Positions 1-64,000 of a stretch of 64,000 nucleotides of DNA are shown here, one piece after another. A program made the position numbers and the translations under genes. The notes below the pieces were generated by a model. That model saw only the letters and a list, made by a program, of their open reading frames with translations, did no database searches and was not told the DNA's origin. The stretch comes from a virus: the IMG/VR virus record IMGVR_UViG_3300033066_000693, positions 64,001 through 128,000 of that record; one strand, given 5' to 3'. How positions within the stretch are numbered: the stretch's first letter is position 1; each line of letters opens with the position of its first letter.

Positions 1-45
1 CAACAGATTGCTGTATCTTGGGCCAACAGATTATAGCGGCGGGAA

Positions 46-1596
46 TCATGCCAAGATTGTATCGGCTTGCTCTTGAGCTTTCTGTCTAAAGTTATGAGAA
101 ACAGATATTCCCTTGATACATCTTATCTTGTATCCTAATCCTAATACCTCGTCTGACAGATTAGCCATGTTGTTGATAGGATCTTCAGAACTCAATACAA
201 GTTCCAATGCGCTATGAGGGAAAACATACATGCCGCCATACAAAGAACCTACTTCTGGCATATCAAGAATGTCGTCTGGTCTTGTTCGTAGGTCTGGGGC
301 TACTTGATAGTCCGTTCGAATAGCTCCATATGAAATGTCATTTTTCTTGTCCGCGAAATCCGTGCTTGCTGTACAAAAAACAGAGTCTTCATGGTTCATG
401 TATGCGGCTATGGATTTTTCAATGTAAAGCTTAGGAACCTTTACGTGCCCGTCTATCACAACGATAAGCTTGCCGCTTGACCGCTTGAAGGCGATTCCAA
501 GGGCTTCCATGTATGACTTGCCGCCGGGAACTATCCGAACTCCGTCGATTCTTGACAGCAGCTTCTTGTCATTCTCGCTCAAACAAAACTCTGACACGAT
601 AATCTCGTCAGGTCGAACGTTGCGCGGAATGATAGCTCTCAAAACTGCGTCATAGACTGTCACGGCTTTGTCGTCTGGGATAACGATAACTGTTATCTTA
701 GGAATCTCAACTTTCTTTGGGATTACTTCTTGAGCTTTAGCTGCAATCTCTGGATAACTTGTCAAAACTCTTCTAAGCAAACGACCATGCAAATCAGAAG
801 ATGATTGTTTCTCACATGACGCATGAGCATAGTTCATTGCTCGTACTCGTTGTACGTTTGTCAAGAATCTGGGGTTTAGACCTTCCTCTTTGCATATCGC
901 ATAAGGAAGATACTCGTCAAGCGTATACTTTGGAACATAACCGTTTATAACGGAATCAGGAAACTTCTCCCTAGCTGCTTTCTGTATCAAAAATAGATCA
1001 TGTTCGCTATTGATATTGGCTACATCAAGTATGGTTTGCGCATACTTACGGAAAAACTCAAGATTCGAGCCTCCAACAATGCTTGTTCTAAACACCTTTA
1101 TCTTGCTTGATGTAAGATGCTTATTCCAGCATTCTGGCAGGCCTTTGATGTTTCCAAATAGGTCAGGACGATGGAATATGGCTCTACTTGAAACTATCTT
1201 TTCTGGCAACAAATCAAACATCATCATAGACTCAAAGAGTATATCAGCTTTTGCCAACTCTTCTGGAATAGGATCGAATAGATAGGCGTCATAATCAACA
1301 TGCAAGAACGGTTCTGTCTGCATGCTTATCGCATAAGCTCGTCCTTGAGTAGTTAAGCGAGGATTAGTAGTTGATAGATCGTCCAACCCTGTATCTATGG
1401 AAGCGAAGTCTAAGCCTAGCGTATCAACAAGGAACTTAGCTCCTCTGGTATCTGTATAGAGGTGCGGTTTGCCATAAAGCTTAGTAACAGAAGCTACCGA
1501 CAAGAGCCATGATATATTCCACGACGCTTCATTGAACCAACGATTATGGATATTCTGAACATATGGTTCAGACCAAAATGACATAATAGGCTTCAT
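46..1596 (-). CDS. hypothetical protein, 516 aa; C-terminal half has a weak GT-A-like pattern (ITVIVIPDD...IVVIDGH)
   Basis: Long minus-strand ORF with an ATG start. The sequence AGGAATAACTG lies just upstream. It tiles tightly with the downstream gene. I recognise no confident domain. Confidence 0.4.
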   Translation of the reverse strand: MKPIMSFWSEPYVQNIHNRWFNEASWNISWLLSVASVTKLYGKPHLYTDTRGAKFLVDTLGLDFASIDTGLDDLSTTNPRLTTQGRAYAISMQTEPFLHVDYDAYLFDPIPEELAKADILFESMMMFDLLPEKIVSSRAIFHRPDLFGNIKGLPECWNKHLTSSKIKVFRTSIVGGSNLEFFRKYAQTILDVANINSEHDLFLIQKAAREKFPDSVINGYVPKYTLDEYLPYAICKEEGLNPRFLTNVQRVRAMNYAHASCEKQSSSDLHGRLLRRVLTSYPEIAAKAQEVIPKKVEIPKITVIVIPDDKAVTVYDAVLRAIIPRNVRPDEIIVSEFCLSENDKKLLSRIDGVRIVPGGKSYMEALGIAFKRSSGKLIVVIDGHVKVPKLYIEKSIAAYMNHEDSVFCTASTDFADKKNDISYGAIRTDYQVAPDLRTRPDDILDMPEVGSLYGGMYVFPHSALELVLSSEDPINNMANLSDEVLGLGYKIRCIKGISVSHNFRQKAQEQADTILA

Positions 1597-1605
1597 CAGT
1601 TATTC

Positions 1606-2982
1606 CTAAAGAGAACCAGTTCCTCCAAGTCCCTCAAATCCTCCTCCGGGGAAATGCATTGGATTTCCAATCGAAGTATCAAACGTTTTTGTATCAGTAA
1701 AAGTTCTTGTGGTGCTATTGCTATTGTGTACCAAAAACTCGTCTGCCAAGAACGTATTTACAGAACTGACTCCCAAGTTTGCAGTCTGTATTCTTTCGTC
1801 TACTCGTACAATGCTCTGAATAGGAATCTCTCCGCTAAGAGTCATTGCTATATATCCAACGATAAGATTTTCTGCTCGAACAAACTTCCATTCATCTTCA
1901 TCTGTCTTAACTAAGAATGGATGTTCAAAAGTAGCCTTAGTAGTACCATTGATCAAGTAGTAATATGGTTCTTCTCCCCTATGGACTTTATATACTTGTG
2001 CCGGGAAGAATGAAGAACCCTGTAGAGATAGCGCAGACCATTTCAAATAGGTCTTCTCTTCGTCTTCAGGAGGAAGGTCTGGTATGATTAGACCTACAAC
2101 GAGGTCGTCAACTGCGACTTCTTCGATAGGTTTACTTTTCCCGCTCGCCATTGTAACCATAGTTCCAAAAGCGAAACATCCGCCCGGGGGTGTAGGTGGG
2201 GGATTAGAAGGAGGTGGAGGCGGCGGAGGCGGTAGAGAAATGGGCGGCGGTGGGGGCGGTGGGGGCGGCGGGGGAGGCGGCGGGGGCGGCGGTGGCGGCG
2301 GTGGCGGCGGTGGCGGCGGTGGCGGTGGCGGCGGCGGGGGCGGCGGCGGGGGCGGCGGCGGCGGCGGCGGCGGTGCGCTTGGGGAAGGGGAAGGAGATGG
2401 CGAAGGAGACGAACTAGCAGAAGGGCTAGCCGAGGCCGGAGTACAATCTGTATCTAACTCATAACGATACGCCATCTTTGCATGAAGAACTGATAGGACA
2501 TTCAATGCATAAATAAGCTCATTGACCCTAGTACCAATAGCAATAGCAAAATCAACTACGTTATCAATACTTGCCGGGTCTGGCGACGGCGTAAAATCTA
2601 AACCATTAGGAACAACATTGCCTACCCCAACGATAGGAAGTCCATCATCAAAATGAAAGAATCCTAGATATACGTCGCAGTTAGGAAGCTTACCAAACTC
2701 CTCTAGAAGAGAACCTTCGGTAAGCTCTTTAATGGCGTCTTGAAAACGATCTATAGAATCAGATAGAGCAGACGGAGTTGTAGTATCGTATGATTCGATA
2801 TTGATGAATGCATTCTCTGGTATGTTGAAACCGATAGAAACGCCTGCTTGGCGCATTCTGATAGCTTCTGCTACCTGAGAGAAAATGGCATCAAAATCAG
2901 CAAACTGAAAAGTCTTCGGAGTATAACCCGAAAGCTTTTTGAAGCTGGTTACATATTGTGACAGTTCAAATGGGTCTGGCAT
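1606..2982 (-). CDS. Pro-rich protein: unknown N-terminal domain (~180 aa), SP repeats, a 44-residue polyproline tract, a 152-aa Hint/mini-intein domain (CFAFGTMV...TFEHPFLV...FLVHN|S) and a 38-aa Gly-rich C-terminal tail
   Basis: The translation shows Cys1-type block A (CFAFGTMVTMASGK), a block B TxxH motif (TFEHPF) and a terminal VHN followed by Ser. These are the hallmarks of a class-1 mini-intein/Hint domain. P44 is encoded by (CCG/CCC/CCA)n. Confidence 0.6.
   Translation of the reverse strand: MPDPFELSQYVTSFKKLSGYTPKTFQFADFDAIFSQVAEAIRMRQAGVSIGFNIPENAFINIESYDTTTPSALSDSIDRFQDAIKELTEGSLLEEFGKLPNCDVYLGFFHFDDGLPIVGVGNVVPNGLDFTPSPDPASIDNVVDFAIAIGTRVNELIYALNVLSVLHAKMAYRYELDTDCTPASASPSASSSPSPSPSPSPSAPPPPPPPPPPPPPPPPPPPPPPPPPPPPPPPPPPPPPPPPPPPPISLPPPPPPPPSNPPPTPPGGCFAFGTMVTMASGKSKPIEEVAVDDLVVGLIIPDLPPEDEEKTYLKWSALSLQGSSFFPAQVYKVHRGEEPYYYLINGTTKATFEHPFLVKTDEDEWKFVRAENLIVGYIAMTLSGEIPIQSIVRVDERIQTANLGVSSVNTFLADEFLVHNSNSTTRTFTDTKTFDTSIGNPMHFPGGGFEGLGGTGSL
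2242..2373. repeat. Imperfect (GGC/GGN)44 triplet tract on the plus strand, i.e. CCN44 on the coding strand; it encodes 44 consecutive prolines
   Basis: Directly visible as a ggcggcggtggcggcgg... run. Flanking Pro/Ser-Pro codons extend the G/C-rich region to about 2185-2400. Confidence 0.9.
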
Positions 2983-2999
2983 CTTTTAGTTCTTTCGGC

Positions 3000-5900
3000 T
3001 TATTGGTTCCAACTCGTGTAAGATCCACGACCTTGCAGCGCTGCTCTAGCTGCAATGTAGAGAAGCTTCTCATTGTTCGTTGAGTTAACCCCAACAACCG
3101 TTATCTTGGCTTGAGAGTTCTGCGCAAGAATAGAATCAACAGAAACATTGAAGTTCTGTTGCCATTCTGCCGTCGTGCTTCCGCAATCGCTGCAAGCTCC
3201 GTCTGATAGAATAACAACATTCTTCAAGTTGGTAAAGTTCTGAGGGATATTGGACAACGAGGCGTACAAGTTTGCCGTAGTAGAAGAAGCTATTAGATTC
3301 GTATTGACATAGTTGATAACTTCCGTAGCGTCTGAAACAGTACGAAGTTCCTTGGTAAACTGTCCAGTTGTATTGTTGTACCAACCTATTGTAATCTTGT
3401 CGCCATATCGAACATAGGTTCGTAGCATGCTTGCAAATGCAGCCTTTATTCTATCCAACTTAGGACCAGCCATAGAAGAACTAATCTGAACAAGGAAGTA
3501 CCAAGGCGCATCTCCTGCAAGGAATGGGAATGGAGAAATCCTTGAATCCTCTCCGTTCAAGCTTGTTGTACAACCAATCGGAGATCCTGTCGTTAGCTGA
3601 GGACCGCTGACAAGAACAGGATTACCAGTTGATTGATCTACTATAAACTGTTGTCCAGAAGGACTTGCAGCATATAGGATGTTAGAGCCAGTACCACCAA
3701 GAGGGTCTTGAGCAAAGTTAATAGTGAACATACCAGCCAAACCGCCTTGAGTGCCTACAAGCGTTGGAACTCCGAAGTTCGTATCTGCTTCTATACGCAC
3801 AGAATACAACGAGTTATCAATAATGCACAACGAGTCAGGACCGCTCTGAATAAATGCAAATCCTCCAATGCTGTTTATGGTTATGCCGTTAGGAGCAGCA
3901 GCATTAGCGTCTTGAGTTAGAGAAACTGTCAAGTTGTTGGAATTGTAATCTAACTGGAAATAGAATGCTTGTGCCGACGCTCCAACCTTCTTGCGGCTAC
4001 AGAACATCATGACCTTACCAGTATACCAATTGTATTCAATACTCTTGCGAATTCCGTCATTAGAAGACAATGGGAATACGCCTCCAAAGCTTGTTACATA
4101 ATCTACATTATCAATGAACTCTACAATATCTCCTAGAATAGCAGGAGTGCTTGAGCCGCTGCCGGGGAAGACTCTTCGAATGCCGTCTGTCGTTATGGCA
4201 AGCATGGAGTTATCAGTAGGAACCCATGTTATATCAAAGATCTCAATACCCGGAGCAATGCTTGTGTCTATGGTTCCTTTGTTCGCCAACTGGCTTGTTG
4301 CCAATCCAAAATCATAAGATACCAAGCTATAGCGACTTGCTCCAAGAGACGGAGAATCTAACAAGTACCACAAACGGGTTGGAGGGCTTTCGCTAGAATC
4401 TGGCGTCGATAGACCGGGGCTAGGAGCGGCCAAATCAAACAAGCAGCAACCTATCTGCGTATATACAGGCAAAATCGGGTATTGGAAGACATTGCTATTG
4501 AGACTTTCTGTTATGATAGGTGTATATGCGCCCGGATCAAGTCTTGTAGGAGCGATAGCAGAACAACTATCGTCAAACGGATCATATGCAGCCGTTTTAT
4601 AGAATCGGAAAGTACGACGGTTGTTCAAGTTTATAACGTCTTGATACGTATTGATATTGATGAGAGAAGAAGATAGGTTTGCCTTTGTAGGTCTGAAGAC
4701 AAAGTATCCGCCGGATTGAGTCTCGTCAAATGCTGGAACTGGAATGCTTACTGGAACATCGCAAACAACTGAGTTATCTGCATATGCGTATGTTATACTG
4801 CTGTTATTAGAAGCAGGAGCAGAAGATATTCCTGTATGGAACTCGTCTAGAATGGCATTGGTACTTCTATTGAGGATTTCCAAGTTAGCGTGCCACCATT
4901 TTCTGCGTATCTGCGATGCTCCCTCTTGAGGAGGAGGGGCGTCGTTGTATCCCCATGAGAATACCGCTCCATTGACGGCTACAGCACAATATGTTAGAGT
5001 TTCGTCTCCAACCGGCACTTCTCCTACATCATACTTATTGATTGTATTTGAAAGCTTCCAGCGAATGTAAATATCAAAACCGTCATTGTTCATTGCGGTA
5101 ATTTGAGCCTCATTCAGCGAAGTAATATCTAGAGCAATGGCTCTATCTCTTTCTCCTGAACGATATCTTTCAGCAAGTGTGGCAGACGAACTTGGAGGAA
5201 TCCAGTTGAAAGAGCCTATCTTGAAGTCTCGACAACTATAGTTATCATGATCAGACAGTCTGTAAAGAACTTCTCCGCTAGTGGCATTCTTGATGATTAC
5301 TTGATCAACAGAAACATAACCGCCAAAGACAAGCGTGCCATTTAGTTCTGCTGAATCTAGACATTCCACTCGACCTCTCCAAAGAACCCTGATTTCTTTG
5401 TTTCTTTGGTTGATAATAGAACCGATCTGTCCGTCTGCAAAATGGTACTTCAAGAACTCCGTAGTTCCCATAGTATCATTTGGAGAAGAACCCGGCGGAG
5501 CAGTAAGCATAGCGCTACAATCGCCAACTCCGCTTGTTGCAATCGTTGTATTAACAAGCAGCGCGTTGCTAGGAGAAGTCCATCCAACTTCTACGCCGCT
5601 TACAACTGGAACTCCTACAATAGATGCAGAAACAGCAGATACGCTATTTGCTGTTAATGGTATGGAGAAAAGACCCTTACGAGCAGGAGTATAGTAGATG
5701 TCAAGTTCAAACGAGTCAGTATATATAGTGTAAGGAACAGTAGAAGTAGGATATGCTGCAAATCTGAAACTTATACCTGTAAAGGTTGAAAAGGTATTGC
5801 AAAAAGTTCCTATATGCCGTCTATTACTACTTCCATAGTTCGCTGGATTAGAGCTATAGTAGAATGGAGAAAAATCAGTTCTGCCCGGAGGGGTGAATGA

Positions 5901-6386
5901 ACCTCCATAGTTTCCACCAGAAAAATCGTTATTTCCACCAGAAAACAGTGTAATGTAATCAGGACCACTGTGAGTAAAGCGACGGTCTAAAGCAAGCTGT
6001 TCATTACTAAAATCCGTAGGCACAGATCGGTCAGGCCATATGGATGTAGAAGGGTCATATCGCTCAAAACTTCCTATTCGTTGATTGGCGTCTCTAAAAA
6101 GAGCAACTTCATACGAACCCGTCCTAATATTAAGAGGATCAGCAATCTTATTTCCAATAAAGCGATATTTGAAACCGTCAATAACAGCATCATTTAGGCT
6201 AGAAGGGATGCTAAACTTCATTAGGCATGAGTCAGACCAATCATTTAGACCGTCTCTGAAATATACCGTAGCAGAACAGTATTGTCCGTTGGCGGTAAGC
6301 AAGTTTTGAGGATTATCCAATACAAAATCGTCAGGGGTTAGCCTGATTATAGAGCTTGGACGTAGATTGGCTAACACTAAACTCAT
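3000..6386 (-). CDS. Large Ser/Thr/Asn/Gly-rich putative virion structural protein (1128 aa) with a C-terminal vWA-like domain (FLVQISSSM ... ILSDGACSD ... ITVVGVN)
   Basis: Size and composition are typical of phage fiber/baseplate/adhesin proteins. The last ~170 aa show the beta-strand and MIDAS-like pattern of von Willebrand A domains, with Q replacing the first Asp. Confidence 0.45.
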   Translation of the reverse strand: MSLVLANLRPSSIIRLTPDDFVLDNPQNLLTANGQYCSATVYFRDGLNDWSDSCLMKFSIPSSLNDAVIDGFKYRFIGNKIADPLNIRTGSYEVALFRDANQRIGSFERYDPSTSIWPDRSVPTDFSNEQLALDRRFTHSGPDYITLFSGGNNDFSGGNYGGSFTPPGRTDFSPFYYSSNPANYGSSNRRHIGTFCNTFSTFTGISFRFAAYPTSTVPYTIYTDSFELDIYYTPARKGLFSIPLTANSVSAVSASIVGVPVVSGVEVGWTSPSNALLVNTTIATSGVGDCSAMLTAPPGSSPNDTMGTTEFLKYHFADGQIGSIINQRNKEIRVLWRGRVECLDSAELNGTLVFGGYVSVDQVIIKNATSGEVLYRLSDHDNYSCRDFKIGSFNWIPPSSSATLAERYRSGERDRAIALDITSLNEAQITAMNNDGFDIYIRWKLSNTINKYDVGEVPVGDETLTYCAVAVNGAVFSWGYNDAPPPQEGASQIRRKWWHANLEILNRSTNAILDEFHTGISSAPASNNSSITYAYADNSVVCDVPVSIPVPAFDETQSGGYFVFRPTKANLSSSLININTYQDVINLNNRRTFRFYKTAAYDPFDDSCSAIAPTRLDPGAYTPIITESLNSNVFQYPILPVYTQIGCCLFDLAAPSPGLSTPDSSESPPTRLWYLLDSPSLGASRYSLVSYDFGLATSQLANKGTIDTSIAPGIEIFDITWVPTDNSMLAITTDGIRRVFPGSGSSTPAILGDIVEFIDNVDYVTSFGGVFPLSSNDGIRKSIEYNWYTGKVMMFCSRKKVGASAQAFYFQLDYNSNNLTVSLTQDANAAAPNGITINSIGGFAFIQSGPDSLCIIDNSLYSVRIEADTNFGVPTLVGTQGGLAGMFTINFAQDPLGGTGSNILYAASPSGQQFIVDQSTGNPVLVSGPQLTTGSPIGCTTSLNGEDSRISPFPFLAGDAPWYFLVQISSSMAGPKLDRIKAAFASMLRTYVRYGDKITIGWYNNTTGQFTKELRTVSDATEVINYVNTNLIASSTTANLYASLSNIPQNFTNLKNVVILSDGACSDCGSTTAEWQQNFNVSVDSILAQNSQAKITVVGVNSTNNEKLLYIAARAALQGRGSYTSWNQ

Positions 6387-9300
6387 GACTCATCCTGATT
6401 GTAATAATAACGGTAGCACATCTTCATTTCAGGCGAAGAGAAAACGCCTTGGGGCAAGAGCATTCCAACTCCCACTATTACATCGTCTTGACGGAAACCA
6501 TTTGTCCAATTCTTGAAGGTATACCCAATGCCTACAACAACAATCTCATTTTCTCCGCAATCCTTGATCACATCTGTCGGCGGTATATAGAACTTTGGTC
6601 TTACCCATAGATATGAAGTCTCTGTTTGTAATAGAGACTGAATCTCAGATATATCGTCAATCGGATCTGGATTATTAGGAAGCAACAGGAATTCTTTATT
6701 GAGTCTGCGAATAAGAGGCAAGTTCAAAGAAATAGGCGTGCAGTTAGAAAATTCCATAGTGTCTAGCTGATTGCCAGTTGGGAAATAGAAGCTTTGGATC
6801 TCTGCGGTATACAAAGTCTTGAGCAACAACAATGCATTACCGTTCATGAACGTCGGAATATTGCCAACGCTTACTAGAACAGGAACATTCATGGAAATGT
6901 TGTTATTGATTGGCGTTGTTAGATTGTTGCAATCAATAAGAGTTTGATAAGCAATCTCAAGACGATTCTGGATAATTTCAGGACCGCTTGGCTTTGGAGG
7001 ATCAATCAAGTTCCAGAAGTAATCGCAGAGGCCTATATCATAGACGCAAGTAAAGTCATGGAATACGCTAACTCTTGCCGTTCCTTGAACGCCGCTAGTT
7101 CTGCCTGTAACCAAGAAATCAATATCTATTGAACATCCATTAAGAGAGTTCTCGTCATTTCTAGCAGCTATCAGATCTGCAAGATATTTCTTAACAGGAT
7201 ACTCTAAAGTTAGAACCCAAACCTGAGGATTTCCCGGTAGCGGTTTTATTGAAACTGCATTTCGTATCGCCGCTGGAAGGCTAGTGGATATAGTAAAGTC
7301 ATAACCCTCGTCGTCATTGAGTATAGTACGAGAATAAAGAGTTCCTAGATGCGATAGGGTTCCATTTCGATCTACTTCTAGAATAGCTTCCGGAGAAATC
7401 AAAACGTCCCATGATGCTCTATTATCTAGAACAAGTCCATATGCTCTACCAAGTCTAGATTTTGTCTGCGACTTGTTATTATTTGTGCGGTTGACGGCCA
7501 AGAAACCGAAATTGTCCAATGAACTTGGAGCATTCAATATCTGCAAATGGATAGATTCAAGCTCTGTAGTATCCTCAATAGTTACGTCAATGGTATTGGC
7601 ATTTACAGGCACGATAACTGCCGCCGGTACCCCTAAAGTTCCGCCTTCGTTCCAAACAGCAGTAAAACGAGGGTCTGTAGGCGCAAATGGATTAAGAGGA
7701 TAAGACGGAGAGCCATTGCTATATGTCGCCAAGCCAGAGTAATGCGAGGCTGTTGAAGTATAAGTGCTTGAGTTTAGAGTCTTTCTTGTTCTTACAAGCA
7801 AATAAACAACGTCTGCGTCTGTAACTCGGAAAGAAATAGGCGAAATGGAGTTTTGAACTGGCTCAAAGAACTGATTAGGAGCAGTATTAGGGAAGAATGT
7901 ACCGTTACGCTCGAATCCTCCAATAGCAACTTGGATTCCGCTTTCTTCTGTAGGCGGAATAGTTGTAGGAAGCGTTATATCGAAGCTCAAAGTTACGTCA
8001 GCAGTTGGAGTGCTTACTCCGGGCAAGACTTGAACCGAACCGCTGAAAACATGAGGCTGAGTACCCGTAGTTATTGTTTGAGAGTCTGTAAGTAGGTTTG
8101 CTGGGATAGCGTCAGAATGCTGCACAGTACCAGAGTCTATCGTAACAAGAACGCCTGCTCGACCCGGACCCCAATCTCTATCAATATTCTGCGCAAGCAA
8201 AGTAAGAGTAGGATTGGTTGAGAACGGATACGTTCTAATATACGGAACAAGAACTGATCCAGAAAGATTTACTATCGTTCCAGCAACATTGATAGGAGTA
8301 GAAAATGGGCTAAGTCCAGAGACATCCAAGCTTGCATAAATAGGGTCAAGCAGTTCGGCATGAAGAAGATCTCCGTGGGCTGCGTTTACATTTGTGTTAA
8401 CAAGCTCGGATATAGTAGTACCAGAAACAGTAGGTATTTGGAAGTTATGAGTCAAAGTAATAGGCTGATAATCGTCGGACGGGCTAGTAGCTCCATTTCC
8501 AAAACGCATCTCATTTACTTGACCAAACGGAGTAAAGCTAACATTTCCCGGCAACGTTGAGAACGACGGAGGAGTGGTATTTGGGAAAGTTGGCCCGCCA
8601 AGTCCATGAACATTTTGATGATATCCTAGATACGAAGAGTTTTCTGCTGCATAGTAAGAAACTACGTCAAACTCCAAACTTATAGACGGTATGCCAACAA
8701 ATGCCGGAAACTTAGATGTTGCAGAGCCGTCAACAATCGCTTGGAATGCAGTCGCAACATCTTCTACAGTTGTTGTAGTAGCCGTATTGAAAGACAACTC
8801 AGGAGAGGCAACTGAATCTGCTACATATTGTCCTTCATACAAACTAGATTGGAAGAAGTTTGTTTGCGCATAAATGGAGACCGGCGTTGAAACCGCTCCA
8901 AGGCTGGGATTATTGGCATTGCTAGTGTAAATAGTCTGAGTAGAAGAAGTTCCCGCTCCTGCCCTAGTAAACAAGACAGGGATAGCTGGCAGATTTTCCC
9001 AATCTGGCCACGGTCTAATGTTTCTAGGATCTCCAACAAGATATTGGGTAACTCCGTCCAGACCAAGAACTCTATCTCGATTCCAGTTTATATCAAGACC
9101 ATAGCTTCCGAATGTGTCAACAACCCAATCAAAAACTTCTTTGAGCGTAGTTCCGCCAACTCCCTCAACAAGTCTTTTTTCAAACCTACCATTGATAGCA
9201 GGAACCGTAATTCTTAGCGCTCTAGACTCGAACAAGCTAGAAAAGCCTACATACGTAACCGTATTCAAATATATGCACTTAGCATAGCGAAGATGATCAC

Positions 9301-10573
9301 CGCTAGCTATGGTTATTCCAGCAGCAAACGCAGGAACAGCGTCTATAAGAGCTTGCATTCCTTGTATTGCTTGTTCGATTATTGTTGTAGTTGTAAAGTT
9401 GTAAACAAACGAATGAGGTATGCCGTTTACGCTTCCTTCTATAGTAAACGTTCTTGCTGTAGCGTCTATAGCAATCTTGCTGAACAATACTCCGTGCGCA
9501 GAAATCCTTATTGCGAAACGACCGGGCTGAGGAACGGTAGTAAAGACTCCGGGCGAAGTATAGAACTGCGTATCAAAGAAATCAATAGCGAAGAATGTAT
9601 TTCCTCCGCTAGTATAAGGAGCATAAAACGCATTAGCTCCCGGGAACATTCCTATCGTAAACATAGGAACAGAACCGCCGCCATTAGCGATTCCATACTC
9701 GCAGGAAAGATTTAGACGGCGGAAGCCAGCAGGATTAGCGGTAGAGTTAAGAAATGGCCTCCATAGTATAGAGGAAATCTTGACAGCATATCCCGCTCCG
9801 TCGCTCTGAGAAGTAATAGGAGATACTCCTGTAGGACGGATATAGATAGCAGCTTGGTCTGTAGCATCTTCGCTGTAATCAACAAATATGAACGAGTCAG
9901 CAAGTTGCTTGCTAATGTTGATATAGTTGAATCGTCTTGCTCCTGAAATGGTAGATCCATTCTCTATGGATATCAAATCAGCAGTAGTAAAGATATCTCC
10001 TGCGTCGATTATGAGCTTCGCATTATCTCGATCTACATGAACGCCAATAGGATTGGTAAACTGAGTAGTATTTACCAAAGACCCGTCAAATGCCAAGAAA
10101 GGTATGACAAATGTTGTAGGCTCAATATGTATGTTTGTGTCGTCATATGGAATTGTGATATCGAAAACTCTAGCGCCAGAGCTAGCGATAGGAATAAGGC
10201 TCATCTGAAGGCTTGTGAGCGAACCTATACCAGTAGGCGAAGTAACTTCTGTCAATGAAACAGAGTTACGTATTCGACTAATTTGAGTAGATGTTAGTCC
10301 TGCTCCGCTAATGGTAATCGCAGGAGTTCCATTGATCGGATTTCTACGGATTTGAAACTGACCGCTATAAGTTGTCCCGTCTGCGTCTACGCCGGGAACG
10401 CCTTGAACGTCCAAAACGATCAAATCTCTTTCTATAGCTTGAGTCTGGGCGCTAATCGTAATATCAAACGCAAATGGTGATTCTTCGTCAATGACGGTAG
10501 GGCCACTTACAGACGTTGTACCGATAAAACGCTGTTCAGTTTTGATTATCTTCTGTACGAACGACTGCGCCAT
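6383..10573 (-). CDS. Giant putative virion structural protein (1396 aa), Thr/Ser/Asn/Gly-rich
   Basis: A 4.2-kb ORF overlapping its neighbours by 4 nt. The composition is fibre-like. No catalytic motifs recognised. Confidence 0.4.
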   Translation of the reverse strand: MAQSFVQKIIKTEQRFIGTTSVSGPTVIDEESPFAFDITISAQTQAIERDLIVLDVQGVPGVDADGTTYSGQFQIRRNPINGTPAITISGAGLTSTQISRIRNSVSLTEVTSPTGIGSLTSLQMSLIPIASSGARVFDITIPYDDTNIHIEPTTFVIPFLAFDGSLVNTTQFTNPIGVHVDRDNAKLIIDAGDIFTTADLISIENGSTISGARRFNYINISKQLADSFIFVDYSEDATDQAAIYIRPTGVSPITSQSDGAGYAVKISSILWRPFLNSTANPAGFRRLNLSCEYGIANGGGSVPMFTIGMFPGANAFYAPYTSGGNTFFAIDFFDTQFYTSPGVFTTVPQPGRFAIRISAHGVLFSKIAIDATARTFTIEGSVNGIPHSFVYNFTTTTIIEQAIQGMQALIDAVPAFAAGITIASGDHLRYAKCIYLNTVTYVGFSSLFESRALRITVPAINGRFEKRLVEGVGGTTLKEVFDWVVDTFGSYGLDINWNRDRVLGLDGVTQYLVGDPRNIRPWPDWENLPAIPVLFTRAGAGTSSTQTIYTSNANNPSLGAVSTPVSIYAQTNFFQSSLYEGQYVADSVASPELSFNTATTTTVEDVATAFQAIVDGSATSKFPAFVGIPSISLEFDVVSYYAAENSSYLGYHQNVHGLGGPTFPNTTPPSFSTLPGNVSFTPFGQVNEMRFGNGATSPSDDYQPITLTHNFQIPTVSGTTISELVNTNVNAAHGDLLHAELLDPIYASLDVSGLSPFSTPINVAGTIVNLSGSVLVPYIRTYPFSTNPTLTLLAQNIDRDWGPGRAGVLVTIDSGTVQHSDAIPANLLTDSQTITTGTQPHVFSGSVQVLPGVSTPTADVTLSFDITLPTTIPPTEESGIQVAIGGFERNGTFFPNTAPNQFFEPVQNSISPISFRVTDADVVYLLVRTRKTLNSSTYTSTASHYSGLATYSNGSPSYPLNPFAPTDPRFTAVWNEGGTLGVPAAVIVPVNANTIDVTIEDTTELESIHLQILNAPSSLDNFGFLAVNRTNNNKSQTKSRLGRAYGLVLDNRASWDVLISPEAILEVDRNGTLSHLGTLYSRTILNDDEGYDFTISTSLPAAIRNAVSIKPLPGNPQVWVLTLEYPVKKYLADLIAARNDENSLNGCSIDIDFLVTGRTSGVQGTARVSVFHDFTCVYDIGLCDYFWNLIDPPKPSGPEIIQNRLEIAYQTLIDCNNLTTPINNNISMNVPVLVSVGNIPTFMNGNALLLLKTLYTAEIQSFYFPTGNQLDTMEFSNCTPISLNLPLIRRLNKEFLLLPNNPDPIDDISEIQSLLQTETSYLWVRPKFYIPPTDVIKDCGENEIVVVGIGYTFKNWTNGFRQDDVIVGVGMLLPQGVFSSPEMKMCYRYYYNQDES

Positions 10574-10578
10574 TTATG

Positions 10579-13335
10579 TTATACCTTTACGAACTTTGCA
10601 GGTAGTTCAGTCCCGATTTCAACCTTAAGCTTCTTATCTTTGTCGTATTGGAGCATAACATGCGTTCCGCTCTTTTCTACAACCTTGTAAGTTCTATCTT
10701 TCCCTGACTGGAAAGCGACTCCAACGCCTTTGCTGCGGTAGATATCTCCTACAGATACCATAGAAGCTTCGCCGGGCGACCTATAAATCATGGTCTTGAC
10801 GCCTTCCCATTGGGGTTCTGGACCTTCGCTAATGAGACGGCCTCCCGTACCAAAAGACGAACCAGAGCTAGCGTCTGCTTGCTTAGCCTTACCATACCAA
10901 TTATTCGCTTGCTTTCCTTGGGGATTGCCGTACATAGTTTGCACTTCTCCTCTAATAGACTCTACAAACTGAACAGCTTGAGCTTGATCAGCGATATTGC
11001 CTGCCAGTTGCTCGTCCATTAGCTTGTCCTGTATGTACTTGATAAAGTTAGGCTGTCCCTTTGGCGGCTTTAGAGAAAGACCCGGGAACATCTTCTGTAG
11101 CATCATTCCGTCTACAAGAGGCTTCATCTGTATTGGAACAGGACGATTCCTATATTCATTCATCTGACGAATATGCTCTTCCTTAAGGTCATAGTCAGCC
11201 TGATCGCCTTCTTCCGACTTAGCCATAGTATCAGCTTGAGCATGCATCATTACAAACTGCCAGACATCCTCTCTATTCGAGCCGGGTATCTGCGTGTCTC
11301 TCATGAACTTACCCATAGACTTGTTTGACCAAGAATCGGTATGCGGCCTCATATGTTGCTTTACAACCATCTGAACGAACTTTCTATCGTCTTCTCCGAT
11401 TCCAATTCGCTTCAATATAGCGTCAGCGATGTCCGCAGACTTATCTTCATGTCCAGCATAGCCAAACTCTCCCGGATCATTAGGCTTTTCCTTACCAATC
11501 TCGGGATGAGCCTTGCCGTAATCATGGAATACAGCAGCCATGAGCATAAGAATGCGGTCGTTCTTATCAACCTTCTTTTGCTTCATGATTCTATCGAGGT
11601 TCTCGACAACTCTAAGAGTGTGTTCAAGAAGATTGAACTTATGGTGCCTGTTCTTTTGGTCCATAGTTAGCGGATGAAGACCCTGAACTTCGGGAGCGTC
11701 AAAAACAGCCTTGTCCATGCCTGTTGCAAACAAGGCACGAATGGCTTCTGCTGGGCGTTCTGCTCCGAACATTTTCAAAATTTCTGGTCCTGCCCTTTCT
11801 GGCGAAACCTTCTTGCGATAGGCTTCATGAACAGCAGGATTGGACATCGCATCCATCGTCCCCTTCTCAATAGTGGCCTTTGGGTATCTGCTAAAGAAGC
11901 GGAATACTCTAAGCATTCTAAGAGGGTCGTCCATGAACGTCTTAGTAGGGTCTAGCGGAGTGCGAAGCGTCATTGTCTGAAGGTCTTGCATTCCTCCGAC
12001 ATAATCTTCAATCTGTTGATTATTGACGTTGTAGAACATAGAGTTGATGGTCAAATCTCTTCTTTGCGCGTCAACTTTGGGATCGTTAGAGAGCTTCATA
12101 GTAGGGATTCTACTATCTCCATAGCTTTCGTCTCGCAGATTGACAAAATCAATCTTTAGTCCTGCGATATCAAGAGCGGTAGTCTCAAGATGCTTTGATT
12201 TTTCTGCATTCTGCTTAACAACGTATGCAGAGTCCATATTGATAGGAGCGTTTGGATTTGACTGCTTGTATATTTCAGCCTTATCAACAAACTGCTGTCC
12301 TGTCATCTTGTCTAGAGCAATATCTATGTCGTCGCTTGGAGTACCTAGCAACTTATCTCGAACCCAGCCACCAGCAACTCGGAATGTTATACCTAGGTTG
12401 AGCTTGTTATTGATATCCAATAGCGTAGCAAAAATCTGCTGCTCCTGCGTAGTAAGCTCTAGCTTAGGAGCTTGCTGAGGTTGCTGCATTGGTTGCGGCT
12501 GCTGTGGTTGCGATTGTTGAGGCGGCACTTGGGCTGCTTTCTGATGACCTATTTCTCTAACGATATTTTCCATGAAGCCAGACCTAGCCCAAAACTCGGC
12601 GCTAAAGTTCTCTGGCTTTCGCTTGAAATCCGCCTTATCTGGGCGTCTATCCCAGCGTATAGCAAGGATATCTCGGAGAGCGCTGATAGGATCAACAGAT
12701 CTACACTTCTCAGTATGAATTCCCAATGTTGGAAGATTGACTTCAAACAAGCGAAGAGGCTTTGCAAACTTGTATTTATCTATGCCGGGGACATAGGCTG
12801 TCGTATAGACAGGACAAGTCGGACAGAACTCTTGCACAATGCTCTCAACTACGGCTACCGAGTGGTATTCTCCGCTCTCAACAACTATAGAGCTAAGGCA
12901 GTCAGAGATGTCAATCCAGTTAGTATCAAAGACTGCCATGCCTCCAAATATATCAACCTTACATCCATTCTTTTCCGCAAGCTGCTTGGGGCCAAGATTT
13001 ACAACAACCTGAAGCTTTTGGTCCTTGATGATCTTGCCTGCAACAGCATTGGAGAACATGATTACCTTAGACAGCGCATGTATTCTGTTTGACGACAGAA
13101 CAGAACGCAACTGAATGATATCCATAGCAAAGACGCACTTGTTATAGAAATCGCCCTTCTCGAAAACCGCTTGGAGCAAGTGGCGTGGAGAGCTTTGCAG
13201 AATCTTTTCTGAATCGCGCACAGAAAGAAGAGAACGCAAGGCATGGTCTGCCTGCTCTTCGGTTAAACGAGAACCTTGATTGGCTTGATAGACCAACATG
13301 GCGTCTTGTATCATTTTGTCGAAGTCAGCGGCCAT
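10579..13335 (-). CDS. cca: tRNA nucleotidyltransferase (CCA-adding enzyme)/poly(A) polymerase head domain plus HD domain, embedded in a 918-aa protein with an unknown ~290-aa N-terminal domain, a Q/P-rich linker and a ~200-aa C-terminal extension
   Basis: GGWVRDKLLG...DIDIA is the class II nucleotidyltransferase head motif, and FHDYGKAHPEIGKEK is an HD-domain motif. The linker QQSQPQQPQPMQQPQQ lies at about 12470-12530. Confidence 0.65.
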   Translation of the reverse strand: MAADFDKMIQDAMLVYQANQGSRLTEEQADHALRSLLSVRDSEKILQSSPRHLLQAVFEKGDFYNKCVFAMDIIQLRSVLSSNRIHALSKVIMFSNAVAGKIIKDQKLQVVVNLGPKQLAEKNGCKVDIFGGMAVFDTNWIDISDCLSSIVVESGEYHSVAVVESIVQEFCPTCPVYTTAYVPGIDKYKFAKPLRLFEVNLPTLGIHTEKCRSVDPISALRDILAIRWDRRPDKADFKRKPENFSAEFWARSGFMENIVREIGHQKAAQVPPQQSQPQQPQPMQQPQQAPKLELTTQEQQIFATLLDINNKLNLGITFRVAGGWVRDKLLGTPSDDIDIALDKMTGQQFVDKAEIYKQSNPNAPINMDSAYVVKQNAEKSKHLETTALDIAGLKIDFVNLRDESYGDSRIPTMKLSNDPKVDAQRRDLTINSMFYNVNNQQIEDYVGGMQDLQTMTLRTPLDPTKTFMDDPLRMLRVFRFFSRYPKATIEKGTMDAMSNPAVHEAYRKKVSPERAGPEILKMFGAERPAEAIRALFATGMDKAVFDAPEVQGLHPLTMDQKNRHHKFNLLEHTLRVVENLDRIMKQKKVDKNDRILMLMAAVFHDYGKAHPEIGKEKPNDPGEFGYAGHEDKSADIADAILKRIGIGEDDRKFVQMVVKQHMRPHTDSWSNKSMGKFMRDTQIPGSNREDVWQFVMMHAQADTMAKSEEGDQADYDLKEEHIRQMNEYRNRPVPIQMKPLVDGMMLQKMFPGLSLKPPKGQPNFIKYIQDKLMDEQLAGNIADQAQAVQFVESIRGEVQTMYGNPQGKQANNWYGKAKQADASSGSSFGTGGRLISEGPEPQWEGVKTMIYRSPGEASMVSVGDIYRSKGVGVAFQSGKDRTYKVVEKSGTHVMLQYDKDKKLKVEIGTELPAKFVKV

Positions 13336-13544
13336 TAGGCTTTTTTCCTTCTACATCCGCCGCAGCCGGGCTTGGCTGGCGGAGGAGTTGGTTGTCTTGG
13401 TGGGGTCGGAGGCGGCGGCGGCTTGTTAGGCGGAGGCGTCTGAGGGTTAGATTGATTGAATCTTATGTTCTGTGCCATTTGCGGTGTTCCTAAACCTATC
13501 TTGTTAAGAAGAACTTTCTTCTGAAAGAGATCATTTATTGGCAT
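13335..13544 (-). CDS. Small Pro-rich protein (69 aa) ending in PGCGGCRRKKA
   Basis: ATG start with GGAG upstream. Its stop overlaps the downstream start as TAATG (translational coupling). Low-complexity composition lowers confidence. Confidence 0.35.
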   Translation of the reverse strand: MPINDLFQKKVLLNKIGLGTPQMAQNIRFNQSNPQTPPPNKPPPPPTPPRQPTPPPAKPGCGGCRRKKA

Positions 13545-14190
13545 TGGTTACGATCTCCGTTTCTTTTACAACCAAATCTACAATCTCGGCAATCGCTCGC
13601 TTGGCTTCGTCCGTCTTGGCCTCGCTATACTTTACAGTCATGACCGTATTTAGTCTTTCAACAAGAATACGGATTGGCTCATTCTCTTGCTTCATGGCAC
13701 GAATGCGTTCTTGAACCTTAGTAGCTTGGTCAATGAGCTTGATAAGAGTTTCTTGCCCTCTTCTCATATCTTCAGAGCTTACTCGACTGATTGTAGACCC
13801 AAGAGTATGAATCTGTTGATCAAGAAGAGTGGCATATGTATGCAATCTCTCTTCTTCGTCTACCTTGATGCGCGAATAATCTTGTAGGTTCTCTGCGTAT
13901 GCCTTGATGCGTTGTTCGTATATTGGCTTATTGTAATGTTCTACGAAGTGATTGTTAACTCCATGAGCAGATAGGTCTTCGCCCTTGGTCTTGAGCCATT
14001 TATAAACCCAATGGGCTGGCTTTCCATCGGCATAGAGTTCTTCTGCCTCTTTTCGATAGATGGAGTTGCACATCTTACAATTTGGCCTGACTATTGGCTC
14101 GCACTTCATATTCTTGACGTAATCAAAAATATTGGTGTAAGAAGGGTCAGACTTTATGCTTTTTTCTATAGCTTTTGGTTCGTCAGCCAC
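13531..14190 (-). CDS. hypothetical protein, 219 aa; an N-terminal Cys cluster (CEPIVRPNCKMC) is followed by a coiled-coil region
   Basis: ORF tiles with its neighbours. No recognised family. Confidence 0.4.
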   Translation of the reverse strand: MADEPKAIEKSIKSDPSYTNIFDYVKNMKCEPIVRPNCKMCNSIYRKEAEELYADGKPAHWVYKWLKTKGEDLSAHGVNNHFVEHYNKPIYEQRIKAYAENLQDYSRIKVDEEERLHTYATLLDQQIHTLGSTISRVSSEDMRRGQETLIKLIDQATKVQERIRAMKQENEPIRILVERLNTVMTVKYSEAKTDEAKRAIAEIVDLVVKETEIVTNANK

Positions 14191-14200
14191 AAATCTCTCC

Positions 14201-14605
14201 TCAATATAAGCCCTTCTTGGGCTTTGATGGATCTAGTAAACCGTGGGAAAAATCATTGCGAAGCTTGATGAGCTTCTTTACTTTCTGGTCTAGCTCGAAA
14301 GCTGCTGACTTGCACAAATCAGCAAATCTTGCAGGAGAATCCAATGCTATGCTGTCAGCTTGATCTAATATCTCAATGACAATAGGAAAAGACGAGACTT
14401 TCTTATTGCTACGGATCTTAGCAACTACGCCTCTAGCCCCTCGCTGGGTCTGATATACCAACTGCGAACAATATCTCAGTAAGTCAGAGATATCTTCTAA
14501 TGCTCGTATTTGAGCATTGACAATGTTTCTATCTGAAAAGTCTTCAATGACGAAGCCATTGTCTTTCAGTTTAGGTTTCTTTTCTTGGGCTAGAGTGTAC
14601 CACAT
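14201..14605 (-). CDS. hypothetical protein, 134 aa
   Basis: Tiling minus-strand ORF. Confidence 0.35.
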   Translation of the reverse strand: MWYTLAQEKKPKLKDNGFVIEDFSDRNIVNAQIRALEDISDLLRYCSQLVYQTQRGARGVVAKIRSNKKVSSFPIVIEILDQADSIALDSPARFADLCKSAAFELDQKVKKLIKLRNDFSHGLLDPSKPKKGLY

Positions 14606-15324
14606 TACTTGTCTTTCTCCACTAGAACTTTGTAAGACTCCGTTACGTCTGAAAAATCGCCATTCTCGTCCTTTCTTAGAACTACGCCATCAACAGTATC
14701 GCCGTTTACTTGCAAATAAAAGGCCTCCCCGCCAGTAAACGACCCTTTGGCCGACATCGAGAACTTATTGCCCAAAATACTAAACACAACCCTCATTCCG
14801 CTATCGCTCTGGTAGAACTTCTGAGCATTTTTGGCTAGAGCCTTGGTATTAGCAACAATTTTCTGTATCTTGAGTTCATTTCCAGCTTGCTTGACCGCCT
14901 TGGTAATAGCAGCTATCTCGTTACGGTAGTTATCTTCTGAAAATGGGATTTGCTGCAACTCTTCCCAAATAGGCTGAAATAGCCCCAAGTCTAGATCTGC
15001 GCTATTATTTGCGGTTTTCCCTTTAGTGGAAGATTTCTTAACAGGAGCCATCCCAATTGAAGAGGCCACAGACGAAGCAACGGCTCCCATATCAAGATGG
15101 AAGCCTTGTTTGTCCATTACTTGACCTTCTACAAGCTCGGTGTCGCCTATGATATCAGGTCCGTCAGGTTCTCCCGATTCGTCTACGCTAGCTCCTGCGG
15201 CCTTTGCTGCGCCTTTGAGCAAAGCGTTCTTAATTGTCTCTTCATCGAGGTGAACGCCTTGACGGTCTACTATTCTACCGTCTACTTGTTCGGCTTCTCC
15301 TCGCATATTGTCACTGGGCGGCAT
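14605..15324 (-). CDS. hypothetical protein, 239 aa, with an internal tandem repeat (IVDRQGVHLDEET / VMDKQGFHLDMGA)
   Basis: Tiling ORF. The repeat is visible in the translation. Confidence 0.4.
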   Translation of the reverse strand: MPPSDNMRGEAEQVDGRIVDRQGVHLDEETIKNALLKGAAKAAGASVDESGEPDGPDIIGDTELVEGQVMDKQGFHLDMGAVASSVASSIGMAPVKKSSTKGKTANNSADLDLGLFQPIWEELQQIPFSEDNYRNEIAAITKAVKQAGNELKIQKIVANTKALAKNAQKFYQSDSGMRVVFSILGNKFSMSAKGSFTGGEAFYLQVNGDTVDGVVLRKDENGDFSDVTESYKVLVEKDK

Positions 15325-15937
15325 TGAGTTGTCTCCTGAGATATTCTGCGATCAATAGAGCTTCGGCTTTTCCGTCGTCCTTTTTTAGCTCAAACTCTTC
15401 GCTCAAGTTAGGATACAACTTTCCGGCCAATTCTCTTGCATGGTCTTTGGCTAGTTTTTTAGCCTTGTCCATTTCTTGCTTATGCAATACCTTGGCTTCT
15501 TTATGCTTTTTCCTATCCGTAGCAGAGAGGCGATTGACTTCAACAGGACTTAGCTTAAGTATCTCGGGCTTTTCCAGCTTCTTCAAAAGCTGATCACCAT
15601 ATTCTTTTTTCCATGTCATAGGCGAAATAAGTAACAAGTTCAAACGCAATGCCCCAACAATGCCTTTAAGAATACCAAAGCCTTCGCCAAAATTGAACAT
15701 AGAAACATTTCCGTTTCCGGGCATAGGAGCAATTCGCTCGATCCCGACATATGTTCTGTCCTTAGGCAATCCTTCAAGAAGTTTAACTATACTCGCTATA
15801 TCATATTCAGTTTTGTTTTTGCCATTCTTCTTTGATTTAATCACGGGCATATAAAGCGTATCAATTACATTTCCATTTAGTATAGCAATAGCTCCTGAAT
15901 AACCCGGATCAATCCCAACAAATACATTCATAGTCAC
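15311..15937 (-). CDS. ruvC: RuvC-like Holliday junction resolvase
   Basis: The N-terminal VFVGIDPGYSGAIAIL matches the RuvC catalytic Asp motif (IILGIDPGSR...). Later acidic residues and the length (208 aa) are consistent. Confidence 0.6.
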   Translation of the reverse strand: MTMNVFVGIDPGYSGAIAILNGNVIDTLYMPVIKSKKNGKNKTEYDIASIVKLLEGLPKDRTYVGIERIAPMPGNGNVSMFNFGEGFGILKGIVGALRLNLLLISPMTWKKEYGDQLLKKLEKPEILKLSPVEVNRLSATDRKKHKEAKVLHKQEMDKAKKLAKDHARELAGKLYPNLSEEFELKKDDGKAEALLIAEYLRRQLNAAQ

Positions 15938-16650
15938 CTCATCTTGTAGATTTTTTCTTGTTCATCGAAAAACACAATTTTTCTATCTAATAGCTCTTTG
16001 AGTAGCTTACCTACACTGGCGTGTGCATTTATATGTTCCTTAACGGAACACAGACACAGGTTTTCAATCCTGTTGTCGGTTTTTACGCCATTAATGTGAT
16101 GAACGACTTCATCCTTTCTAAGAAATCTACCTAATTTCTCTTCCATTACTAGGCGGTGTTCATATACAAAATTGGCTCTTGCAAACGGATGTTCGGGGGC
16201 ATATCTCAATATATGTCCTGAACATTTTCTAACTTTAGTAAAACCCTTCCAGTTTACGTTCAACGGTCCAGATTGGAGTATATATCTGCATTTGTCAGAA
16301 CAGACATGATTCTTGGCTTTGTTCATTGATACAAAAGACGACTTCCCGCAATTACTACACACTATCTGCTTGATAGGTCTTCTTAGTTTTCTTCCTCCAT
16401 AGGGATAAAATATAAAATAGGTGTTACTTCTAGTGCTTTTGTAAACTCTGTCCCCATTGAAATAATGCTCTGTTTCAACAAAAGGGTGTGCAGCTCTATG
16501 AGAATCAGGCTTAGATCGAATAGAGACGCCATTTTTAATTAGCGTCTTGATAACAAAATGATGATCCTTCCCAATTTCTTTGCCTATACTATTGGCACTT
16601 CGGTTTTTGGCATATTCTTGTACTATAAAGTCGTCAGGATTTTTCATCAT
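15934..16650 (-). CDS. HNH homing-type endonuclease with a zinc-binding Cys cluster
   Basis: HHINGVKTDNRIENLCLCSVKEH is the HNH motif. CSNCGKS...CSDKC is a zinc ribbon. Confidence 0.65.
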   Translation of the reverse strand: MMKNPDDFIVQEYAKNRSANSIGKEIGKDHHFVIKTLIKNGVSIRSKPDSHRAAHPFVETEHYFNGDRVYKSTRSNTYFIFYPYGGRKLRRPIKQIVCSNCGKSSFVSMNKAKNHVCSDKCRYILQSGPLNVNWKGFTKVRKCSGHILRYAPEHPFARANFVYEHRLVMEEKLGRFLRKDEVVHHINGVKTDNRIENLCLCSVKEHINAHASVGKLLKELLDRKIVFFDEQEKIYKMR

Positions 16651-16670
16651 TCATTCCAAAATAGAACAAC

Positions 16671-16700
16671 CACACCCTATCATCGGCTAAATAGGGCGTG
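16671..16700 (-). terminator. Hairpin (10-bp stem with one G.U, 10-nt loop) followed by a U-rich stretch on the minus-strand transcript, between the epimerase and the HNH gene
   Basis: cacaccctat / atagggcgtg form an inverted repeat. The minus-strand RNA continues GUUGUUCUAUUUUGG. Confidence 0.3.
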
Positions 16701-16727
16701 GAAGTTTAGTTTTGAAATATAGAGACT

Positions 16728-17663
16728 TTACAAGTTCAACGAGTTTATGGTTTTGTTCAACCCATTCTCGAAGGAAACCATTGGTTGATAACCTATTACT
16801 TCTTTCGCGAGGTCAATAGAAGCTCTCGTTCTCATGATATCTCCCTCTCGGAAAGGAGCTTGTTTGATATCAAACTTGAAGCGGCTCTTGAGCATATCAA
16901 GAATCTCATTGTTTGATATCTCAACGCCGCTAGCGATGTTCAAAGCTATACCATTGAGATTCTTCTTGCAAGTAGCCGCAAGGATGTTGGCATTTACAAT
17001 GTCGTCAACGAACACCATATCTCTGCTCTGTTCGCCTGTTCCGTCTTTTCGGAGCGGTTCGCCGTCTTTGATTGCGTTTAGCCAGCAGCTTACAGCAGTT
17101 GCGTATACTCCCTTGTTGTACTGATAAGGGCCATATGCATTGAAGTATCTTAGAGATACAGAATCTACATCAGAAGTCCTGCTATTAAGTTCTAGGAGTT
17201 GTTCGCAGATGTATTTCTGCAAACCATATGGAGATTCAGCTACTTTAGGAGAATCTTCGGTAACAGGAAGAACCTTGCTATTTCCATATACAGCAGCCGA
17301 AGACGCAAAAACTATTCGCCCTATATTGCGGCCTCTTCTAGCTTCGTCAAGCATTAGAACTGTTGTATCTTGAACATTATTACGGAACGATACATATGGC
17401 TTCTCTACAGAATAGAGAACGCTCGGCAGCGCCGCCTGATGGAAGACGACATCAAAATCATCAAACTTCGAAGTGATAACGTAGCGTCTAAGGTCTTGGA
17501 AATGAATCTTGACCGTGCCTGCTTTTCTCAGAATAAGCCTTCGCTTTTCATGATACTCGGTCTTGCCACTGTCAACAATGGTTACGTCCCAACCAAGCGA
17601 CATGCACTTGAGGGCGATGTTACATCCTATGAATCCTAGTCCGCCTGTTACGAGAACTTTCAT
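16728..17663 (-). CDS. NAD-dependent sugar epimerase/dehydratase (UDP-hexose 4-epimerase-like SDR)
   Basis: N-terminal Rossmann motif VLVTGGLGFIGCN. A YxxxK catalytic motif (YGLQKY). Length 311 aa. Confidence 0.65.
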   Translation of the reverse strand: MKVLVTGGLGFIGCNIALKCMSLGWDVTIVDSGKTEYHEKRRLILRKAGTVKIHFQDLRRYVITSKFDDFDVVFHQAALPSVLYSVEKPYVSFRNNVQDTTVLMLDEARRGRNIGRIVFASSAAVYGNSKVLPVTEDSPKVAESPYGLQKYICEQLLELNSRTSDVDSVSLRYFNAYGPYQYNKGVYATAVSCWLNAIKDGEPLRKDGTGEQSRDMVFVDDIVNANILAATCKKNLNGIALNIASGVEISNNEILDMLKSRFKFDIKQAPFREGDIMRTRASIDLAKEVIGYQPMVSFENGLNKTINSLNL

Positions 17664-17857
17664 GTTTCACCCGCATAACGATTCTGGACCTATCAAAACT
17701 TCTATTTGCTTTGCACCGTCTAAAAACTTCTTGACTTCTTCTCGTTTTGCAGGAGCAAGCTCAGATATGATTCTAAGCAAATGCTCATTTACTTCTTCGT
17801 CGCCTCTTGTAAAGCGAATGGTTCCGTCTGGTAAAACGTCAATGGCTATGTCTTGCA

Positions 17858-18277
17858 CTATCTGCGACTCCGCGCCTTCGCTTTCTTCTTAGAAACTTTC
17901 TTTGACAACTTCTTTGTTACATTCTTCTTTGCTGTCTTCTTGACCTTTTTGCGAACCTTAGCCTTAGCAGCAGGTGCAGGCTCAGAAAGAACAGGAATAG
18001 ACTGCTCAGCAGGAGGCATCTTTACGACAAAGCTAATAGCTCCTGCCGCTGCTTCTTTTTGCAAGTTAGACAATAGCATCCAAACTTCGCCAGCAATTCT
18101 TCCTACAATCTGTCTAAACTCAGCCCCGGGGTCTTTGCGGATAGAGACAACTGTAAAGATGTCATTATATGACGCATTGCTATAGTTAAAAGTACAGCCA
18201 ACTGGGAAGTTGTATTTTTCTAGACTCTTGCGATCATAAATCGCACCTTGGAAGATTACTTGTTCATTTGGCGGCAT
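17858..18277 (-). CDS. hypothetical protein with a histone H1-like Lys-rich C-terminal tail (KAKVRKKVKKTAKKNVTKKLSKKVSKKKAKARSRR)
   Basis: Tiling ORF. The tail suggests nucleic-acid binding. Confidence 0.4.
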   Translation of the reverse strand: MPPNEQVIFQGAIYDRKSLEKYNFPVGCTFNYSNASYNDIFTVVSIRKDPGAEFRQIVGRIAGEVWMLLSNLQKEAAAGAISFVVKMPPAEQSIPVLSEPAPAAKAKVRKKVKKTAKKNVTKKLSKKVSKKKAKARSRR

Positions 18278-18280
18278 GTG

Positions 18281-19378
18281 CTACTCCTTTTTCATATACT
18301 TCAGCAGCTTAGACCTTGATTGCATGGTCCTAGGTAGAGTATCGGCATTTTCGATAGCTCTAAGCTTCTTTGCGAGCTTTTCAACCTCTTCTGAGGTCTT
18401 CATAGTTTCTGACTGAACAACAACAATCAGATCTTCTCTTTCACGAGAGCTTGAAAACAATCCCTTGCCCCTAAACCAGAACTTATCCCCGTGATTAGTT
18501 CCTGCCGGGATAACAAGAGATTCTGGCTTGCCGTCAATCATCGGGATATCTAGAGTAACGCCCATTATTAGTTCTGACGGACTAAGATACAAAGGCAATA
18601 CCAGATCAAAATTTGAGGTCATCTCGAAAAACTCATGCTTCTCTGGTACAATCCTGAGATAAACATGACCCTTACGACCCTTAGGATTGATATAGCGTCC
18701 TCTATTAACAAGACGCAATGCTGCTCCAAGATGTATTCCGGCAGGAATGTCTACTTCTATTTTCTCTTCTACGTCGCAAAGACCATTCTTGCATTTCTCG
18801 CAACGGTCTTCGTCATTAACAGTAACGCCAGACCCTTCGCACTTGTTACATATGGAAGCAATCTGAACAATACGTCTTCCGCCGAAGTCTTGGGTAGTTA
18901 CTACTTGGCCTTTACCCTTACACTTTGTGCAAGTTCCCTTTCGGGCATTTTTCTTTAGTCCTTCGCCATTGCAAGTTTTGCAGACTTCATTGGTATGAAG
19001 AGTAAGGTTTCTGGATTTTCCGCGAATTGTTTCTTCGAAAGAGCAGCGGATCTCAAGCTCAACGTCCTGCCCTTCCATTTGGGCTTGATGCTGAGTATTT
19101 CTATAGAACTCGTTGAAGACATCATTGACAGAAGTATGCCTTACTCTGGCGGTTGCTGGGTCGGCCCCGGTTCGCCTAAAAAAGTCATAGTTATGACGCT
19201 TGCTCTCATCTGAGAGTGTATCATAAGCTTCTTGTATTGTCTTGAATCTTGCTTCCGCTTCTTTATCGTTCGGATGAAGGTCCGGATGGCACTTCTTAGC
19301 TAGATCCCGGTACGCCTTCTTGATCTCGTCCGCCGTTGCCGATTCGGTAACGCCGAGAGACTCATAGTAGTTCGTCAT
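18281..19378 (-). CDS. dnaJ: DnaJ/Hsp40 co-chaperone (J domain plus four CxxCxGxG zinc-finger repeats plus C-terminal domain)
   Basis: YYESLGV...AYRDLAKKCHPDLHP carries the HPD motif. The zinc-finger repeats are CKTCNGEG, CTKCKGKG, CNKCEGSG and CEKCKNG. Confidence 0.8.
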   Translation of the reverse strand: MTNYYESLGVTESATADEIKKAYRDLAKKCHPDLHPNDKEAEARFKTIQEAYDTLSDESKRHNYDFFRRTGADPATARVRHTSVNDVFNEFYRNTQHQAQMEGQDVELEIRCSFEETIRGKSRNLTLHTNEVCKTCNGEGLKKNARKGTCTKCKGKGQVVTTQDFGGRRIVQIASICNKCEGSGVTVNDEDRCEKCKNGLCDVEEKIEVDIPAGIHLGAALRLVNRGRYINPKGRKGHVYLRIVPEKHEFFEMTSNFDLVLPLYLSPSELIMGVTLDIPMIDGKPESLVIPAGTNHGDKFWFRGKGLFSSSREREDLIVVVQSETMKTSEEVEKLAKKLRAIENADTLPRTMQSRSKLLKYMKKE

Positions 19379-19578
19379 ATGACCTCAGGTATTGCGCTGA
19401 CAGTTCTGCCCTTTTACATGGTCGTCGTAGAACTCGGGCTTTCGATCTTCTTTCATGTTCTTACCGAGAGCGTCTATAAACTGCTGAGCAGTTTTAGAGC
19501 ATCCGTCTCCCTCAAAGCCATGAAGCTCGATTTCGATTGCACCGTCTGGCTTTATCTTGATTTCGACTTGCTTTTCCA

Positions 19579-19917
19579 TTAGATATCATCCTCCAAATCT
19601 TCGTCGTCCATTTCGTCTTGGTCTTCCTCGCCAGTCACATCGGGATTGCCCTGTTGCGACTGAATCAAAGCCTCTAGCGCCGTGCGAATAACGTCGTCTA
19701 GCTCAAGAATGCTTTGCGTGAGATTCCAAATGTTCTGCAAAGAAGCCGTTACTTCGTTAATCTCCGCAGCGTTCTTTGGAGACGACTCCTCAATAACGTA
19801 CTTCTGATGAAGCCTCTCGATCATCTTCTCGCAAATCTCAAGAATGCGGTCATGATCGATTCCATAATCGTCCAACGGTGGTTCGGCATCTTCTGGTTTG
19901 TTATCGCTCATTTGCAT
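19579..19917 (-). CDS. small acidic protein (112 aa; C-terminal EEDQDEMDDEDLEDDI)
   Basis: Tiling ORF. Three other small ORFs (19385-19579, 19920-20192, 20189-20413) are also probably genes of unknown function. Confidence 0.35.
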   Translation of the reverse strand: MQMSDNKPEDAEPPLDDYGIDHDRILEICEKMIERLHQKYVIEESSPKNAAEINEVTASLQNIWNLTQSILELDDVIRTALEALIQSQQGNPDVTGEEDQDEMDDEDLEDDI

Positions 19918-20414
19918 CCTTACAGTTTGTAACCCATGTCTGTTTCATTAGCATCAACTTCTATCTCTTCAGCATCTTCGCTGGCGGTAATCTCTTTGAG
20001 GAATGAGATACAACAGCTTTGCATATCTTCGCTTTGAGTCTGGTAGAGTTCTGCTAGCTTGGCAAGCTTTTCAATGTTCTCTTGAGAAAGCTCAAGAGCT
20101 AGACTTCTAGCCGTCTCATTGATATTAACTACCGTTGTAACAATACCCATAAGCTTTTGACTAAAACGATTGAGTTGAACAATTTCTTTCATTTCTTCTC
20201 CGATTCTGCAATCAGTCTCTTCAATATTTCAAATCGTTGAATAATGCAAAAAGTATCTTCTGCTACACTCATTCCGCTGTCATAATGCTTTTTGAGCCTC
20301 ATGATTTCGGCATTTAACAAAGCTGCTTCTTTGATTATCTGAGGGCTTCCGCTTAGCTGGGCTTCCTTACGGAAGTTGGTCATTCTTTCACACATTCGAT
20401 TTATCGAATCCATG

Positions 20415-21572
20415 CTAAACCCTCGTCTTCATAATGCTTTTCTGCATTCGATTGATTATCTTAGAGTCCATCGAACCGCATACGGTCATAAGGACAGTAT
20501 CGGCTATCAAAAACGCTTCATTCTCGCTAGTAGAAGATCTAATCAATATTGAGGCGTCTTCCAAAGCCTTGACAATCAGATACAGGTCTTTCCTGTTATA
20601 CAGATCAACTGCTGGCGTTCTCCCATTGAAACCGTCCATAGCAGAAGTAAGAGGCATGGTGGACCAAAGAGTTGCAGGCTTTCCAGCATTTGGCCCAGTC
20701 TCTACTAGATTGACCTTGGTTCTAGCAAAGAACCCCATTCCGTCATAAGAAATCTTACGCATCGCCAAGGCCTGAGCCAGAATGGTCTGTCTATCAACCT
20801 TTGAGGCCTTCTTCTCTTTGAGGAATAATAGAAGCCTAAACTTCCATAGCAGGGTACTCATCATTTGCGCAATTCCTTCGATTGCGTTGTCTGAGAGGGA
20901 CGACGCCTTGGACAGCATATTTAGGCATTTCTCGTAGTCTTTCTCGTCGCAGGCGTTGAGCAAGTCCCAAATGACAAAGTTCTCGTAGAAGACCGCAGTT
21001 GCCACTACGTCAAACGTGTCATAACTCTTCTTGGTTGGAGCATAGAGAATCAATCTTCGAAGCGCCATCTCAAGAACGTCGATGGGGATTCCCTTACCGC
21101 CAGAATCAATACCGCTGTTCTCGGCCAAGGCAATCGCCGCGTTCTGCTCAATCGCTACGCCAAGCTCTGTCGCTCGACGGACTATCCATCCAGAAGCTTC
21201 TCTGACTGGAACGCTTGTATCAAAGTCATAAATCTTTCCGACCTTTTCTACAATCGAAAAAAGAGCCTTTTCTTTGGTAGGATTGATCATAAAGAAGACT
21301 ACGAATACGTCGTCAGCAATAGTCTCTAGAGAAGCTTTGAGCTTCTTTTTTTGAGTCTCCGTCATATCTGGAATGCCAAAGACCATGACGATTCTCTTGG
21401 TAGAGAAGCAATGATTGCTCTCGATTTCATTGAGAAGCTCCATTGGGTCGCTATCTTCGGTAATATGGACAGGAGAAGCGTCCTTGAACTTCTCTTTGAT
21501 CTTGTCAAAGAGTTCCTTGGCGCGGTGATATCCGCCGCTTACCCATGCTACGTTTATTTTCTTGTCGCTCAT
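20415..21572 (-). CDS. hypothetical protein, 385 aa; possible clamp-loader delta/HolA-like accessory subunit
   Basis: Loose resemblance to the pol III delta N-terminal pattern (KRIVMVFGIPDM). It sits next to the clamp gene. This is weak inference. Confidence 0.25.
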   Translation of the reverse strand: MSDKKINVAWVSGGYHRAKELFDKIKEKFKDASPVHITEDSDPMELLNEIESNHCFSTKRIVMVFGIPDMTETQKKKLKASLETIADDVFVVFFMINPTKEKALFSIVEKVGKIYDFDTSVPVREASGWIVRRATELGVAIEQNAAIALAENSGIDSGGKGIPIDVLEMALRRLILYAPTKKSYDTFDVVATAVFYENFVIWDLLNACDEKDYEKCLNMLSKASSLSDNAIEGIAQMMSTLLWKFRLLLFLKEKKASKVDRQTILAQALAMRKISYDGMGFFARTKVNLVETGPNAGKPATLWSTMPLTSAMDGFNGRTPAVDLYNRKDLYLIVKALEDASILIRSSTSENEAFLIADTVLMTVCGSMDSKIINRMQKSIMKTRV

Positions 21573-21585
21573 GCTAAAACATGAA

Positions 21586-21601
21586 GCCCTATTTCTAGGG
21601 C
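21586..21601 (-). terminator. Short hairpin (gcccta-tttc-tagggc) followed by UUCAUGUUUUAG on the minus transcript, between the clamp gene and the next gene
   Basis: Inverted repeat within a 42-bp intergenic gap. Confidence 0.25.
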
Positions 21602-21614
21602 GTCATGCAATGGT

Positions 21615-22901
21615 TTAGTTTTTCTTGAGAGTTGCAAAGAACTCAGAATACCGCTCTTGAATGCCGTCGTCATTGGGCTTCTTGAGCGTCAAAGGATCTC
21701 GGAAATCTGGCGCTGCGTAGTGACGAATGATAACTGGCATGCTCTCGTCTTCAATCTCGATCTGAATATGGTCTTCGTCGTCGGCTTGATTGATAACGTC
21801 CTTGATGTAGTTGGTATTGCAACGAATGCTCAACTCTTGAGTATCCTCATTGGTAGCAATGTTATCTATGGCAATCTTTCGGTTGGACCGTAGGCCCAAT
21901 TCGCTCTTGGCCTGTATGATCTTTTTATCAAGGTCGAAGCTGAGCAAACAATTCGGCAACTGGTTCTGCTTCTTAGCGTCGTCAGTATAGGTTGCGATGA
22001 CGCCTTTGAGAGCATTGCGCCAGTTACCTACCTTGGTAACAAAGTTGAACTTGCTCGGTCTACGAAGAACCTTCTCCTCGTCAGGCCATGCAACCGTTGG
22101 GTCGCAAGTATACATGATAACCTTGACATTATCGCATGTAACAACGATGCAGCGGTCCTGAGACTCGATATGGACATTCTCTCCCTTGAGAAGGGACAGA
22201 ACGCCTGTCAAGGTTGGCGTCTGGGCATTTGGGAAGTTGATGATCATATCGCCCTTGGCATCGCTAATATTGGCTCCCTCAAGCTCAACAATAGCAAAGC
22301 GATTCCCTGTTCCAGCGGCAAATCTTAGGCTTCCCGAGTTGAAAGAACGAAGAATCCAATAGGTGAACATCTTTAGCTGCTGCTGGAATCCATGAGCAAA
22401 GACAAGCTTGTTTGCATAGGACGTAAATACGTCTCTGCGAAGAGTAATCTTGCTTGTCTTCTTGGTGCTTGTAGCTTGCTGATGAAACTCAACAACTGTA
22501 TCAAAAACCGCAAGAGACTGCATCTCTTCAATATCAGACTCTTTCATGATAACCAGTTCCTTTCCAACCAAGGAACCGTCTGCTGCCTTCTTCTCTTGCA
22601 GTTCCACAATGACGGTATCGCTTTCAGCGAAGGAACCAAGCACATTTTGGAAATCTGTAACCGCAAGAGTGACAGAGCCGGGCTCAATCATCTTATAGTC
22701 AAGACCGCTGTACATGATGTCGTTGATTTCATTCTTTGCGCTTACGTGCCCGCCGTCAGCTACAGCCTCTAGCGCTGTAGGGGTTGCGGTAAGCGTTACC
22801 AGAGACGCATGCGGATAGTCGTCCGCCGTTCCCTTAGTTGCTACTGTAAAAATGGGCTTTACGCCCGCTGCCAACCCCTCAACCTTTGCCTTGAACTTCA
22901 T
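21615..22901 (-). CDS. DnaN-like DNA polymerase sliding clamp (beta clamp family)
   Basis: The C-terminal LSIRCNTNYIKDVINQADDEDHIQIEIEDESMPVIIR parallels the conserved beta-clamp C-terminus (fNpkYllDal...l.l.....P.li). The repeated domain pattern, the 428-aa length and the adjacency to the clamp loader all fit. Confidence 0.5.
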   Translation of the reverse strand: MKFKAKVEGLAAGVKPIFTVATKGTADDYPHASLVTLTATPTALEAVADGGHVSAKNEINDIMYSGLDYKMIEPGSVTLAVTDFQNVLGSFAESDTVIVELQEKKAADGSLVGKELVIMKESDIEEMQSLAVFDTVVEFHQQATSTKKTSKITLRRDVFTSYANKLVFAHGFQQQLKMFTYWILRSFNSGSLRFAAGTGNRFAIVELEGANISDAKGDMIINFPNAQTPTLTGVLSLLKGENVHIESQDRCIVVTCDNVKVIMYTCDPTVAWPDEEKVLRRPSKFNFVTKVGNWRNALKGVIATYTDDAKKQNQLPNCLLSFDLDKKIIQAKSELGLRSNRKIAIDNIATNEDTQELSIRCNTNYIKDVINQADDEDHIQIEIEDESMPVIIRHYAAPDFRDPLTLKKPNDDGIQERYSEFFATLKKN

Positions 22902-23775
22902 CGCTTTCTCCTTCGTCTTTGTCGTACTCGTTTGCTATTTCGTTTGCTTTCTTCTTCACTCGCTGAATCGCATTGTCAATGCTTCTAGCATTGATTGGCT
23001 CGTCATGCTTCTCGTTGGCCTCGTACTTTTCAAGTATCTCTTTGGCCTTATGCTTGATTCGGCTAAGGGCGTTATCGACGCCCTTGATATTTACCCTGAC
23101 CTTTGCACGCTTCGCATTTATTCGGTCTGCTATCTCGTCGTATGAATAGCGCTGAGCATAAAGCAGATACACTTCTTTCTCGAATCGAGAAAGAGAGTTG
23201 AGTAACATGGTTTGAAGATTGCGGTAGTATTCGTCTTCTCCAACGGAGGTTATCAAATCCTGACCGTCTGGATCGGCAATAACATGGGCTAAAGATAGAT
23301 CATCTTCGCCGCCATTACCGTTGTTTGATTCTTTGTCTAATGAAACGCTGTGATTTAGAACTCTCTTCTTATTCTGATACGAAGACTTGAACTCTGTAGC
23401 CAAATGTCTTCGTATGCACAATAATGCGAACTTATCGAACGGAGCAGGGCCTTCGCCTGATCCTCTTGTCTTGTCGTAGTCTTTGATAGCTTTGAACTGA
23501 AGGGCAACAAGAGCTTCCTGCATTATGTCGTCGTGATTACAACCCGGAATATTAAACCTAGATATCAGTTTTTGAATCTTCGGGATAAGTTTCTGAAGTA
23601 TTGCTTCAAAAGCCTTATCAGTTGTTTCTTTGTCTTTGTTCTTTCTGATTATGTTTATGAGTTGAACATACTTCAGGTTGTCATCATATTCTTGCTTAGC
23701 GGGATCTTTTACTTCGGCAACTGGTTTGGACTTCTTAGCTCTTTTTGCCCCAACCTTCTTCGTGCGTTTGGGCAT
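22879..23775 (-). CDS. sigma-70 family RNA polymerase sigma factor (regions 2 and 4 present)
   Basis: Region 2 (DIMQEALVALQFKAIKDYDKTRG...FDKFALLCIRRHLATEF) and the region 4 HTH (YSYDEIADRINAKRAKVRVNIKGVDNALSRIK) are recognisable. Confidence 0.6.
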   Translation of the reverse strand: MPKRTKKVGAKRAKKSKPVAEVKDPAKQEYDDNLKYVQLINIIRKNKDKETTDKAFEAILQKLIPKIQKLISRFNIPGCNHDDIMQEALVALQFKAIKDYDKTRGSGEGPAPFDKFALLCIRRHLATEFKSSYQNKKRVLNHSVSLDKESNNGNGGEDDLSLAHVIADPDGQDLITSVGEDEYYRNLQTMLLNSLSRFEKEVYLLYAQRYSYDEIADRINAKRAKVRVNIKGVDNALSRIKHKAKEILEKYEANEKHDEPINARSIDNAIQRVKKKANEIANEYDKDEGESDEVQGKG

Positions 23776-23786
23776 TCATGACTCCA

Positions 23787-24896
23787 TTACCCAGCCGCTT
23801 TATTCTCCGTTCTGTTGAAGATGATAGAACAAATCACAAACTTCTCTAGCATTGTCTGCGCGTTCATGTTCAAAGAAATGCCCTTGTTGACTTCGGAGAT
23901 CAGATCAATCATTTGAAGCAAGAGCGGTATTGAAACATTTTGCGCCTGATGAGAGTAGCGTTTCTTTTCTTCTTCGGTCAGGAATAGGAGCTTAGCGGTG
24001 TCTTTCGCGGTCTTAATAACAAGCAGAGTCCTAATATGACCTACAAGGCCGTTAAGAACCTCCCCGACATCGCGCCCATCTCCCATAATATGATCGATGA
24101 TTCGCATAGCCTCACCGGCGTCGGGTTTCACTATAACATCGACCAAATCGAAGAATTTGTTCTCATCTATAGCAGATAACGCCTGCTGAGCAAGCTCTGC
24201 TGTAATTTTTGCACCGTTAGCAACGGTTATCATAATCTGCAAGTTTTGCAAAGAGTTCCTGACTGAACCCTTGGAAAGCCTTGCTGCTATCTTCAATGCT
24301 GCCTCGTCTACGTCTATGTTTTCAGCAGCTACGACCCTCTTCAGATTGACAAGGATTTGGTCCCATGCAACCTTGTTGAATCGTAGAGGAAGACAACGGC
24401 TATGTATCGTGTCTTTTAGGTCTTCTGCGTTAGTCGTACAGAGGATGAAAATGACATTCGGCGGCGGCTCTTCAATCATCTTCAGCGCAGCTTCCGCAGC
24501 GGCTCCGCTTAGCCTATGAGCCTCGTCAATAATAACGAAGCGATACTTAGAGCGAATAGGCGCATACCGAATAGCGTCCTTTAGCTCTCGAATCTCGTCA
24601 ACCTTGCCCTTGGAGCCTGCGTCAAACTCCATAACGTCGATGGACTTGCCATCGAAGATTGCTTGAATGTCTGGGTCTTCAAGGTCTGGTTCAGTTGTCA
24701 TACCTCTCTTATCGTTTACGGCTGCCGCAAAGATACGAGCGCTAGAAGTCTTGCCGCATCCAAACTTACCTGCAAAGATGTAGGCATGATGGAGCTTTCC
24801 AGACTGAATCGAGTTGGTCAAAACTCTAGTAACTGCTTCTTGACCAATAAGATCAGCAAGCTTCTTGGGGCGGTACTTATTTGCGAGTATGCTCAT
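23787..24896 (-). CDS. AAA+ clamp loader ATPase (T4 gp44/RFC/pol III gamma-like)
   Basis: KYRPKKLADLIGQ, a Walker A (GKFGCGKTS), DEAH-like (IIDEAHRL) and the SRC motif (HSRCLPLRF). Confidence 0.75.
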   Translation of the reverse strand: MSILANKYRPKKLADLIGQEAVTRVLTNSIQSGKLHHAYIFAGKFGCGKTSSARIFAAAVNDKRGMTTEPDLEDPDIQAIFDGKSIDVMEFDAGSKGKVDEIRELKDAIRYAPIRSKYRFVIIDEAHRLSGAAAEAALKMIEEPPPNVIFILCTTNAEDLKDTIHSRCLPLRFNKVAWDQILVNLKRVVAAENIDVDEAALKIAARLSKGSVRNSLQNLQIMITVANGAKITAELAQQALSAIDENKFFDLVDVIVKPDAGEAMRIIDHIMGDGRDVGEVLNGLVGHIRTLLVIKTAKDTAKLLFLTEEEKKRYSHQAQNVSIPLLLQMIDLISEVNKGISLNMNAQTMLEKFVICSIIFNRTENKAAG

Positions 24897-25750
24897 TTAC
24901 TTTCCTTTGCTGCCATAATTCCGTTAACCCAATGTCGAACCATAAGGTTCTTCAAACCGATATCCGCACTCGACGGAACAACGAATGCACTTGGTATTGA
25001 AGACCAGTTTATATTGTCCAAAGAAGTTTCGCTTGGATGATTGTCATTGAAAAGCTTTCGTTCAAGTCTTACTATGAACCCGCCAGCCTTTTCAACGGCT
25101 TCAAGTTCAGAAGGGAATCTAAGGTCGGCAATAATGGCGATCTTCGGATTATCCTTCTGTATCTTGCGAATACAAGCATTTACCCAGACCATAGGACTAA
25201 ACATATTCCTCATGATATCTGTGCCAAATACTTGCATGACCTCGCGAGCGGTCATTGGTCCCTTTTTATACTCATTGACAACTTGAGTATCTGTAACATA
25301 TTCCATTGGACTTGATACAATCTCTGTCCTAGAAGAAATGATAGGACGGAAGTTTGTCGGAAACTTCTCCCAAAGAAACTCGGTAGGAACATTCTTCTGC
25401 TCGTCCGTTCCATAGACTTGCTCTGGCTTAATTCCAAGAACGTCTATACAAAACTCTTTGATAGGATCAGCAAAAGAGTATATCTTGACGTTTTCAGTTA
25501 GCTGCTTATTTTTCCCTAGCCCGGCGATTTGTAGGACTCTTTGCCATTCAGTTTTGTTGTCCAAACTACCGCCGGGCGCGGCTGGCGTTGATGGAGCGAT
25601 GTAGACTTTATCTCCATCAGGAGACTGAACTAGGCGATCTTCATCGAATTTGATGTCATTGTACTTAAGTTCAAAGTAAGCTCTCAAGTATGTAGCAAGA
25701 CTGCTCTTTCCGCTTTGCTTCTTGCCGGAAAGTCCAATGATTATCGCCAT
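24893..25750 (-). CDS. T4 gp1-like deoxynucleoside monophosphate kinase
   Basis: GLSGKKQSGKSS, FADPIKEF, REVMQVFGTDIMRNMFSPMVWV and IADLRFPSELEAVEKAGGFIVRLER parallel T4 gp1 blocks. I chose the internal ATG at 25750 because AAAAGGAGCAGAAAC lies immediately upstream. The track ORF extends to 25810. Confidence 0.7.
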   Translation of the reverse strand: MAIIIGLSGKKQSGKSSLATYLRAYFELKYNDIKFDEDRLVQSPDGDKVYIAPSTPAAPGGSLDNKTEWQRVLQIAGLGKNKQLTENVKIYSFADPIKEFCIDVLGIKPEQVYGTDEQKNVPTEFLWEKFPTNFRPIISSRTEIVSSPMEYVTDTQVVNEYKKGPMTAREVMQVFGTDIMRNMFSPMVWVNACIRKIQKDNPKIAIIADLRFPSELEAVEKAGGFIVRLERKLFNDNHPSETSLDNINWSSIPSAFVVPSSADIGLKNLMVRHWVNGIMAAKESK

Positions 25751-25763
25751 GTTTCTGCTCCTT

Positions 25764-26228
25764 TTAGACTTTTCTAATGAAGTAGACAGTCTTCTTCTGA
25801 AGACTCTCATGGGTCAAGCTCGTAACTGGCCGACCCTTGCTATCCTTCATGTAGAGTCGAGTTTCTACCTTACTCTTGTCGGGCTGCTTAGCGAACTTGG
25901 AGCCAATATACACTCGAACGCTTGTCGTCTTAGGATCAAGAACCGCAAGGTCATTACTGCCGACCTTCATTGCGCGATGCTTGCCGTCTGGACGGGCGCT
26001 GGCGTATACAACGGAGTTATCTGCTTCTCCATTACCATCAACAAACTCGATCAAGTAAGCCTCTACAGAGCTAAGTTGCTCGCTTGCCGTAAGCGAGTTA
26101 CCAAAGTTGGCGTCTGTAACAAGCTGACTTGCCTTATTCATTGCTTGAACATGGCTTGTTGGACCGTCAAACGTGCCAACAATCGACCCTGTACCGTACT
26201 CGTCTTGCGACCAAAGTTGAACCTTCAT
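25764..26228 (-). CDS. hypothetical protein, 154 aa
   Basis: Tiling ORF. Confidence 0.35.
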   Translation of the reverse strand: MKVQLWSQDEYGTGSIVGTFDGPTSHVQAMNKASQLVTDANFGNSLTASEQLSSVEAYLIEFVDGNGEADNSVVYASARPDGKHRAMKVGSNDLAVLDPKTTSVRVYIGSKFAKQPDKSKVETRLYMKDSKGRPVTSLTHESLQKKTVYFIRKV

Positions 26229-26237
26229 CGTCTCTCC

Positions 26238-26684
26238 TTAGTATTGTTCTGTTTTCCAATCCACTTTACCTGCAAGCAGATTGGGGATAGTGGCTGTATC
26301 CATGAAATCCACTCCGAGCGTTCGGAAAATGAGTCCGTGACCCTTCTTGTCAAATGGAACCGTCTTACCTTCTCCGTCTGGAGAGATAGAAAGCAGAACC
26401 TCGGCAACCAAAGCTGCGCGATGCGGCTCGCTCAAAGCCTGCCAATCCGAAGAATGCACCGTAATGAAATACGTCTTGGGGCAGAAAAGAGTTACTGGCG
26501 CAGTAATGGGCTTGAGTTCCCACATCTGAGTCTTCTTCTCTGGACGGTCCTTATTGGTAATCTGAACAGCAGCTAGCTTGTCTGCTTCTACGTCTGGGAA
26601 AACAGACGGGTAAAGGTCAATGAGCTTCTTAGCTATCTCAAGAAACTCTGGAAGTTGTTCATAATTCGGTTTCGTCTGCGGCAT
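26238..26684 (-). CDS. hypothetical protein, 148 aa
   Basis: Tiling ORF. Confidence 0.35.
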   Translation of the reverse strand: MPQTKPNYEQLPEFLEIAKKLIDLYPSVFPDVEADKLAAVQITNKDRPEKKTQMWELKPITAPVTLFCPKTYFITVHSSDWQALSEPHRAALVAEVLLSISPDGEGKTVPFDKKGHGLIFRTLGVDFMDTATIPNLLAGKVDWKTEQY

Positions 26685-26904
26685 CGCTATCTCCTTGGTC
26701 GTCTTGAATTGATGTCGGGGTTACATGGCCCCAATCAAACTTTGCGTTGTTTTTTTCGTCCACTCGGACGGCATAGAAGATGTCGGCATCCATGTCTGCT
26801 ATCTCGACAAGAACACCATTATCATTTCTGCTGACTCTGAGCATGAGAGTTCCGTCATTAGAAACATACTCTCCTGCCTTCAGTCCTCTAACTTCGTTTT
26901 TCAT
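26659..26904 (-). CDS. hypothetical acidic protein, 81 aa
   Basis: Normal amino-acid composition. ATG start. Confidence 0.35.
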   Translation of the reverse strand: MKNEVRGLKAGEYVSNDGTLMLRVSRNDNGVLVEIADMDADIFYAVRVDEKNNAKFDWGHVTPTSIQDDQGDSDAADETEL

Positions 26905-27111
26905 AAACTACTCATTCTGTGTAAGTCTTGAATATAAACCTTACGTCCTCTGAACACTTTTGGAAACCTTATAGAACAACAAGTCGAAAGGGGATGAATG
27001 GCTATTTCTCTATTCCATATTGACCAACCAGCATCTACAAAAGTTGCTCTATTCATTCTACAGAGTCTTTGATAGAACTCTAAATTGAGTTTTTTGAATC
27101 GCCTATTGACT
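26905..27111. promoter_or_regulatory. Largest apparently non-coding, AT-rich gap in the window (~207 bp), with short direct repeats (ctctattc x2, tattgac x2); candidate promoter/operator region
   Basis: The only ORF here (26901-27146) has a K/R-rich, low-complexity translation typical of AT-rich non-coding DNA. Confidence 0.35.
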
Positions 27112-27852
27112 TTATGGTTTAGATACATCTTTATCCCATGTCGCAAATGGCTTAATAAAGCGAGAGCTACCTAGAAACTCGTTCTTAAACGGAACAGTCC
27201 AAGGCGTCTTGTGTAGACTCTGTTCAGGTTTTTCTGTTAGCGCATAAGAAAGAACAGCAACAAGCTCTATATTGCCGCCATTGAGGATTTCAAATCCCCA
27301 CTCATAAAGACGTATCTTCGTAATGTTAGGCAGTACGAAAACACTCTTAGCCTTGTATGATATTGATTTCTTTAGCTGTTCTGTTCGTTCTAGTTCATTA
27401 TCAGGAATATCTTCCCATCCTTGGTATATCTTCTTGTCTCCATTCCAATCAGACGAGAAAGAGCATGTCGTAGAACCGTCCTTAAAGGGAGAGATTCTAA
27501 AGACTGGTAGGCTGTTGAGATATTGGAAACAAATCCTCTCTGACGCATTCCCATGAACATAAAAACAGTTAAGACAGTTAGCTCTAGAAGAGAAAGTGTT
27601 GAATATAAGCGTTAGAATAGTCCTAAGATCTGGGATCTTGCTATCTTCTAGAGTTGGAGGGATTACTCTGCTTGTCATATCTGTGTCATTGACACTAGAC
27701 ATGCTATCTTCCTCTTTTCTAGAGGGAACCCAATTGATCCAATTGCCTATGGAAGAGCCAGATACTATATAGGTATGCAATCCACCTTGTCCATTAGAAA
27801 TGGACGATGAAAAGAAGCTATCCGAAGGACCATTTGGAACAGGAGTAGTCAT
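27112..27852 (-). CDS. hypothetical protein, 246 aa
   Basis: Tiling ORF. Overlaps the topA start by 4 nt. Confidence 0.4.
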   Translation of the reverse strand: MTTPVPNGPSDSFFSSSISNGQGGLHTYIVSGSSIGNWINWVPSRKEEDSMSSVNDTDMTSRVIPPTLEDSKIPDLRTILTLIFNTFSSRANCLNCFYVHGNASERICFQYLNSLPVFRISPFKDGSTTCSFSSDWNGDKKIYQGWEDIPDNELERTEQLKKSISYKAKSVFVLPNITKIRLYEWGFEILNGGNIELVAVLSYALTEKPEQSLHKTPWTVPFKNEFLGSSRFIKPFATWDKDVSKP

Positions 27853-29846
27853 TTCTTCTTCTTGAACTTCCTGAAGCGATTAAATCCCTTAGGCTTATCG
27901 CCTTCTGCTTTGGGGACTATCGGAGCATTTGTTGCGTCTCGCATACCCCTACACTTAGGATACTTTTCACATCCAAAGAAATCGCCCTTGTATCCCTTAC
28001 GCTGTATCATCTTGTTGTTACAGAGATGACAAGGCTCGCTGCAATAGACTTTCTCAACAACTACTCGTTCCTTGGGCTGTCCATTCTCGTCCATGTTGCA
28101 TGTAAACTTGCATTCCTTATCAGGACAAGCAAAGAACGATCCAAACTTTCCATGCTTGGCAAGGAGCTTCTGCTTACACTTCGGACAATCGAAGTTAGTA
28201 ACAGACAAGTTTTTCTTCATGGTCGTGGCGTTGTCAATATCGCACTTGAGACGAGTCCAGAACTCGTCCAAAACGCCCAGCTTCTTAAGCTCCTTCTCTC
28301 CAATCTTGTCAAGCTTATCTTCCATTTGGGAAGTAAAATTCAAGTCCATGAAACAGAACTTAGCTCCTACGAGGAAGTCGCATACCTTGATGCCAAGATC
28401 GGTTACCTGATATGAGTTTCCGCAAGGCTCGATATACCCTCTTGCTTTCAAGGTTTTAGTAATGCTTGCATAAGTAGCAGGACGACCAATGCCGGATTCT
28501 TCATACATCTTTGTAATAGAAGACTTGGTGTACCGAGAAGGAGGCTGAGTAAACTTCTGCTCAGAAGTTACTGCGGTAATATCGCACTTATCTCCAACCT
28601 TGAGCAGAGGCAATGGCTTATCTTCGCCTGTAGACCAATGCCAAACCTTTCGCCATCCGTCAAAGACCGAAACGCTTCCATTTGCGCCTAGTTCATAGTT
28701 ATCAACTGCAAATCTCGCAGAAACAGCCAAGTTCCTGCCTTTCTCCATCTGACTAGCAACGGTTCGTCGCCAAATCATGTCATACAGTTTCCTATGGTCT
28801 GCTTCTCCGACAATCTGCTCTACCGTAATATCAACGGGACGGATAGCTTCATGGGCCGCTTGCGCTGCCGCCTTGTTGCTGTAAACTTGAACCGTCTTAG
28901 GCAAATACTCGGGAGCATGTCCGCATTTAATGAAGTCTCTGGTTGCCGCCAAAAACTGAGGAACAATGGTTACGGAGTCGGTACGCATATAGGTGATACG
29001 ACCGTCTTCGTACAATCTCTGCGCTACTCTCATTGTCTTGTCTTGGTCCCAGCCAAACAAACTTGCGGCTGTCTGTTGAATCGTTGAAGTCGTAAACGGA
29101 GCGCGAGGAGAAGTAGATACTTCCTTGCTGTCATACTTGGTTACGGTAACAACTTTCTTTGTAAGATCGGCTACAATCTTGTCTGCTTGCTCTTTATTCT
29201 TGATGTCCATCTTTTCTGGCTTGACAAGAGACGCTGAGATCTTCTCCTTCTTAGGAGTAAGCAGGTCTGCGCCAATATCCCAGTATTCAACAGGCACGAA
29301 TGAGCGGATTTCTTTTTCGCGCTCAGCAAGAACCCTCAGAGCAGCGCTCTGAACTCGCCCAGCAGACTTTCCGCCAGTAGCGGACGTAGTAATGAACGAG
29401 CATTTATAGCCCACCAGCCTATCAAGAATGCGTCTAGTTTCATAGCTATCAACTAGTTCATAGTCTATGTCGCCTGCGTTCTTAATGGCGTCCTCAACGG
29501 CTTGTTTGGTAATGCTATTAGTCTTGGCCCTCTTGAATGGCTTACCTTTAGGAAGTTGTTTGCTTAGGTGCCAAGCGATTGCTTCTCCCTCTCGGTCTTC
29601 GTCGCTCATGAGATAGATAAGGTCTGCCTTCTTCGCCTCGTCTACTATGCCAGCGACAACGCCTTCCTTGCCGGGCATGATGGCATAGTTAGGAAGGAAG
29701 TCTTTCTTGATGTCTACGTTGAGGCCCTTTGCGGGAAGGTCTATAACATGACCAACAGACGCTAGGACTTTATACTCTTTGCCCAAATAGCCTTGAATCT
29801 TCTTGGCTTTTTCAGGGGATTCTACGATTACTAGGTACTTTGCCAT
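27849..29846 (-). CDS. topA: Type IA DNA topoisomerase (TopA-like) with C-terminal zinc ribbons
   Basis: The N-terminal Toprim LVIVESPEKAKKI matches E. coli TopA (ALVIVESPAKAKTI). Length 665 aa. C-terminal CPKCKQK...CPDKEC and CHLCNNK...CEKYPKC are zinc ribbons. Confidence 0.8.
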   Translation of the reverse strand: MAKYLVIVESPEKAKKIQGYLGKEYKVLASVGHVIDLPAKGLNVDIKKDFLPNYAIMPGKEGVVAGIVDEAKKADLIYLMSDEDREGEAIAWHLSKQLPKGKPFKRAKTNSITKQAVEDAIKNAGDIDYELVDSYETRRILDRLVGYKCSFITTSATGGKSAGRVQSAALRVLAEREKEIRSFVPVEYWDIGADLLTPKKEKISASLVKPEKMDIKNKEQADKIVADLTKKVVTVTKYDSKEVSTSPRAPFTTSTIQQTAASLFGWDQDKTMRVAQRLYEDGRITYMRTDSVTIVPQFLAATRDFIKCGHAPEYLPKTVQVYSNKAAAQAAHEAIRPVDITVEQIVGEADHRKLYDMIWRRTVASQMEKGRNLAVSARFAVDNYELGANGSVSVFDGWRKVWHWSTGEDKPLPLLKVGDKCDITAVTSEQKFTQPPSRYTKSSITKMYEESGIGRPATYASITKTLKARGYIEPCGNSYQVTDLGIKVCDFLVGAKFCFMDLNFTSQMEDKLDKIGEKELKKLGVLDEFWTRLKCDIDNATTMKKNLSVTNFDCPKCKQKLLAKHGKFGSFFACPDKECKFTCNMDENGQPKERVVVEKVYCSEPCHLCNNKMIQRKGYKGDFFGCEKYPKCRGMRDATNAPIVPKAEGDKPKGFNRFRKFKKKK

Positions 29847-29863
29847 AAGCGTGTATCGACAAG

Positions 29864-29896
29864 AAAAGGGCGCGAGGTTTATGCCTCACGCCCTTT
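29864..29896 (-). terminator. Rho-independent terminator-like hairpin (13-bp GC-rich stem, 6-nt loop) followed by UUUUCUU on the minus-strand transcript, immediately upstream of the topA start
   Basis: aaaagggcgcgagg tttatg cctcacgcccttt. The minus-strand RNA reads AAAGGGCGUGAGG-CAUAAA-CCUCGCGCCCUUUUCUUG. Confidence 0.45.
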
Positions 29897-29923
29897 GAAT
29901 AATCAAGCTACAAGCAGAAAGTG

Positions 29924-30145
29924 TTAGTTGCTGGAAACGGTCTTCAAACTGTACAAGTTACGGGCGGTCGTACTCTGTAGATACGTGCCTTGGCTGCTGC
30001 TGACTACTCGGACTCCGGCGATTCTCGAACGATTGGCGAGCTTGACTGCCTCTGCGCGGCTGACCCTGCGGTTACCTGAGAGGAGGAAGCCTACCGTATG
30101 ACCCTTGCTGTTAATGACTCTCTTCTGTATTGACAATGCTTTCAT
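29924..30145 (-). CDS. small hypothetical protein, 73 aa
   Basis: Tiling ORF upstream of the terminator. Confidence 0.3.
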   Translation of the reverse strand: MKALSIQKRVINSKGHTVGFLLSGNRRVSRAEAVKLANRSRIAGVRVVSSSQGTYLQSTTARNLYSLKTVSSN

Positions 30146-30177
30146 TCTATCTCCTTAAATCTGCTATTGCAGCTTGA

Positions 30178-30762
30178 TTAATACTCTGGATCTTCGTGGT
30201 CTTCTAACTCATCTATGTCTTCGTCTCGGATGTCATGTTGCTTCTTTAGGTTATTGAATGCGTCTTTCATGTTATTGAGAGACTGAGAACCCAGCGAAGA
30301 TTCAAACACTTCCATCCTTAGCTTGTGTTCAAGCTCCATCTCGCATTTTTTCAGCACGCCAAACAACATGATGTTGGCTAGTAGTTTTTGCATAGCTGGT
30401 TTTTCTACGGCCTCTACAACCTCGGCTAGCTCTGCTGGTGTGAAGTCTTTTTTCAGTTCTGTTTCTAACGCGATAGTTAGCTCTTCAATGACGCTTGGCA
30501 AGATCTTTACATATGAAGGTTCATACGCATTGATCATCTGCATGTTTACGGCTATGAGACAATCCTTGGCATACTCAATGCGTTTTTCATTGATGTTAGG
30601 GTTTTGCTTCTTAGCCTTGGCAGCAAAATCTTCCATCCGCTCTTTCAAGTCTTCCTCGATTTGTTTGCGAGATTCTTTGATAAGAACCCGCCCGTCGAGA
30701 TACGACCTAAAAGGACGTATAAAAGCTATGGCTACTTTACTAGCTAAAGAAATCTTTGCCAT
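30178..30762 (-). CDS. hypothetical protein, 194 aa, acidic C-terminus
   Basis: Tiling ORF. The ORFs at 30762-31160, 31141-31497 and 31490-32239 are also probably genes of unknown function. Confidence 0.35.
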   Translation of the reverse strand: MAKISLASKVAIAFIRPFRSYLDGRVLIKESRKQIEEDLKERMEDFAAKAKKQNPNINEKRIEYAKDCLIAVNMQMINAYEPSYVKILPSVIEELTIALETELKKDFTPAELAEVVEAVEKPAMQKLLANIMLFGVLKKCEMELEHKLRMEVFESSLGSQSLNNMKDAFNNLKKQHDIRDEDIDELEDHEDPEY

Positions 30763-32248
30763 TATCCCCTCGTTTTTCTAGCTGTCCCCATTTCTTGACG
30801 CAACCGAGCCTTGCCAATGAACCCGGAAGCAAGTCCGGCAATATGGCACCAAGCCTTAGCGCATTGGGTTATCTCATCCTCCGTCTGCGCCTGAGACATC
30901 TTTAGTTCTCTAGCGTCCAACAGAGGACACTCGGGAGAGAAGATGCCGTTGATTTGCAGTCTCTTATAGGCGATCTCAAGGATATATGGAGGAGTGCCGA
31001 TTGCGTCGGCAAGGTCATTCAGCTTGGGAGAAACGCCTTGCAGGTAAGCAAGGCAAATGGCGATTCCATAACCGCCGTCTCTCTCGTCCATAGGAATCGT
31101 GTCAGATTCCCAATCGTCGCCGCAAATGTATCGAACTGGCCTATCGTAGTGTGATTTCATATGCTTTCTTGCTCTTTATCTCAAACTTAGTTGAGTAACG
31201 AAGAAACACCTGAGCATCTCCAAACTTTTCGAAGATTAGTGGCTCGGCATTCTTATCATCGTCTACAAACTCTCCGGTCTTGCTCAAAACACACGGAAGC
31301 GAAATATATGGATTCGGAGAAATAGGAAAATGATGATGGATGACCCAACCCCGAGTATCAACATTTACCGCTCCGTCCAGACAAGGGACTGAATAAGGAA
31401 CAATAAAGATCTGCTTCTGAGTATACCACCAGTTTAGGTCGCTTCTCGTATTGTCGGAATGGTACTTCTCAACAAAGATTTCAACTTTTTCACGCATTTT
31501 GTAGCCTTCTTTTCAACTCGATTATTCCGCTATCCAAATCGTAAACAACAAGGTCAATCTTATGCTTAGCTAGAAACGCTCTGGTTTTCTCTCTATATTC
31601 AGGAAGAATGATAATCAGAAGACGATTGGTTTTAGCAAAATGCCTCAAAACCTTTCTAGACAATTCGCTTCTGTAACAAATCTGAATCTCATTGTCTTTG
31701 TCGTTCTCTTTATCCCGATAAGTTCCCTTGCAAGAGATTCTCCATAGACCCGGGATCGCAGTCTTGTTGCCATTTGAATCCTGATAATATGTAAGAACCA
31801 AATCTGGCTTGGTCCCGTCTTCCATTTCTCCTATACGAGTGGCTGTCATTCCAACCATCTTAAGAAGATACTGTATATTGTCTTCTAGGCTTTTTCCTGC
31901 GGCAGGCATTGCCCTCTGAGAAATAGAATCTACAACCGCTTTTATCCACAAGTAGCTATCCATAGGAGTAATTGCATTCTCGTTAATAAGAGTATGCCGC
32001 TTTTCTTGCTCTTCTGCTCCTATCTGGTTTGTAACCAGATTCCACTTGTCATCTTTCATCTTATAGAGAGCAATACACTTATCATTTAGAGAGTCTTGAG
32101 TTTTTGCGCAATCGTCAATCTGCGAATCTGAAAAAGTCTTCGCTTCTTCAAACCTCGCCCCATATGTCTCTTCCATGTAGGAATAAACCGGGCTATCATT
32201 ACGACGCTTACTAGAGCGATTTTTTGGTGCTGCTATCATAATTCCCTT

Positions 32249-33331
32249 TTACTGACTACGCAAAGCATGAGGTGTACTTTCAACCCAAGCATGATGCCCT
32301 ATCTCAATACAAGTAGCCGTATCTTGAAGCTCTGCGATGCTCCCTACTCCCGAGTAGGTAAATCCTGAACGAATCCCGCCGCAAAGCTCTTCTATAATCG
32401 GGCGTACAGGCCCTTTTGTCTTGATTTCTATGGCTTCGCCTTCTGCTGCAACTCCAACCTTACCAAGATCGTTCAAGAAGTGCCTAGAAGATTGGCCTCT
32501 ATAAAGCTTGAACGAGCCTTCTCTTGTTCTGATAGGTTCGCCCGGAGTTTCGTCGCATCCAGAAAGCATATTGCCAATCATTACTGCGTCAGCGCCAGCC
32601 GCCAAAGCCTTGACAATATCTCCGCTATTACGAATGCCTCCGTCTGCAATGATTCCTGTCCTGCCGCCCTTATCTACAAGTGCCTTCTTGACATTCATAA
32701 TGGCAGAAAGCTGAGGAATTCCATGACCAGTAACAAGACGAGTCGTGCATACAGAACCGCATCCAACCCCTACCTTGATACAGTCTGCGCCGCAGTCTAC
32801 TAAATCAACTGCGCCCTCGGGAGTTGCTACGTTTCCGGCAATGATGAAGATGTTTGAGAGCTTTCTCAACTCTCGGACAGTATCCATAGCCTGTTCCATA
32901 TGTCCATGAGCAACGTCAAGACATACGATCAACTCTTTAGCAAGAGATTCGTGGAAATCGTCGTTTATATCATTGACAAACCTTACCCAAGTCTCTCCGC
33001 ATCCTACGCTAAAACCAATCCTCATACGAATCTTGGCAACTTCATGAATAGCCGCTGCATAATCGCTTAGGCTTGGATAGAACCTATGAAGGATGCCAAG
33101 ACCTCCGATCTGAGACATTTCTATAGCCATAGCGGTACCAGTTACGGTATCCATGTTGGCGCTAATAATCGGAAGGTCTAGATACTGCTCTGAACCCAGA
33201 TGGGTTTTGAGAGAAATAGTCTTATCGTTACGAGATTTGAAGCGAGAGCGTCTAGGCCTCAGTAGAACATCATTGAAGGTTAGCCATGAAGTAGGTTCAT
33301 AGGTATAGCCCTGTGCGTCCACGAACTCCAT
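32249..33331 (-). CDS. guaC: GMP reductase (GuaC; IMPDH/GMPR family)
   Basis: [21 protein letters not shown]...[10 protein letters not shown] parallels E. coli GuaC (DVLIRPKRSTLKSRSDVEL...PIIAANMDTV). Catalytic Cys loop [11 protein letters not shown]. Length 360 aa. Confidence 0.7.
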
Positions 33332-33344
33332 TATCTTCTCCTAT

Positions 33345-33758
33345 TTAGTCAGTAACGAGCTTGAGCTTATTGATTGCTTCGGACTGTGCAGCATTAGGAA
33401 CCAAGAGTTGCGGAGCTTGCTGAGCCTTGGCCTTTGCTTCCTGCTCTGCTTTCAACTGAGCAATAGCCGCCTGCGCCGCAGACTCATATCTCTCAAATGC
33501 TTCCTTGCGAGTGGCAGCCTCAATAGGGAATCTCATTTCCTGAGGACGAGCAGCGATAACCTCACCATTACGGCCTTGAATCGCAACAGGAATCATGAGC
33601 ATTCCCAAGTAAACCATTGAAGGCTCAGGAGTATCTCCCATTTCCGCCTTGATTTGCTCATCCGTAGGAGCGGCCCCCGTCTCTGCATCAAGAAGCTGAA
33701 GCTCTTCGAGCTTCTCTCCATTGGGGCCATAAAACTGGTAAACAGATCGCATCAGCAT
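33345..33758 (-). CDS. hypothetical protein, 137 aa
   Basis: Tiling ORF. Confidence 0.35.
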   Translation of the reverse strand: MLMRSVYQFYGPNGEKLEELQLLDAETGAAPTDEQIKAEMGDTPEPSMVYLGMLMIPVAIQGRNGEVIAARPQEMRFPIEAATRKEAFERYESAAQAAIAQLKAEQEAKAKAQQAPQLLVPNAAQSEAINKLKLVTD

Positions 33759-33811
33759 TGAATCATTCCTTTCGAGTTAGCCTTTTATCGTCTTGGGGCG
33801 AGGTCTTTCTG

Positions 33812-34765
33812 TCAGCTATCACGTAAATCCCAATCGACCATGAGTTTGCACAAATCCTGCATAGAAGTGGAGGCTTTCCACCCGAGCTTCATTTCGGCCT
33901 TAGTGGAATCTCCTAGCAAATAGTTCACTTCGGACGGTCTGTAGTATTTTGGATCGATTACCACAAACTCTTCCCAATTAAGACCTACATAGCTAAACGC
34001 TTCCTTCAAGAAGTCTTTTACCGTATAGCTCTTGCCAGTTGCAATTACAAAATCGTCAGCCTTATCCTGCTGAAGCATAAGATACATCGCCTCTACGTAT
34101 TCCTTGGCATAACCCCAATCTCTTTTTGCGTCCAAGTTACCTAGCTTTAGATCCTTCTGAAGACCCTTCTTGATCCTAGCAACTGCTTTGGTAATCTTCT
34201 TTGTTACAAAGGTTTCGCCTCGTCTGGGACTTTCATGATTGAACAGAATCCCATTGCAAATGAACATGCCATAAGACTCTCGGTAGTTTCGGCATAGATA
34301 ATGAGCGCCTACTTTTCCGCAAGCATAGGGACTCTGCGGCAAGAAAGCGGTGTTCTCATTTTGAGGAGCAGGGGACGCCCCAAACATCTCGCTCGAAGAG
34401 GCATTATAGATCTTACAGCCCTTGATTCCAGCGCTTCTTACCGACTCAAGAACATTCAATGTTCCTAGAGTTGTAGACATTACTGTATCATGCGGTATCT
34501 CAAAACTTACCTTGACATGAGACATGGCTCCAAGGTTATAGACTTCATTAGGCCTAACCTCTTGAATGATTTTAGAAATGCTATTCTGATCCGTAAGATC
34601 TGCATAATGGAGATTGAGTCTATCAAAGATATGGTCAATTCGTCCTGTATTGAACGAGCTTGAACGTCGCACCGTGCCATGAACTTCATAGCCTTTAGAC
34701 AGAAGGAGTTCCGCTAGATATGAACCGTCTTGACCAGTGATGCCAGTAATCAATGCTTTGTACAT
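33812..34765 (-). CDS. gmd: GDP-mannose 4,6-dehydratase
   Basis: [58 protein letters not shown] and [18 protein letters not shown] are near-identical in pattern to bacterial Gmd. The likely start is the internal MYKALITG; the track ORF extends to 34795. Confidence 0.85.
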
Positions 34766-35670
34766 GCTAGCCCTCCTATGTTTTCTAAGAACCAATCATA
34801 GGTACTCTTGAGTCCAGCATCCAAATCCGTAAACGGCTCTAGCTCGAACTCAGAAGAAACCTTCTCTATACTAACGTCTTTTCTATGAATACCGTCTAGC
34901 CGTCCGTTGAAATACGTAGAACCAAAGAATCCTACAGTCCTCTGAACTGCTTGAGAGATTTCAGCGATACTATAGTTTCTAGGATTAGCAAAATTGAAAT
35001 CGCCATGCTTCCCCGTTTTCAAGAACTTAACAATCTGTTTTGTCAAATCGTCTACATAAGTAAGTTGTCTAAGAGCAAGACCAGATCCGTATAGCTCCAC
35101 GCCCTTGTCAGTATCTTTAGCGTTATGATATTTGAGCATGAGGGCTGGAATAACATGGCTCTTTTGCAAGTCAAACGTGTCATTAGGACCATACAGATTG
35201 CTTGGGTAGATTACCGTCCATTTGAATCCGTACTGTTGTCTCGCTGCGTCTATTTGCACTTGCATCATTCGTTTTGCGAATGCATAGCCATAGTTCGTCT
35301 GCTCTGGATATCCCTTATGCAAAACTTCTTCTTTGATAGGATAAGAGTCTACAACCGCAGGATATACGCAAGTGCTTGACATAGCAATGAGTTGTGGCAC
35401 TCTTAGCTGAGTACAAGCGTTGACAACGTTTGTATTGATTTTGAGGTTCTCAACAAAGTAATCATACAAGAAGTCTGAGTTATCTTTGATTCCTCCGACT
35501 CTTGCAGCCAAATGGATTACTACGTCAGGATTGCAGGTATTGAACACCATATTGGTGCTTTTTTCATCTCTAAGATCGCAGTCCGCTGAACTTAGATAAA
35601 TAGCTTCAGGAATAAGCTTCTTCAAAGATTTCCCAACCATTCCGCTTCCGCCTGTAACTAGAATTTTCAT
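34750..35670 (-). CDS. fcl: GDP-L-fucose synthase (GDP-4-keto-6-deoxymannose 3,5-epimerase/4-reductase)
   Basis: [35 protein letters not shown] and STYDWFLEN parallel E. coli Fcl ([30 protein letters not shown]). Confidence 0.75.
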
Positions 35671-35679
35671 GATTTCTCC

Positions 35680-36045
35680 TTAGAAGCAAAAACCTTCTTC
35701 AATAAGTTCATCGGGCATATCTTCCGGAAAGACAAATGTTTCGTCTGGGACTTTCTTTTCCGGCGGCGGCTGTATCGTGTAGTAAAGACCGTCAGGCTTT
35801 ATTTGCTTCTTAAACGATATTTGACAGTCCTTGAGAATGTTCTCAATCATTGGACTGTTTGCAGGATCAACTACAATTTGTTGCTCTACTCGCTTAAGCT
35901 GGGTATTATTGATTACAACATATACCTCGTCCATATTCATGCCAATGATATGAACTATTTTGGCTGGCTTCTTTCGTCTACGGGGCTTCTTAGTCTTAGG
36001 ACTGGATTTATCCGCAGATTTCTTTAGCGCTTTGTCTTTATGCAT
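35680..36045 (-). CDS. hypothetical protein, 121 aa, basic N-terminus
   Basis: A strong SD (AGGAGGT) lies 5 nt upstream of the ATG. Confidence 0.45.
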   Translation of the reverse strand: MHKDKALKKSADKSSPKTKKPRRRKKPAKIVHIIGMNMDEVYVVINNTQLKRVEQQIVVDPANSPMIENILKDCQISFKKQIKPDGLYYTIQPPPEKKVPDETFVFPEDMPDELIEEGFCF

Positions 36046-36119
36046 TCATAACCTCCTGAAACAAATGATATTGTGACTTCGGAGGTAAATATAACCAGAA
36101 AGCGCATTTCACCAAAATG

Positions 36120-36803
36120 TTATGGCAATCTTGGATTGAACCCTATTCTTTTTCTGCGCTCATACGTTCTACCGTCATATGTATAGAAGGACTCGTTCTT
36201 CAGATGAAGTTGGTCCTTTCCTGTATAGTCTATCCAAGAATGCTTGATTATGACGTTATCAATGTAGGTTGCTTTCCCCATTCCATAGGTAACATCATGG
36301 AATTCGTTGTCACAGTAAACACTAACGTAGCTTGGATGGTAAATATAGCCAAAGTAGTCATACATAGGCTTACCCATGATAGAAAGCGTATTCAAACGAG
36401 TTCCTACCCTGCCGTCATTGTAATGCAGAACCCCATTCAAATCAGGGTAGTATTTGAGCATGTCGTCTAGGATTATCTTGTCATATCCATGTTGAACCGG
36501 CGTCATATCGTCGCTAGCCAAAAGGACTATCTTCCAATCCTTATGGTGATGCATGTCTGCGTTTATGGCTTGAACCTTGGTTTTTGAGTCCCCATAGTAG
36601 TAGAATATGTTCTGCCGACCGCCATTGGCGGGGCTGAGCCACCACTTCATGTCCTCATTGTTCATCGTAGCGTCGTCCGAGTCCATAGAGACTACGAATT
36701 TTACCTTGGTCTGCCCAGAAAGCATACTGTAATATTTGTCAAACTGATTACGGAACTTATCAGGTCTTGCCCTAGTTGGAATCTTGATTAGCAGATCAAA
36801 CAT
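36120..36803 (-). CDS. hypothetical protein, 227 aa (possible glycosyltransferase)
   Basis: Tiling ORF in the glycan island. No confident motif. Confidence 0.3.
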   Translation of the reverse strand: MFDLLIKIPTRARPDKFRNQFDKYYSMLSGQTKVKFVVSMDSDDATMNNEDMKWWLSPANGGRQNIFYYYGDSKTKVQAINADMHHHKDWKIVLLASDDMTPVQHGYDKIILDDMLKYYPDLNGVLHYNDGRVGTRLNTLSIMGKPMYDYFGYIYHPSYVSVYCDNEFHDVTYGMGKATYIDNVIIKHSWIDYTGKDQLHLKNESFYTYDGRTYERRKRIGFNPRLP

Positions 36804-37263
36804 TTTGTCTCCAATACTTCTTGAGTATTCCTACATAGTCAGAGCAAATCCCATAAACCTTCACCTCTTCATACTTGGACATCAAAGATTCCAAAGACAA
36901 AAGCGGTATAATCGACTTCTCATCCGCTTCTTCCAAGTTGTGCGACCAAATCAGTTTGCAGTTATGAATAATGGTATGCTTCTCTTGTTCATGGAAGAAT
37001 ATTCTGAGGTTGCTGTCAATCAGTGTTCGTAGCGCAGAGAAGTTCTTGGTATGGACCCATAGCTTATCATTGCGGGCATACATCCACGCTGGATCGAACT
37101 CATACTGAGGGCCGTCATGCCCTAAGAAAAAACGCCCATCCTTTACCCATACGTCTACTTCTACTTCATATCCTGCGTCTATTGCTGCTTGAATATACTC
37201 AAGGCGATTTTCCATTTCTGGCTTGATATTATCAATGTTACCTCTATGGGATATCAATATCAT
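36796..37263 (-). CDS. glycerophosphodiester phosphodiesterase (GDPD)-like protein, short (155 aa)
   Basis: ISHRG...ENRLEYIQAAIDAGYEVEVDVWVKDGRFFLGHD matches the GDPD N-terminal signature (HRG...ENT...E.DV..TKDG..V..HD). Confidence 0.4.
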   Translation of the reverse strand: MILISHRGNIDNIKPEMENRLEYIQAAIDAGYEVEVDVWVKDGRFFLGHDGPQYEFDPAWMYARNDKLWVHTKNFSALRTLIDSNLRIFFHEQEKHTIIHNCKLIWSHNLEEADEKSIIPLLSLESLMSKYEEVKVYGICSDYVGILKKYWRQNV

Positions 37264-37628
37264 AGTTCCTCGATTCGTTTGGCTTTATCGTCAATTACTA
37301 TATCGAACAAAGGCTTCTTATCGCCCATAACAAGAGTATGGAATTTTGCATTCCATCGCTCAAGTTGTTCTATGGTCAGCTTGCGTAGCGCTTCAACCCT
37401 CTCGCCATTCTCGGGCTGCGTACTTCCTCTGGCGGTCCAATAAACTATAGTCCATCCTTCGTCATACATCTTGTTGATTTTGGCTATGTTCTTATGGCTT
37501 GGGATGGCGTCTTCGTAGATATATCCATTCTCATAGAAACATATCGTGTCGTCTATGTCAACATATGCTGTGGGGGTCTTGTTATTCTTACTGTGGGTTT
37601 CTTTCATGGTATGACTTCCAATAATCAT
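37260..37628 (-). CDS. HAD-superfamily phosphatase-like protein
   Basis: DxDxT motif (VDIDDTIC), motif II Thr (VYWTARG) and motif IV (GDKKPLFDIVIDD). Confidence 0.45.
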   Translation of the reverse strand: MIIGSHTMKETHSKNNKTPTAYVDIDDTICFYENGYIYEDAIPSHKNIAKINKMYDEGWTIVYWTARGSTQPENGERVEALRKLTIEQLERWNAKFHTLVMGDKKPLFDIVIDDKAKRIEEL

Positions 37629-38430
37629 AAGACCTTATCAAATCGACATGATCTTTGATGTGTTGCGGCGAGTTCAAAATCGTTTTCCATGCCTCAAAGG
37701 TTCTGACTTCTTCGGGAGTACCAAATACAGTAACGTACTTAGTAGGATAAACGTCCACCTTCAATCCGTCCTCAATCAAAAGATTGTACACCAAAGTTAC
37801 ATAGTATTCGCCATTGTAGTTGATGTTCTTATCAATGAGGGACTGGAAATACTTACGGACATAGCTGCCCTTCTTGAAGTAATACGTGCCTGTAGAAGCA
37901 TGCTCGCTTGAAGGATCATTCCAGTTGTACGGCTCTTTTTCCTTGATAGCCAAGACTCTACCATTGTCGTCTTTGATATGCGCCATAAAGGTAGGGCTGA
38001 GACGATGGGGATGAAATCCAACATGGCTCAAGATACAGCCGTCGCTATTGTTTGCCGCTACATACTCTTTGAAATGAGCATAATCCCAAATGTAAGGGTT
38101 ATCGCAGTACGTAATGATGACTTCTTTATCGTCCTCGATATACTGCATAACTTCTGAATCAAGAACAGTAAAGACTGGTCCCTTTTTATGAGGCGGGATG
38201 GAGAGTATTTTTGCGTTTGGAACCAATCCCAGCAAGACAGAACGCATTTCTGTTGTAGCTAGATGCGTCTCATTACAAATGAATACAAACTCGTCGTTCT
38301 TCGTATCAAACATCTCGCAGATGTATTCGATTATTCGCTTACCGCCAACTTTGATAAGAGGTTTTGGGTCGGTGTATCCCGCTCTGATAAAACGGTCCCC
38401 AGTTCCGGCCATTGGTACAATCACTCGCAT
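37588..38430 (-). CDS. sugar-phosphate (or small phospho-alcohol) nucleotidyltransferase, LicC/RfbF-like
   Basis: N-terminal MRVIVPMAGTGDRF...PKPLIKVGGKRIIEY is the NTP-transferase signature. Confidence 0.55.
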   Translation of the reverse strand: MRVIVPMAGTGDRFIRAGYTDPKPLIKVGGKRIIEYICEMFDTKNDEFVFICNETHLATTEMRSVLLGLVPNAKILSIPPHKKGPVFTVLDSEVMQYIEDDKEVIITYCDNPYIWDYAHFKEYVAANNSDGCILSHVGFHPHRLSPTFMAHIKDDNGRVLAIKEKEPYNWNDPSSEHASTGTYYFKKGSYVRKYFQSLIDKNINYNGEYYVTLVYNLLIEDGLKVDVYPTKYVTVFGTPEEVRTFEAWKTILNSPQHIKDHVDLIRSYDYWKSYHERNPQ

Positions 38431-38439
38431 GTTTTACCC

Positions 38440-39915
38440 TTATATAGACTGTCGATGTTTCTCAGATTCAAGACTCAACAAAGCCTTGACTTGATCATCG
38501 GTCAAATGTCTAACATTACCCATTTGGCCTCCAATACTATTAACATAGTTATGGGCTGCTATGGTTTCTCTCTTTGCAGGATTGTTATAGAAGATAACGG
38601 CGTCAGGAAATGGGTATAGAGCATAAGTATTCTTGTCCGCGAAAGAAATATCGAACTCTTCGAAACCGCCTACCCTGCATATATACTCTTTAGCGATTGC
38701 ATGAATATGGTTAAGAAGATCAACAGCTTCTTTTAAGTTATCGCTAGAGATAACAATGCCATGATTTTCTAAGAAGTAAACCGGCTTAGAAGGCAGTCCT
38801 TTGAAAGCCACAAAAAGGTCATGTCCCGGAGTCGCATAATCAACATACTCATAATCCAAGTCAGAGTACAGCGCAGAAATGATTTCCTTGGAGTTTTCTA
38901 GACAAAGAAGAAGAGTTGGATAAATGGCATGGGTATGGATTACATACTTCCTTAATAGCAAATGTACGCCAACTTCCATTGAGGGAGTTTTATGACGAAC
39001 ATGAACTTTCTTGAGGATTCCATTGAGTTCAGAATCGTTTTGGCTATTCAATATATCATGCTTCTCTGCTGGCATAATAACAGAATACCCGCGCAGACAA
39101 CTAATGTCTTTGATATCATACCCAGAAGCCTTGATAATCATGAAGTCGTCAGACTTTACAGAAATGTTACCGCCGCCGTTCTGACAAATATCTATGCTCT
39201 GACCAATGGTTTCAGCAATCTTCGTAAAGTCGCTAAAGTCAGAGAGGTAGTTTTCAATGAACTCCAAAAGTCCCTTAGGAACTTCCGTATCTTTCTTCTT
39301 CTCTACAGTTACGGCTATTTCAACCGTCTCATGCTTGTTACCAAGATTATGAATGGCAGAAATAGTGTCGATCTTAACAACTGCGTCTGCTAGACCAATC
39401 TGTTTATCTCTTAGATGTCCATTATCAAGGCTTCGTTTCTTGATAATCTCTAATACGTCATTGTACTTGTAGCCTCTTTCTTCGGTATCTCTTAGCAGCT
39501 TCCAATGCGTTATGAGGTTCCTATCAGCGTCAACAAATATCTTGAGGTCGATAAGCGATTGACTGATATCCGTGTAGAAGGCATGCAATCCTTCTATGAT
39601 AATGAATGACTGCGGCTCTATCTTCTTAGGCGGATTAAACCAGCCTGTCTTATGATTGTACACAGAACGATATATGGGCTTGCCAATCACCAAGTCCTGT
39701 AAATGAAAATCCCCAAGCTCTAGATTGTTTGCATTGGGGTTGAGGTGAGTTATGCTAGACCAAGCTGGATTGTGTCTTTCCCATTTGTGAAGATCGTCTG
39801 TACTTATGATAGCCGTATTATGTTCTCCGAAAAATAGCGAGATAATCTCAGCTAGAGTAGACTTACCAACTCCTGATTCGCCAGATATCCCTATAATGTA
39901 CGGCTTGCTAATCAT
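38440..39915 (-). CDS. Fusion protein: N-terminal uridine kinase/PRK-family P-loop kinase plus C-terminal class II aldolase/adducin (fuculose-P aldolase/ribulose-5-P epimerase) domain
   Basis: Walker A IIGISGESGVGKSTLAE at the N-terminus. The C-terminal half has NGGGNISVK, IIKASGYD and HTHAIYPT, characteristic of class II aldolases. Confidence 0.5.
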   Translation of the reverse strand: MISKPYIIGISGESGVGKSTLAEIISLFFGEHNTAIISTDDLHKWERHNPAWSSITHLNPNANNLELGDFHLQDLVIGKPIYRSVYNHKTGWFNPPKKIEPQSFIIIEGLHAFYTDISQSLIDLKIFVDADRNLITHWKLLRDTEERGYKYNDVLEIIKKRSLDNGHLRDKQIGLADAVVKIDTISAIHNLGNKHETVEIAVTVEKKKDTEVPKGLLEFIENYLSDFSDFTKIAETIGQSIDICQNGGGNISVKSDDFMIIKASGYDIKDISCLRGYSVIMPAEKHDILNSQNDSELNGILKKVHVRHKTPSMEVGVHLLLRKYVIHTHAIYPTLLLCLENSKEIISALYSDLDYEYVDYATPGHDLFVAFKGLPSKPVYFLENHGIVISSDNLKEAVDLLNHIHAIAKEYICRVGGFEEFDISFADKNTYALYPFPDAVIFYNNPAKRETIAAHNYVNSIGGQMGNVRHLTDDQVKALLSLESEKHRQSI

Positions 39916-40817
39916 TAGTCTAACATACCAACCTTTCTTAGAAGATTTTCAGTTGCTCTCGTTCTAATCTTGCAGTTTTCTTCAGAAAGAAAATGAGGAA
40001 AAGGACGAACCGCATGAAGGTTCTTGTATTGACCTGTTCTTATTCTTTCTTCGTCAACCTCATATTCGCCTTTTTCTGCATTATACATAGACGAATGTAC
40101 ATGATTCCCGTCCGTTCTTCCAACTCCGCTCTTTAGGAAGAACCCTGTAAACTTTACGTCTTTGTTGAATATGCTATTTCGCAAAGCCCTCGTAGATCTA
40201 AGCTCTTCAGCGCACCACAAGTTATGCTGCTCAATAGGATCGCATTCTCTAAATGCCCTAGTTCCATTGTATCGCTTACTTGTTACTATGTTGCTAATGC
40301 TTTCCTCGAACCCGCCTTCTATGTCCAAAGCATACTTCATTAGGCCGCCCTTAGCGCAATGATATTGAGCAGGGAGGTTCGTATCGTGTCCAAGATCTTT
40401 TTGGTTCTGCGGCGTAATAACCTTGTTGGCCCAGCCGTATTGCGTTCCATTTAGCTGCGTGATTCCGTCTGCGTCAAGATGCAAATAATGGTCGTCAGCA
40501 AAGTCGGCTATTTGCGTTGTTAGCCAGTCGGTTGCCAATGGGTACATATCCATATCACCGATTAGCCAAGTCGTATCAGGCTCTAAGGTAGGCCAAAAGA
40601 ACTTGCTCCATGTAATTTGAATCAATAGAGGCCAGTTTGGCATAATGGGAACCTCGATTACCTTCCCATACTCTTCGCTCATATTTGTCTTCGATCTATC
40701 TCCAAATAACAAGCACACGGGTTCTATCCCAAGCTTTGTCTTGAAGACCTTGGCATTCAAGTTCCAGAATACGCTAAACGTTTCTGAAGTAGAAAATATG
40801 ACTTTATCAATCTTCAC
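39915..40817 (-). CDS. putative glycosyltransferase, paralog A1 (300 aa) of the 42360-43265 gene
   Basis: About 45% identical in pattern to the 301-aa ORF at 42360-43265 (…IEPVCLLFGD.SKTNMSEEYGK… GDMDMYPL / GDMDLLPL). Confidence 0.35.
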   Translation of the reverse strand: MKIDKVIFSTSETFSVFWNLNAKVFKTKLGIEPVCLLFGDRSKTNMSEEYGKVIEVPIMPNWPLLIQITWSKFFWPTLEPDTTWLIGDMDMYPLATDWLTTQIADFADDHYLHLDADGITQLNGTQYGWANKVITPQNQKDLGHDTNLPAQYHCAKGGLMKYALDIEGGFEESISNIVTSKRYNGTRAFRECDPIEQHNLWCAEELRSTRALRNSIFNKDVKFTGFFLKSGVGRTDGNHVHSSMYNAEKGEYEVDEERIRTGQYKNLHAVRPFPHFLSEENCKIRTRATENLLRKVGMLD

Positions 40818-41698
40818 AATCCAGCCTCTTCTACTTGATATACGCTTTTGAAGTTCTTCTTGCCAATAAGCGAAGGAAAACGGCTAAAAGACGAATAACG
40901 ATTAGACGCTACATTTAGGCTGCTCTTAGACATTGTTGCCATATCAAAATATGTCTGTTGCCATTTTGGTAGCATGGGCGGAATTGATATGATGTTCTTG
41001 TTCTTTTTAACAAGGAAGTCCACAAACTCCGCCTTCTTCTCGTCCTCGTCGCTGCATATGAAAAACGTATCGTAGACCTTTACCGCCTTTTCCATGCACT
41101 TGTAAGTAAGCTCATTTAGTTCTTCAATCTGAGTAGAATGAATAAAGGTTCCGTCTGTAGCTTCTGGGCGAACCTTATCTCCTCTTCGAATATGAAGAGT
41201 CATAAACTTTTCTGGTAGAGTGCTTAGATACGCATTTATAGTATCGCAAAATCCAAACTCTTTCGCAACCTCGTCAAAACGATTCTGAAACTCTTCAAAA
41301 GTCAACCTGTCTTGAAGATGCTTAAGCCAAAATGCACGAGGGTCCGTTGTTCCTCCTACAGCGTGTTCAAACGTTGGATAAGTAGCTCGTATGAGCTTCA
41401 TTTCTTCTGGATCTACAATCCATTCTTTTAGAAACTTACCCTGAATCTCAACGTAAGGAACAACAATGGTATTGGACGGAAACCTTATATACTTTCTTAC
41501 ATTTTCAAGTTGCGTATCTATATAACGGAAAGATGGATCTAGCTGTCTGATTGTTCTATTTTCGTGCCCTCGATAAGTAGTCCATGTAACGAAAATATCT
41601 GTCTGCAAAATCCTTGCATATGTTGCGACATATAGGATATCAGAGAGTCTATCTCCAAGGCCGCTTTCCGTAGGTTTAGTCCAAAATATAGGCATCAA
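40814..41698 (-). CDS. fucosyltransferase-superfamily protein (GT11/GT23-like)
   Basis: LHIRRGDKV matches the HxRRxD motif shared by alpha1,2- and alpha1,6-fucosyltransferases. It sits in the same locus as gmd/fcl. Confidence 0.45.
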   Translation of the reverse strand: MMPIFWTKPTESGLGDRLSDILYVATYARILQTDIFVTWTTYRGHENRTIRQLDPSFRYIDTQLENVRKYIRFPSNTIVVPYVEIQGKFLKEWIVDPEEMKLIRATYPTFEHAVGGTTDPRAFWLKHLQDRLTFEEFQNRFDEVAKEFGFCDTINAYLSTLPEKFMTLHIRRGDKVRPEATDGTFIHSTQIEELNELTYKCMEKAVKVYDTFFICSDEDEKKAEFVDFLVKKNKNIISIPPMLPKWQQTYFDMATMSKSSLNVASNRYSSFSRFPSLIGKKNFKSVYQVEEAGL

Positions 41699-42348
41699 TT
41701 CTTCCTAAAATAGGCCAATGTATCTCTAAAATCTGGTAACAAATCTTGGAAGTCCACAAACCCTGCTTCTTCAACTATCTTCTTGTTCAAAGCCAAGTCC
41801 ATATAGAACCAACAGCCGCCAGTTGGCGATGGATTAGAATACTTGTATGCATGCAGATATTCCTCGGTAGCATTCTTATGATCAGGATGCCTGTCGAAGT
41901 TGGCAAACATGATTATCGCATGACCTCCGGGCTTCATTTTCTTGTACAGATTTGTCAGATATGAGGCCTGCGCTTCTCCTGATAGATGGCAAAACACCCC
42001 AAAACTAAAGGCGAAATCAATACTGCTGTCTTGGACGCCAGTACAGAAAAAGTCCTTATTGCTTAGCTGTATATAGTCGCAGTCGCCTTGAAACTTTTGA
42101 GGTACTACATCCAAGCATACGACTCGCTTGAAGTTTGGGATAAGGAAGTTTCTAGTCCACATACCTCCGCCGCATCCTATCTCAAGACAAATATGGTCTT
42201 TGTTGTAATACTTAGCCATTGCCGCAACAACATCGTCTCTGGTATACTTCGTAAGACCCTCATTGATATAGCCTTCGAATGACTCTTCATAGCCTCCGGG
42301 CCATAGCGTATTAAACACGTCAGCGGTTGTATCTCTATTGAATTCCAT
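41695..42348 (-). CDS. class I SAM-dependent methyltransferase
   Basis: Motif I LEIGCGGGMWTRNF. Motif post-I VVCLD. Confidence 0.55.
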   Translation of the reverse strand: MEFNRDTTADVFNTLWPGGYEESFEGYINEGLTKYTRDDVVAAMAKYYNKDHICLEIGCGGGMWTRNFLIPNFKRVVCLDVVPQKFQGDCDYIQLSNKDFFCTGVQDSSIDFAFSFGVFCHLSGEAQASYLTNLYKKMKPGGHAIIMFANFDRHPDHKNATEEYLHAYKYSNPSPTGGCWFYMDLALNKKIVEEAGFVDFQDLLPDFRDTLAYFRKN

Positions 42349-42359
42349 GAGAACCTTTC

Positions 42360-43265
42360 TTAGTGAAGTATACCCGATATCTCAATGATTCGCTGCAAAG
42401 CGTGAGCTTGCGGCGCATATGGACGCACCTGACAACAATGAATGTCTACGATTTCTTTTCTGCGCAAATGAAGCTCATTGTATGTGTAGTTGTTGGCTGG
42501 CTTGTCCCATTGCCAGATTCGTTCTCTGTTGTTATCGTAGTTGATGCCGTCATAGAATACTTGATTGTTTCTAATGGCATTTGTTAGACATTCAGAGGTA
42601 TAGTTCTCTTCCGCCAACCAATACCACCAGAACTGCCCGCAGCCTTGGAATGGAGGAAGAATCTCGGTCTTCTTTTCAATAGGCCATCCAGAGTGCGCTC
42701 CCATTCCGTAGATATCAGCCTTGTATATGTACCTTACAATGTCTTCAAATGATCTATCTTGGAAGAAGAGCTTGTTGAATAGCTTTCCTTTGGCAACATG
42801 GTAATGGGCTGGAATATCGCATCCAACTCTGCCCTCTCTCCTTCCATGCACTTCCGATCCAAAAGTACGAAAAGCGTCTGCTCTGCCGCACCTAGGCAGT
42901 CCAATGCCAGCGTTATTGAGACATAGATAATGGTCGTCAGGATATGGCTCAATCTTACTTGTAAAGTGATGTTTTTGCAATGGAAGCAAATCCATATCGC
43001 CAGTTATCCAAACTGTTTCTGGTTCGGTAATAGTATGGTAGAACTTGCTCATAGTAAGTTGAATAGCCCAAGGAACGTCAGGAATAAGTTCCTTTTCTAT
43101 GATCTTTCCATGCTCTTCAGTCATGTTGGTATTAGCCTTCTTGCCATAGAGCAAGCAGATAGGCTCAATCCCAAGACCTTGTTTGTAAAGACGAGCTTGG
43201 GTATTCCAATATGAACTATATATGTCAGGCTCGGTAACGGAGAAAATGGCTTTTTGAATACGCAT
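42360..43265 (-). CDS. putative glycosyltransferase, paralog A2 (301 aa)
   Basis: Paralogous to 39915-40817. Confidence 0.35.
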   Translation of the reverse strand: MRIQKAIFSVTEPDIYSSYWNTQARLYKQGLGIEPICLLYGKKANTNMTEEHGKIIEKELIPDVPWAIQLTMSKFYHTITEPETVWITGDMDLLPLQKHHFTSKIEPYPDDHYLCLNNAGIGLPRCGRADAFRTFGSEVHGRREGRVGCDIPAHYHVAKGKLFNKLFFQDRSFEDIVRYIYKADIYGMGAHSGWPIEKKTEILPPFQGCGQFWWYWLAEENYTSECLTNAIRNNQVFYDGINYDNNRERIWQWDKPANNYTYNELHLRRKEIVDIHCCQVRPYAPQAHALQRIIEISGILH

Positions 43266-43277
43266 AGTTGTTTCGCT

Positions 43278-43952
43278 TTATGTTATTTGATACCAATGAA
43301 CTTCTTTTTCCAACGGTCTTACTGCAACAAGTTCATAGTTCAAATTATGTTCTTCCCAAAAATCATGCAACGCTTTTCTTGCTCCAACGAGAGCATAGTC
43401 GTCTATGATAACGAATCCGCCTTTTTGAACCTTGTGATGCAAATGGTCTAAACAGACCTTAGTTGAGTCATACAAGTCGCCGTCAAGACGCAAGAGAGAA
43501 ATTTTGTCTATGGTATTTACAGGAACCGTATCCTGAAACCATCCCTCAACAAATACGTAGTTTTCAATCATAAGACGCCATCGCTTGCCAATGTTGTCTT
43601 TTACTACATCTAGACCATGAACGGTAATACCGCTGCTAACAAGCAACTCTCTTGGGTCTTTTGGTAATGCTCTATTTGGATCAACAGGGCCTACTCCGGG
43701 TTGGTCTGCGTCAAACTGACCAGCCAAAGGAATGCCCTGATAACTGTCATATGCATAGATCTTCTTAGGAGAAGACAGCTTCTTGCATACATGCCCCATA
43801 ACCCCAATCTGAGAACCGGCAGCAACGCCGCACTCAACAAAATCGCCTTCGATTCCATTGACAATAGCTTTGCATGCAAGGTCATAGGTGTTCTGTATAG
43901 TGTCAACATTCGAATACGCAAGATCTGCGTATGTTTTTAGCTCGTCCAACAT
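43278..43952 (-). CDS. TylF/MycF-family O-methyltransferase (macrocin O-MTase-like)
   Basis: GDFVECGVAAGSQ and LRLDGDLYDSTKVCLDHL match the TylF family signature (metal-dependent sugar O-methyltransferases). Confidence 0.55.
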   Translation of the reverse strand: MLDELKTYADLAYSNVDTIQNTYDLACKAIVNGIEGDFVECGVAAGSQIGVMGHVCKKLSSPKKIYAYDSYQGIPLAGQFDADQPGVGPVDPNRALPKDPRELLVSSGITVHGLDVVKDNIGKRWRLMIENYVFVEGWFQDTVPVNTIDKISLLRLDGDLYDSTKVCLDHLHHKVQKGGFVIIDDYALVGARKALHDFWEEHNLNYELVAVRPLEKEVHWYQIT

Positions 43953-44004
43953 GCTTCGTCTCCTTCATTATGATATGGTATTCGACTCATTGATTTCATT
44001 CCCT

Positions 44005-44844
44005 TTATTTCCATTCCCAACCCAAACTCTTCTCAATTTGAGTAACCTGATCGCATTTTTCTTTGTTTCCATACTCGTTATAGAAATCGACTATTTCCTT
44101 AGCAGAGAACGAGCCTCTTGAGGTATTACAACCAACCGCTCCAATGTAGTTAGTGAAATCATCTCCTCGATTTCTAACATGCTCAGGAATGTCCTGCATA
44201 TTTGCTTCGGTAACGTTCTTATTAGCAGAACGATCATTAGGGCCTTCCAAGCGATGAATACAAGAAGACTGTTGAGTAGGAGGCCATATGATATTAGTCA
44301 AGAAATCTTGATCGTATCCATATATAGTCGATCCTTCCTCTCGGAACTTGCCTCGCAGAAGGTCGTCCAAAGAGCTTACTCTGAAGATATCAAGAAAAGC
44401 TTTCGTATTGAATCCGCACATACCGCCCATCAATGGAATGCAATGACTTCGATTGTCGTTGATACCATGAACGGCCTTGCCTGTAGAGATGAATGCTCTG
44501 ACGCACTGTAACTGTCTGGGAGTAAGAATGGAATCAAGATCTCGGCAGAACACAAACTCTGTATTTTCCCATATGGGAAGCATTCTCCACAACATCATTG
44601 TGCATCTAAGATGTCTCTGATAGAACTGTCCTGCGTCTGGAACAACCGTAACTCTAATAAGTCCTTCGGCGGCCAACTTTCGCAATACTGGGCAGTATCC
44701 TTGGTCATTTAGTTCATGATCAGTATAGACCCATAGAACCCATGACGGATCATGATAAAGAGTAAAATGCTGCCTAATATTTGTTCCCAAATACGCAGCC
44801 CATCTTTGCTTATCACCAAATAGGGAAAAGCTGTTCACTTTCAT
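44005..44844 (-). CDS. hypothetical protein, paralog B1 (279 aa), probable glycosyltransferase
   Basis: Shares blocks with 44841-45626 (VHGINDNRSHCIPLMGGMCGFN vs LHCMRDHVEHNVPILGGMWGCKKG). Confidence 0.3.
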   Translation of the reverse strand: MKVNSFSLFGDKQRWAAYLGTNIRQHFTLYHDPSWVLWVYTDHELNDQGYCPVLRKLAAEGLIRVTVVPDAGQFYQRHLRCTMMLWRMLPIWENTEFVFCRDLDSILTPRQLQCVRAFISTGKAVHGINDNRSHCIPLMGGMCGFNTKAFLDIFRVSSLDDLLRGKFREEGSTIYGYDQDFLTNIIWPPTQQSSCIHRLEGPNDRSANKNVTEANMQDIPEHVRNRGDDFTNYIGAVGCNTSRGSFSAKEIVDFYNEYGNKEKCDQVTQIEKSLGWEWK

Positions 44845-45626
44845 TGAATGATCTCCCCTACATGAACCCCATGCGTCATCTTCTCATGAGGAGGGAATGG
44901 GCGAAGTTCATGTGGCCCAAAGAATGTTAGTGGGTCATAGATGTATTCTGGCATTTGAGGCGGCGGCGGGGCCTCTTCGCCTTCTTGCACAACCGGAGGA
45001 TCGTAATGGAAAATGTATCCCTCTTTCATTTCCCCATTGATAATAGTCAATCCTTGATAGAACTTATCATGAACAAGGGCATGCTTCTTTAGCTTATCCC
45101 AGACTACCTCTCTAAGAAAATCCTGATCGCAACCCTTATAGTCTTTCTTCTGCCATTCGTCAATAAACTGCGGCATATCTATCAAGATGCCTTTCTTACA
45201 GCCCCACATACCTCCCAATATTGGAACGTTATGCTCTACATGATCTCTCATACAATGAAGAGGCTTATCGCTTCGTAACCATTCATTTACGGCTGCTTGC
45301 TCTCTTACATTTACTCTAGAGTCAATGTCTCTAGAAATGAAGATATCAACGTTTTGCTCTCCCGCTGGCAAGAACCTCCAGAAAAGACCCTCCCACGGAC
45401 TGGAAATCGTTTTCTTAACAACTATCTGCGCTCCAAGGCTCTCAGCTTCTTTCATGAAAGAACGAGATACCTCTTCGTCACAATAAAAACGAACGTCCCA
45501 ACCGGGATATATCTCTTTACAGAGATGAATGTTCTCGATAGAGCCGTCAAGATATGACTTCCTATCGCCCCATACGCTAAATGATACAAGCTTAGACATT
45601 TCCGCCCTCTTAATTAACTCTACCAT
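44841..45626 (-). CDS. hypothetical protein, paralog B2 (261 aa), probable glycosyltransferase
   Basis: Paralogous to 44005-44844. 4-nt overlap. Confidence 0.3.
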   Translation of the reverse strand: MVELIKRAEMSKLVSFSVWGDRKSYLDGSIENIHLCKEIYPGWDVRFYCDEEVSRSFMKEAESLGAQIVVKKTISSPWEGLFWRFLPAGEQNVDIFISRDIDSRVNVREQAAVNEWLRSDKPLHCMRDHVEHNVPILGGMWGCKKGILIDMPQFIDEWQKKDYKGCDQDFLREVVWDKLKKHALVHDKFYQGLTIINGEMKEGYIFHYDPPVVQEGEEAPPPPQMPEYIYDPLTFFGPHELRPFPPHEKMTHGVHVGEIIQ

Positions 45627-46407
45627 CTATGTGTTTTTGAAGGTCTTCCTTCAGGCTGGCCACTCTTACTTCCATCGGAGTACCAATCGTTTCGTCGTAC
45701 ACTGTCCCATTTTGGCTATAATGATGCTGTCTCTTGTGATTCAGATGCAGTAGAGGTGCGTCTCTGCTCTCATGTAGTTTACATAAGGTGCTTATACGAG
45801 TCCAAAACTCGCAATCTTCGCTTCCGTATCCTACAAACTTCTCGTTCATACCGCCTATCTTATAGAAAGCATCTTTAGTAAAACCAATGCTTCCTCCTGT
45901 AAAATAATCAGACCTCTTTCCTCCTCGCCAAATCACTCCAAAGCGCAAGAGATCCATATTGTAGATCTCTTTAGCTATAAAACAAGCCTCATACTCGTAA
46001 AGTATATTGCTAACTCTAAAGATGTAATCTCTAGGCAAAATTATGTCTGCGTCATTCATTAGAATGGACTTGTAGGTTGCTGCAACCACGCCTGCGTTTA
46101 CTGCCTTGCATTTATTGAAAGGAGAACCATTGCTCTTGGTATAGATTTTTCGAACTCTAGAGTCTTGTCTAAAGTCGTCAAGCTTGACTATCTCTCTTTG
46201 ATCTTCCTCTGAAATAATGATTTCAATTGGCTCTACATTCTGCTGCAACAATCGAGATACGCAATACCTAAGATTAGGGATTCTTTCAATACCTCGTATT
46301 GGAATAACTACAGTAACGCCCGGTATTGACCTGACTGGCGAAGTAGCGTATTCAAACTTTCTCTGAACTTCTTGCGGAAGATTTGTAATCATTCTCGAAT
46401 GAATCAT
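45610..46407 (-). CDS. family 2 glycosyltransferase (GT-A fold)
   Basis: VVIPIRGIERIPNLRYCVSRLL...EIIISEED and a later NDADIIL (DxD). Confidence 0.5.
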   Translation of the reverse strand: MIHSRMITNLPQEVQRKFEYATSPVRSIPGVTVVIPIRGIERIPNLRYCVSRLLQQNVEPIEIIISEEDQREIVKLDDFRQDSRVRKIYTKSNGSPFNKCKAVNAGVVAATYKSILMNDADIILPRDYIFRVSNILYEYEACFIAKEIYNMDLLRFGVIWRGGKRSDYFTGGSIGFTKDAFYKIGGMNEKFVGYGSEDCEFWTRISTLCKLHESRDAPLLHLNHKRQHHYSQNGTVYDETIGTPMEVRVASLKEDLQKHIDGRVN

Positions 46408-47028
46408 TTACCAGCCTCTAATACGTGGGTGAATAGGAACGCCTCTACTATTTGGAGGTGGCACTTGAGAAGGCTGATTAGGCGGTCCTCCCTTTTCATA
46501 CAAGTAATGGTAGATTACTCCGGGAATGAATCGCTCTTCCTTCAACAAGGGCAACAATCTAGTTGAATAGTCTCGATCTTCTCCAAAATTGGACTCAGGA
46601 AACTTAACCTGCAATGCTAGCTCTCTTTTGACAGGGTTCAAATGGTTTGGACAGCGATAGTAAATCTTGTTTTGCTCAAACCACTCTTTATACTTGAGCG
46701 AATGAATGAACATTCTAGGCGAAGATCCTTGGAACGTGATAATTCCCTGAAGACCGCAGCAATCTGGTTTTGTTTCAATAGCGCTTAGTATCTTAGAAAC
46801 ATAATCTTCAGATACCAAATCGTCGTCGTCTACAAAGCAAACGTATTCGCCTTGAGCTTCGTCTAGTAGAAGATTACGCTTCCTTCCAATAGGGATTTGT
46901 CCCTCGTCTGTCTTCACAATGATCTCTACGTCATTATGAGCTTGCGGCTGTAGCACATTCAGAAGCCTTTGTAGTTTATCTACTCTAGACCCTAGAGAAC
47001 AAATCAAAATTGACAGTTTCTTACTCAT
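46408..47028 (-). CDS. family 2 glycosyltransferase
   Basis: LSILICSLGSR...LNVLQPQ.....VEIIV and FVDDDDLVSEDY (DxD). Confidence 0.55.
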   Translation of the reverse strand: MSKKLSILICSLGSRVDKLQRLLNVLQPQAHNDVEIIVKTDEGQIPIGRKRNLLLDEAQGEYVCFVDDDDLVSEDYVSKILSAIETKPDCCGLQGIITFQGSSPRMFIHSLKYKEWFEQNKIYYRCPNHLNPVKRELALQVKFPESNFGEDRDYSTRLLPLLKEERFIPGVIYHYLYEKGGPPNQPSQVPPPNSRGVPIHPRIRGW

Positions 47029-47852
47029 ACTATTTTCCCTCTTCTGGACAAGCGAATAGCTCGCTGTTTTTCAAAGTTCTTTACCCATTTATTCATTGCA
47101 GCGGTCCTTTTATCTATCGGAGCATTGGGCAAAAGCCCCTTCGGTATCTGCTCATTCTGGTCTGCTAACCGCTGTATGCCTTTACCTTCTTCTCGAATAG
47201 CCCATTGCACAAAATGCTTATTACCTCTGTTATAGCCGCTCGCCATTATCCAAGGCCTTCCTAGGTCTTTTAGAACAACGCTGCTATTATCAAAGGGGAA
47301 GTATATGAAACTCTCTTTACGATACTGGTTCTTAAGATTTCGGAGTTGTACCTCAGGATTATCGGAGGTATTGAGTTTTTCGCCCATCTCTCTACAGAAG
47401 GTTCCTCGTATGAAGCTGGGAGCTAACCAGAAGTCTTGTTGAACGTTTTTCCAAGCTCGCAATGCTACTTGCTGGACATGCGGAGCTATAAAGAACTGGT
47501 TGAAGGACGACATCTTGAACGGAGCTAAAAGTTCCCAATCGTCCTCTAAATGGAAGTTATAGTATGTTTCTATCTTAGAGAAGCACCATTTTATAGCCGA
47601 AGCGAAGTTTGGAGTATCTGGCATATTGACAATAACATTGCCAAAATACGTTCTAGCTATAGCAGCGACTTCTTCTCTTTTATGGTCGTCTTTGCCGTCA
47701 GGAAACCTATCTATATTGAGATATAGAGTCACTTGTTTGAAATCTATGCCTTGTAAGTTCTTTGTAAAGGAATCATAAGTAGCCTTAATCAACTCTGGAC
47801 GAGGCATAGCAGTTGTAGTAAAACTAAGCGTTTTCTCGGTTATTGGGTACAT
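47025..47852 (-). CDS. hypothetical protein, paralog C1 (275 aa; FHLEDDW motif), possible nucleotide-sugar transferase
   Basis: Shares TTTAMPRPELI and (F)HLEDDW(E/L)LL blocks with 47855-48628. Confidence 0.3.
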   Translation of the reverse strand: MYPITEKTLSFTTTAMPRPELIKATYDSFTKNLQGIDFKQVTLYLNIDRFPDGKDDHKREEVAAIARTYFGNVIVNMPDTPNFASAIKWCFSKIETYYNFHLEDDWELLAPFKMSSFNQFFIAPHVQQVALRAWKNVQQDFWLAPSFIRGTFCREMGEKLNTSDNPEVQLRNLKNQYRKESFIYFPFDNSSVVLKDLGRPWIMASGYNRGNKHFVQWAIREEGKGIQRLADQNEQIPKGLLPNAPIDKRTAAMNKWVKNFEKQRAIRLSRRGKIV

Positions 47853-47854
47853 AG

Positions 47855-48628
47855 TTAGAGCTTAGACCTATCAATCTCTGCGTTCTGGTCTCTTATCTTT
47901 TGCTCTCTTTCCAGAGCTAATGGGTTCCGTACAATGTTCCATTTGGTGAACTCGTCGCCACCTCTCGCAAAGTTCGTCTTCTTCATCCAAGTTCTACCAG
48001 TATCTTGTAGAATGACTTTCTCCTCTTCGAACGGCCAATAGATAAAAACATCTTCTGGCTTATATGGGTTGGCAGCCCTGATTTGATTCTCAGGATTCTT
48101 TGAAGGATTCAATGATTTTGCCATAAGGTTGCAAAAAGAAGTCCTCATGATATTGGGACTTAGACAGAACCTTGGATTGGATATCTTCCATGCGCGAAAT
48201 GAAACTTGCATGATCTTCTCGTTATCGAAGAACTCGCCTATGCTCTCAGGAATATCAGAAAGCAATAGCCAATCATCCTCTAAATGGAAGACGAACTCAG
48301 AGTTGGCATTCGTGAACAACCACTGAACAGCCAAAGAGAAGTTCGGTATGTTAGTAACCAGAGTCTCTTCGTTGCGACAGACAACTTTGCCAAAGAACGT
48401 TCTAGCTATTCTAATGACTTCGGCGGTTTCTGCTACGCCTGTTGTATCTGGCAAGCGGTCTACGCTCAAGAATAGAGTCATCTTCTTGAAATCGAGCCAC
48501 GGCATTCGTTCTTGAAACGATTGATATGTAGGCCCTATAAGCTCGGGCCTTGGCATTGCGGTTGTAGTTATACAGGTATTCGAAGTAGAAGGTCTGCTCA
48601 TGCTACAATTATCGGGCAATTGCAGCAA
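47855..48628 (-). CDS. hypothetical protein, paralog C2 (257 aa)
   Basis: Paralogous to 47025-47852. Confidence 0.3.
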   Translation of the reverse strand: MLQLPDNCSMSRPSTSNTCITTTAMPRPELIGPTYQSFQERMPWLDFKKMTLFLSVDRLPDTTGVAETAEVIRIARTFFGKVVCRNEETLVTNIPNFSLAVQWLFTNANSEFVFHLEDDWLLLSDIPESIGEFFDNEKIMQVSFRAWKISNPRFCLSPNIMRTSFCNLMAKSLNPSKNPENQIRAANPYKPEDVFIYWPFEEEKVILQDTGRTWMKKTNFARGGDEFTKWNIVRNPLALEREQKIRDQNAEIDRSKL

Positions 48629-49584
48629 TCTACTCTACGAACTTCTGTTGTTAGAGATTCCCGTACCGCAATAGTCTCATTGCAGTTAGGACACTTGGTA
48701 TTTTGCAGACCGTCTTGACTATACACGCTTTGTTGATAAACGTGCTTTGACTTAGACGAATACAGCTTGGCTATCTTCTGAAGCAATCCGTCAGAAGTCA
48801 CCTGACACAGTACGTCTTTATAGGCAGGATAGATCTTGAGAAGGTGAAGCGGAACAAGCGGGGTCTTGCTCATAAACTCGGCAAAAGCCAAATGCTCTCC
48901 CACAGTTGCGTCATGATATACAGGAATGCTTATTTCAACATGCAATCTGGAAACGGCATAATCTATGCAGTCAAGTACGGTTTTTTCAAATGCCCTAGCC
49001 ACAGACTGATATCTCTGTTCATTGCCCTTCCAGTCTATGTTCATGGCAGACGCCACCTCGCATAGCTTAGCCCATATAGGAAGCTCGGCAAACGCATTGG
49101 TTTTCAGAATCAGTTCTATCCCTTTGCTTTTGCAAGCAAGTCCAAGATCTAAAATGTACTCAAAGTAAACAATAGGCTCGTTGTATGTGAAACAAACAGC
49201 TAAACAGTTCTTGGCAACCGCCAAATCAACTACTTGTTGCGGAGATAAAGATGCGGCTGGCTGCTCGTCGTCTTTTTGACTGACCATCCAGTTTTGACAA
49301 AAAGAACAAGCCATCGAACAACCATAACCTCCAATAGACAAGGTTCTAAGGTTTGGCTTGTAATGATAGATTGGCTTCTTTTCTATTGGCTCAACCGCAG
49401 CATGAGATATCTTCCCATAAGCACGCAGATTGATGCCGTCTCCTGCTTGACGAACCTGACAAACACCTGTTTGTCCCGTGCGAAGCTTGCATTTATGAGG
49501 ACAGACTAAACATTCAAAGCGACCGTCGCCAGTCGCTTGATATGTTATCGCTTGAGCATTTTGGACGGCTTCAGCATGAGCCAT
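48598..49584 (-). CDS. radical SAM enzyme, PflA-like/AmmeMemoRadiSam-type
   Basis: CSMACSFCQNW is a Cx3Cx2C cluster. It is preceded by N-terminal CLVCPHKCKL...GVCQVR and EPIEKKPIYHYKPNLRTLSIGGYGC, which closely follows the AmmeMemoRadiSam radical SAM signature. Confidence 0.6.
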   Translation of the reverse strand: MAHAEAVQNAQAITYQATGDGRFECLVCPHKCKLRTGQTGVCQVRQAGDGINLRAYGKISHAAVEPIEKKPIYHYKPNLRTLSIGGYGCSMACSFCQNWMVSQKDDEQPAASLSPQQVVDLAVAKNCLAVCFTYNEPIVYFEYILDLGLACKSKGIELILKTNAFAELPIWAKLCEVASAMNIDWKGNEQRYQSVARAFEKTVLDCIDYAVSRLHVEISIPVYHDATVGEHLAFAEFMSKTPLVPLHLLKIYPAYKDVLCQVTSDGLLQKIAKLYSSKSKHVYQQSVYSQDGLQNTKCPNCNETIAVRESLTTEVRRVDCCNCPIIVA

Positions 49585-49868
49585 ACTTCGTCCGTATTCT
49601 TAAGGTCTGAGTTAAGTTGAGGAGGGTTCTTGATGATAGAGTAAAAAAGGTTCTCAGCGCATAGACCCTGACAAAGAGGAAGGCTATCTTTGTGGATATT
49701 GACATACATTGCTTTGGATACATTGTCGTCAAACCAAAAACGAAGAGACTCTCTAATAGACTGGACAACGCAAGCGGCGTCATAGCCTTGACGAAAAGCT
49801 GCGTCATACTGATCTAAGTATATAAGTTTGATCTCTTTGATCATGAGGCTCCTCCCTGATTGTTTCAA
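49545..49868 (-). CDS. hypothetical protein, 107 aa
   Basis: Tiling ORF. Confidence 0.3.
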   Translation of the reverse strand: MKQSGRSLMIKEIKLIYLDQYDAAFRQGYDAACVVQSIRESLRFWFDDNVSKAMYVNIHKDSLPLCQGLCAENLFYSIIKNPPQLNSDLKNTDEVWLMLKPSKMLKR

Positions 49869-49891
49869 GGAAGAGTGCCTCAGACCCTTTA

Positions 49892-50311
49892 TTATGCATG
49901 CACTCGGAGCTTAATAGTTGTGACTCCGCTGTTGTCAGTATTTTGAGAGTCCCACTGATAAGGTCCGTTTTGCACCATCTTCATTACAACATCTTGTGCA
50001 TAATGCATCACAAGTTTTGGGAAATTCTGATCCCAATGGTACTTATCGTTTCCCGCCACATGAATATTGTAGGTTCCGTCTTCCTCGCGAGAAAGACCAA
50101 TCTCGCTATTGACCTTCATTGTCATATTTCTTTGGATGACAATGTTGGCCTTGGCTTCTCTACGTTCTGCGCCATTCAGCCCCACAGCCTCGTTGTGAAG
50201 GCTGTACTTATACCCAACCTTCTCCAGCGCCGTAAGAACAGACACCTCATGCTGAACCTTCAATTGACATGCTACAGTATGAAAAACGCTCATATTTACT
50301 CCATTACCCAA
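49892..50311 (-). CDS. hypothetical protein, 139 aa
   Basis: Tiling ORF. Confidence 0.3.
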   Translation of the reverse strand: MGNGVNMSVFHTVACQLKVQHEVSVLTALEKVGYKYSLHNEAVGLNGAERREAKANIVIQRNMTMKVNSEIGLSREEDGTYNIHVAGNDKYHWDQNFPKLVMHYAQDVVMKMVQNGPYQWDSQNTDNSGVTTIKLRVHA

Positions 50312-50787
50312 GTTAGCTTGCGAAGTCTATAGAAGTATCGAATAATTTCGTATACAGCCCCATCTCCTGCCCTTGCATGAGCGCCGTACATGGCATGCTC
50401 ATAAACCTCAGGGATAGCATTCGATGGACAACCAGAAAACGCCGCTTCGCAAATACACTTGTAATCGTTCTCGGCGTCACCAATATAGGCAACATTATCC
50501 CAAGTTAACTCATTCTCCAATAGATGTTTGCTCAAATCAGCAAACTTATCCTTTGAACCGGAGATAATAGTATGTCCCCATTTACCCATTTTAGCATGGA
50601 TTACCCTATCTGTAGAACCAGTTATAATGACGATCTTGAAACCGTCCTTAGCAGCCCTATAGATGCCATGCATGTCTCTTGTATTGAAGTTCTTAGACAA
50701 ACCGCCGTTCTCTGCAACCAAGTAGTTGCCGTCCGTAATGGTTCCGTCCACATCAATAGCGATAAGTTTAACTGCGTCGATACTCAT
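50296..50787 (-). CDS. KdsC-family HAD phosphatase (KDO-8-P/KDN-9-P phosphatase type)
   Basis: KLIAIDVDGTITDG (DxDGT). The ~163-aa size, later GSTDRV and GDAENDYK motifs match the KdsC subfamily. Confidence 0.65.
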   Translation of the reverse strand: MSIDAVKLIAIDVDGTITDGNYLVAENGGLSKNFNTRDMHGIYRAAKDGFKIVIITGSTDRVIHAKMGKWGHTIISGSKDKFADLSKHLLENELTWDNVAYIGDAENDYKCICEAAFSGCPSNAIPEVYEHAMYGAHARAGDGAVYEIIRYFYRLRKLTWVME

Positions 50788-50795
50788 TGAGTGCC

Positions 50796-51665
50796 TTAGA
50801 TTGAAGAGTCTTTGTCAGAGCGAAGTTTCTTCCTCTGTTGTAGCTCTTCTTCGTCTGGCAGAGGGTCAGAGAACGTAAAACCACGTCGAACGTTCTTCAG
50901 ATCCCTGCACAGCCTTCGCAGCCCTTCAGGTTCAAGACTTGCGGCAGCGTCGGTATGCTTGAGCGTTCTGTCGTCTACAAAGTGTCTCTCAATAAACTCT
51001 GCGCCCAAGATCCAACCTGCTACGTCTGCCGCAATACCGTATCCATGATTGCTAAAGCCTATGCGGATTCCTAGCTCTCCATAGAACTCAACAAACTTTT
51101 TGATATCACAGAGATGTAGCTTTTCAAATGGACATGGATAAATGCTAGTGCAATGATATAGAACGAATCTCTTTGGGTCTTTTCTGGCAAACTCTGCCAT
51201 CTTATCAATCTCGGCATGAGACGACATTCCAGTAGAAATATGAATATCACCCTTGTACTCTGAGAAAAGATACTGAAGCATTTCCATGTCATTATTGCAT
51301 GGGCTTCCAACCTTAATAAACTCAGGATTGATAGAAACGATCTCTCTTGCAGAGGTCATATCCCAAACAGAACAAACATACTTGATGCCAATGAGCTTAC
51401 AATATTCAGCTATCTCTCTGTGCTGATCAACCGTAAGCTCTAAAGCCTTACGATGTTCCAAATACGTTTTGCCATAAGAGAATATCTGGTTTGGATGAGG
51501 CTGGTGCTTAAGGGACTCGGACACGCACTCGTCTGGATTCCGCTTCTGAAACTTTGCATAGTCTGCTCCGCAGATCTTGGCTAGATTTGCCAAGTTCTTT
51601 GCTCGCTCCATAGAGCCAAGATGTACGCATCCTATCTCCGCAATAACCTTGGCTTCATGAATCAT
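50796..51665 (-). CDS. NeuB-family nonulosonate (sialic/KDN-type) synthase, short form without C-terminal AFP/SAF domain
   Basis: VIAEIGCVHLGSMERAKNLANLAKICGADYAKFQKR matches the NeuB signature IAEIGxNHNG...GADAVKFQ. Length 289 aa. Confidence 0.6.
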   Translation of the reverse strand: MIHEAKVIAEIGCVHLGSMERAKNLANLAKICGADYAKFQKRNPDECVSESLKHQPHPNQIFSYGKTYLEHRKALELTVDQHREIAEYCKLIGIKYVCSVWDMTSAREIVSINPEFIKVGSPCNNDMEMLQYLFSEYKGDIHISTGMSSHAEIDKMAEFARKDPKRFVLYHCTSIYPCPFEKLHLCDIKKFVEFYGELGIRIGFSNHGYGIAADVAGWILGAEFIERHFVDDRTLKHTDAAASLEPEGLRRLCRDLKNVRRGFTFSDPLPDEEELQQRKKLRSDKDSSI

Positions 51666-52372
51666 AGAAATCCCCCGTAATGGTTAAACATCTTGGACAT
51701 TATTGCTAGATCGTCCATATTATCAATCTGCATGCTTTCAAACTGCGGCGTTTCATACAGATAAGTGTTTCCAGATACTCGTATCTTTGTCTTCAAAAAA
51801 CACTTGCATTTGGTTATGTAGATATTACCATTGTCATGAAAGTAATAATCGCTTTCTTTGAGTTCTTGCCTCATAGGGCGATTCTTTAGATCATAGGTGC
51901 AAAAAGGAACTTCTGAAACAGCATTTTTGCGCCAGAAAAACGGCGTCACCTTTTCTACTGTTATCAAGCTATCATAATCTTCTATTACTGCTTTCTCAAT
52001 ACACTTGCTAAGCAGATCAAACCTGCGAGCAGGAGAAGTTCCTTGCAGAATTACAAGATAGTCATAATCTGGATAGTGTTCCAGAAGATGCTCGATAGCT
52101 GCTTCCGTCTTAGACGTAGGAGTACACAACTCGTCTGGTCTTTGTAGAAACTCAAATCTTTCGTCTAGCGAAGAAAAAGCCTCTATCTTCTTACGAACAT
52201 CAGGATCGTTAGAAGAAGTTACGACCTTATCAATAGACAAGCAACGAGAAGCTGCCATGAGCGTCCACTGAAGTAGCGAATAATCTCCGATCTTCCTGAA
52301 CAGCTTGCCGGGAAGACCAACAGAGCCAGTTTTTCCCGGCACGAATGCGAGAACCTTTTTATCTCGAATCAT
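51662..52372 (-). CDS. CMP-nonulosonate (CMP-NeuAc/CMP-KDN/CMP-KDO-type) cytidylyltransferase
   Basis: KVLAFVPGKTGSVGLPGKLFRKIGDYSLLQW matches the acylneuraminate cytidylyltransferase N-terminal signature. Confidence 0.6.
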   Translation of the reverse strand: MIRDKKVLAFVPGKTGSVGLPGKLFRKIGDYSLLQWTLMAASRCLSIDKVVTSSNDPDVRKKIEAFSSLDERFEFLQRPDELCTPTSKTEAAIEHLLEHYPDYDYLVILQGTSPARRFDLLSKCIEKAVIEDYDSLITVEKVTPFFWRKNAVSEVPFCTYDLKNRPMRQELKESDYYFHDNGNIYITKCKCFLKTKIRVSGNTYLYETPQFESMQIDNMDDLAIMSKMFNHYGGFL

Positions 52373-52989
52373 TTAGCCTTCTTCTTTCTCTTATATGTTC
52401 TCTTAGGAGCAACTATTTCTATTACTGGAACCAAAGACAAGGCTTCTCTGCGAATCATTTCTTTTGTAGGGGCAGGAGCATAATATCGAAAATTGAACTT
52501 CAAATTAAGAACGTTCAACTTGTTTTGAAGCTGTTCAACAGCGATCCCAACCATAAACTTTTCTACAAAACCTACATCTGCCCCATTCATAGAATTCACA
52601 TGTCTAATGTATTCAACGCATGATAAAATATCCTCAAAAATCTGGATTTCACTAGAAAACAAACCTAGTTCATGAACATATCTCATAAACAAAGGATCTA
52701 TTCTAAATTCTCGCCTCTCTTTAGAAGAGGCTTGCTTATCTATATGCCGTAGAGTGTTTATCACACACGACATCCTATCTTCTCTATCCCTGCCTTTATG
52801 AATAAGACCGCTTGATAACTGCTTTGTTATTTCCTTATCAAGGAATCTTCTCTCTTTCGCAACTTGCTTGGCGCTCATCTTTGGAAGGCGCTTTGCGGGC
52901 GGCATCTTATCAAGAGTTTCTTTTGCAGCTTCCATTTGACGAGTCAAAGAGAACATATCTACAGGCACTACAAACTTTTCTTTGTTCAT
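52369..52989 (-). CDS. hypothetical protein, 207 aa
   Basis: Start taken at the internal ATG 52987-52989 (MNKEKF), which forms an ATGA overlap with the upstream gene's stop. The track ORF extends to 53154 and would overlap the upstream gene by 169 nt. Confidence 0.35.
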   Translation of the reverse strand: MNKEKFVVPVDMFSLTRQMEAAKETLDKMPPAKRLPKMSAKQVAKERRFLDKEITKQLSSGLIHKGRDREDRMSCVINTLRHIDKQASSKERREFRIDPLFMRYVHELGLFSSEIQIFEDILSCVEYIRHVNSMNGADVGFVEKFMVGIAVEQLQNKLNVLNLKFNFRYYAPAPTKEMIRREALSLVPVIEIVAPKRTYKRKKKAK

Positions 52990-53756
52990 GGGCTTCCTTT
53001 CTTTCTGCTTCCATATTGGTTCAGCACTTCTTCCATCGTCATCTTTGGAAAGACATCCAGAATCCCTATTGGGGATACGTAGATGATTCTTCCTTTGGTT
53101 GCCTCGGGATTGACCTCGGCAAAATGATTCCAGTACAGGTTCATCTGTACGCAATGAATATCCACTGGCTTGTCTTTGATTGTTCCCTGATTAGGCGTAG
53201 AGAAGATACGATTGTTATATTCAATGGCTCTCGTCTCTCCGGGGAACTGCCAAAAGTATCGGTTCTTGCCCTCATAGCAGCAATCGTGCCCGAGAAGAAC
53301 AATAGGGTCGCATCCCATGATCCAAGCAAAGTGCATGGCCGTCGCCTGAGAAGTCCTTGCTCCTATGATCGGAATCTCAGGATCGTCTGTCAACTTTAGA
53401 TTCTCTTTATGGAATAGTAACTGTCCGCCGGGCTGAGGAGTGGCCCATTGTCTGTGGTCAAAAAATACCACTTCCTCAGGACGAAAATGCCCAACATGGT
53501 TCTTGAGCTTTTCTTCATATAGAAGCTTTGTACACTTACTATCTCTAGCTGTGATTTGCCAGTAGTTCCATGTCTTTACGCCGTCGTCGTCGGTTACGAA
53601 ATAATCGCAGTCAGGGAACTTGAGGATTCCCGAGTTGGCGGTAAAGGTTACATAGTCCTTGGTTATAGATGGACTTATATGCCTAAGAGAAGGCCCTGCT
53701 CCTGCTACAAAAGCGAGCTTGCCTTTATGCTTGTCTTTGAGACTTGATAGAGTCAT
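52986..53756 (-). CDS. Cst-II/GT42-like sialyltransferase or DUF115 (Maf/MptE-like) nonulosonate transferase
   Basis: LAFVAGAGPSLRHI parallels Cst-II VIIAGNGPSLKEI. RTSQATAMHFAWIMGCDPIVLLGHDCCY parallels ITSGVYMCAVAIALGYKEIYLSGIDFY. Confidence 0.45.
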   Translation of the reverse strand: MTLSSLKDKHKGKLAFVAGAGPSLRHISPSITKDYVTFTANSGILKFPDCDYFVTDDDGVKTWNYWQITARDSKCTKLLYEEKLKNHVGHFRPEEVVFFDHRQWATPQPGGQLLFHKENLKLTDDPEIPIIGARTSQATAMHFAWIMGCDPIVLLGHDCCYEGKNRYFWQFPGETRAIEYNNRIFSTPNQGTIKDKPVDIHCVQMNLYWNHFAEVNPEATKGRIIYVSPIGILDVFPKMTMEEVLNQYGSRKKGSP

Positions 53757-54133
53757 GAGAGGTCCAATATGCTAAACTTGCTATCTTCTTCAGTAACTTC
53801 TTTCATTTCTTCATTGTGGAATGGCTGAACAATTATGCATTGATACTTGTTCTTCCTAGGGTTGTAAACGTAAGAGAAAAACATGGCGTCAAAGTTTCCA
53901 ACTCCTATGATAGAAATAACGCATGGAGCATTCAAGGTTTCTTTGTCATAGACGATGGCTCCTCGTCTCATTTCATTCTCTACAAACGCTCCTTGTAGGG
54001 CTGTATCTACATTTAGCTCATAAGTAATCACTCGTCGTTCAAAGTTGATATTGACAATGCTTAGCCCTCTGAATGGGAGGCGGGCGCTCTTATAGTGCAA
54101 GGAATCTTGTTGAGAAGCTATAGGGAGATTCAT
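53753..54133 (-). CDS. hypothetical protein, 126 aa
   Basis: Tiling ORF. Confidence 0.3.
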   Translation of the reverse strand: MNLPIASQQDSLHYKSARLPFRGLSIVNINFERRVITYELNVDTALQGAFVENEMRRGAIVYDKETLNAPCVISIIGVGNFDAMFFSYVYNPRKNKYQCIIVQPFHNEEMKEVTEEDSKFSILDLS

Positions 54134-55122
54134 GAGAGTATCGTGCCAAAACTACTCAACCGCTGCTCGGCTAGCTTGACGTATTCTTTTTTACCTTCAA
54201 TTCCAATGAAGTCTCTTTGATTCTGCATTGCCACTACACCTGTCGTCCCAGAACCGCAGAATGGATCTAAGATAACACACTGGTTTCTTTCTTCAGTCTT
54301 GCAAGAGCATGCCTTATCCCATCCTATAGTTCTTGTCTCCGTAAGATGTCTTCCTGAATCCCTATTGGCAAAGCCGGTATTGTCTATCTTGTTATTGAGG
54401 CCGGGCCTTGTAGCATACCGATGCTTCTCAATCCTACGAACATAGGAAGCTCCGCATTCCTTGCAGCATCCGTAATCGCTTGTTGACGCCAAGATACAAG
54501 GCTCTATAAGCTTAGGAGGGAATACGGCAAAATGAGCGCCCTTATATGAGGCAATAGGAACGTTCCAAACGTCTCTCTTGAGTCGTTTCTTGAATGTTCC
54601 GTCCTTATTCATTTCGGTAGCGTTTTCTTTAGTCGCCTCCGTATCGTAATAGTAGTCTTCTTTCTTCGAAAACAGGAAGAAGTATTCATGGGAACTAATG
54701 GGACGGTCGCTTACTCCGCCCGGCAGAGGATTAGGCTTAGCCCAAATGATATCGCTTCTCAAGTACCATCCGTCCGCTCGCATAGCGAAAGCAAACATCC
54801 AAGGAATGCCTATTAGGTCATTAGGTTTGATTAGATCATAAGGCTTAGACGCATAAGTATCTCCAAGGTTCACCCATAACGTGCCGTCGTCTCGAAGAGC
54901 TTTACGCATCAATGAAAAAACGCCCACGAGCTTTTGGATATACTCTTCGGGCGTCTTTTCTAAGCCTATCTGTTTCGAAAACCCGTAGTCCCTCATCTTG
55001 TAGTACGGCGGAGACGTTATGGAAGAATGTATAGTCTTTTCAGGAAGGCTAGATAGACCTTCTCTTACGTCGTCAAAGATTAGTTTGTAGCTCATTGATA
55101 CCTCTTTCAAGGTATCGACCAA
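54130..55122 (-). CDS. beta-class DNA methyltransferase (N4-cytosine or N6-adenine; the SPPY motif favours N4C)
   Basis: Motif IV TSPPY near the N-terminus and motif I DPFCGSGTTG near the C-terminus give the beta-class permutation. No adjacent restriction enzyme, so it is an orphan MTase. Confidence 0.7.
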   Translation of the reverse strand: MVDTLKEVSMSYKLIFDDVREGLSSLPEKTIHSSITSPPYYKMRDYGFSKQIGLEKTPEEYIQKLVGVFSLMRKALRDDGTLWVNLGDTYASKPYDLIKPNDLIGIPWMFAFAMRADGWYLRSDIIWAKPNPLPGGVSDRPISSHEYFFLFSKKEDYYYDTEATKENATEMNKDGTFKKRLKRDVWNVPIASYKGAHFAVFPPKLIEPCILASTSDYGCCKECGASYVRRIEKHRYATRPGLNNKIDNTGFANRDSGRHLTETRTIGWDKACSCKTEERNQCVILDPFCGSGTTGVVAMQNQRDFIGIEGKKEYVKLAEQRLSSFGTILS

Positions 55123-55142
55123 AGGCTACGCTAAACTTGCGC

Positions 55143-57122
55143 CTACAAACCTCTTGGACTGTCCCCTTTGATTACTCTTACCTTATTCATCAGGTCAGCT
55201 TCAGTAAGAAAACGGCTAGGGACTGTATTCTGGAAGCTAACATGACCATTCTTGTATCTCTGCATTCTTTGCGCGGGAAAAGAGATAATCAAGTTCTTCT
55301 CTGCTCTTGTCATGCCAACATAACAAAGCCTACGCTCTTCCTCTAGACCGTCCCGCTCTGCGACCGCTCGCTTATGCGGCATCATGCCCTCTTCCATACA
55401 AGGCATGAATACAACAGGGAACTCCAATCCCTTGCTCGCATGAATAGACATAAGGGATACAGAGTTTTCCTCAGCCTTCTTATCCGAAGAAGTTTGCAAA
55501 GCTATGTTATTCAGATAGGCTGCGATGTCTTGGCCTCTCTTTTCTCCATAGAGGGCGCAGGCGTTGATAAGCTCTTGAATGTTGTCCTTGCGGTCGTCAA
55601 GCTCTTTCTTCTCAAACTTGCTCTCCAAGAACTCTTTGTAGCGTAGCTTCTGCAAGAGCGCTCCCAGAGCCTCTCCAATCGTTAGCTTTGTATAGTCAAA
55701 GTTGAAAGCCTCTACGATTTCCTTGCAACCGCTAACAACTCTAACTCGATCAGCGCCGCTGGTAATGTACTCCTCAACCCTCTTCATTGCCTCAATGAGG
55801 TTTATCCCTTGGTCATTGGCGAAGTTCTCAATCTTGCCTAAGCTCGTCTCTCCAATGCGTCTAGACGGCTTGTTGATAAACCTAGACAGCGCCATTCCAT
55901 CGTTAGTATTGATGAGGAATCTAAGCATTGCCAAAGCGTCTCGAATCTCAGCCCTATCAAAGAAGCTGAATCCTCCAATAACTTGATAGCTCATGCCAGC
56001 ATTGAGCATTCCTTGCTCAATCGTTCGAGACATTGAGTTAAGGCGATATAAAACGGCAAACTCATGGGGCTTATAGCCCTCGTCTTCTACCATTTTACGG
56101 ATACGCTGGGCAATCCACAATCCCTCATGCTCCGGCGTTGGCAAGCAATAGCATTCAACAGGGCGACCGCTAGGGTTGTTAGTCCTAAACTCCATCTTCT
56201 GTTGACGATTCGGATTCTTCTGTATGAGGGTAGAGGCCACTTTCACAATCTCAGGAGTAGATCTATAGTTGTGAGGCAAGGAAACGACCTTGGCCTTGTT
56301 GATATTCACAAAGTCTTCAATGTTCTTGTAGCGAGCGCCACGCCATGAATAGATACCCTGATCCGGATCTCCAACGATTAGTACGTTGTTATGCGCTCCG
56401 ATAAGTTGAACAATCTTGAACTGCGCGTAGTTTGTATCTTGCGCTTCGTCTACCTGAATAAAGTCAAAACGGGACTGTAGCTTGCTCAATACTTCTGGGT
56501 CTTTCTCAAGCAAACGAACTGTCTCGGAGAGTAGACCGCTGAAATCAATCTGACTGTTCTTTCGCATACGAGCGATATACTCAAGAACGATGTTGGACTC
56601 AGCCTCGTCAGTGAAATAGCTTGCAAAATCGCACTCAGGAATTAGCTTCTCTCGCAGGTCGTTGGCTTTCCAGATCAAGCTCTTAATAAGGGGAGCGGGC
56701 ATTTCATGTCCTGCCTGCCGAGCGCATTGAGACATAAGGCCTTCTTGATCGTCGTCGTCCAAGATAGTCGTATTGGCCTTATATCCAATGTATGCGCCAA
56801 ACTTGCGGATTATGGTTGCGCAAAGAGCATGGAAGGTAGAAATGTAAATAGCGTCAGCCTCGCCGCCCATGCGCTTCGAGATACGCTCTTTCATCTCCGT
56901 AGCTGCTTTGTTTGTGAACGTAATACAAAGAATGGTTCTAGGATTATGTCCCTTCTGAACCAATCTGATTGTTCGCTCTACAATAACTCTGGTCTTACCT
57001 GAACCGGGACAGGCAAGAACAAAACAAGGGCCATGCAGATGGTCTGCGGCCTCTTCTTGTTCAGGATTTAGAACGATTTTTCCTGCCGCATTGGACGCAG
57101 CCTGACTTGGAATTGCTGTCAT
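55143..57122 (-). CDS. UvrD/Rep/PcrA-family SF1 DNA helicase
   Basis: LACPGSGKTRV (Walker A), TFTNKAA, VDEAQDT, YRS-type and VGMTRA motifs. Length 659 aa. Confidence 0.8.
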   Translation of the reverse strand: MTAIPSQAASNAAGKIVLNPEQEEAADHLHGPCFVLACPGSGKTRVIVERTIRLVQKGHNPRTILCITFTNKAATEMKERISKRMGGEADAIYISTFHALCATIIRKFGAYIGYKANTTILDDDDQEGLMSQCARQAGHEMPAPLIKSLIWKANDLREKLIPECDFASYFTDEAESNIVLEYIARMRKNSQIDFSGLLSETVRLLEKDPEVLSKLQSRFDFIQVDEAQDTNYAQFKIVQLIGAHNNVLIVGDPDQGIYSWRGARYKNIEDFVNINKAKVVSLPHNYRSTPEIVKVASTLIQKNPNRQQKMEFRTNNPSGRPVECYCLPTPEHEGLWIAQRIRKMVEDEGYKPHEFAVLYRLNSMSRTIEQGMLNAGMSYQVIGGFSFFDRAEIRDALAMLRFLINTNDGMALSRFINKPSRRIGETSLGKIENFANDQGINLIEAMKRVEEYITSGADRVRVVSGCKEIVEAFNFDYTKLTIGEALGALLQKLRYKEFLESKFEKKELDDRKDNIQELINACALYGEKRGQDIAAYLNNIALQTSSDKKAEENSVSLMSIHASKGLEFPVVFMPCMEEGMMPHKRAVAERDGLEEERRLCYVGMTRAEKNLIISFPAQRMQRYKNGHVSFQNTVPSRFLTEADLMNKVRVIKGDSPRGL

Positions 57123-57465
57123 TGCTAGCTTTCTTTAGTTCGTCTATGTTGACGTTCTTCAATGCCACTTCTTTATTGACATTGAAGAACTGCTCTAGTT
57201 GCTTGGAAAAATCTCTCATCTTCTCAACAAAGACAAGAGGATTGATATAGCCTATATGGTTGAAAAACGCCTTGTTATTGTCGGCATACAAAGCTTGTAA
57301 GTGAGGAAGCTCGTCTACCTTGTTCTTCTCGCATAGCTCGTCATTTTCGGCTGCGTCTGCGTCAATGTATTCGAATGGAATCGCATGATAATCGAAAGCT
57401 TTCACTACCGATTGGCATTTCTCGCATTCCTTAGTCCCAAAGATACGGATTTTTAGTTCGCTCAT
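57061..57465 (-). CDS. glutaredoxin/NrdH-like thioredoxin-fold protein with a CxxC motif
   Basis: IRIFGTKECEKCQSVVKAF...IPFEYIDAD...ELPHLQ follows the glutaredoxin pattern. A C-terminal CVQCGR is also present. Confidence 0.4.
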   Translation of the reverse strand: MSELKIRIFGTKECEKCQSVVKAFDYHAIPFEYIDADAAENDELCEKNKVDELPHLQALYADNNKAFFNHIGYINPLVFVEKMRDFSKQLEQFFNVNKEVALKNVNIDELKKASNDSNSKSGCVQCGRKNRSKS

Positions 57466-57854
57466 TGTTCTTTCGTCCCTTCGATTTCGTCTTTGAAAAT
57501 GTTTCGGATATCTTCTTGGAGCCTGTCATTTTCCTCTACCGTAATCAAAGGCTCAGGAAGCTCAGGTTCTTTGTCAATGACAAAGTTGATTTCTTTACCC
57601 TGCATATCGCTACAAAACTTATGAATCATAGCGGCTGTCACGGTTCCTTTGATATTGAGAGCAGTAAGCAAATCTACGCTGGGCCAAACATACATCTGTT
57701 CTAGCCCGTCGTCTAAGAAATGCAAACTCCATTGAATTAGATCGCTCTCTTCTACATACTTACTTTGGAGTATCTTCACTCTTCGTGCTGGAATCATTTC
57801 CCTCGGTGTTTGCACTTTTCTTCTCCTTGAACTTTCGTAGAGCGTCCATGACAC
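57462..57854 (-). CDS. hypothetical protein, 130 aa
   Basis: Tiling ORF. The true start is possibly internal. Confidence 0.3.
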   Translation of the reverse strand: MSWTLYESSRRRKVQTPREMIPARRVKILQSKYVEESDLIQWSLHFLDDGLEQMYVWPSVDLLTALNIKGTVTAAMIHKFCSDMQGKEINFVIDKEPELPEPLITVEENDRLQEDIRNIFKDEIEGTKEQ

Positions 57855-58554
57855 GAATGATGGTATGCTCTTTTTCTTGAGGCTGTCCTGTTTTTCGGAG
57901 TTGGCTCAAGTTTTCCATGCCTGCGTCACCCAATACATGAATCAATATATGGTCATGATAGGTTCTGTAACTACCCTGCGGCTGATCGTTTACAAGCTCT
58001 TTCTTGATCCCTATCCCGTATTCAATACCATTAAGCTCTAACCACCATCTATCCATATCTTCGGTTGTTACTTTATGTCCGTTATTGGTTGAGACAAGAT
58101 TGCATTGATCTCTAGCATCTGGATAGATGACCTTAAGCCTTTCATATCTAGGCTTAAACTCTTCCTCGGGTATGATGCCATACGTTCTGCAATTGAACGG
58201 TCTTGTCTCATGCTGACTACAAAGGTTCTTGCTCTTGTCCAAGAATACGCATCCTTTGTCTTTGTTTGGAAAGAGATACTTGCGCAAGCAACTCTCAATC
58301 AAGATTGCGATTTGCTCGTCAGTCCAGCTATGAGAAATATGATTCCAACTGTTTAGAAACTCAGAATAAAGAACCTGAGGATTTTGGGTCTTGCAACACC
58401 AAGCTCCGCAACCACCCTCAGATTCCGGCTTGGCTATATGCTCAAGACATCCTTTCGTGCTAGGAATCTTAGAATAGAGTATATTGAGCTTTTCTCTAGA
58501 TGATTTGAGCTTTTTCTTGTCATTCGTTGCGCCGTACATTAAACACACTCCCAT
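57760..58554 (-). CDS. YkgJ/UPF0153-like putative zinc- or iron-chelating Cys-rich protein
   Basis: CGAWCC plus C..FL.....C.QHETRPFNCRTYG follows the CxxCxxCC-family pattern (C.fL...C.iY..RP..Cr.yp). Confidence 0.35.
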   Translation of the reverse strand: MGVCLMYGATNDKKKLKSSREKLNILYSKIPSTKGCLEHIAKPESEGGCGAWCCKTQNPQVLYSEFLNSWNHISHSWTDEQIAILIESCLRKYLFPNKDKGCVFLDKSKNLCSQHETRPFNCRTYGIIPEEEFKPRYERLKVIYPDARDQCNLVSTNNGHKVTTEDMDRWWLELNGIEYGIGIKKELVNDQPQGSYRTYHDHILIHVLGDAGMENLSQLRKTGQPQEKEHTIIRVMDALRKFKEKKSANTEGNDSSTKSEDTPK

Positions 58555-59159
58555 TGATGGTTGAGCTTTGGGTCTATAAACCTAATCGACTCTTCCACGG
58601 CCTTTTCTGAAGGCAATTCCATTCCCTCAAAACAAAACTCTCGTAACCTGCCTATTGTTTCTGATGGATTCTTAGTAAGCTCATTGAAGTCGATTGCTAG
58701 ATTAGGAAGATCGTATCTCTGTATAAATGCTTCTCGCCTTGTCCTAACAAGATAATGCATGTATTCTATCTCTTCTCTAGTTTTTTCTGGATACTTTAGG
58801 AGAGAACTGCGAATACAACCTTCATAAGCTCTATCTATAGAAACAACTCTGCATTCTGCATGCGGAACGATGTACTTGCCCAGCGTTGATATTTGAGGCA
58901 TCTTGAGGCCCCATAGGGAAAGCTTATTTCTTTGAATAACGTAGTCTTCTATTCGTTTGTCTAGCTTTTCTTCTTCAGTACAGGTAGTAGAAAACTCCAC
59001 CAAATCTCGAAAGGCCATATCCTCAAAATGGCCTTTAGGATTCAGCGGAGTTTTTCCTAGCAAGGAGTCGCCCATATGGATTCCAAAAGTATGCAGAGCG
59101 CCAGCAACAGCCGACGAACCGCTACCCTGAGGTCCAATGACAAGAATACTCCGAGACAT
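58539..59159 (-). CDS. P-loop protein (sulfotransferase- or kinase-like)
   Basis: N-terminal ILVIGPQGSGSSAV is a P-loop-like motif. No further confident assignment. Confidence 0.3.
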   Translation of the reverse strand: MSRSILVIGPQGSGSSAVAGALHTFGIHMGDSLLGKTPLNPKGHFEDMAFRDLVEFSTTCTEEEKLDKRIEDYVIQRNKLSLWGLKMPQISTLGKYIVPHAECRVVSIDRAYEGCIRSSLLKYPEKTREEIEYMHYLVRTRREAFIQRYDLPNLAIDFNELTKNPSETIGRLREFCFEGMELPSEKAVEESIRFIDPKLNHQWECV

Positions 59160-59746
59160 TAGATATCAAGTTTGTCAAATGCATCAGCAGCCGTAGCATT
59201 GGACAAGGAAGGTATGCTAGCAATCGTAATCTCTGGCTTCGGGAACGATATGCTTACCGAAACATCATCAGGGCTTTTAGCAACAAAACCAGACGTATTG
59301 TTGTTTCTCTCAAGCTCGTCCAAAAGACTGTTCAAGTCTTTCTTCTTGAACTTCCAGTTCTGTTCGGAAACCTCTCCAAACTTGCCCAAAGATTCCAAGT
59401 GAGACTTCAGACCTTCTTCGTCAGTAATAGTCCAAGTTCCCTTGCTATTACGAAGAGATACCTTACCAACACCGGGGAAATCAAGAGACTTGTCTTTTGA
59501 CTTAGCCATGCACTTGCGAATAGCGTCTTTGAGCTTCTCGACTTTATCTTCTTCGCTGGTAATTTGAGCGTCAGCAAGAGCGGCTCGTCTCTTCTTGAGT
59601 TCCTTCAAGAAGTCAACCTTGCGATTCATTTCCTTGATCGCAGACAGAACATTTTCGATTTCGTACTTGTCTTTTAGTTCTTCGGTGCCGTTGATAAGAT
59701 TCCACAAACGGCTAGTATCTAAACCTGATTCTGTTTCGTCGTACAT
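59159..59746 (-). CDS. possible Mu Gam-like DNA-end-binding/host-nuclease inhibitor protein
   Basis: Size (195 aa), N-terminal coiled coil and a C-terminal beta-rich region with loose resemblance to the Gam family. Weak. Confidence 0.25.
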   Translation of the reverse strand: MYDETESGLDTSRLWNLINGTEELKDKYEIENVLSAIKEMNRKVDFLKELKKRRAALADAQITSEEDKVEKLKDAIRKCMAKSKDKSLDFPGVGKVSLRNSKGTWTITDEEGLKSHLESLGKFGEVSEQNWKFKKKDLNSLLDELERNNNTSGFVAKSPDDVSVSISFPKPEITIASIPSLSNATAADAFDKLDI

Positions 59747-59756
59747 TGAAAACTCC

Positions 59757-60068
59757 TTAGCGAGGCCCCACCTTTAGGACAATAGCTGTCTTATCCCCTC
59801 CATCGAACGAAGCGCTGTCGAAAGAAGGCTCAACCACTAGGTCTATGCCTTTTTTAGCCGCTTCACCTCTAGCAATGATTATGGCCTTCCACGCATTATT
59901 GCCTGATGAAGCTCCAACCGTTTTGAGCTTTGCATGTCCATGCTTGCCTATAACAGTCGTAATAGCAGAAGCCAGACTTTTAACATAATCCTTGCGGGCT
60001 TGATCGTCTGCGAAATTTGATTCGCCCTTTACTTTTAGGATTGTTATGTCTGGTACGTCGTTAGACAT
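59757..60068 (-). CDS. SpoVS-like protein (stage V sporulation protein S family, Alba-like fold)
   Basis: ITILKVKGESN...LASAITTVIGKHGHAKLKTVGASSGNNAWKAIIIARGEAAKKGIDLVVEPSF...DGGDKTAIVLKV parallels SpoVS (VLKVSAKSSP...AGAL...AEIQAIGAGALNQAVKAVAIARGFVAPSGVDL...PAF...DGEERTAIKL). Start taken at the internal MSNDVPD; the track ORF extends to 60140. Confidence 0.55.
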   Translation of the reverse strand: MSNDVPDITILKVKGESNFADDQARKDYVKSLASAITTVIGKHGHAKLKTVGASSGNNAWKAIIIARGEAAKKGIDLVVEPSFDSASFDGGDKTAIVLKVGPR

Positions 60069-60082
60069 TGGTGCCGACTCCT

Positions 60083-61102
60083 TTATTCGAGTACACCATA
60101 GAATTTCAATCGTTGTTGCAGAAGATCTGGCTTTTCCCATACCTTGCTACTGTGACATATCGACTGAAATTCGCAATACCTGCACTCGTATTCGTCCTTA
60201 GTAAGAGGACGAGGAGGCGGAAGTAGTTTCTCTTCTACCATGTCGTTCATCTTCGATGCTTGCTCTTGAATCTTTGACCAAAGATCAGGATTACGATCTA
60301 TCTTGTAAATCTTAGTTGAAGAATCGTCTTTGTTTTCATAGATAAGCACTCCATAATCCAAATCTAGGATATTGCAATAGATGACAAGCTGAGTTCTGTA
60401 GACCAGTGACGGTCCATGATCAAGCTTGCTCTTGAAGTTGAAAGAGTTGATGCTCTTCATATCAAGAACAATTGGTTTCTTTGGAAGATCTTCAACCTTG
60501 AAAAGAACGTCTACGGCATTCCCGCTCTTATACTTCTCTGGATCGAACTTCGAGAAGTCTAGAATCTGATCGCAATGCCCTCTGAAGTTGAGAGCCTTAT
60601 CTTCAACCGTTATTTCATGATACTCAAACTTGGTATTTCCGCACAAACATGCGTTTGGCTTGAAAACTCCAAGCTTTTCCTGCCTGCCATATACTCTGGT
60701 TTGGAAGTTGGCTAAAACTTCCGGAACCTTCAATCCGTCTCTTTGAAGAATATCCGGAAAGTAGTTGCCGTCTTCATCCCACAAATGACAGCATGGATTG
60801 GTGCATTGCCAAACGCCTCGTAGGACTCCTATCTTCTCAAAGTAAGAAGCCCAACGAGCATGAAGGCTATGCCCAGTATCGAATATACGCAGAGTCTTAG
60901 GGTCTTTGTCTTCTGGCTCAGTCTTGACCCAACCTCGCTCAGAATACCTTTGCATTTGCATTCTGCGCAAGCATCCGCCGAAGGCAGAAGGGTGATAAAC
61001 CTCATGACCTCTCGGAGGGCCATTGAGCGCAGACCATCGCAAGTGCGTATTGACAACGTTCATGATATTCGTAACTTCTGGCGGCTGTGCTACAGGAGGC
61101 AT
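60083..61102 (-). CDS. PD-(D/E)XK nuclease with a C-terminal Cys cluster (Cas4/RecB-nuclease-like exonuclease)
   Basis: GHCDQIL ... VLDMKSI give a D...D/E.K arrangement. C-terminal CRYCEFQSIC plus an N-terminal Cys are consistent with the Cas4-type Fe-S ligands. Confidence 0.5.
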   Translation of the reverse strand: MPPVAQPPEVTNIMNVVNTHLRWSALNGPPRGHEVYHPSAFGGCLRRMQMQRYSERGWVKTEPEDKDPKTLRIFDTGHSLHARWASYFEKIGVLRGVWQCTNPCCHLWDEDGNYFPDILQRDGLKVPEVLANFQTRVYGRQEKLGVFKPNACLCGNTKFEYHEITVEDKALNFRGHCDQILDFSKFDPEKYKSGNAVDVLFKVEDLPKKPIVLDMKSINSFNFKSKLDHGPSLVYRTQLVIYCNILDLDYGVLIYENKDDSSTKIYKIDRNPDLWSKIQEQASKMNDMVEEKLLPPPRPLTKDEYECRYCEFQSICHSSKVWEKPDLLQQRLKFYGVLE

Positions 61103-61111
61103 AGAGATTCC

Positions 61112-61897
61112 TTAGTCATTGAGACTTTTTAGTAATGTTGGATTGGCTTTAGCCAAGCTCTCGTAATAACCTATCGTGCCTAGTTCAAGCGTTTGAGCTT
61201 TGGCTTCTGCGAGTATTTTTGTGTATTCGCTCTTGGATTCTTTGTGTAGGAACTCATCGGGATCTTTATGCTTCGGAAGCAAGACAGGCACGAAAACAAT
61301 CCCAAATGATTGAAGGCCATACGACTTATACATCTTCATAGAACGAGTCAGGTTCTTATAGCCAGAATCGTCTGCGTCAAAGACCAGAAAAATCTCGCTG
61401 CAATAACGAGCAAGAACAGAAACATGATGCATGCTAAAGGCGCTTCCAAGAATGCCTACAGTAACATCAAATCCTCGAACATGCGAATAGCATGTATCGA
61501 ACTGTCCCTCTACAACAATTGCTTTTTGCCATCTAATGATGCTAGGTTTTGCGGCGGGTAGACCAAACAAATAGAACTTTTTATCAAACTCCTCATGAAG
61601 ATGAGGCATGCCGCTCTTGTCTTTACATCGAAAATCTCTTGACGTAAGAACGGTCAGATTATCATGTTGGTCATACAAAGGCATGATGAGCCTTCCGGCC
61701 CAATCATGCCCAGCTTTTTTCAACCGTTGAGGATAGTAGCCAAATCTGAAACGCTTAATAACGTCGTCAGATAGGCCTCGCTCCTCTCGGTAGTAACGAA
61801 GAGCTTCTGCTACGTCGTCTGTTACTTCATTCCACAAGGACTGCTGAGCTAGCTCAACAATCTTGTTTCTTTCTACTTCTGAAAAGTGAACAATCAT
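61112..61897 (-). CDS. DnaG-like primase Toprim-domain protein (no N-terminal zinc-binding domain seen)
   Basis: RLIMPLYDQHDNLTVLTSR and IVVEGQFDTCYSHVRGFDVTVGILGSAF...LVFDADDSG follow the DnaG RNA-polymerase/Toprim core pattern (EGxxD ... DxDxxG). Confidence 0.5.
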   Translation of the reverse strand: MIVHFSEVERNKIVELAQQSLWNEVTDDVAEALRYYREERGLSDDVIKRFRFGYYPQRLKKAGHDWAGRLIMPLYDQHDNLTVLTSRDFRCKDKSGMPHLHEEFDKKFYLFGLPAAKPSIIRWQKAIVVEGQFDTCYSHVRGFDVTVGILGSAFSMHHVSVLARYCSEIFLVFDADDSGYKNLTRSMKMYKSYGLQSFGIVFVPVLLPKHKDPDEFLHKESKSEYTKILAEAKAQTLELGTIGYYESLAKANPTLLKSLND

Positions 61898-63228
61898 AGT
61901 TCAGGATTATCGCTGCATGCTTCGGCTAGATCTTCCGTAGATTCGTCTTTAGCTCCGTCATTCAGAACTTCCATTACCTCTTCTTCCTTCGTCTGCTTCT
62001 TGGTTGCTGCTTGTTTGCCCTTCTCAAGCTTTGCCTTATTCTTCTCTGCAAATGCAACATGCTTCTCATAGTTCAATATAGCGCCCGGCAATACAATCTT
62101 GCTATCTTCTTCGGCGTCCTTCTTGATATCTGCAACAAGCTCTCCAACTTTGTTCTTAGCGATAAGCTCGGCAATGAACGCCTTCTTGCCTTCGACCTTG
62201 AGCTTGCCCCAAGAGAATACTCCACTGCGAACCGAGATGGTCTTGGTCTGCCGTCCCGTATTGAAGATAGTCTCTTCGATCTGCGGGAAATAGTTCTCGT
62301 AATAGATTGGAATAGTAATGCCACCGAAGTGAGGAGCAGCAAAACGATTCTTTCGAACGAAGATGTTGGCAGATCCAGCAATCATTCGCTCGTTACCCTC
62401 GTCGTCTTCAATGTAGGTATAAGCGTCTTTTCCGCCCTTTTTATTGATTTGGAGAATGATCGAGCATGCGTGTCCGATAGCATTTCCGCCCGGATATCCC
62501 TCAGGATTCTTGAACATAGCGCCGGGATTTACTCGTAGCTGATTAATGAAGATAACAAGAGTGTTGTTTGCGGCTGCAAGGCTGCAAATCTTGTTGACAG
62601 TTCTACCAAGAAGGCGAGCAAGCAACGCCATCGTTTCCTTCTCGGACGCATTTTCCATAACGTACTTAGGAACAAGAGACGCAACGGAGTCAAGAACTAC
62701 AACTCCTGCTCCCTTGCGACAAGCCTCCATTACAGCGTCAAGAGCGTACTCGCCGTCAAAGACCTTATCAGGCTCATTCTTGTCATACATTCCCTTGCGG
62801 CCTAGCCTCTTTAGGTCAACGCCATTGATCTTCGCTAGAGATTCGCTAAACGAGTTCTCTACGTCGATCCAAATAGGAATCTTGTTCAACTGTTGAGCAG
62901 CAGCGCAGCAGGCATAAGCCAACGAAGACTTGCCTCCACCGGGTTCTCCGTAGAACATTACAAGCTTGCCTGTTGGCAGGCCGCCTGTCTTGATCCCCTG
63001 TTCAACTAAATCGTTTGCTTCCGTATTAAGAAGCCCGCTAGCTATGATATAGTCTAGCTCGGCATGTCCTGTTGGAATAAACTCCGTAGGATTGCCCTCA
63101 TTTCCAAACTCGAAGCCCTCAAAATTCGACATTACTGCATCGCGTTTCTTCGACATTTCTTTTCTCCATTTCTCTATGTTTGAATGCACTCTGGGTGTCG
63201 GAATAAAAACGTCGCGGCGCTTTCGCAA
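61894..63228 (-). CDS. RecA/UvsX-family recombinase
   Basis: Walker A VMFYGEPGGGKSSLAY, Walker B VVVLDSVASL and the RecA loop GGNAIGHACSIILQI. The track ORF starts on a non-ATG codon, so the true start is probably an internal ATG (MSKKRD or MSNFEG, ~63130-63160). Confidence 0.7.
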   Translation of the reverse strand: MRKRRDVFIPTPRVHSNIEKWRKEMSKKRDAVMSNFEGFEFGNEGNPTEFIPTGHAELDYIIASGLLNTEANDLVEQGIKTGGLPTGKLVMFYGEPGGGKSSLAYACCAAAQQLNKIPIWIDVENSFSESLAKINGVDLKRLGRKGMYDKNEPDKVFDGEYALDAVMEACRKGAGVVVLDSVASLVPKYVMENASEKETMALLARLLGRTVNKICSLAAANNTLVIFINQLRVNPGAMFKNPEGYPGGNAIGHACSIILQINKKGGKDAYTYIEDDEGNERMIAGSANIFVRKNRFAAPHFGGITIPIYYENYFPQIEETIFNTGRQTKTISVRSGVFSWGKLKVEGKKAFIAELIAKNKVGELVADIKKDAEEDSKIVLPGAILNYEKHVAFAEKNKAKLEKGKQAATKKQTKEEEVMEVLNDGAKDESTEDLAEACSDNPEL

Positions 63229-63263
63229 CCACGACGCCTGTGTGTAATCAGCTAAGTTGTAGT

Positions 63264-63950
63264 TTAGAAGCCAAGATCGCTAGTATCGTTTGGCTTTCCC
63301 GCAGCAGCCGTTGCCGCCGCCGGAGCCGCAGTTGCGGCTACGGTAGCTGGCTTAGCAGAAGCGGTATGAGGGTAGAGCTTCGCTTCAATCTCCGCTTGAG
63401 GAGTTGCTTCGAAAATCTTCTCTAGGTCGTAAAGACCTTGCTTCTTGAGCATCTCTTGCTCTTCAGCGGTGAATGGCGTCTGGACGATTGGAGTCGTAGG
63501 ATACTCCGTTCGCTTGCGGTCCCCGTTGGCGGGAACCTTGACGCTAATCTCGAAGTCTGCGCCAAGATTCGTGCCGGGGTTATGGCCAGAAGCCTTTGCC
63601 CACTGCTTGATCTTGTCGAAAACGGACGGAGGAGCCTCAAGAACCTTGAGCTTACCGTCTGAGCGGTCGATAACGTTGACCGCATAGCGCATCTTCGGCT
63701 CAACCTGATACTTCTGCCGAATGATGCAGTTTGCTGGGTCGTCCGTTGTCGCCCTATTGAACTTCTTAGGATCGTCCGGAGACGCTACGTAGTAAGCGTA
63801 GAAAATATACGGCTTACCGACAGGGCGTACCTTGTACGTGTTGCCCGGAGAGAGCTTGAGGAACTTGTCATTTGTTCCGCCCTTGCCTCCGCTGCTGCCC
63901 TTATTGAACTTACCCGAATCAACCTCGCCCCAATCAATCAATTGTCCCAT
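63264..63950 (-). CDS. T4 gp32-like single-stranded DNA-binding protein
   Basis: Gly/Lys-rich N-terminal region followed by KLSPGNTYKVRPVG (compare gp32 KLKLDNAGNGQAVIRFLPS). Acidic/Ala-rich C-terminal tail. It sits beside the recombinase, as gp32 does with UvsX. Confidence 0.55.
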   Translation of the reverse strand: MGQLIDWGEVDSGKFNKGSSGGKGGTNDKFLKLSPGNTYKVRPVGKPYIFYAYYVASPDDPKKFNRATTDDPANCIIRQKYQVEPKMRYAVNVIDRSDGKLKVLEAPPSVFDKIKQWAKASGHNPGTNLGADFEISVKVPANGDRKRTEYPTTPIVQTPFTAEEQEMLKKQGLYDLEKIFEATPQAEIEAKLYPHTASAKPATVAATAAPAAATAAAGKPNDTSDLGF

Positions 63951-64000
63951 TTGAAATCTCCTTTATACTCTGGGAACTCTGAACTTTGAATACGTCTTTT

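What the first reader, a model, noticed from the sequence alone, without database searches (positions are those of the whole stretch)
1606..2982. Protein combining a 44-residue polyproline rod with a class-1 mini-intein
After an unknown ~180-aa domain and (SP)n repeats, the ORF encodes P44-ISL-P8-SN-PPP-T-PP. The next residue is a Cys that begins a textbook Hint/mini-intein: block A CFAFGTMVTMASGK, block B TFEHPF (TxxH), and a C-terminal FLVHN followed by Ser(+1). The intein is 152 aa, the size of a mini-intein without a homing endonuclease. A 38-aa Gly-rich C-extein follows (…GGGFEGLGGTGSL).

Inteins normally interrupt conserved enzymes such as polymerases, helicases and terminases. An intein or BIL-type autoprocessing domain placed directly after a polyproline II rod in a probable virion protein is unusual. 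It suggests either protein splicing that joins the rod to the Gly-rich tail, or Hedgehog/BIL-style autocatalytic cleavage. In the latter case the C-terminus would be covalently transferred, via a thioester, to another molecule, possibly a virion or host component.

The SP-repeat/polyproline segment also resembles extensin/mucin-like O-glycosylation substrates, which links it to the glycan island.
Basis: seen in the sequence. Interest (0 to 1): 0.8.

Follow-up and report, generated by a model that had tools for sequence, protein, structure and literature searches.

The report
Self-cutting domain ending a proline-rod protein
A large-phage protein really does carry a 44-proline rod followed by a self-cutting Hint domain, but this is an intein-like (BIL) end-module common in big viruses, not a true intein, and its relatives almost always keep one lysine just after it, hinting at an unusual side-chain protein ligation.

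Summary
Cys269 to Asn420 follow (152 aa), then a 38-aa tail.

The 152-aa segment is a confident Hint fold with Cys1, T-x-x-H and His-Asn intact. It is not a canonical intein. Its closest sequence and structure matches are bacterial-intein-like (BIL) domains, namely Tetrahymena BIL2 and C. thermocellum BIL.

- The exhaustive search gave 1083 relatives. In most of the 150 listed, the domain sits at the extreme C-terminus of unrelated fibre or adhesin-like proteins, or in tandem arrays.
- The +1 residue is not a conserved nucleophile. It is Asn in a 96%-identical variant.
- A fully assembled orthologue replaces P44 with (SPPTS)14, so the rod is a variable Pro-rich spacer.

New point: 87 of 90 short C-terminal tails contain lysine, against about 21 expected, and 82 contain exactly one. 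Gly-Gly before Cys1 is the consensus. The nearest solved relative, BIL2, forms Lys isopeptide bonds.

Best reading: a type-A-BIL-like self-excising module that may pass the rod's C-terminus to Lys432. The run length of 44 has no independent support. The glycosylation link is untested, although a DUF6734/GT2-like neighbour is syntenic in five relatives.

The parts
1606..2982 (-). Whole ORF, 458 aa (49.1 kDa precursor), stop codon at 1606-1608
   Evidence: The MPDPF start is conserved in P0002, P0003 and L008.
2428..2982 (-). N-terminal domain, residues 1-185, function unknown. It is a separable module, also found without a Hint domain.
   Evidence: No Pfam or PHROG hit. 69%-identical homologue P0003 has a different 70-aa C-terminus and no Hint. 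The same domain occurs in orthologue L008. The AF2 model failed, pLDDT 33.
2374..2427 (-). Ser-Pro repeat, residues 186-203 (SPSASSSPSPSPSPSPSA)
   Evidence: Confirmed up to window position 2381 by JGI contig L002 at 99.2% identity.
2242..2373 (-). 44 consecutive proline codons, residues 204-247. An imperfect (CCG)n array.
   Evidence: Run length is unverified elsewhere; assemblies break here.
2179..2241 (-). ISL-P8-SN-PPP-T-PP-GG, residues 248-268. Gly267-Gly268 form the predicted scissile N-junction.
   Evidence: The same junction appears in independent contigs L003 and L004. G-G consensus at -2/-1.
1723..2178 (-). Hint / type-A BIL-like autoprocessing domain, residues 269-420 (17.0 kDa)
2176..2178 (-). 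Cys269, predicted thioester-forming nucleophile (block A)
   Evidence: Cys in 181 of 181 aligned, ungapped domains
1915..1932 (-). Block B TFEHPF (Thr351, His354)
   Evidence: Thr in 174 of 189 and His in 179 of 189 domains
1723..1728 (-). His419-Asn420, predicted Asn-cyclisation site (C-terminal junction)
   Evidence: His in 186 of 189 and Asn in 185 of 189 domains
1609..1722 (-). 38-aa tail, residues 421-458 (3.9 kDa), predicted disordered. Ser421 is at +1. The Gly-rich end is weakly conserved in close relatives.
   Evidence: pLDDT about 50; alignment A3
1687..1689 (-). Lys432, the only lysine in the tail and the candidate acyl acceptor. It lies in a T-K-T motif shared with close relatives.
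46..1596 (-). Downstream neighbour: DUF6734 domain plus a weak GT2-like region. Conserved synteny partner, possible modifier of the Ser/Thr/Pro linker.
   Evidence: Pfam. A DUF6734 gene directly follows the Hint gene in L008, L010 and L011; in L003 the downstream gene aligns to this window gene at 92.8% DNA identity.
3000..6386 (-). Upstream neighbour, 1128 aa, ending in a weak vWA domain. Its C-terminus is also conserved upstream of orthologue L008.
   Evidence: No homologue in GenBank phages.

Best explanation
Residues 269-420 form a type-A bacterial-intein-like (BIL / PT-HINT-type) Hint domain. It acts as a C-terminal, single-turnover, self-excising module on a fibre- or spacer-like protein of a large phage. 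It is not a mobile intein.

Inferred chemistry:
1. The domain folds. Cys269 attacks the Gly268 carbonyl (N-to-S acyl shift), assisted by Thr351 and His354. The N-domain plus the roughly 83-residue Ser/Pro spacer (about 25 nm if fully polyproline-II) then hangs on a thioester.
2. Asn420, assisted by His419, cyclises and cuts off the 38-aa tail.
3. The thioester is resolved. My preferred acceptor is the epsilon-amine of the single tail lysine, Lys432, giving an isopeptide-linked rod-GG-(Lys432)tail product of about 32 kDa plus free 17-kDa Hint. This sub-step has a probability of about 0.35. The alternatives are hydrolysis (28-kDa rod), canonical transfer through Ser421, or transfer to a lysine on another protein.

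The proline tract is a hypervariable rigid spacer. It may be glycosylated on its Ser/Thr flanks by the adjacent DUF6734/GT2-like enzyme.

Shown here: sequence, fold, family distribution, residue conservation and synteny. Inferred: every chemical step, virion location and glycosylation.
For: **Fold and family**
- AF2 model: block-mean pLDDT 94-98 over nearly all of the Hint part.
- Foldseek top hits are Tetrahymena BIL2 (6Y75/6TMM) and C. thermocellum BIL (2LWY), TM 0.76-0.81, ahead of the mini-inteins (best E 1.3e-08, versus 9.9e-10 to 6.9e-09 for the BIL chains) and Hedgehog.
- The family profile hits BIL2 at E = 1.5e-20 and 2LWY at 4e-19. The best canonical intein scores 1.9e-11 and Hedgehog 0.04.
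- PT-HINT is the commonest Pfam hit, in 33 of 41 members.

**Catalytic residues** over 189 domains: Cys1 181/181, Thr 174, His 179, His 186, Asn 185.

**Not an intein**
- +1 residue: Lys 78, Ala 21, Ser 12.
- +1 is Asn in the 96%-identical variant, and T/V/E/T/I/A in the next closest relatives.
- The domain is terminal in most proteins, with tails of 1-16 aa.

**Lysine rule**
- 87 of 90 tails of 1-20 aa contain Lys, and 82 contain exactly one. The expectation is 20.6, and the maximum in 20,000 simulations was 36.
- Lys is 3.8-fold enriched while Arg is depleted.
- Longer Ser-rich tails keep one Lys in a KSSG motif, and 38 of 44 tandem junctions start with Lys.
- Gly-Gly is the consensus before Cys1.

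**Precedent**
- BIL2 forms a Lys epsilon-amine to C-terminus isopeptide and conjugates ubl4 to other proteins (PMC8616854).
- Type-A BILs have His-Asn, lack a +1 nucleophile, mostly cleave, and can ligate through a free amine (PMC4031507).

**Orthologue**: L008/L009 has the same architecture with (SPPTS)14 in place of P44, the same flanking genes and nearly the same length, 456 aa.

**Phage homologues**: these lie in tail-fibre clusters, and one carries collagen-like repeats.
Against: - No biochemical data exist for any member of this viral family.
- This protein does have Ser at +1. BILs become efficient splicers with a single such change (PMC7664689), so true splicing is possible here.
- Lys432 lies 12 residues from the junction in a tail the model leaves disordered, so no structural evidence places it at the active site.
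- The lysine rule was measured on the 150 best cluster representatives only.
- A related giant-virus subfamily has His-His instead of His-Asn and a CxxC tail, often without Lys.
- An isopeptide-linked tail gives no obvious benefit when the tail is a single Lys.
- Virion association rests only on annotations of distant homologues that share just the Hint domain.
- The neighbouring large proteins have no known phage homologues.
Confidence: 0.7

Rival explanations
1. It is a genuine class-1 mini-intein. Cys269 forms the thioester, Ser421 takes it by transesterification, Asn420 cyclises, and the rod becomes joined to the Gly-rich tail by a normal peptide bond (...TPPGG-SNSTT...).
For: All class-1 residues are present, including Ser at +1. 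BIL domains splice efficiently once a +1 nucleophile is present (PMC7664689). Close relatives share a tail with a weakly conserved Gly-rich end, so the tail may matter in the mature protein.
Against: The +1 residue is Asn in the 96%-identical variant, and T, V, E, T, I, A in the next relatives. Family-wide, Ser/Thr/Cys at +1 is a small minority. There is no intein-less allele with contiguous exteins: P0003 has the N-domain with an unrelated C-terminus. The domain has no homing endonuclease and sits at protein ends in most of the top 150 relatives.
Confidence: 0.12
2. It is a cleavage-only module. The thioester is hydrolysed, and the Hint domain plus tail is discarded. The domain would then be a removable C-terminal folding or assembly aid, functionally like the self-cleaving chaperone domains of some phage tail fibres. 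The mature protein ends at ...TPPGG.
For: Cleavage products dominate for type-A BILs (PMC4031507; PMC7664689). The domain is terminal with tiny tails in most relatives. It follows fibrous, collagen-like or Pro-rich segments that often need a C-terminal nucleation domain.
Against: It does not explain why His-Asn is nearly invariant, since C-terminal cutting of a 1-16-aa tail would be pointless. It also does not explain why almost every tail keeps exactly one lysine.
Confidence: 0.28
3. It is a trans-conjugation module. The Gly-Gly thioester is passed to a lysine, or another nucleophile, on a different molecule such as a virion protein, a host surface component or a glycan. The rod would be covalently anchored, in the manner of BUBL or Hedgehog.
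For: BIL2 conjugates its N-flank to other proteins. The Gly-Gly|Cys junction resembles the ubiquitin and Hedgehog cleavage sites. A vWA-domain protein and a glycosyltransferase-like protein are conserved neighbours.
Against: The conserved in-cis lysine and His-Asn argue for an intramolecular acceptor. No partner has been identified. Autoprocessing is usually fast after folding.
Confidence: 0.15
4. The polyproline-to-Hint fusion is an assembly or frame artefact of the GC-rich repeat.
For: One public contig is chimeric exactly at the start of the tract. Every other relative's contig ends inside the low-complexity linker. The opposite strand carries a poly-Gly shadow ORF.
Against: The N-domain and the Hint domain are in the same frame in the window. 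The linker-to-Hint junction is reproduced in two independent samples. A fully assembled orthologue, from two assemblies, has the same architecture in one ORF of near-identical length. Collapse of a CCG repeat changes length in whole codons.
Confidence: 0.04

Closest known systems
Type-A bacterial intein-like (BIL) domains, e.g. Clostridium thermocellum BIL (PDB 2LWY); overlaps Pfam PT-HINT PF07591
   Same: Hint fold. Cys1, block-B Thr/His and terminal His-Asn are present. There is no conserved +1 nucleophile. The domains sit in variable regions of non-conserved surface-type proteins, and tandem arrays exist. Profile E = 4e-19 and TM 0.81.
   Different: Here the domain is the last module of viral (jumbo-phage and related) proteins, with a very short tail. 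The near-obligatory single Lys in the tail and Gly-Gly at -2/-1 were not mentioned in the passages on BILs that I read. This protein itself scores below Pfam thresholds.
BIL2 of the Tetrahymena thermophila BUBL1 polyubiquitin-like locus (PDB 6Y75/6TMM)
   Same: It is the best sequence and structure match (E = 1.5e-20, TM 0.76-0.80). It is reported to resolve its thioester onto a lysine epsilon-amine, forming an isopeptide.
   Different: BIL2 sits between ubiquitin-like domains in a ciliate, and the acceptor Lys lies inside a folded domain. Here the flanks are a proline rod and a disordered peptide in a phage, and no activity has been shown.
Erwinia phage vB_EamM_Y3 gp110 and relatives (PHROG 38766, 'virion structural protein, contains intein domain')
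   Same: The architecture is the same: N-terminal region, extended rod (collagen-like G-X-Y repeats), C-terminal Hint, and a short Lys-containing tail (TDIVAKAEKL). The Hint domains share 32% identity (E = 3e-22). The gene lies in a tail-fibre cluster.
   Different: The N-terminal parts are unrelated. The rod is collagen-like rather than polyproline. No processing data were found in the searchable literature.
Canonical class-1 mini-inteins (e.g. Ssp/Npu DnaB, gp41-1)
   Same: Same fold, same size (152 aa, no endonuclease) and same catalytic residues. This protein even has Ser at +1.
   Different: The domain is not inserted in a conserved host protein. The +1 residue is not conserved. The domain is terminal. 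Profile similarity is 9 or more orders of magnitude weaker than to BILs.
Hedgehog C-terminal (Hog) autoprocessing domain
   Same: A C-terminal Hint domain that cuts at a Gly|Cys-Phe junction and transfers the N-terminal part from a thioester to an acceptor.
   Different: Hog has no terminal His-Asn and carries a sterol-recognition region. Sequence similarity is marginal, E = 0.04.
Self-cleaving C-terminal chaperone domains of phage tail fibres/spikes (Peptidase S74 type), from general knowledge
   Same: A possible functional analogy: a C-terminal module on a fibrous phage protein that removes itself after folding.
   Different: The fold and chemistry are unrelated (a Ser-Lys dyad protease rather than a Hint thioester). 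This is an analogy only and was not tested.

Membership tests
Hint superfamily | Hint (Hedgehog/intein) beta-fold | tested here: met
   AF2 pLDDT 86.8 overall, with block means of 94-98 over nearly all of the domain. Foldseek probability 1.00 to BILs, inteins and Hedgehog, TM up to 0.81.
Canonical class-1 intein | Cys/Ser at position 1, block-B T-x-x-H, terminal His-Asn | tested here: met
   Cys269, Thr351/His354, His419-Asn420
Canonical class-1 intein | Conserved Cys/Ser/Thr nucleophile at +1 | tested here: not met
   Ser421 is present here, but a 96%-identical variant has Asn. Close relatives have T, V, E, T, I, A. Family-wide counts are Lys 78, Ala 21, Ser 12 of 189.
Canonical class-1 intein | Inserted within a conserved host protein that also exists as an intein-free allele with contiguous exteins | tested here: not met
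   The domain is terminal or in tandem arrays on unrelated proteins. The Hint-less N-domain homologue P0003 has an unrelated C-terminus. The 'C-extein' is a disordered 38-aa peptide.
Canonical class-1 intein | Protein splicing demonstrated | not testable with these tools
   Needs expression and MS
Type-A BIL domain | Hint motifs with C-terminal His-Asn but no conserved +1 nucleophile | tested here: met
Type-A BIL domain | Located in variable regions of non-conserved (surface or secreted-type) proteins, sometimes in tandem | tested here: met
   N-terminal partners are diverse: collagen-like, MBG_2, PT/Gly/Pro linkers. Arrays of up to 7 copies occur.
Type-A BIL domain | Closer in sequence to known BILs than to inteins or Hog | tested here: met
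   Profile E = 1.5e-20 and 4e-19 to BIL2 and Cth BIL. Inteins score 1.9e-11 or weaker, and Hedgehog 0.04. I did not compare against the original Amitai et al. seed alignment, which is not available.
Type-A BIL domain | N- and C-terminal autocleavage activity | not testable with these tools
   Needs biochemistry
Pfam PT-HINT (pretoxin Hint) | Hint domain placed just upstream of a C-terminal toxin module | tested here: not met
   The sequence model matches 33 of 41 family members. This protein scores only 12.9 bits, and no toxin domain follows, only a 38-aa low-complexity tail.
Hedgehog Hog domain | Sterol-recognition region after Hint, and no terminal His-Asn | tested here: not met
   His-Asn is present, no SRR is present, and E = 0.04.
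Isopeptide-forming BIL (BUBL BIL2-like) | Thioester resolved by a lysine epsilon-amine | tested here: inconclusive
   Statistical support only: 87 of 90 tails carry Lys against 20.6 expected, plus the Gly-Gly consensus. The tail is disordered in the model. There is no chemistry.

The most novel reading that the evidence does not exclude
Large viruses (jumbo phages, and possibly giant viruses) carry a widespread, unrecognised class of C-terminal BIL domains. These would perform ATP-independent 'isopeptide splicing': a Gly-Gly thioester is handed to one dedicated lysine, either in the short tail or on another virion or host protein. That would be a ubiquitin-like conjugation chemistry built into fibre proteins. 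In this protein it would cap or anchor a roughly 25-nm, possibly glycosylated, polyproline rod.
Probability: 0.3. Interest if true: 0.85.

Novelty: new variant of a known kind. Interest (0 to 1): 0.6.

Why it matters
If the lysine rule reflects chemistry, this viral family would be a natural, enzyme-free system for making site-specific isopeptide bonds at the ends of rigid protein rods. It would be the second documented case after the ciliate BUBL locus, and a much larger one: 1083 cluster representatives at E <= 0.001.

That would bear on three areas:
- How phage fibres mature and attach.
- Intein and BIL evolution. A +1 lysine would stand in for the +1 Cys/Ser/Thr.
- Protein-ligation tools.

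There is also a practical warning. Assemblers break in the low-complexity linkers, and gene callers then start these proteins at an internal Met. The architecture is therefore systematically hidden in databases.

If the domain is only a cleavage module, the finding is a routine new member of the BIL family attached to an unusually long proline run.

Tried and rejected
- **Pfam and NCBIfam on the protein alone.** Only sub-threshold Hint hits appeared. A single-sequence PDB search found nothing relevant. A family profile was needed.
- **Word-indexed homologue search.** The Hint part returned one near-identical fragment. The N-domain returned two proteins. With profile A1 the search was dominated by two giant-virus-type subfamilies, so it could not serve as an independent replication of the lysine rule.
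- **The search for related loci.** The single protein found nothing in IMG/VR or in JGI metagenome contigs.
- **AF2 of the N-domain.** With only two sequences the model failed, pLDDT 33, so no fold search was attempted.
- **Neighbouring proteins.** tblastn of the 1128-aa and 1396-aa proteins against GenBank phages found no match, so virion context could not be established. megablast of 12 kb against phages found no match.
- **DUF6734 protein against PDB.** Nothing was found.
- **Literature.** Searches for Hint or BIL domains in phage tail fibres found no paper describing this family. The primary BIL papers (Dassa 2004, Chiarini 2021) are not held.
- **Prolyl hydroxylase.** I looked for one in the window to support an extensin-like model. 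None appeared among the 33 ORFs scanned.
- **Wobble variation in the proline codons.** I considered it as evidence of selection for Pro and rejected it as a discriminator. The same pattern preserves poly-Gly on the opposite strand. Strand assignment rests on the flanking domains instead.
Full report
**1. What is in the sequence**

The ORF lies on the minus strand at 1606..2982 and encodes 458 aa. Its layout by residue:

- 1-185: a domain with no Pfam or PHROG match.
- 186-203: Ser-Pro repeats.
- 204-247: 44 consecutive prolines (CCG 29, CCC 7, CCA 7, CCT 1). Tandem Repeats Finder sees this as an imperfect GGC/GGT array on the plus strand.
- 248-268: ISL-P8-SN-PPP-T-PP-GG.
- 269-420: Cys269 to Asn420, 152 aa. 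Block A is CFAFGTMVTMASGK, block B is TFEHPF (Thr351, His354), and the segment ends FLVHN.
- 421-458: Ser421 and a 38-aa Gly-rich tail with a single lysine, Lys432.

Gly-Gly separates the prolines from Cys269, and the gene is on the minus strand.

**2. Is the fusion real?**

- The N-domain and the Hint domain share one frame in the window.
- A JGI contig, 99.2% identical, follows the window up to the first proline codons and then switches to unrelated GC-rich DNA. It is a chimera.
- Two Logan contigs from other runs, 92-93% identical at the DNA level, start inside the proline tract. They read P17-LSL-P9-SNPPPTPPGG-CFAFG... in frame.
- A diverged orthologue, about 46% identical in the Hint part, was assembled completely in two JGI samples. 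It has the same MPDPF... N-domain, then (SPPTS)14 in place of P44, then SPA|CFALG... Hint, then HN|TFSPKTSS... and a 40-aa tail, in one 456-aa ORF. It lies between a vWA-protein C-terminus and a DUF6734 gene, as in the window.
- Other relatives have SP/PPPP-rich or Ser/Ala-rich linkers, and their contigs end inside them.

The architecture is therefore real, and the linker is a hypervariable low-complexity spacer. Only the exact count of 44 lacks independent support.

**3. What the 152-aa segment is**

- On its own the protein gives only sub-threshold Pfam Hint hits. It does give a clear PHROG 38766 hit, 'virion structural protein', E = 9e-18.
- tblastn finds the domain at the C-terminus of proteins in 51 records: 48 Erwinia, 2 Dickeya and one labelled only 'Phage'.
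- In phage Y3 the homologue gp110 is annotated 'contains intein domain'. It carries collagen-like repeats and sits among tail and tail-fibre genes.
- An exhaustive HMMER search returns 1083 cluster representatives at E <= 0.001.
- A profile of 41 of them hits Tetrahymena BIL2 at E = 1.5e-20 and the C. thermocellum BIL domain at 4e-19. The best canonical intein scores 1.9e-11 and Hedgehog 0.04.
- The AF2 model is confident over nearly all of the domain (block-mean pLDDT 94-98) and disordered over the tail.
- Foldseek ranks the same two BIL structures first, TM 0.76-0.81, then mini-inteins and Hedgehog.
- Among family members the commonest Pfam hit is PT-HINT, in 33 of 41.

**4. Why it is not a canonical intein**

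- Across 189 aligned domains the catalytic positions are nearly invariant: Cys1 181/181, Thr 174, His 179, His 186, Asn 185. The +1 position is Lys 78, Ala 21, Ser 12 and others.
- The 96%-identical variant has Asn at +1. The next relatives have T, V, E, T, I, A.
- In most proteins the domain is the last module, followed by 1-16 residues. Others have back-to-back arrays of up to seven copies.
- An N-domain homologue without a Hint domain (P0003) ends in an unrelated 70-aa segment, so no 'extein' is restored by excision.
- These are the published hallmarks of type-A BIL domains: His-Asn present, no +1 nucleophile, variable host proteins, cleavage dominant, and ligation possible through a free amine (PMC4031507; PMC7765530 and PMC7664689).

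**5.

- Of the 90 proteins with tails of 1-20 residues after His-Asn, 87 contain lysine and 82 contain exactly one. Composition predicts 20.6, and the maximum in 20,000 simulations was 36.
- Lys is enriched 3.8-fold while Arg is depleted.
- Six proteins end His-Asn-Lys-stop.
- Longer Ser-rich tails usually hold one Lys in a KSSG(S)SF motif.
- In tandem arrays, 38 of 44 junction linkers begin with Lys, typically HN|K(G)n|C.
- In this protein and its close relatives the lone Lys sits in a T-K-T or x-K-S motif, 5-19 residues after Asn.
- Gly-Gly is the consensus immediately before Cys1.

I therefore propose that the tail lysine is the acyl acceptor. This is an inference from conservation only.

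The rule does not cover everything. A subfamily has His-His instead of His-Asn and a CxxC tail, and many of its members lack Lys. Members of the related His-Asn/CxxC-tail group lie next to giant-virus capsid genes.

**6. Context**

- The window looks like part of a jumbo-phage-type genome. All large ORFs lie on one strand. It encodes topoisomerase I, clamp loader, UvsX-like recombinase, helicase, DnaJ and a CCA-adding enzyme.
- A real glycan-biosynthesis island lies at about 33-49 kb. It includes GDP-mannose dehydratase, an epimerase, a nucleotidyltransferase, GT2 enzymes, a TylF methyltransferase and a radical SAM enzyme. A further epimerase lies at 16.7-17.7 kb.
- The gene immediately downstream (46-1596) has a DUF6734 domain plus a weak GT2 region. 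A DUF6734 gene directly follows the Hint gene in L008, L010 and L011, and in L003 the downstream gene aligns to the window gene at 92.8% DNA identity. This gives modest support to a functional link, for example glycosylation of the Ser/Thr-rich linker. It is equally consistent with plain conserved gene order.
- No prolyl hydroxylase was seen among the ORFs scanned.
- The two large upstream proteins have no homologues in GenBank phages. A virion role for this protein is therefore inferred only from distant Hint-domain homologues.

**7. Mechanism and rivals**

| Reading | Probability | Main point |
|---|---|---|
| Self-excising type-A-BIL-like C-terminal module | about 0.7 | Thioester at Gly268-Cys269 and Asn420 cyclisation |
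| Resolution onto Lys432 (sub-step of the above) | about 0.35 | Would give a 32-kDa branched product |
| Cleavage only | 0.28 | Leaves the His-Asn and Lys conservation unexplained |
| Trans-conjugation | 0.15 | Thioester passed to another molecule |
| True splicing via Ser421 | 0.12 | Possible here, but not the conserved function |
| Assembly artefact | 0.04 | Contradicted by the orthologue and independent contigs |

The rival figures overlap with the resolution sub-step of the main reading and are not meant to sum to 1.

**8. Verdict**

- The 'mini-intein' label should be replaced by 'BIL-type C-terminal Hint domain'.
- Among the top 150 relatives the proline run is the longest example of a common linker theme.
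- The domain class is known, and a phage homologue is already annotated as intein-containing.
- The viral C-terminal architecture, with an almost obligatory single lysine and a Gly-Gly junction, appears undescribed in the literature I could search. It suggests a testable isopeptide-ligation chemistry.
- I rate this a new variant of a known kind, with interest 0.6.

Noticed in passing
window 33812-49584 (also 16728-17663): A real sugar-nucleotide and glycan island. It holds GDP-mannose 4,6-dehydratase (33812-34795), epimerases (34750-35670 and 16728-17663) and an NTP transferase (37588-38430). It also holds two GT2 genes (45610-47028), a TylF-type O-methyltransferase (43278-43952), another methyltransferase (41695-42348), a radical SAM enzyme (48598-49584) and a PRK-aldolase fusion (38440-39915). 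No prolyl hydroxylase was seen among the ORFs scanned.
   Followed up: partly
window 46-1596; L008:1819-2988; L010:617-2134; L011:799-2286; L003:692-1705: A DUF6734 gene directly follows the Hint-terminated gene in L008, L010 and L011. In the window it is fused to a weak GT2-like region, and in L003 the downstream gene aligns to the window gene at 92.8% DNA identity. DUF6734 has no known function and no PDB relative by sequence.
   Followed up: partly
L003, L004, L010, L011, L014 (contig starts); P0001, P0004, P0006, P0007, P0012, P0014: Public contigs of relatives nearly all end inside the low-complexity linker just upstream of Cys1. Gene callers then start the protein at an internal Met (M-A-[DS]-G), and sometimes call a false ORF on the opposite strand. 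The N-domain/linker/Hint architecture is therefore hidden in protein databases.
   Followed up: yes
L002:6603-7342 (JGI Ga0489987_000034): This 55.5-kb public contig is 99.2% identical to window 8982-2381. It then continues with about 740 nt of unrelated GC-rich DNA, starting exactly at the polyproline tract. This is a chimeric join that produced the truncated 234-aa database protein P0002.
   Followed up: yes
P0005, P0017, P0025, P0042, P0099, P0126 and others (family members, not in window): Some proteins carry up to seven head-to-tail Hint domains separated only by K(G)n linkers (HN|KGG|C). Long Gly-rich regions often follow. Of 44 junction linkers, 38 begin with Lys. Processing would release tiny Lys-Gly peptides or build isopeptide chains. 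The function is unknown.
   Followed up: partly
L015:10001-10561 and L016:10001-10666 (261-kb and 495-kb ENA contigs): Two Hint-family genes lie about 2 kb from NCLDV major-capsid genes on giant-virus-size contigs. P0171 (L016) ends LVHN + ASLCDECAAKNNKL; P0206 (L015) does not align through the C-terminal motif. A sister subfamily with terminal His-His instead of His-Asn and a C-x-x-C-S-G-Y tail, often without Lys, dominates the same search.
   Followed up: partly
L007:1542-5264 and downstream genes: Family member P0026 (1240 aa, MBG_2 adhesin-like domains) has 12 prolines directly before Cys1. Downstream genes are Asp/Arg-hydroxylase-like and sulfotransferase-like (the latter only a faint Pfam hit). 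This hints at post-translational modification of such linkers.
   Followed up: no
window 3000-6386 and L008:2-334: The upstream 1128-aa protein ends in a weak vWA domain. That C-terminus is conserved upstream of the orthologue. Nine of 41 Hint family members also match Pfam Vint, the Hint type that follows vWA domains in eukaryotes. The juxtaposition of vWA and Hint in adjacent genes may be coincidence.
   Followed up: no
window 2084-2464 (+): A 126-aa plus-strand ORF encoding a long poly-Gly run is the mirror image of the proline tract. It is a shadow ORF, not a gene.
   Followed up: yes
window 10579-13335, 15934-16650, 18281-19378: Three notable auxiliary genes: a 918-aa tRNA nucleotidyltransferase (CCA-adding) with an HD domain and a roughly 300-aa unmatched N-terminal extension, a free-standing HNH endonuclease, and a full-length DnaJ.
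   Followed up: no

Follow-up and report, generated by a model that had tools for sequence, protein, structure and literature searches.

The gene at positions 10579-13335 (minus strand) of the window, the whole 64,000-nucleotide stretch of viral DNA analyzed here, encodes a 918-residue protein in which a CCA-type enzyme is placed within a two-domain phage protein, an arrangement that has not been previously described. We consider it probable that the protein is bipartite, with a CCA/HD repair enzyme nested in a frame that acts as a binding or tethering module. The ORF had been proposed in a sequence-only reading of this DNA and was confirmed in the ORF list, with an ATG start and a stop codon at 10579-10581. 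The motifs named in that reading were found at residues 322-327 (GGWVRD), 336-340 (DIDIA) and 604-608 (HDYGK). Full-length homologues are 33-72% identical to the protein across 97-100% of the length, and at least 40 metagenomic homologues keep the architecture over their entire length, which excludes a chance ORF or a mis-fusion.

The middle of the protein, comprising residues ~295-795, would constitute a full enzyme for maintaining tRNA 3' ends, of which E. coli Cca is the typical example. Class II nucleotidyltransferases are characterized by motifs A (GGxVRD...DxD), B (RRD), C (GGxxDL) and D ([DE]DxxRxxRxxRF). All four were present in the core, and the catalytic residues were invariant in an alignment of 28 sequences; with motif E counted, all five motifs (A-E) of the head and neck were invariant there. 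The nucleotidyltransferase head (residues 295-460; 11956-12453, minus strand) matched PF01743 (PolyA_pol head) over residues 319-458 with 85.7 bits, compared to a gathering cut-off of 23 (E = 4e-24). Motif A, GGWVRD...DIDIA, occupies residues 322-340, motif B (RRD) residues 425-427 and motif C (GGMQDL) residues 447-452; the invariant residues of the head are G322, G323, R326, D327, D336, D338 and R425-D427. The neck (residues 461-560; 11656-11955, minus strand) contains motif D, DDPLRMLRVFRF, at residues 469-480, with D469, D470, R473, R476, R479 and F480 invariant, and a motif E region, ER..PE..K. It gave a weak match to PF12627 (residues 506-550) and could be aligned to 9kma and 9ns4. The head and neck together were 46% identical over 259 residues to the A. 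thaliana CCA enzyme, 9kma (E = 1.5e-56), and the core scored 166 bits (4e-48) against PHROG 2244, “tRNA nucleotidyltransferase”. The core ends in a canonical, helical CCA-enzyme tail (residues 713-795; 10951-11199, minus strand) with a profile match to eukaryote-type CCA enzymes. About half of what had been described as a C-terminal extension of ~200 residues is this ordinary tail. The assignment of the core to the class II tRNA nucleotidyltransferases of the CCA-adding type, with an intact HD domain, was supported by Pfam, PHROG and the scores against relatives in the PDB, in agreement with the sequence-only reading.

The HD phosphohydrolase domain (residues 561-712; 11200-11655, minus strand) matched PF01966 (HD) over residues 570-672 with 37.3 bits (gathering cut-off 22; E = 4e-9), and H565, H572, H604-D605, H629-E630, H661 and D702 were invariant in the 28 sequences. 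By homology, the HD domain would strip 2',3'-cyclic, 2'- or 3'-phosphates left by nucleases, after which the C-C-A end of phage and/or host tRNAs would be restored by the head and neck in the course of infection. Homology lends good support to this CCA/HD repair role, and suggests that the tRNA ends repaired may be those attacked by host defences. No tRNA genes were found by ARAGORN in the 64-kb window, as previously claimed, and none were present in seven related loci; an Rfam search of the window gave no match of any kind. RNA ligase and Pnkp, which had been raised as possible partners, were absent from the ~73 ORFs of the window at the thresholds used, as were RtcB, 2H and macro domains; the alignment-mode Pfam scans used for these repair partners give families only, and very weak matches could escape them.

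The N-terminal extension is genuine, as had been proposed, consisting of a conserved domain (residues 1-268) followed by a Gln/Pro-rich hinge (residues 269-292; 12460-12531, minus strand; alignment columns 301-370). The hinge itself is confined to the window protein: homologues have a short linker at this position, and in one (P0018) there is a 60-residue insertion. Residues 1-190 (12766-13335, minus strand), the first part of the frame, were modelled as a four-helix region (residues 1-60) and an ADP-ribosyltransferase (ART)-fold domain (residues ~60-180). These are followed by a small alpha/beta subdomain, Nsub2 (residues 191-268; 12532-12765, minus strand), in which DSSP placed strands at 195-201 and 206-213 and a helix at 216-230 of the model. 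A219, L224, W249 and V259 in Nsub2 were invariant in the 28-sequence alignment. Only some members of the frame family have the subdomain, and the frame proteins of ~290 residues lack it.

According to the model, the N-domain adopts the fold of ADP-ribosyltransferases that use NAD, and is most like Tpt1 and DarT, to our knowledge the two ART families whose substrates are nucleic acids. Many of its fold neighbours are toxins. The ART fold of the Tpt1 NAD-binding lobe was recovered, with only ~106 residues of full-length Tpt1 chains aligning with the N-domain. There was no sequence match to the N-domain in Pfam (23 members), a PDB profile search, PADLOC or PHROGs; this includes PF01885 (23 members, Pfam E≤1) and the DarT models (Pfam DUF4433, PADLOC DarTG). 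Alignment to Tpt1 with hhalign, local as well as forced-global, was negative, with a probability of 0.1%, and matches in the BFVD fold library were weak (TM ≤0.36) and limited to uncharacterised proteins of jumbo phages and giant viruses. A register-free conservation scan of 167 non-redundant members found no histidine conserved in >25%, no acidic or amide residue after S95 conserved in >49%, and none of the ART triads H-Y-[EDQ], R-S-E and H-H-h; an RH dipeptide at residues 51-52 occurs in 16-36% of members. Tpt1, the motifs of which were checked in PDB sequences, requires the His of an Arg-His-Arg-Arg tetrad and the His/Thr of HGT (PMC6333775). With neither a Tpt1, DarT or Pfam sequence signal nor a conserved histidine, canonical ART catalysis by the N-domain is unlikely.

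The N-domain family nevertheless has a moderately to highly conserved polar cluster formed by R77 (95% of the 167 members), S95 (74%), C71, D72 and Y106. In the DSSP string of the model, these five residues and G131-G132 appear to fall at strand ends, the usual place of an ART active site, and the ART-like domain may therefore have an unconventional active site. The window protein lacks C71 and Y106. Since two of the pocket residues have been lost in this protein and no ART triad is conserved, the frame most likely serves for binding or tethering and has no catalytic activity, or at any rate none of the canonical kind. It probably does not supply the repair pathway with a second enzymatic activity.

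Past the CCA tail, a low-confidence linker (residues 796-844; 10804-10950, minus strand; pLDDT <50-57) carries a Gly-rich stretch and a linear motif, NWY..K.ADASS (residues 812-824), that is conserved family-wide and retained in frame proteins without a CCA core. The remainder (residues 845-918; 10582-10803, minus strand), the second part of the frame, was modelled as a five-stranded beta-barrel that could be superposed on known Tudor/SH3-like members. Its closest fold neighbours are the RNA polymerase (RNAP)-binding Tudor domains of UvrD/PcrA, CarD and RapA. Because the Tudor/SH3 fold class is generic for binding of proteins and nucleic acids, a specific partner could not be inferred from it. 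The suggestion that the extensions add a kinase, a ligase or a second phosphoesterase was rejected, as no test gave anything in its support; the folds are ART at the N-terminus and Tudor/SH3-like at the C-terminus.

The two domains had been described as extensions of a CCA enzyme. Instead, sequence comparisons indicate that the N- and C-domains form an independent, older two-domain protein that has received the CCA-HD core. The two domains occur together in standalone proteins of about 290 and 366 residues, encoded at the same syntenic locus of related huge phages (contigs of 333-498 kb). These CCA-less frame genes are complete, are directly followed by the next gene, and have flanks homologous to those in the window. 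A profile search with the N-domain retrieved 180 representatives from 1.84 billion proteins, with the architectures Nart-Cdom (33), Nart-Nsub2-Cdom (13), Nart-neck-HD-Cdom (2) and Nart-other insert-Cdom; many of the short N-domain matches may be gene fragments. About 30% of the representatives have the frame without any CCA/HD core. In four proteins (P0207, P0211, P0217 and P0243), an unrelated insert of ~600 residues takes the place of the CCA core; it gave negative results in Pfam, PDB phmmer and PDB profile searches and in hhalign against the CCA family.

The frame is equally conserved with and without the core, with 20-58% identity, compared to 40-86% for the core. CCA-less forms are dispersed across the frame tree and frame-less cores are nested within the core tree, showing, in neighbour-joining trees of p-distances without support values, that the core or the frame appears to have been lost repeatedly. 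The possibility of a split gene was rejected, since the 273-residue unannotated gene upstream of a core-only CCA gene (locus L006) does not encode a frame protein. Neither the N-domain nor the frame was encoded in any of 50,697 phage records, and no relatives of the N-domain were found in IMG/VR. At the DNA level, the window lacked a near match among deposited phages, and IMG/VR contained no exact match. Nothing was found in GTDB genomes in a single-protein scan, and an alignment scan of the same genomes returned only distant bacterial CCA genes and one 2-kb fragment.

In the window, the genes for a clamp loader, clamp, sigma factor, helicase and virion protein all lie on one strand, in keeping with a phage. 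Upstream of the frame gene is a syntenic block (13335-15931, minus strand) consisting of a RuvC-like resolvase (15311-15931), assigned by PHROG 1770, and ORFs of 239, 134, 219 and 69 residues, with homologous flanks in five related loci (L001, L003, L007, L008 and L009). Downstream, a 1396-residue protein without PHROG or Pfam matches (6383-10573, minus strand) starts 5 nt past the stop of the CCA gene. This protein is syntenic in all related loci, and in L001, L003, L007 and L008 the frame gene is followed by one of its homologues. No convincing terminator was found between 16670 and 6383.

These observations can be accommodated by a model in which a CCA-HD enzyme was inserted into a frame protein specific to the clade, separating its two halves. 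The N-terminal one would comprise the helical bundle, the ART-fold domain and the small alpha/beta subdomain, and the C-terminal one the Tudor/SH3-like barrel, attached via the NWY..ADASS linker. In this clade of huge phages, the conserved frame gene is always found between the RuvC-like block and the ~1400-residue protein, and occurs without an insert, with CCA-HD or with another, unrelated insert. The frame would tether its insert to a partner, for which RNA, RNA polymerase and a virion component are candidates.

Several other interpretations were considered, most of which assign a different role to the frame. The ART-fold domain might be an active, non-canonical relative of Tpt1/KptA that removes a terminal 2'-/3'- or an internal 2'-phosphate with NAD+, acting in series with the HD domain and the CCA head in a three-enzyme machine for healing tRNA ends. 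KptA/Tpt1 belongs to the RNA-repair enzymes known from jumbo phages (PMC9503650), some Tpt1 enzymes take off terminal 2'/3'-phosphates (PMC6573784), the conserved polar cluster is present, and fusion to a CCA/HD repair enzyme would make functional sense. However, the Tpt1 hallmarks are missing, with no conserved histidine and with the RH dipeptide in a minority of members; the alignment appears to take in the NAD lobe but not the RNA-binding lobe, the profile searches and hhalign were negative, C71 and Y106 are missing from the window protein, and the frame is frequently kept without the CCA/HD core. We consider this explanation unlikely. Distinctly unlikely is a broader proposal, in which the N-domain represents a new, active ART clade with a pocket of Arg77, Ser95 and Tyr106 plus Cys71-Asp72, using NAD+ on tRNA 3' ends for phosphate removal or transfer or for RNA ADP-ribosylation; a single polypeptide would then combine NAD-dependent end cleaning, HD dephosphorylation and CCA rebuilding, and the frame would be a reusable chassis for RNA-end enzymes in huge phages. 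It is quite improbable that the frame is an offensive, host-modifying ADP-ribosyltransferase, steered by the Tudor-like domain to a host target such as RNA polymerase in the manner of T4 Alt/ModA, with CCA-HD as accessory cargo. The toxin neighbours of the ART fold, the RNAP-binding neighbours of the C-domain, the persistence of the frame when the core is lost, and the fast evolution of the frame relative to the core, a trait of conflict proteins (PMC9503650), are consistent with this idea, but the R-S-E, H-Y-E and H-H-h triads are all absent, there is no sequence match to Alt/Mod, DarT or the ART models in PADLOC, Pfam and PHROG, and the best BFVD match to a named RNAP-ART was insignificant (E = 0.32).

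A role of the N- and C-domains as a packaging or ejection scaffold, whereby the enzyme is injected with the DNA and pre-empts tRNA-cleaving abortive infection, is suggested by the constant frame and variable middle, the 5-nt gap that couples the gene to downstream giant proteins, the lack of a convincing terminator, the presence of a PHROG “virion structural protein” within the same co-directional block, and the precedent of injected RNA-repair domains fused to MuF or portal proteins (PMC9503650). Yet the frame has no likeness to known capsid-targeting, MuF, portal or ejection proteins, the downstream giant proteins are without annotation, the upstream genes are those of replication and recombination, and the argument is one of position alone; we regard this role as very improbable. 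There is similarly very little chance that the core falls short of a full CCA-adding enzyme and instead polyadenylates, or adds A only or CC only. All of its motifs recur in poly(A) polymerases and in split CC- and A-adding enzymes as well as in class II CCA enzymes, and both split enzymes of S. pombe, cca1 and cca2, are close relatives, with the A-adding cca2 scoring slightly above cca1. Matches to pcnB models were also obtained (87 bits), and every NCBIfam CCA equivalog fell below its cut-off (TIGR02692, 127.1/438.8; NF008137, 93.9/451; NF009814, 79.4/290). The NF008137 model, “multifunctional CCA addition/repair protein”, aligned across residues 422-719. On the other hand, the core scored 195 bits against the full CCA enzyme of A. 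thaliana, near-gapless from motif A to motif B, and 157-176 bits against the S. pombe enzymes, but 52 bits against E. coli poly(A) polymerase. Classification as a poly(A) polymerase, which the earlier analysis had named as an outcome that would overturn its assignment, was rejected because characterised CCA enzymes scored so much higher, a conclusion to which the PHROG 2244 score also contributes. The HD domain and tail are likewise a CCA-type rather than a poly(A) polymerase-type architecture, and neither the window nor the related loci contain a second class II nucleotidyltransferase gene for the missing half-reaction. Sequence does not distinguish CCA-adding enzymes from A-only or CC-only ones, and the core may be regarded as a putative C-C-A adder.

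The arrangement bears on a class of proteins, the CCA enzymes of large phages, that are routinely annotated but given no further attention. Throughout this huge-phage clade (genomes of roughly 0.3-0.5 Mb), the CCA enzyme sits as an inserted domain within a different conserved protein. Should the partner of the frame be tRNA, RNA polymerase or the virion, this would show how phages position tRNA repair; if the frame is catalytic, it would represent a previously undescribed ART clade and add an NAD-linked step to tRNA end repair. The natural variants, having frame only, core only, both, or frame with an alternative insert, provide a ready-made dissection of the parts. The eukaryote-like head and neck are 46% identical to the plant enzyme, compared to ≤36% for those of bacterial chromosomes, a difference relevant to how class II CCA enzymes evolved.

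Among known systems, the frame resembles its structural counterparts in fold alone. Tpt1/KptA (PF01885) shares no sequence similarity with the phage N-domain, which lacks the Arg-His-Arg-Arg tetrad and the HGT/VHxS histidines and was modelled with a helical bundle at its N-terminus, apparently instead of a winged-helix RNA lobe, as well as an extra alpha/beta subdomain. DarT of the DarTG system differs in that the phage N-domain has neither a PADLOC or Pfam DarT match, nor a macrodomain partner nearby, nor a conserved His or Glu. The RNAP-interacting Tudor/SH3-like domains (UvrD/PcrA C-terminal domain, CarD/CdnL N-domain) and KOW domains similarly lack sequence similarity to the phage barrel. 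The phage tRNA nucleotidyltransferases of PHROG 2244/24229, including those of jumbo and huge phages, belong to the same family as the core and share a presumed role in tRNA 3'-end maintenance (PMC7824862, PMC7162821), but the deposited members share ≤31% identity with it, restricted to residues ~292-812.

The closest solved relatives of the phage head, neck and tail are the eukaryote-type CCA enzymes (A. thaliana, 9kma; S. pombe cca1/cca2, 9ns2/9ns4), in which a body domain takes the place of the phage HD domain and the N- and C-terminal frame domains are absent. E. coli Cca (NF008137) has the same domain order, with an HD phosphohydrolase after the nucleotidyltransferase head and neck, and its motifs A-E and HD ligands are present in the phage protein, of which the same chemistry would be expected by analogy. 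In work by Yakunin and colleagues from 2004, the E. coli enzyme reportedly displayed 2',3'-cyclic phosphodiesterase, 2'-nucleotidase and phosphatase activities in addition to CCA addition. The phage protein differs from it in its score of 94 bits relative to the NF008137 cut-off of 451, in the eukaryote-like subtype of its head and neck, and in its size of 918 residues compared to ~410, the enzyme being embedded between two domains that elsewhere exist independently.

The CCA gene lies on the minus strand of the window (10579–13335) and encodes a protein of 918 aa from an ATG start. The motifs named by the sequence-only reading were located at residues 322–327 (GGWVRD), 336–340 (DIDIA) and 604–608 (HDYGK). 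Pfam placed a PolyA_pol head at residues 319–458 (85.7 bits vs. a cut-off of 23) and an HD domain at residues 570–672 (37.3 bits vs. a cut-off of 22), with a weak PolyA_pol_RNAbd match between them (residues 506–550). PHROGs returned phrog_2244, “tRNA nucleotidyltransferase” (4e-48), and a 259-residue BLASTP alignment with 9kma showed 46% identity. Across 28 aligned full-length homologues, the catalytic carboxylates and templating residues of the head and neck (G322, G323, R326, D327, D336, D338, R425–D427, D469, D470, R473 and R476) were invariant, as were the HD ligands H565, H572, H604, D605, H629, E630, H661 and D702. Judged by these scores, the identity to 9kma and the conservation of the motifs, the head is thus not the poly(A) polymerase or minimal nucleotidyltransferase that had been considered. 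The core (head, neck, HD domain and tail, residues ≈295–795) is assigned by sequence to the class II CCA-adding/HD family, as a putative full CCA-adding enzyme. Its head and neck (window 11689–12480, residues 286–549) share 46% identity with the CCA-adding enzyme of Arabidopsis thaliana (9kma), while the best bacterial chromosomal enzymes retrieved from 185,579 species genomes reach only 25–36%. The sole 45% match is a 2-kb fragment (L010) that is probably phage, although it sits in the bin of a Verrucomicrobia MAG from Lac Pavin. These similarities mark the core as a eukaryote-like CCA subtype joined to a bacterial-style HD domain.

The core had been thought to carry large extensions at both ends. 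At the N-terminus, this was borne out: a conserved domain (residues 1–268) is followed by a Gln/Pro-rich hinge (269–292), found only in the window protein among the 28 homologues. Part of the C-terminal extension, however, proved to be unexceptional. A profile of residues 715–918 matched C-terminal tail sequence in 9kma (521–574) and in 3wfo, an A-adding enzyme from Aquifex (448–500), and the AF2 model of the same residues superposed on the corresponding tails in 1miv, 9kma and 3h37. Thus, residues ≈713–795 are an ordinary CCA tail, and the true addition consists of a low-confidence linker (796–844) and a Tudor-like domain of ≈74 aa (845–918). The predicted disordered linker contains a linear motif, NWY..K.ADASS (window 10864–10902, residues 812–824), that is conserved throughout the family, including proteins consisting of the frame only, and could serve for docking or mark a site of processing.

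Together, the N- and C-domains form a single module, a frame inside which the CCA enzyme is nested and which occurs with and without the core. When the N-domain profile was run through all 1.84 billion representatives with HMMER, it found only 180 proteins, all of them metagenomic, whose architectures were assigned with sub-profiles from the full-length alignment. The N-domain stands alone in 43 representatives (some probably fragments), is joined to the C-domain in 33 (≈260–300 aa), and to Nsub2 (residues 191–268) and the C-domain in 13 (≈366 aa). About 25 have the full frame and the CCA-HD core (≈800–1,000 aa). Two, P0188 (502 aa) and P0195 (649 aa), have kept the N-domain, neck, HD domain and C-domain with no detectable nucleotidyltransferase head, so that phosphoesterase-only framed enzymes exist. 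In four others (≈750–850 aa: P0207 at 10001–12544 of locus L009, P0211, P0217 and P0243), the N- and C-domains enclose ≈600 aa without similarity to Pfam, the PDB or the CCA family; the frame therefore holds at least two kinds of cargo. The CCA-less proteins retain the linker NWY..K.ADASS..G.GGR, and their genes are complete, the next gene starting within a few bases. All three kinds of locus are orthologous: upstream are counterparts of the window's 239-, 134- and 219-aa ORFs and of its RuvC-like gene, and downstream a counterpart of its 1396-aa ORF, whether the locus carries the CCA core (L001, L003), lacks it (L007, L008) or has the other insert (L009). Full-length members occur on contigs of up to 333 kb and 498 kb, which makes this a huge-phage clade; no copy of the frame is encoded among 50,697 deposited phage genomes.

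Two distance-based trees without support values were built. In the neighbour-joining tree of the frame domains, CCA-less forms occupy many separate positions among full-length forms: P0126, 68% identical to P0039, lies inside the P0038–P0042 clade, and further pairs are P0139/P0119, P0134/P0120 and P0136/P0140. In the tree of the head-neck-HD core, framed cores are basal and found throughout, while a frame-less clade of 33 enzymes (≈510–590 aa) and a few singletons are nested among them. The simplest reading of these sequence trees would be an old fusion, after which core or frame was lost repeatedly. The frame evolves faster than the core (20–58% vs. 38–86% identity to the window protein) and is equally conserved with and without it.

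The window itself is a tightly packed phage segment of ≈73 ORFs on the minus strand, with no near-DNA match among the 50,697 deposited records. It encodes a clamp loader, a sliding-clamp-like protein, a sigma factor, a helicase, a dNMP kinase, a RuvC-like resolvase, an HNH endonuclease and a virion structural protein, as well as SpoVS, RecA, radical SAM, Toprim primase and DNA methylase genes. A proline-rich 69-aa ORF (13335–13544, minus) ending in CGGCRRKKA overlaps the CCA start codon by one base; every related locus has a 54–75-aa ORF at this position, the L003 copy being 48% identical. Directly downstream are two giant, translationally close-coupled minus-strand ORFs (6383–10573, 1396 aa; 3000–6386, 1128 aa) that neither PHROGs nor Pfam matched. 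The larger of the two proteins, of 1396 aa, is conserved (40–47% identity) beside the frame gene in related huge phages. The HNH gene (15934–16650, minus) looks like a window-specific mobile insertion: L003 and L004, which are syntenic here, lack it and run from the epimerase gene directly into the RuvC-like gene. The region's best terminator-like hairpin (12 bp stem, 16670–16701) lies just upstream of the HNH gene. A DnaJ-like chaperone (18281–19378, minus) was recognised from its synteny with genes that Pfam annotates as DnaJ in L003, L004 and L009. A sugar-nucleotide/glycosylation set, unusually extensive for a phage, occupies ≈30000–53000 and 16728–17663 (minus), and includes NeuB, a CMP-sugar cytidylyltransferase, two GDP-mannose-dehydratase/epimerase-type genes, a TylF-type O-methyltransferase, several family-2 glycosyltransferases and HAD hydrolases.

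The structural neighbours of the modelled N-domain include many ART toxins and PARP catalytic domains, and an ADP-ribosyltransferase fold is robustly predicted, nearest to the nucleic-acid-directed Tpt1 and DarT. This resemblance raises the question of whether the N-domain is a non-canonical Tpt1-like enzyme active in tRNA end healing. In Tpt1, an Arg-His-Arg-Arg tetrad carries out catalysis and the His and Thr of HGT contact NAD (PMC6333775); we confirmed the hallmarks LRH, R..GHS, HGT and R.YVH[LV]S in the PDB sequences. When the profiles of the phage N-domain and Tpt1 were compared, the probability was 0.1%, and the Tpt1-like RH at 51–52 occurs in only 16–36% of members; we consider this alternative unlikely. 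Equally, an ART directed at the host and aimed by the Tudor-like domain would share the fold, and no DarT or other defence-system model matched the N-domain. A register-free scan of 167 non-redundant N-domains found no histidine more than 25% conserved and, downstream of the conserved Ser, no acidic or amide position above 49%, so that the H-H-h, H-Y-E and R-S-E triads are all absent; a host-directed ART appears distinctly unlikely. The conserved polar residues are instead R40 (80%), C71 (78%), D72 (74%), R77 (95%), S95 (74%), K101 (60%) and Y106 (74%), from which the window protein deviates with A70-M71 in place of P-C and Q106 in place of Y. In our reading of the DSSP string these conserved residues would lie at the ends of strands, where the pocket of an ART is located, and may form an unconventional ART site. 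The contig of P0048, a frame-less relative of the core, has an NAD/ADP-ribose-related neighbourhood (L006 1–6400): 8 kb with a PARP/WGR protein, PRPP synthetase, a nucleoside deoxyribosyltransferase-like protein and an HD_4 protein.

We favour a frame that is a binding or tethering module with a function of its own and that would position its insert, as suggested by its distribution and the lack of catalytic triads. That it is a scaffold for virion delivery, with its different cargoes carried along, strikes us as highly improbable. By homology with E. coli Cca, the HD domain of the core would clear phosphates from 3′ ends that carry them, after which the CCA would be rebuilt by the head and neck. 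The bacterial CCA models of NCBIfam align over residues 315–768 with scores far below their equivalog cut-offs; the nucleotidyltransferase and HD motifs are intact, and it is very doubtful that the core is something other than a full CCA enzyme. The window ORFs include no member of the RNA ligase, Pnkp, RtcB, 2H or macro families. As stated in the sequence-only reading, the 64 kb contain no tRNA genes: ARAGORN found no tRNA or tmRNA, and an Rfam scan found no family at gathering score. The seven related loci contain no tRNA genes either, with the remaining 80–90% of these genomes lying outside the window and loci.

CCA-adding enzymes and KptA have both been recorded in jumbo or huge phages (PMC7824862, PMC7162821, PMC9503650). 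The survey of NAD systems among these reports never mentions “CCA” (PMC9503650), and a targeted literature search found no description of a CCA-frame fusion. Within the libraries searched, the nested architecture, the frame family with its 180 representatives, and the variable insert of that family are all new. None of the curated bacterial CCA families has the window protein as an equivalog; among these, the E. coli-type Cca (NF008137) is named “multifunctional CCA addition/repair protein”, and its activities were reportedly described by Yakunin et al. in 2004. The N-domain resembles Tpt1 and DarT in fold only, and by their defining residues it belongs to neither family.

Follow-up and report, generated by a model that had tools for sequence, protein, structure and literature searches.

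A SigH-like sigma factor, a SpoVS-family protein and a DnaJ of a probable uncultured huge phage: likely modules of the phage's own information processing, not tied to host sporulation

In phage T4, late transcription (gp55, gp33) is linked to the gp45 sliding clamp. Sigma switching in phage SPO1 is cited in another report (PMC13401047). Phage sigma factors that resemble sporulation sigma factors have previously been known only from phages of the Bacillota, where they can alter spore yield (PMC9429907), and the label K03091 lumps SigH, SigE, SigF, SigG and SigK together as 'sporulation-specific sigma factor' (PMC10294663). SpoVS has already been reported in viromes, and in those of marine oxygen-minimum zones such labels have been read as the manipulation of sporulation by viruses (PMC8940887). 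For the SpoVS family, nucleic-acid binding has been predicted (PMC2732212; PMC11621453). In Bacillus, spoVS is a sigma-H-dependent gene (PMC8510167), and its loss in B. subtilis changes sigma-K- and sigma-D-dependent expression (PMC2732212); SpoVS is found in all examined genomes of the Chloroflexi, Thermotogae and Deinococcus-Thermus (PMC2732212), so that membership of the family does not imply a role in sporulation. J-domain proteins are sporadic in jumbo phages (PMC7824862), where the Hsp70 of the host is their predicted partner (PMC7824862; PMC12619734).

The genes described here lie in a 64-kb window, by which we mean the whole stretch of DNA that was analysed. A preliminary description had singled out ORFs for a sigma factor, a SpoVS homologue and a DnaJ, all of which are present, on the minus strand (Table 1), and had read them together as hints of a spore-forming host whose dormancy is manipulated by the phage. 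That interpretation is supported in part: the genes were correctly identified, but the sigma factor is of another type than the SigF/SigG type invoked, and the step from gene names to sporulation finds no support here. It appears likelier that the window derives from an uncultured huge phage, of which it covers a replication, recombination and glycan-synthesis region, and that the three genes are among the phage's own information-processing modules and are not tied to the steering of host sporulation.

Table 1. Features of the window discussed in the text
Feature	Position	Strand	Basis or remarks
DnaJ/Hsp40 co-chaperone, 365 aa	18281..19378	-	J, CXXCXGXG and C-terminal domains above Pfam cut-offs
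DNA pol III delta-like clamp-loader subunit	20415..21572	-	PF06144 1.2e-05, 25.7 bits vs 21
Divergent DnaN-like sliding clamp	21615..22901	-	weak DNA_pol3_beta_3 and phrog_947 'processivity factor' matches
SigH-like sigma-70-family factor, 298 aa	22879..23775	-	SigH profile models, PDB 3mzy, predicted fold
Clamp-loader ATPase (DNA pol III gamma/tau-like)	23787..24896	-	PF13177 1.4e-36; phrog_5846 3e-69
GTCGATA	29854..29860	-	right after terminator hairpin, 7 nt before topoisomerase I start codon
GTCGATA	55113..55119	-	upstream of N6/N4 DNA methyltransferase gene
Gp157 / Mu Gam-like protein	59159..59746	-	PF05565 28.6 bits = cut-off; phrog_253 8e-08
SpoVS-family (Alba-superfamily) protein, 103 aa	59757..60068	-	PF04232, PDB 2eh1, predicted fold
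Cas4-like PD-(D/E)XK nuclease	60083..61102	-	PF12705 22.5 bits vs 22; phrog_1706 5e-28
GTCGATA	60158..60164	-	in 3' end of Cas4-like gene, 89 nt before SpoVS start codon

More than 300 metagenomic homologues of the sigma factor were found, many of them on contigs of 230-550 kb; the contigs of relatives in IMG/VR measure 101-548 kb and are classed as viral, and Tara Oceans is the source of one member of the sigma family. No close relative was found among deposited phage genomes, and the papers on moraphages, phage G and myxophages do not describe the present lineage. Several deposited 'phage' matches are evidently host DNA (Listeria, Staphylococcus, Enterococcus). The window might instead stem from a giant plasmid, from a mobile element of another kind or from a small and unusual cellular genome, in which case the three genes would be ordinary housekeeping copies. 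The replisome is indeed of the bacterial type (tau/gamma, delta and a beta-like clamp, with a DnaE-like polymerase in relatives), the contigs are as large as 460-550 kb, the window contains no structural or late genes for capsid, portal or terminase, and relatives have been binned, in mutual disagreement, as Competibacteraceae and as Patescibacteria. Against a non-phage origin stand the viral classification of the relatives and, within the window, a match to a PHROG virion structural protein (8.7e-18), a PhageMetallopep domain, many HNH endonucleases and the Gp157/Gam-type gene. The genes of the window are densely packed and one-directional throughout, and no tRNA or rRNA genes, Rfam families, ribosomal-protein genes or other core-metabolism genes were detected in its 64 kb. 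Since the sigma factor, DnaJ and SpoVS are moreover all highly divergent from their cellular copies, we give a non-phage origin hardly any credence.

The sigma factor is laid out as a basic N-terminal tail (residues 1-24), sigma-2 (~49-151), a disordered linker (152-173), sigma-4 (174-257) and a C-terminal extension (264-287) that repeats the region-4.2 helix. The Pfam models for region 4 (PF08281, 24.8 bits against a gathering threshold of 25.7) and for Sigma70_r2 (17.3 against 24) each fall just short of their thresholds. Five NCBIfam models of the SigH type span residues ~35-253 with E values of 1.9e-29 to 4.2e-21; PDB 3mzy ('sigma-H') matches at 1.2e-11 in an alignment that reaches residue 252; and the AlphaFold model (mean pLDDT 83) consists of two helical bundles and a disordered linker, with sigma-2 as a four-helix bundle at pLDDT >90. 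Foldseek matched this model to sigma factors with probability 1.0 and to B. subtilis SigH (model 9a4r_A) as the best of them. On the strength of these profile, structure and fold matches we accept regions 2 and 4, which the preliminary description had recognized, as real.

The same description had invoked phage sigma factors of the SigF/SigG type. The five SigH-type models are the best matches for 50/50 sampled family members, whereas models for SigBFG, SigK and FliA match only 1-7 of the 50, and weakly; on the present protein the SigBFG model TIGR02980 reaches 22.7 bits (cut-off 234) and NF005514 reaches 32 (cut-off 372), and the SigBFG/SigF models align with residues 23-106 (region 2) only. 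A grouping with the late sigma factors of the T4 gp55 type had been named as an outcome that would speak against the sporulation reading. The protein does not group with these minimal sigma factors and is not homologous to them, because its sigma-4 is complete and phrog_1740, a generic sigma family, is its sole PHROG match at E values of 0.01 or below. Profile matches and modelled fold thus place the protein in the sigma-70 family and in its SigH type, and not with SigF/G, ECF or T4 gp55. It falls short of the SigH equivalog cut-offs (NF006147, 102.7 against 212; TIGR02859, 86.1 against 294.8), which were passed by 0/50 sampled family members, and in a neighbour-joining tree (midpoint root, no bootstrap, cellular sequences from a pattern-based scan) the phage clade is separate from, and outside, all sampled cellular SigH groups. 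The phage proteins are on average 30% identical to the Clostridia type and 26-27% identical to those of Armatimonadota and WS1, and no cellular relative exceeds 36%, while the cellular groups share 38% identity with one another. The clade is old.

Some of these results might be taken to favor an endospore-forming host among the Bacillota, in which a captured SigH-like sigma factor and SpoVS would trigger or prevent sporulation or dormancy, or shift its timing, while DnaJ assisted in the takeover. The top-scoring models are named 'sporulation sigma factor SigH', B. subtilis SigH is the closest structure, the Clostridia type is the nearest cellular group, and the proportion of window genes preceded by a Shine-Dalgarno sequence (62%) is fairly high. 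The scores far below the equivalog cut-offs and the position of the phage clade outside the cellular groups argue against such a capture, and the occurrence in Tara Oceans argues weakly against such a host. Armatimonadota, WS1 and Zipacnadia possess SigH-like factors, and both the SigH-like and the SpoVS families extend to phyla without known endospore formation.

Residues K231, D234, N235, L237, R239, K241 and K243 of the recognition helix in sigma-4 are invariant in 50/50 family members, as would be expected if one promoter element were common to the whole lineage. The 4.2 helix retains the pattern K.(I/V)DNAL.R(I/V)K.K, which we take to be that of cellular SigH, and the signatures of regions 2 and 4.2 are presumably common to the phage factor and B. 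subtilis SigH. Judged by its homology, the factor would bind the core enzyme of RNA polymerase and determine which promoters are used. The window yielded neither an RNA polymerase nor a second sigma factor nor an anti-sigma factor.

The gene for the clamp-loader ATPase lies directly upstream of the sigma gene in 20/20 related loci, down to 43% sigma identity, and that for the sliding clamp lies downstream, adjoining or within ~1.2 kb, in 19 of the 20. In the window, the Shine-Dalgarno sequence and ATG of the clamp gene fall within the last codons of the sigma gene, whose stop codon it overlaps. The delta-like subunit is likewise kept in relatives. The sigma factor is a fixed, syntenic component of a replisome module across the huge-phage lineage.

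The same gene string continues to dnaJ, ~3.5 kb downstream of sigma. In keeping with the full-length DnaJ of the preliminary description, the J domain (PF00226, 90.3 bits; HPD at residue 31), the zinc finger (PF00684, 46.6 bits) and the C-terminal substrate-binding domains (PF01556, 88 bits, residues 106-322) are all present. The zinc finger carries the motifs CKTCNGEG (133), CTKCKGKG (150) and CNKCEGSG (177) and a degenerate CEKCKNGL (193); the G/F linker is vestigial, with 2 Gly and 3 Phe in residues 67-105 (13%) and one DVF kept, and the score for the bacterial equivalog TIGR02349 is 276.3 against a cut-off of 377.2. An exhaustive HMMER search found no close cellular donor, and identity to everything beyond the lineage's own representatives reached a plateau at 33-40%. 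Some of the next-best representatives in that search lie on these phage contigs themselves. In the nearer sublineages a dnaJ gene again follows sigma (12/18 sufficiently long related loci, some of them redundant), but 6 more distant loci lack it within 10 kb of sigma, and it is therefore not core to the whole lineage. Neither Hsp70 nor GrpE was found in the window, and because no phage Hsp70 was seen there the protein would be expected to use the DnaK of the host, so that the 'proteostasis takeover' suggested earlier is reasonable in the sense of host Hsp70 recruitment. Neither the neighbours of DnaJ nor MAG binning gave a host signal.

Enrichment of k-mers upstream of 71 window genes recovered the Shine-Dalgarno sequence only, and sites of the sigma-70 type occur in the window at chance frequency (29 against 27). 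Most of the apparent gaps between window genes hold small ORFs. GTCGATA surfaced only after 25 lineage sequences had been pooled, in which it occurs in non-coding DNA 22 times in the sense and 2 times in the antisense orientation; it follows terminators and precedes the genes for Top1, methyltransferase and, in distant sublineages, sigma. The arrangement of terminator, GTCGATA and topoisomerase I is repeated in three relatives (L001, L094 and L097), and sites orthologous to that of the methyltransferase occur in two others (L107 and L109). Upstream of SpoVS the element is spelled by the codons xxG-TCG-AT(A/G), which are fixed in 9/9 lineages while neighbouring synonymous sites vary; TCG makes up 10% of Ser codons and ATA 25% of Ile codons, and G stands at 21% of third positions. 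We regard GTCGATA as a strand-biased intergenic element and candidate promoter signal, and its copy within the Cas4-like gene as a candidate internal promoter for SpoVS. The reader of the element may equally be a host sigma factor or another bound factor. A further copy inside the sigma gene (23073-23079) was dropped as a signal because its codons are not conserved in relatives.

The retained 4.2 helix might also reflect mimicry of a host regulon, whereby the phage factor would imitate a SigH-like alternative sigma factor (for stationary phase, competence or stress) of a non-sporulating host and SpoVS would modulate transcription alongside, as its effects on sigma-K- and sigma-D-dependent expression might suggest. 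SigH-like factors do exist in non-sporulating lineages, and competence genes are under SigH-like control in the non-sporulating Firmicutes Listeria and Lactobacillus (PMC4754846, PMC3364868). Such mimicry nevertheless seems unlikely, since the recognition residues are invariant across very different environments, which suggests a target that travels with the phage, since GTCGATA is itself phage-borne and strand-biased, and since the identity of the sigma factor to its cellular relatives is low (26-30% on average).

The SpoVS-like protein belongs, as had been proposed, to SpoVS and not to another Alba-fold family. PF04232 matches it with 61.8 bits (cut-off 24; 5.3e-17; profile positions 11-82 of 83) and is present in all but one of 36 homologues, and PDB 2eh1 matches at 1.9e-08. 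The start that yields 103 residues is backed by an AAAGGAG Shine-Dalgarno sequence, which a longer ORF of 127 residues lacks, and agrees with the length of the homologues (103-105 residues). The predicted model (pLDDT 91; topology beta-alpha-beta-alpha-beta-beta; protein pI 9.3) matches SpoVS of B. subtilis (TM 0.87, 38% identity) and of Thermus (TM 0.85) with E values of 5e-09 to 1.5e-07, as against TM ~0.5-0.68 and E values of 4e-03 or worse for Alba proteins. The Cas4-like nuclease gene directly upstream and the Gp157/Gam-like gene directly downstream enclose the SpoVS gene in 13/13 loci from 9 lineages, and SpoVS is the best-conserved protein of this neighbourhood in 7/8 distinct relatives. 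It is a fixed, syntenic component of a recombination module across the huge-phage lineage. All three genes had been called uncommon in phages, which is borne out for SpoVS (11/50,697 deposited phage records, one of them a Stenotrophomonas phage) but not for sigma factors, which are routine in large phages, or for DnaJ, which is present at full length in Lak and other huge phages. In the cultured and unrelated phages BCD7 and BRock, SpoVS has, respectively, a Cas4-type nuclease and RusA nearby, and an adjoining RuvC-like resolvase with an SSB nearby; 2/4 contexts in cultured phages are uninformative. We know of no organism in which a biochemical activity of SpoVS has been demonstrated.

With respect to sporulation, the sigma-H dependence of spoVS in Bacillus means that the pairing of the two genes mirrors a real cellular regulatory link and could reflect a captured host regulon, and both the identity of the model to B. 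subtilis SpoVS and the earlier confinement of sporulation-like phage sigma factors to phages of the Bacillota point the same way. However, sigma and SpoVS have fixed places in operons for the replisome and for recombination and not in a variable accessory region (DnaJ being kept in the nearer sublineages only), SpoVS is carried by a Stenotrophomonas phage, and the window showed no further gene related to sporulation. Sigma-H sites (AGGAWWW-N10-14-GAAT) number 2 against 3.07 expected, a comparison of low power in a window that holds few promoters. We therefore consider the control of sporulation in a Bacillota host very unlikely, and the reading of the gene trio as a tool of sporulation or dormancy unsupported.

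With moderate confidence we favor the explanation that all three are modules of the phage: a phage-directed sigma factor, a SpoVS that serves recombination and a DnaJ that recruits DnaK. The SigH-like factor, co-expressed with replisome genes, would most likely bind host core RNA polymerase and steer it to phage promoters, by analogy with the sigma cascades of SPO1 and T4. SpoVS would be a small, basic, probably dimeric nucleic-acid-binding protein that most likely takes part in recombination-dependent replication or repair, together with the Cas4-like nuclease, the Gp157/Gam-like protein, RecA/UvsX and primase, or it might alternatively be a DNA-binding modulator of transcription. DnaJ would recruit host DnaK/Hsp70 for the assembly or remodelling of phage complexes. 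A bolder proposal, which we consider possible but doubtful, is that of a self-contained circuit in which the sigma factor reads a lineage-wide promoter of the GTCGATA type at the genes for topoisomerase, methyltransferase and, in some sublineages, sigma itself, as well as at the internal SpoVS promoter, and in which SpoVS is the recombination nucleic-acid binder of phages. Such a circuit, if true, would provide the first mechanistic context for SpoVS, a long-uncharacterised 'sporulation' family.

For viromics, these genes counsel caution, in that 'sporulation' labels for a sigma factor and SpoVS here designate parts of conserved replication and recombination modules. Three phage groups that are unrelated to one another place SpoVS next to nucleases, resolvases and SSBs, a recurrence that is a concrete and testable functional lead, and the sigma factor with its candidate promoter element offers an entry to the gene-expression programme of a lineage that is large (contigs to ~550 kb), widespread and without counterpart among deposited phage genomes.

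Compared with its closest cellular relative, B. subtilis SigH (Spo0H; TIGR02859, NF006145-NF006148; 3mzy; 9a4r_A), the phage sigma factor has the same layout of sigma-2, short linker and sigma-4, but it scores less than half the orthologue cut-offs, forms a separate clade and is encoded in a phage replisome operon. It further carries the basic tail at its N terminus, a lengthened turn within the helix-turn-helix of region 4 and, in a subset of the phage proteins, the second copy of the 4.2 helix, and the SigH promoter (RNAGGAWWW/RNNGAATWW) is not enriched in the phage window, in which promoters are few. The phage SpoVS shares family and fold with the small, basic proteins of Bacillus and Thermus (PF04232; 2eh1/2ek0; 9a7h_B; TM 0.85-0.87, 29-38% identity), from which it differs by an N-terminal extension of ~20 residues and a loop insertion after strand 1; its gene belongs to a phage recombination module, between a nuclease and a Gam/Gp157-like gene, in contrast to the sigma-H-dependent sporulation gene of Bacillus. 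The DnaJ resembles those of Lak, other huge phages and moraphages, and the J-domain protein of RB43, in that no Hsp70 accompanies it (in the window) and host DnaK would be expected as its partner, and differs from them in its sequence (25-34% identity) and its vestigial G/F linker.

Among phage regulators, the sigma cascades of SPO1 (gp28 and gp33/34) and of T4 (gp55 with gp33 and the gp45 clamp) have in common with the present case a phage-encoded sigma factor that is produced together with early or middle (replication) genes and would redirect host RNA polymerase to later phage genes, and the placement of the present sigma gene beside those for clamp loader and clamp recalls the link between late transcription and the clamp in T4. 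A T4-like coupling to the clamp was dropped as a proposal, since a C-terminal motif of the clamp-binding type occurs in only 4/115 sigma tails and is thus not a conserved feature that would lend the coupling sequence support. The SigF/SigG homologues of Bacillus phages (PMC9429907) share with the present factor a best TIGRFAM match to a 'sporulation' sigma model, so that the classification rule of that study would label it sporulation-like; it differs from them in having no close cellular donor, in being of the SigH type and in belonging to the conserved gene core of a huge-phage lineage with a cosmopolitan distribution.

The three ORFs singled out in the preliminary description, for a sigma factor, a SpoVS-like protein and DnaJ, are all present on the minus strand, which carries all sizeable genes of the window (see the table). 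The gene string is continuous except at a few true intergenic gaps, which are filled by terminator-like hairpins that mark operon boundaries. The GC content is ~44%, no tRNA genes or Rfam families were found in the window, and no RNA polymerase, second sigma factor or anti-sigma factor was detected within it.

Coordinates of features in the window, with positions in related loci of the lineage (L-numbers)
Feature	Position	Strand	Remarks
Virion structural protein PHROG match	1606-2982	-	8.7e-18; sole such ORF
Very large ORF	3000-6386	-	1128 aa; weak C-terminal VWA match
Very large ORF	6383-10573	-	1396 aa
CCA-adding/poly(A) polymerase head + HD fusion	10579-13335	-	918 aa; ~300-residue N-terminus without family
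Small, extremely proline-rich ORF	13336-13530	-	47 aa, …PQTPPPNKPPPPPTPPRQPTPPPAKPGCGGC…; local GC 52%
DnaJ	18281-19378	-	365 aa; J, zinc-finger and C-terminal domains above Pfam cut-offs
DnaN-like clamp, divergent	21615-22901	-	other side of sigma from clamp loader; delta-like subunit next
Sigma factor	22879-23775	-	298 aa
C-terminal extension of sigma, repeated 4.2 helix	22879-23010	-	sigma residues ~256-298
Clamp-loader ATPase	23787-24896	-	directly upstream of sigma
SpoVS	59757-60068	-	103 aa; PF04232 61.8 bits, cut-off 24
GTCGATA	29854-29860	-	right after terminator hairpin, before Top1 start; also L001 3017, L094 4684, L097 4227
GTCGATA	55113-55119	-	upstream of methyltransferase gene; likewise L107, L109
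GTCGATA	60158-60164	-	within Cas4-like gene; copy 81-102 nt before SpoVS start
GTCGATA, distant loci	L098 9951; L100 9949; L102 9922; L103 9914; L104 9896; and others
Terminator-like hairpins	16670-16701; 21586-21601; ~29862-29895	-	strong, followed by T runs
Glycan/nonulosonic-acid biosynthesis island	~30000-54000; also 16728-17663 and 46-1596	-	large

By Pfam alone the sigma factor is marginal (region 4, 24.8 bits against a curated cut-off of 25.7; region 2, 17.3 against 24). Five SigH-type NCBIfam models cover residues ~35-253 (E 1.9e-29 to 4.2e-21), PDB entry 3mzy ('RNA polymerase sigma-H factor') is matched at 1.2e-11, and an AlphaFold model with 50 homologues as input (mean pLDDT 83) consists of a sigma-2 bundle, a disordered linker (residues 152-173) and a sigma-4 bundle; among PDB structures, Foldseek ranks the B. 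subtilis SigH model 9a4r_A first for it (E 5.5e-08), ahead of SigD and primary sigmas. Because of these matches, and because the SigF (32 bits) and SigB/F/G (22.7 bits) models are matched weakly and in region 2 only, the protein is a sigma-70-family factor of the SigH type. The preliminary description was thus right about regions 2 and 4; neither the SigF/SigG type, which it brought up, nor the T4 gp55 type, which it had named as evidence against a link to sporulation, applies. SigF/G, classical ECF and gp55-like identities were all rejected, PHROGs returning only the generic sigma family phrog_1740. Nor is the protein a SigH orthologue, since all scores lie under half of the curated cut-off (102.7 against 212, 86.1 against 294.8), a SigH-type but subthreshold pattern that recurs in 50 of 50 family members tested.

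A large protein collection contains 316 homologues of the sigma factor at E up to 1e-5; the best 120 of these, headed by the same protein, are 43-100% identical to it, and many are carried by contigs of 230-550 kb. IMG/VR contains 15 such loci, the viral contigs measuring 101-548 kb, and no close relative was found among deposited phage genomes. Some deposited phage records, with names such as 'Listeria phage LM', 'Staphylococcus phage SA 1306 Kay' and 'Enterococcus phage Efs', have unannotated fragments whose matches to SigH, TopA and DnaJ look cellular (matches H1-H4, H20-H29 and H47-H50), and these records seem to include host DNA. A scan of 185,579 species-representative genomes found the family at one locus only, on an 11-kb contig binned as Patescibacteria. 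Contigs of the lineage were noted inside MAGs labelled Patescibacteria and Candidatus Competibacteraceae (locus L011, JAIPJN010000021.1, and protein P0093, NJL70096.1); their presence in bacterial MAGs is probably a binning artefact.

The nearest cellular proteins in the species-representative scan, at 27-36% identity, belong to Clostridia as well as Armatimonadota, candidate division WS1 and 'Zipacnadia', a sample that is biased because the scan was pattern-based. In a neighbour-joining tree (MAFFT alignment, midpoint-rooted, without bootstrap support) the phage sigmas form a single clade outside all cellular groups, with 41-67% mutual identity; their mean identity is 30% with the Clostridia type and 26-27% with the types from Armatimonadota/WS1, whereas between those cellular groups it is 38%. 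Judged from these sequences, the clade is an old phage-specific branch and not a recent capture. Three features set its members apart: the N-terminal tail is basic (pI 10.4), the turn of the region-4 helix-turn-helix is longer, and the 4.2 recognition helix contains invariant residues. The window protein repeats this helix, VDNALSRIKHKAKEI being followed by IDNAIQRVKKKANEI (9 of 15 positions identical), and of 115 family members at least 17, the window protein included, have a second copy. Those with the repeat (among them P0002, P0004, P0039, P0048, P0063, P0065, P0076 and P0103) are scattered over the clade and vary in linker length. One possibility is that the second copy serves as a decoy or autoinhibitory helix.

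The sigma gene is embedded among replication genes. Top1, dNMP kinase, clamp loader, sigma, clamp, delta-like subunit, DnaJ (~3.5 kb downstream of sigma) and CCA/polyA-polymerase-HD follow one another, relatives on 135-421-kb contigs preserve this order, and the last codons of the sigma gene contain the Shine-Dalgarno sequence and ATG of the clamp gene. In local tblastn comparisons of 20 loci, the clamp loader lies immediately upstream of sigma in all 20, at sigma identities as low as 43%, and the clamp lies downstream in 19, adjoining or within ~1.2 kb. DnaJ is found downstream in 12 of the 18 loci of sufficient length, some of them redundant, which amounts to ~8 distinct phages with DnaJ near sigma and six more distant ones without it.

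The claim of a SpoVS homologue was borne out by the PF04232 score and by structure. Thermus SpoVS (2eh1) is matched at 1.9e-08, and the predicted model (pLDDT 91, beta-alpha-beta-alpha-beta-beta topology) superposes on B. subtilis SpoVS 9a7h_B with 38% identity and a TM-score of 0.87 and on Thermus SpoVS with 0.85. Since Alba proteins superpose less well (TM ~0.5-0.68, E ~4e-03 or worse), a different Alba-fold family, which would have spoken against the earlier reading, is not indicated. A good AAAGGAG Shine-Dalgarno sequence precedes the 103-aa start and none precedes a longer ORF; homologues measure 103-105 aa.

In 13 of 13 loci from nine lineages, SpoVS is flanked by a Cas4-like PD-(D/E)XK nuclease and a Gp157/Mu-Gam-like gene, within a string of PolIII-alpha, SSB-like, RecA/UvsX, Toprim primase, nuclease, SpoVS, Gp157-like, UvrD helicase and methyltransferase genes; one of these loci, on a 467-kb contig, belongs to a relative at 55% identity. 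In seven of eight distinct relatives no protein of this neighbourhood is better conserved than SpoVS (in one case 84%, where its neighbours reach 48-78%). Five viral contigs carry sigma and SpoVS together, 34-48 kb apart, as in the window. In cultured phages unrelated to the lineage, a Cas4-type nuclease and a RusA resolvase lie near SpoVS (Bacillus phage BCD7), or a RuvC-like resolvase adjoins it with SSB nearby (Streptomyces phage BRock); the surroundings in Stenotrophomonas TS-12 and Lysinibacillus LysYB1 were uninformative. B. subtilis SpoVS is modelled in PDB 9a7h (an integrative crosslinking model) with YunD, which is annotated as a metallophosphoesterase or nucleotidase-type enzyme, and this pairing may bear on the nuclease neighbour of the phage SpoVS.

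These arrangements, with sigma fixed in a replisome operon and SpoVS in a recombination operon, speak against the proposal that the two proteins are tools for manipulating host sporulation. In its favour are that Bacillus SigH and SpoVS are the best models or structures for the window proteins, the dependence of spoVS on sigma-H in B. subtilis and B. thuringiensis (PMC8510167), and the best-TIGRFAM-hit rule of Schwartz et al., by which the window sigma is sporulation-like, a class earlier known only from phages of Bacillota (PMC9429907). However, the sigma is divergent and stands in a separate clade, sigma-H-type promoters were not enriched in the window, where promoters are few (2 matches against 3.07 expected), and no other sporulation-type genes were found in the window. 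SigH-like factors also occur in phyla without known endospore formers and, according to two reports, govern competence in non-sporulating Firmicutes (PMC4754846, PMC3364868); SpoVS, for which DNA binding is predicted, is universal in Chloroflexi, Thermotogae and Deinococcus-Thermus (PMC2732212). A Stenotrophomonas phage carries a SpoVS homologue, and one sigma family member derives from Tara Oceans. We therefore regard the manipulation of sporulation as unsupported. As to the host, Shine-Dalgarno usage in the window (62% against a background of 21%) argues weakly against Bacteroidota. There is a lesson for annotation here: K03091 is labelled 'sporulation-specific sigma factor' (PMC10294663), and 'SpoVS' and sporulation-sigma labels have been taken as sporulation genes in viromes (PMC8940887), but such labels alone should not count as evidence that a virus manipulates dormancy.

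Promoter searches in the window alone brought out only the Shine-Dalgarno sequence. When the window was pooled with 24 lineage loci (465 kb, 7.3% non-coding), the heptamer GTCGATA emerged, with 22 sense and 2 antisense occurrences in non-coding DNA and 37 and 17, respectively, in coding DNA. Non-coding copies often lie directly after a terminator, 7-40 nt before a start codon. The Top1 start codon lies 7-11 nt beyond the element in the window, L001, L094 and L097, a 203-237-aa ORF is preceded by it in seven loci, and the sigma gene itself lies 40-100 nt downstream of it in the distant sublineages L098 and L100-L104. At the copy inside the Cas4-like gene, all nine of the nine lineages have the codons xxG-TCG-AT(A/G), although only 10% of Ser codons are TCG, 25% of Ile codons are ATA and 21% of third positions are G; the preceding residue is Q, T or R, and adjacent synonymous sites vary freely. 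This is good evidence for nucleotide-level selection on the element upstream of SpoVS, and the observations together are consistent with a directional, promoter-like element, which we list as a candidate promoter.

The description of DnaJ as full-length holds for its domains, with HPD at residue 31 and four motifs of the CXXCXGXG type; the linker, with 13% G+F and one DVF, is not G/F-rich, and the bacterial DnaJ equivalog cut-off is missed (276 against 377). An exhaustive HMMER search gave a handful of lineage-internal representatives at 36-52% identity and then a plateau at 33-40%. Because of this plateau, and because the next-best representatives are metagenomic proteins, several from the same huge-phage contigs, the protein has no recent cellular donor and gives no host signal. 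Neither Hsp70 nor GrpE was found in the window.

Other contents of the window include the glycan island, with NeuB (3.5e-61), CMP-sugar cytidylyltransferase, MptE-like and TylF O-methyltransferase families, several GT2 glycosyltransferases, a sialyltransferase-like PHROG match, three NAD-dependent epimerase/dehydratases, a phosphoheptose isomerase-like protein and a HAD hydrolase. The two very large ORFs have no PHROG match and no significant Pfam match. In the ORF with the structural match, residues 269-297 give a short match to a Hint (intein-like) N-terminal motif, and the polymerase-HD fusion is kept downstream of DnaJ in relatives (898-1003 aa).

From the domain identities, folds, clade structure, synteny and motif statistics observed here we infer a mechanism that, taken as a whole, we consider moderately probable. 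The sigma factor would be made alongside the replisome proteins and would redirect the host core RNA polymerase to phage promoters; SpoVS, a small protein, might bind nucleic acid as a partner of recombination-dependent replication or repair, or else bind DNA and modulate transcription; and DnaJ might bring host DnaK to phage assemblies (cf. PMC7824862, PMC12619734). The redirection of host polymerase by a phage sigma is known in principle from SPO1 (PMC13401047) and from group 2 jumbo phages (PMC7824862), and a phage sigma, a phage J-protein and a SpoVS-family protein are all of kinds already known. What is new is a large phage-specific SigH-like clade locked into a replisome operon, the recurrent link of SpoVS to phage recombination genes, and the GTCGATA element.
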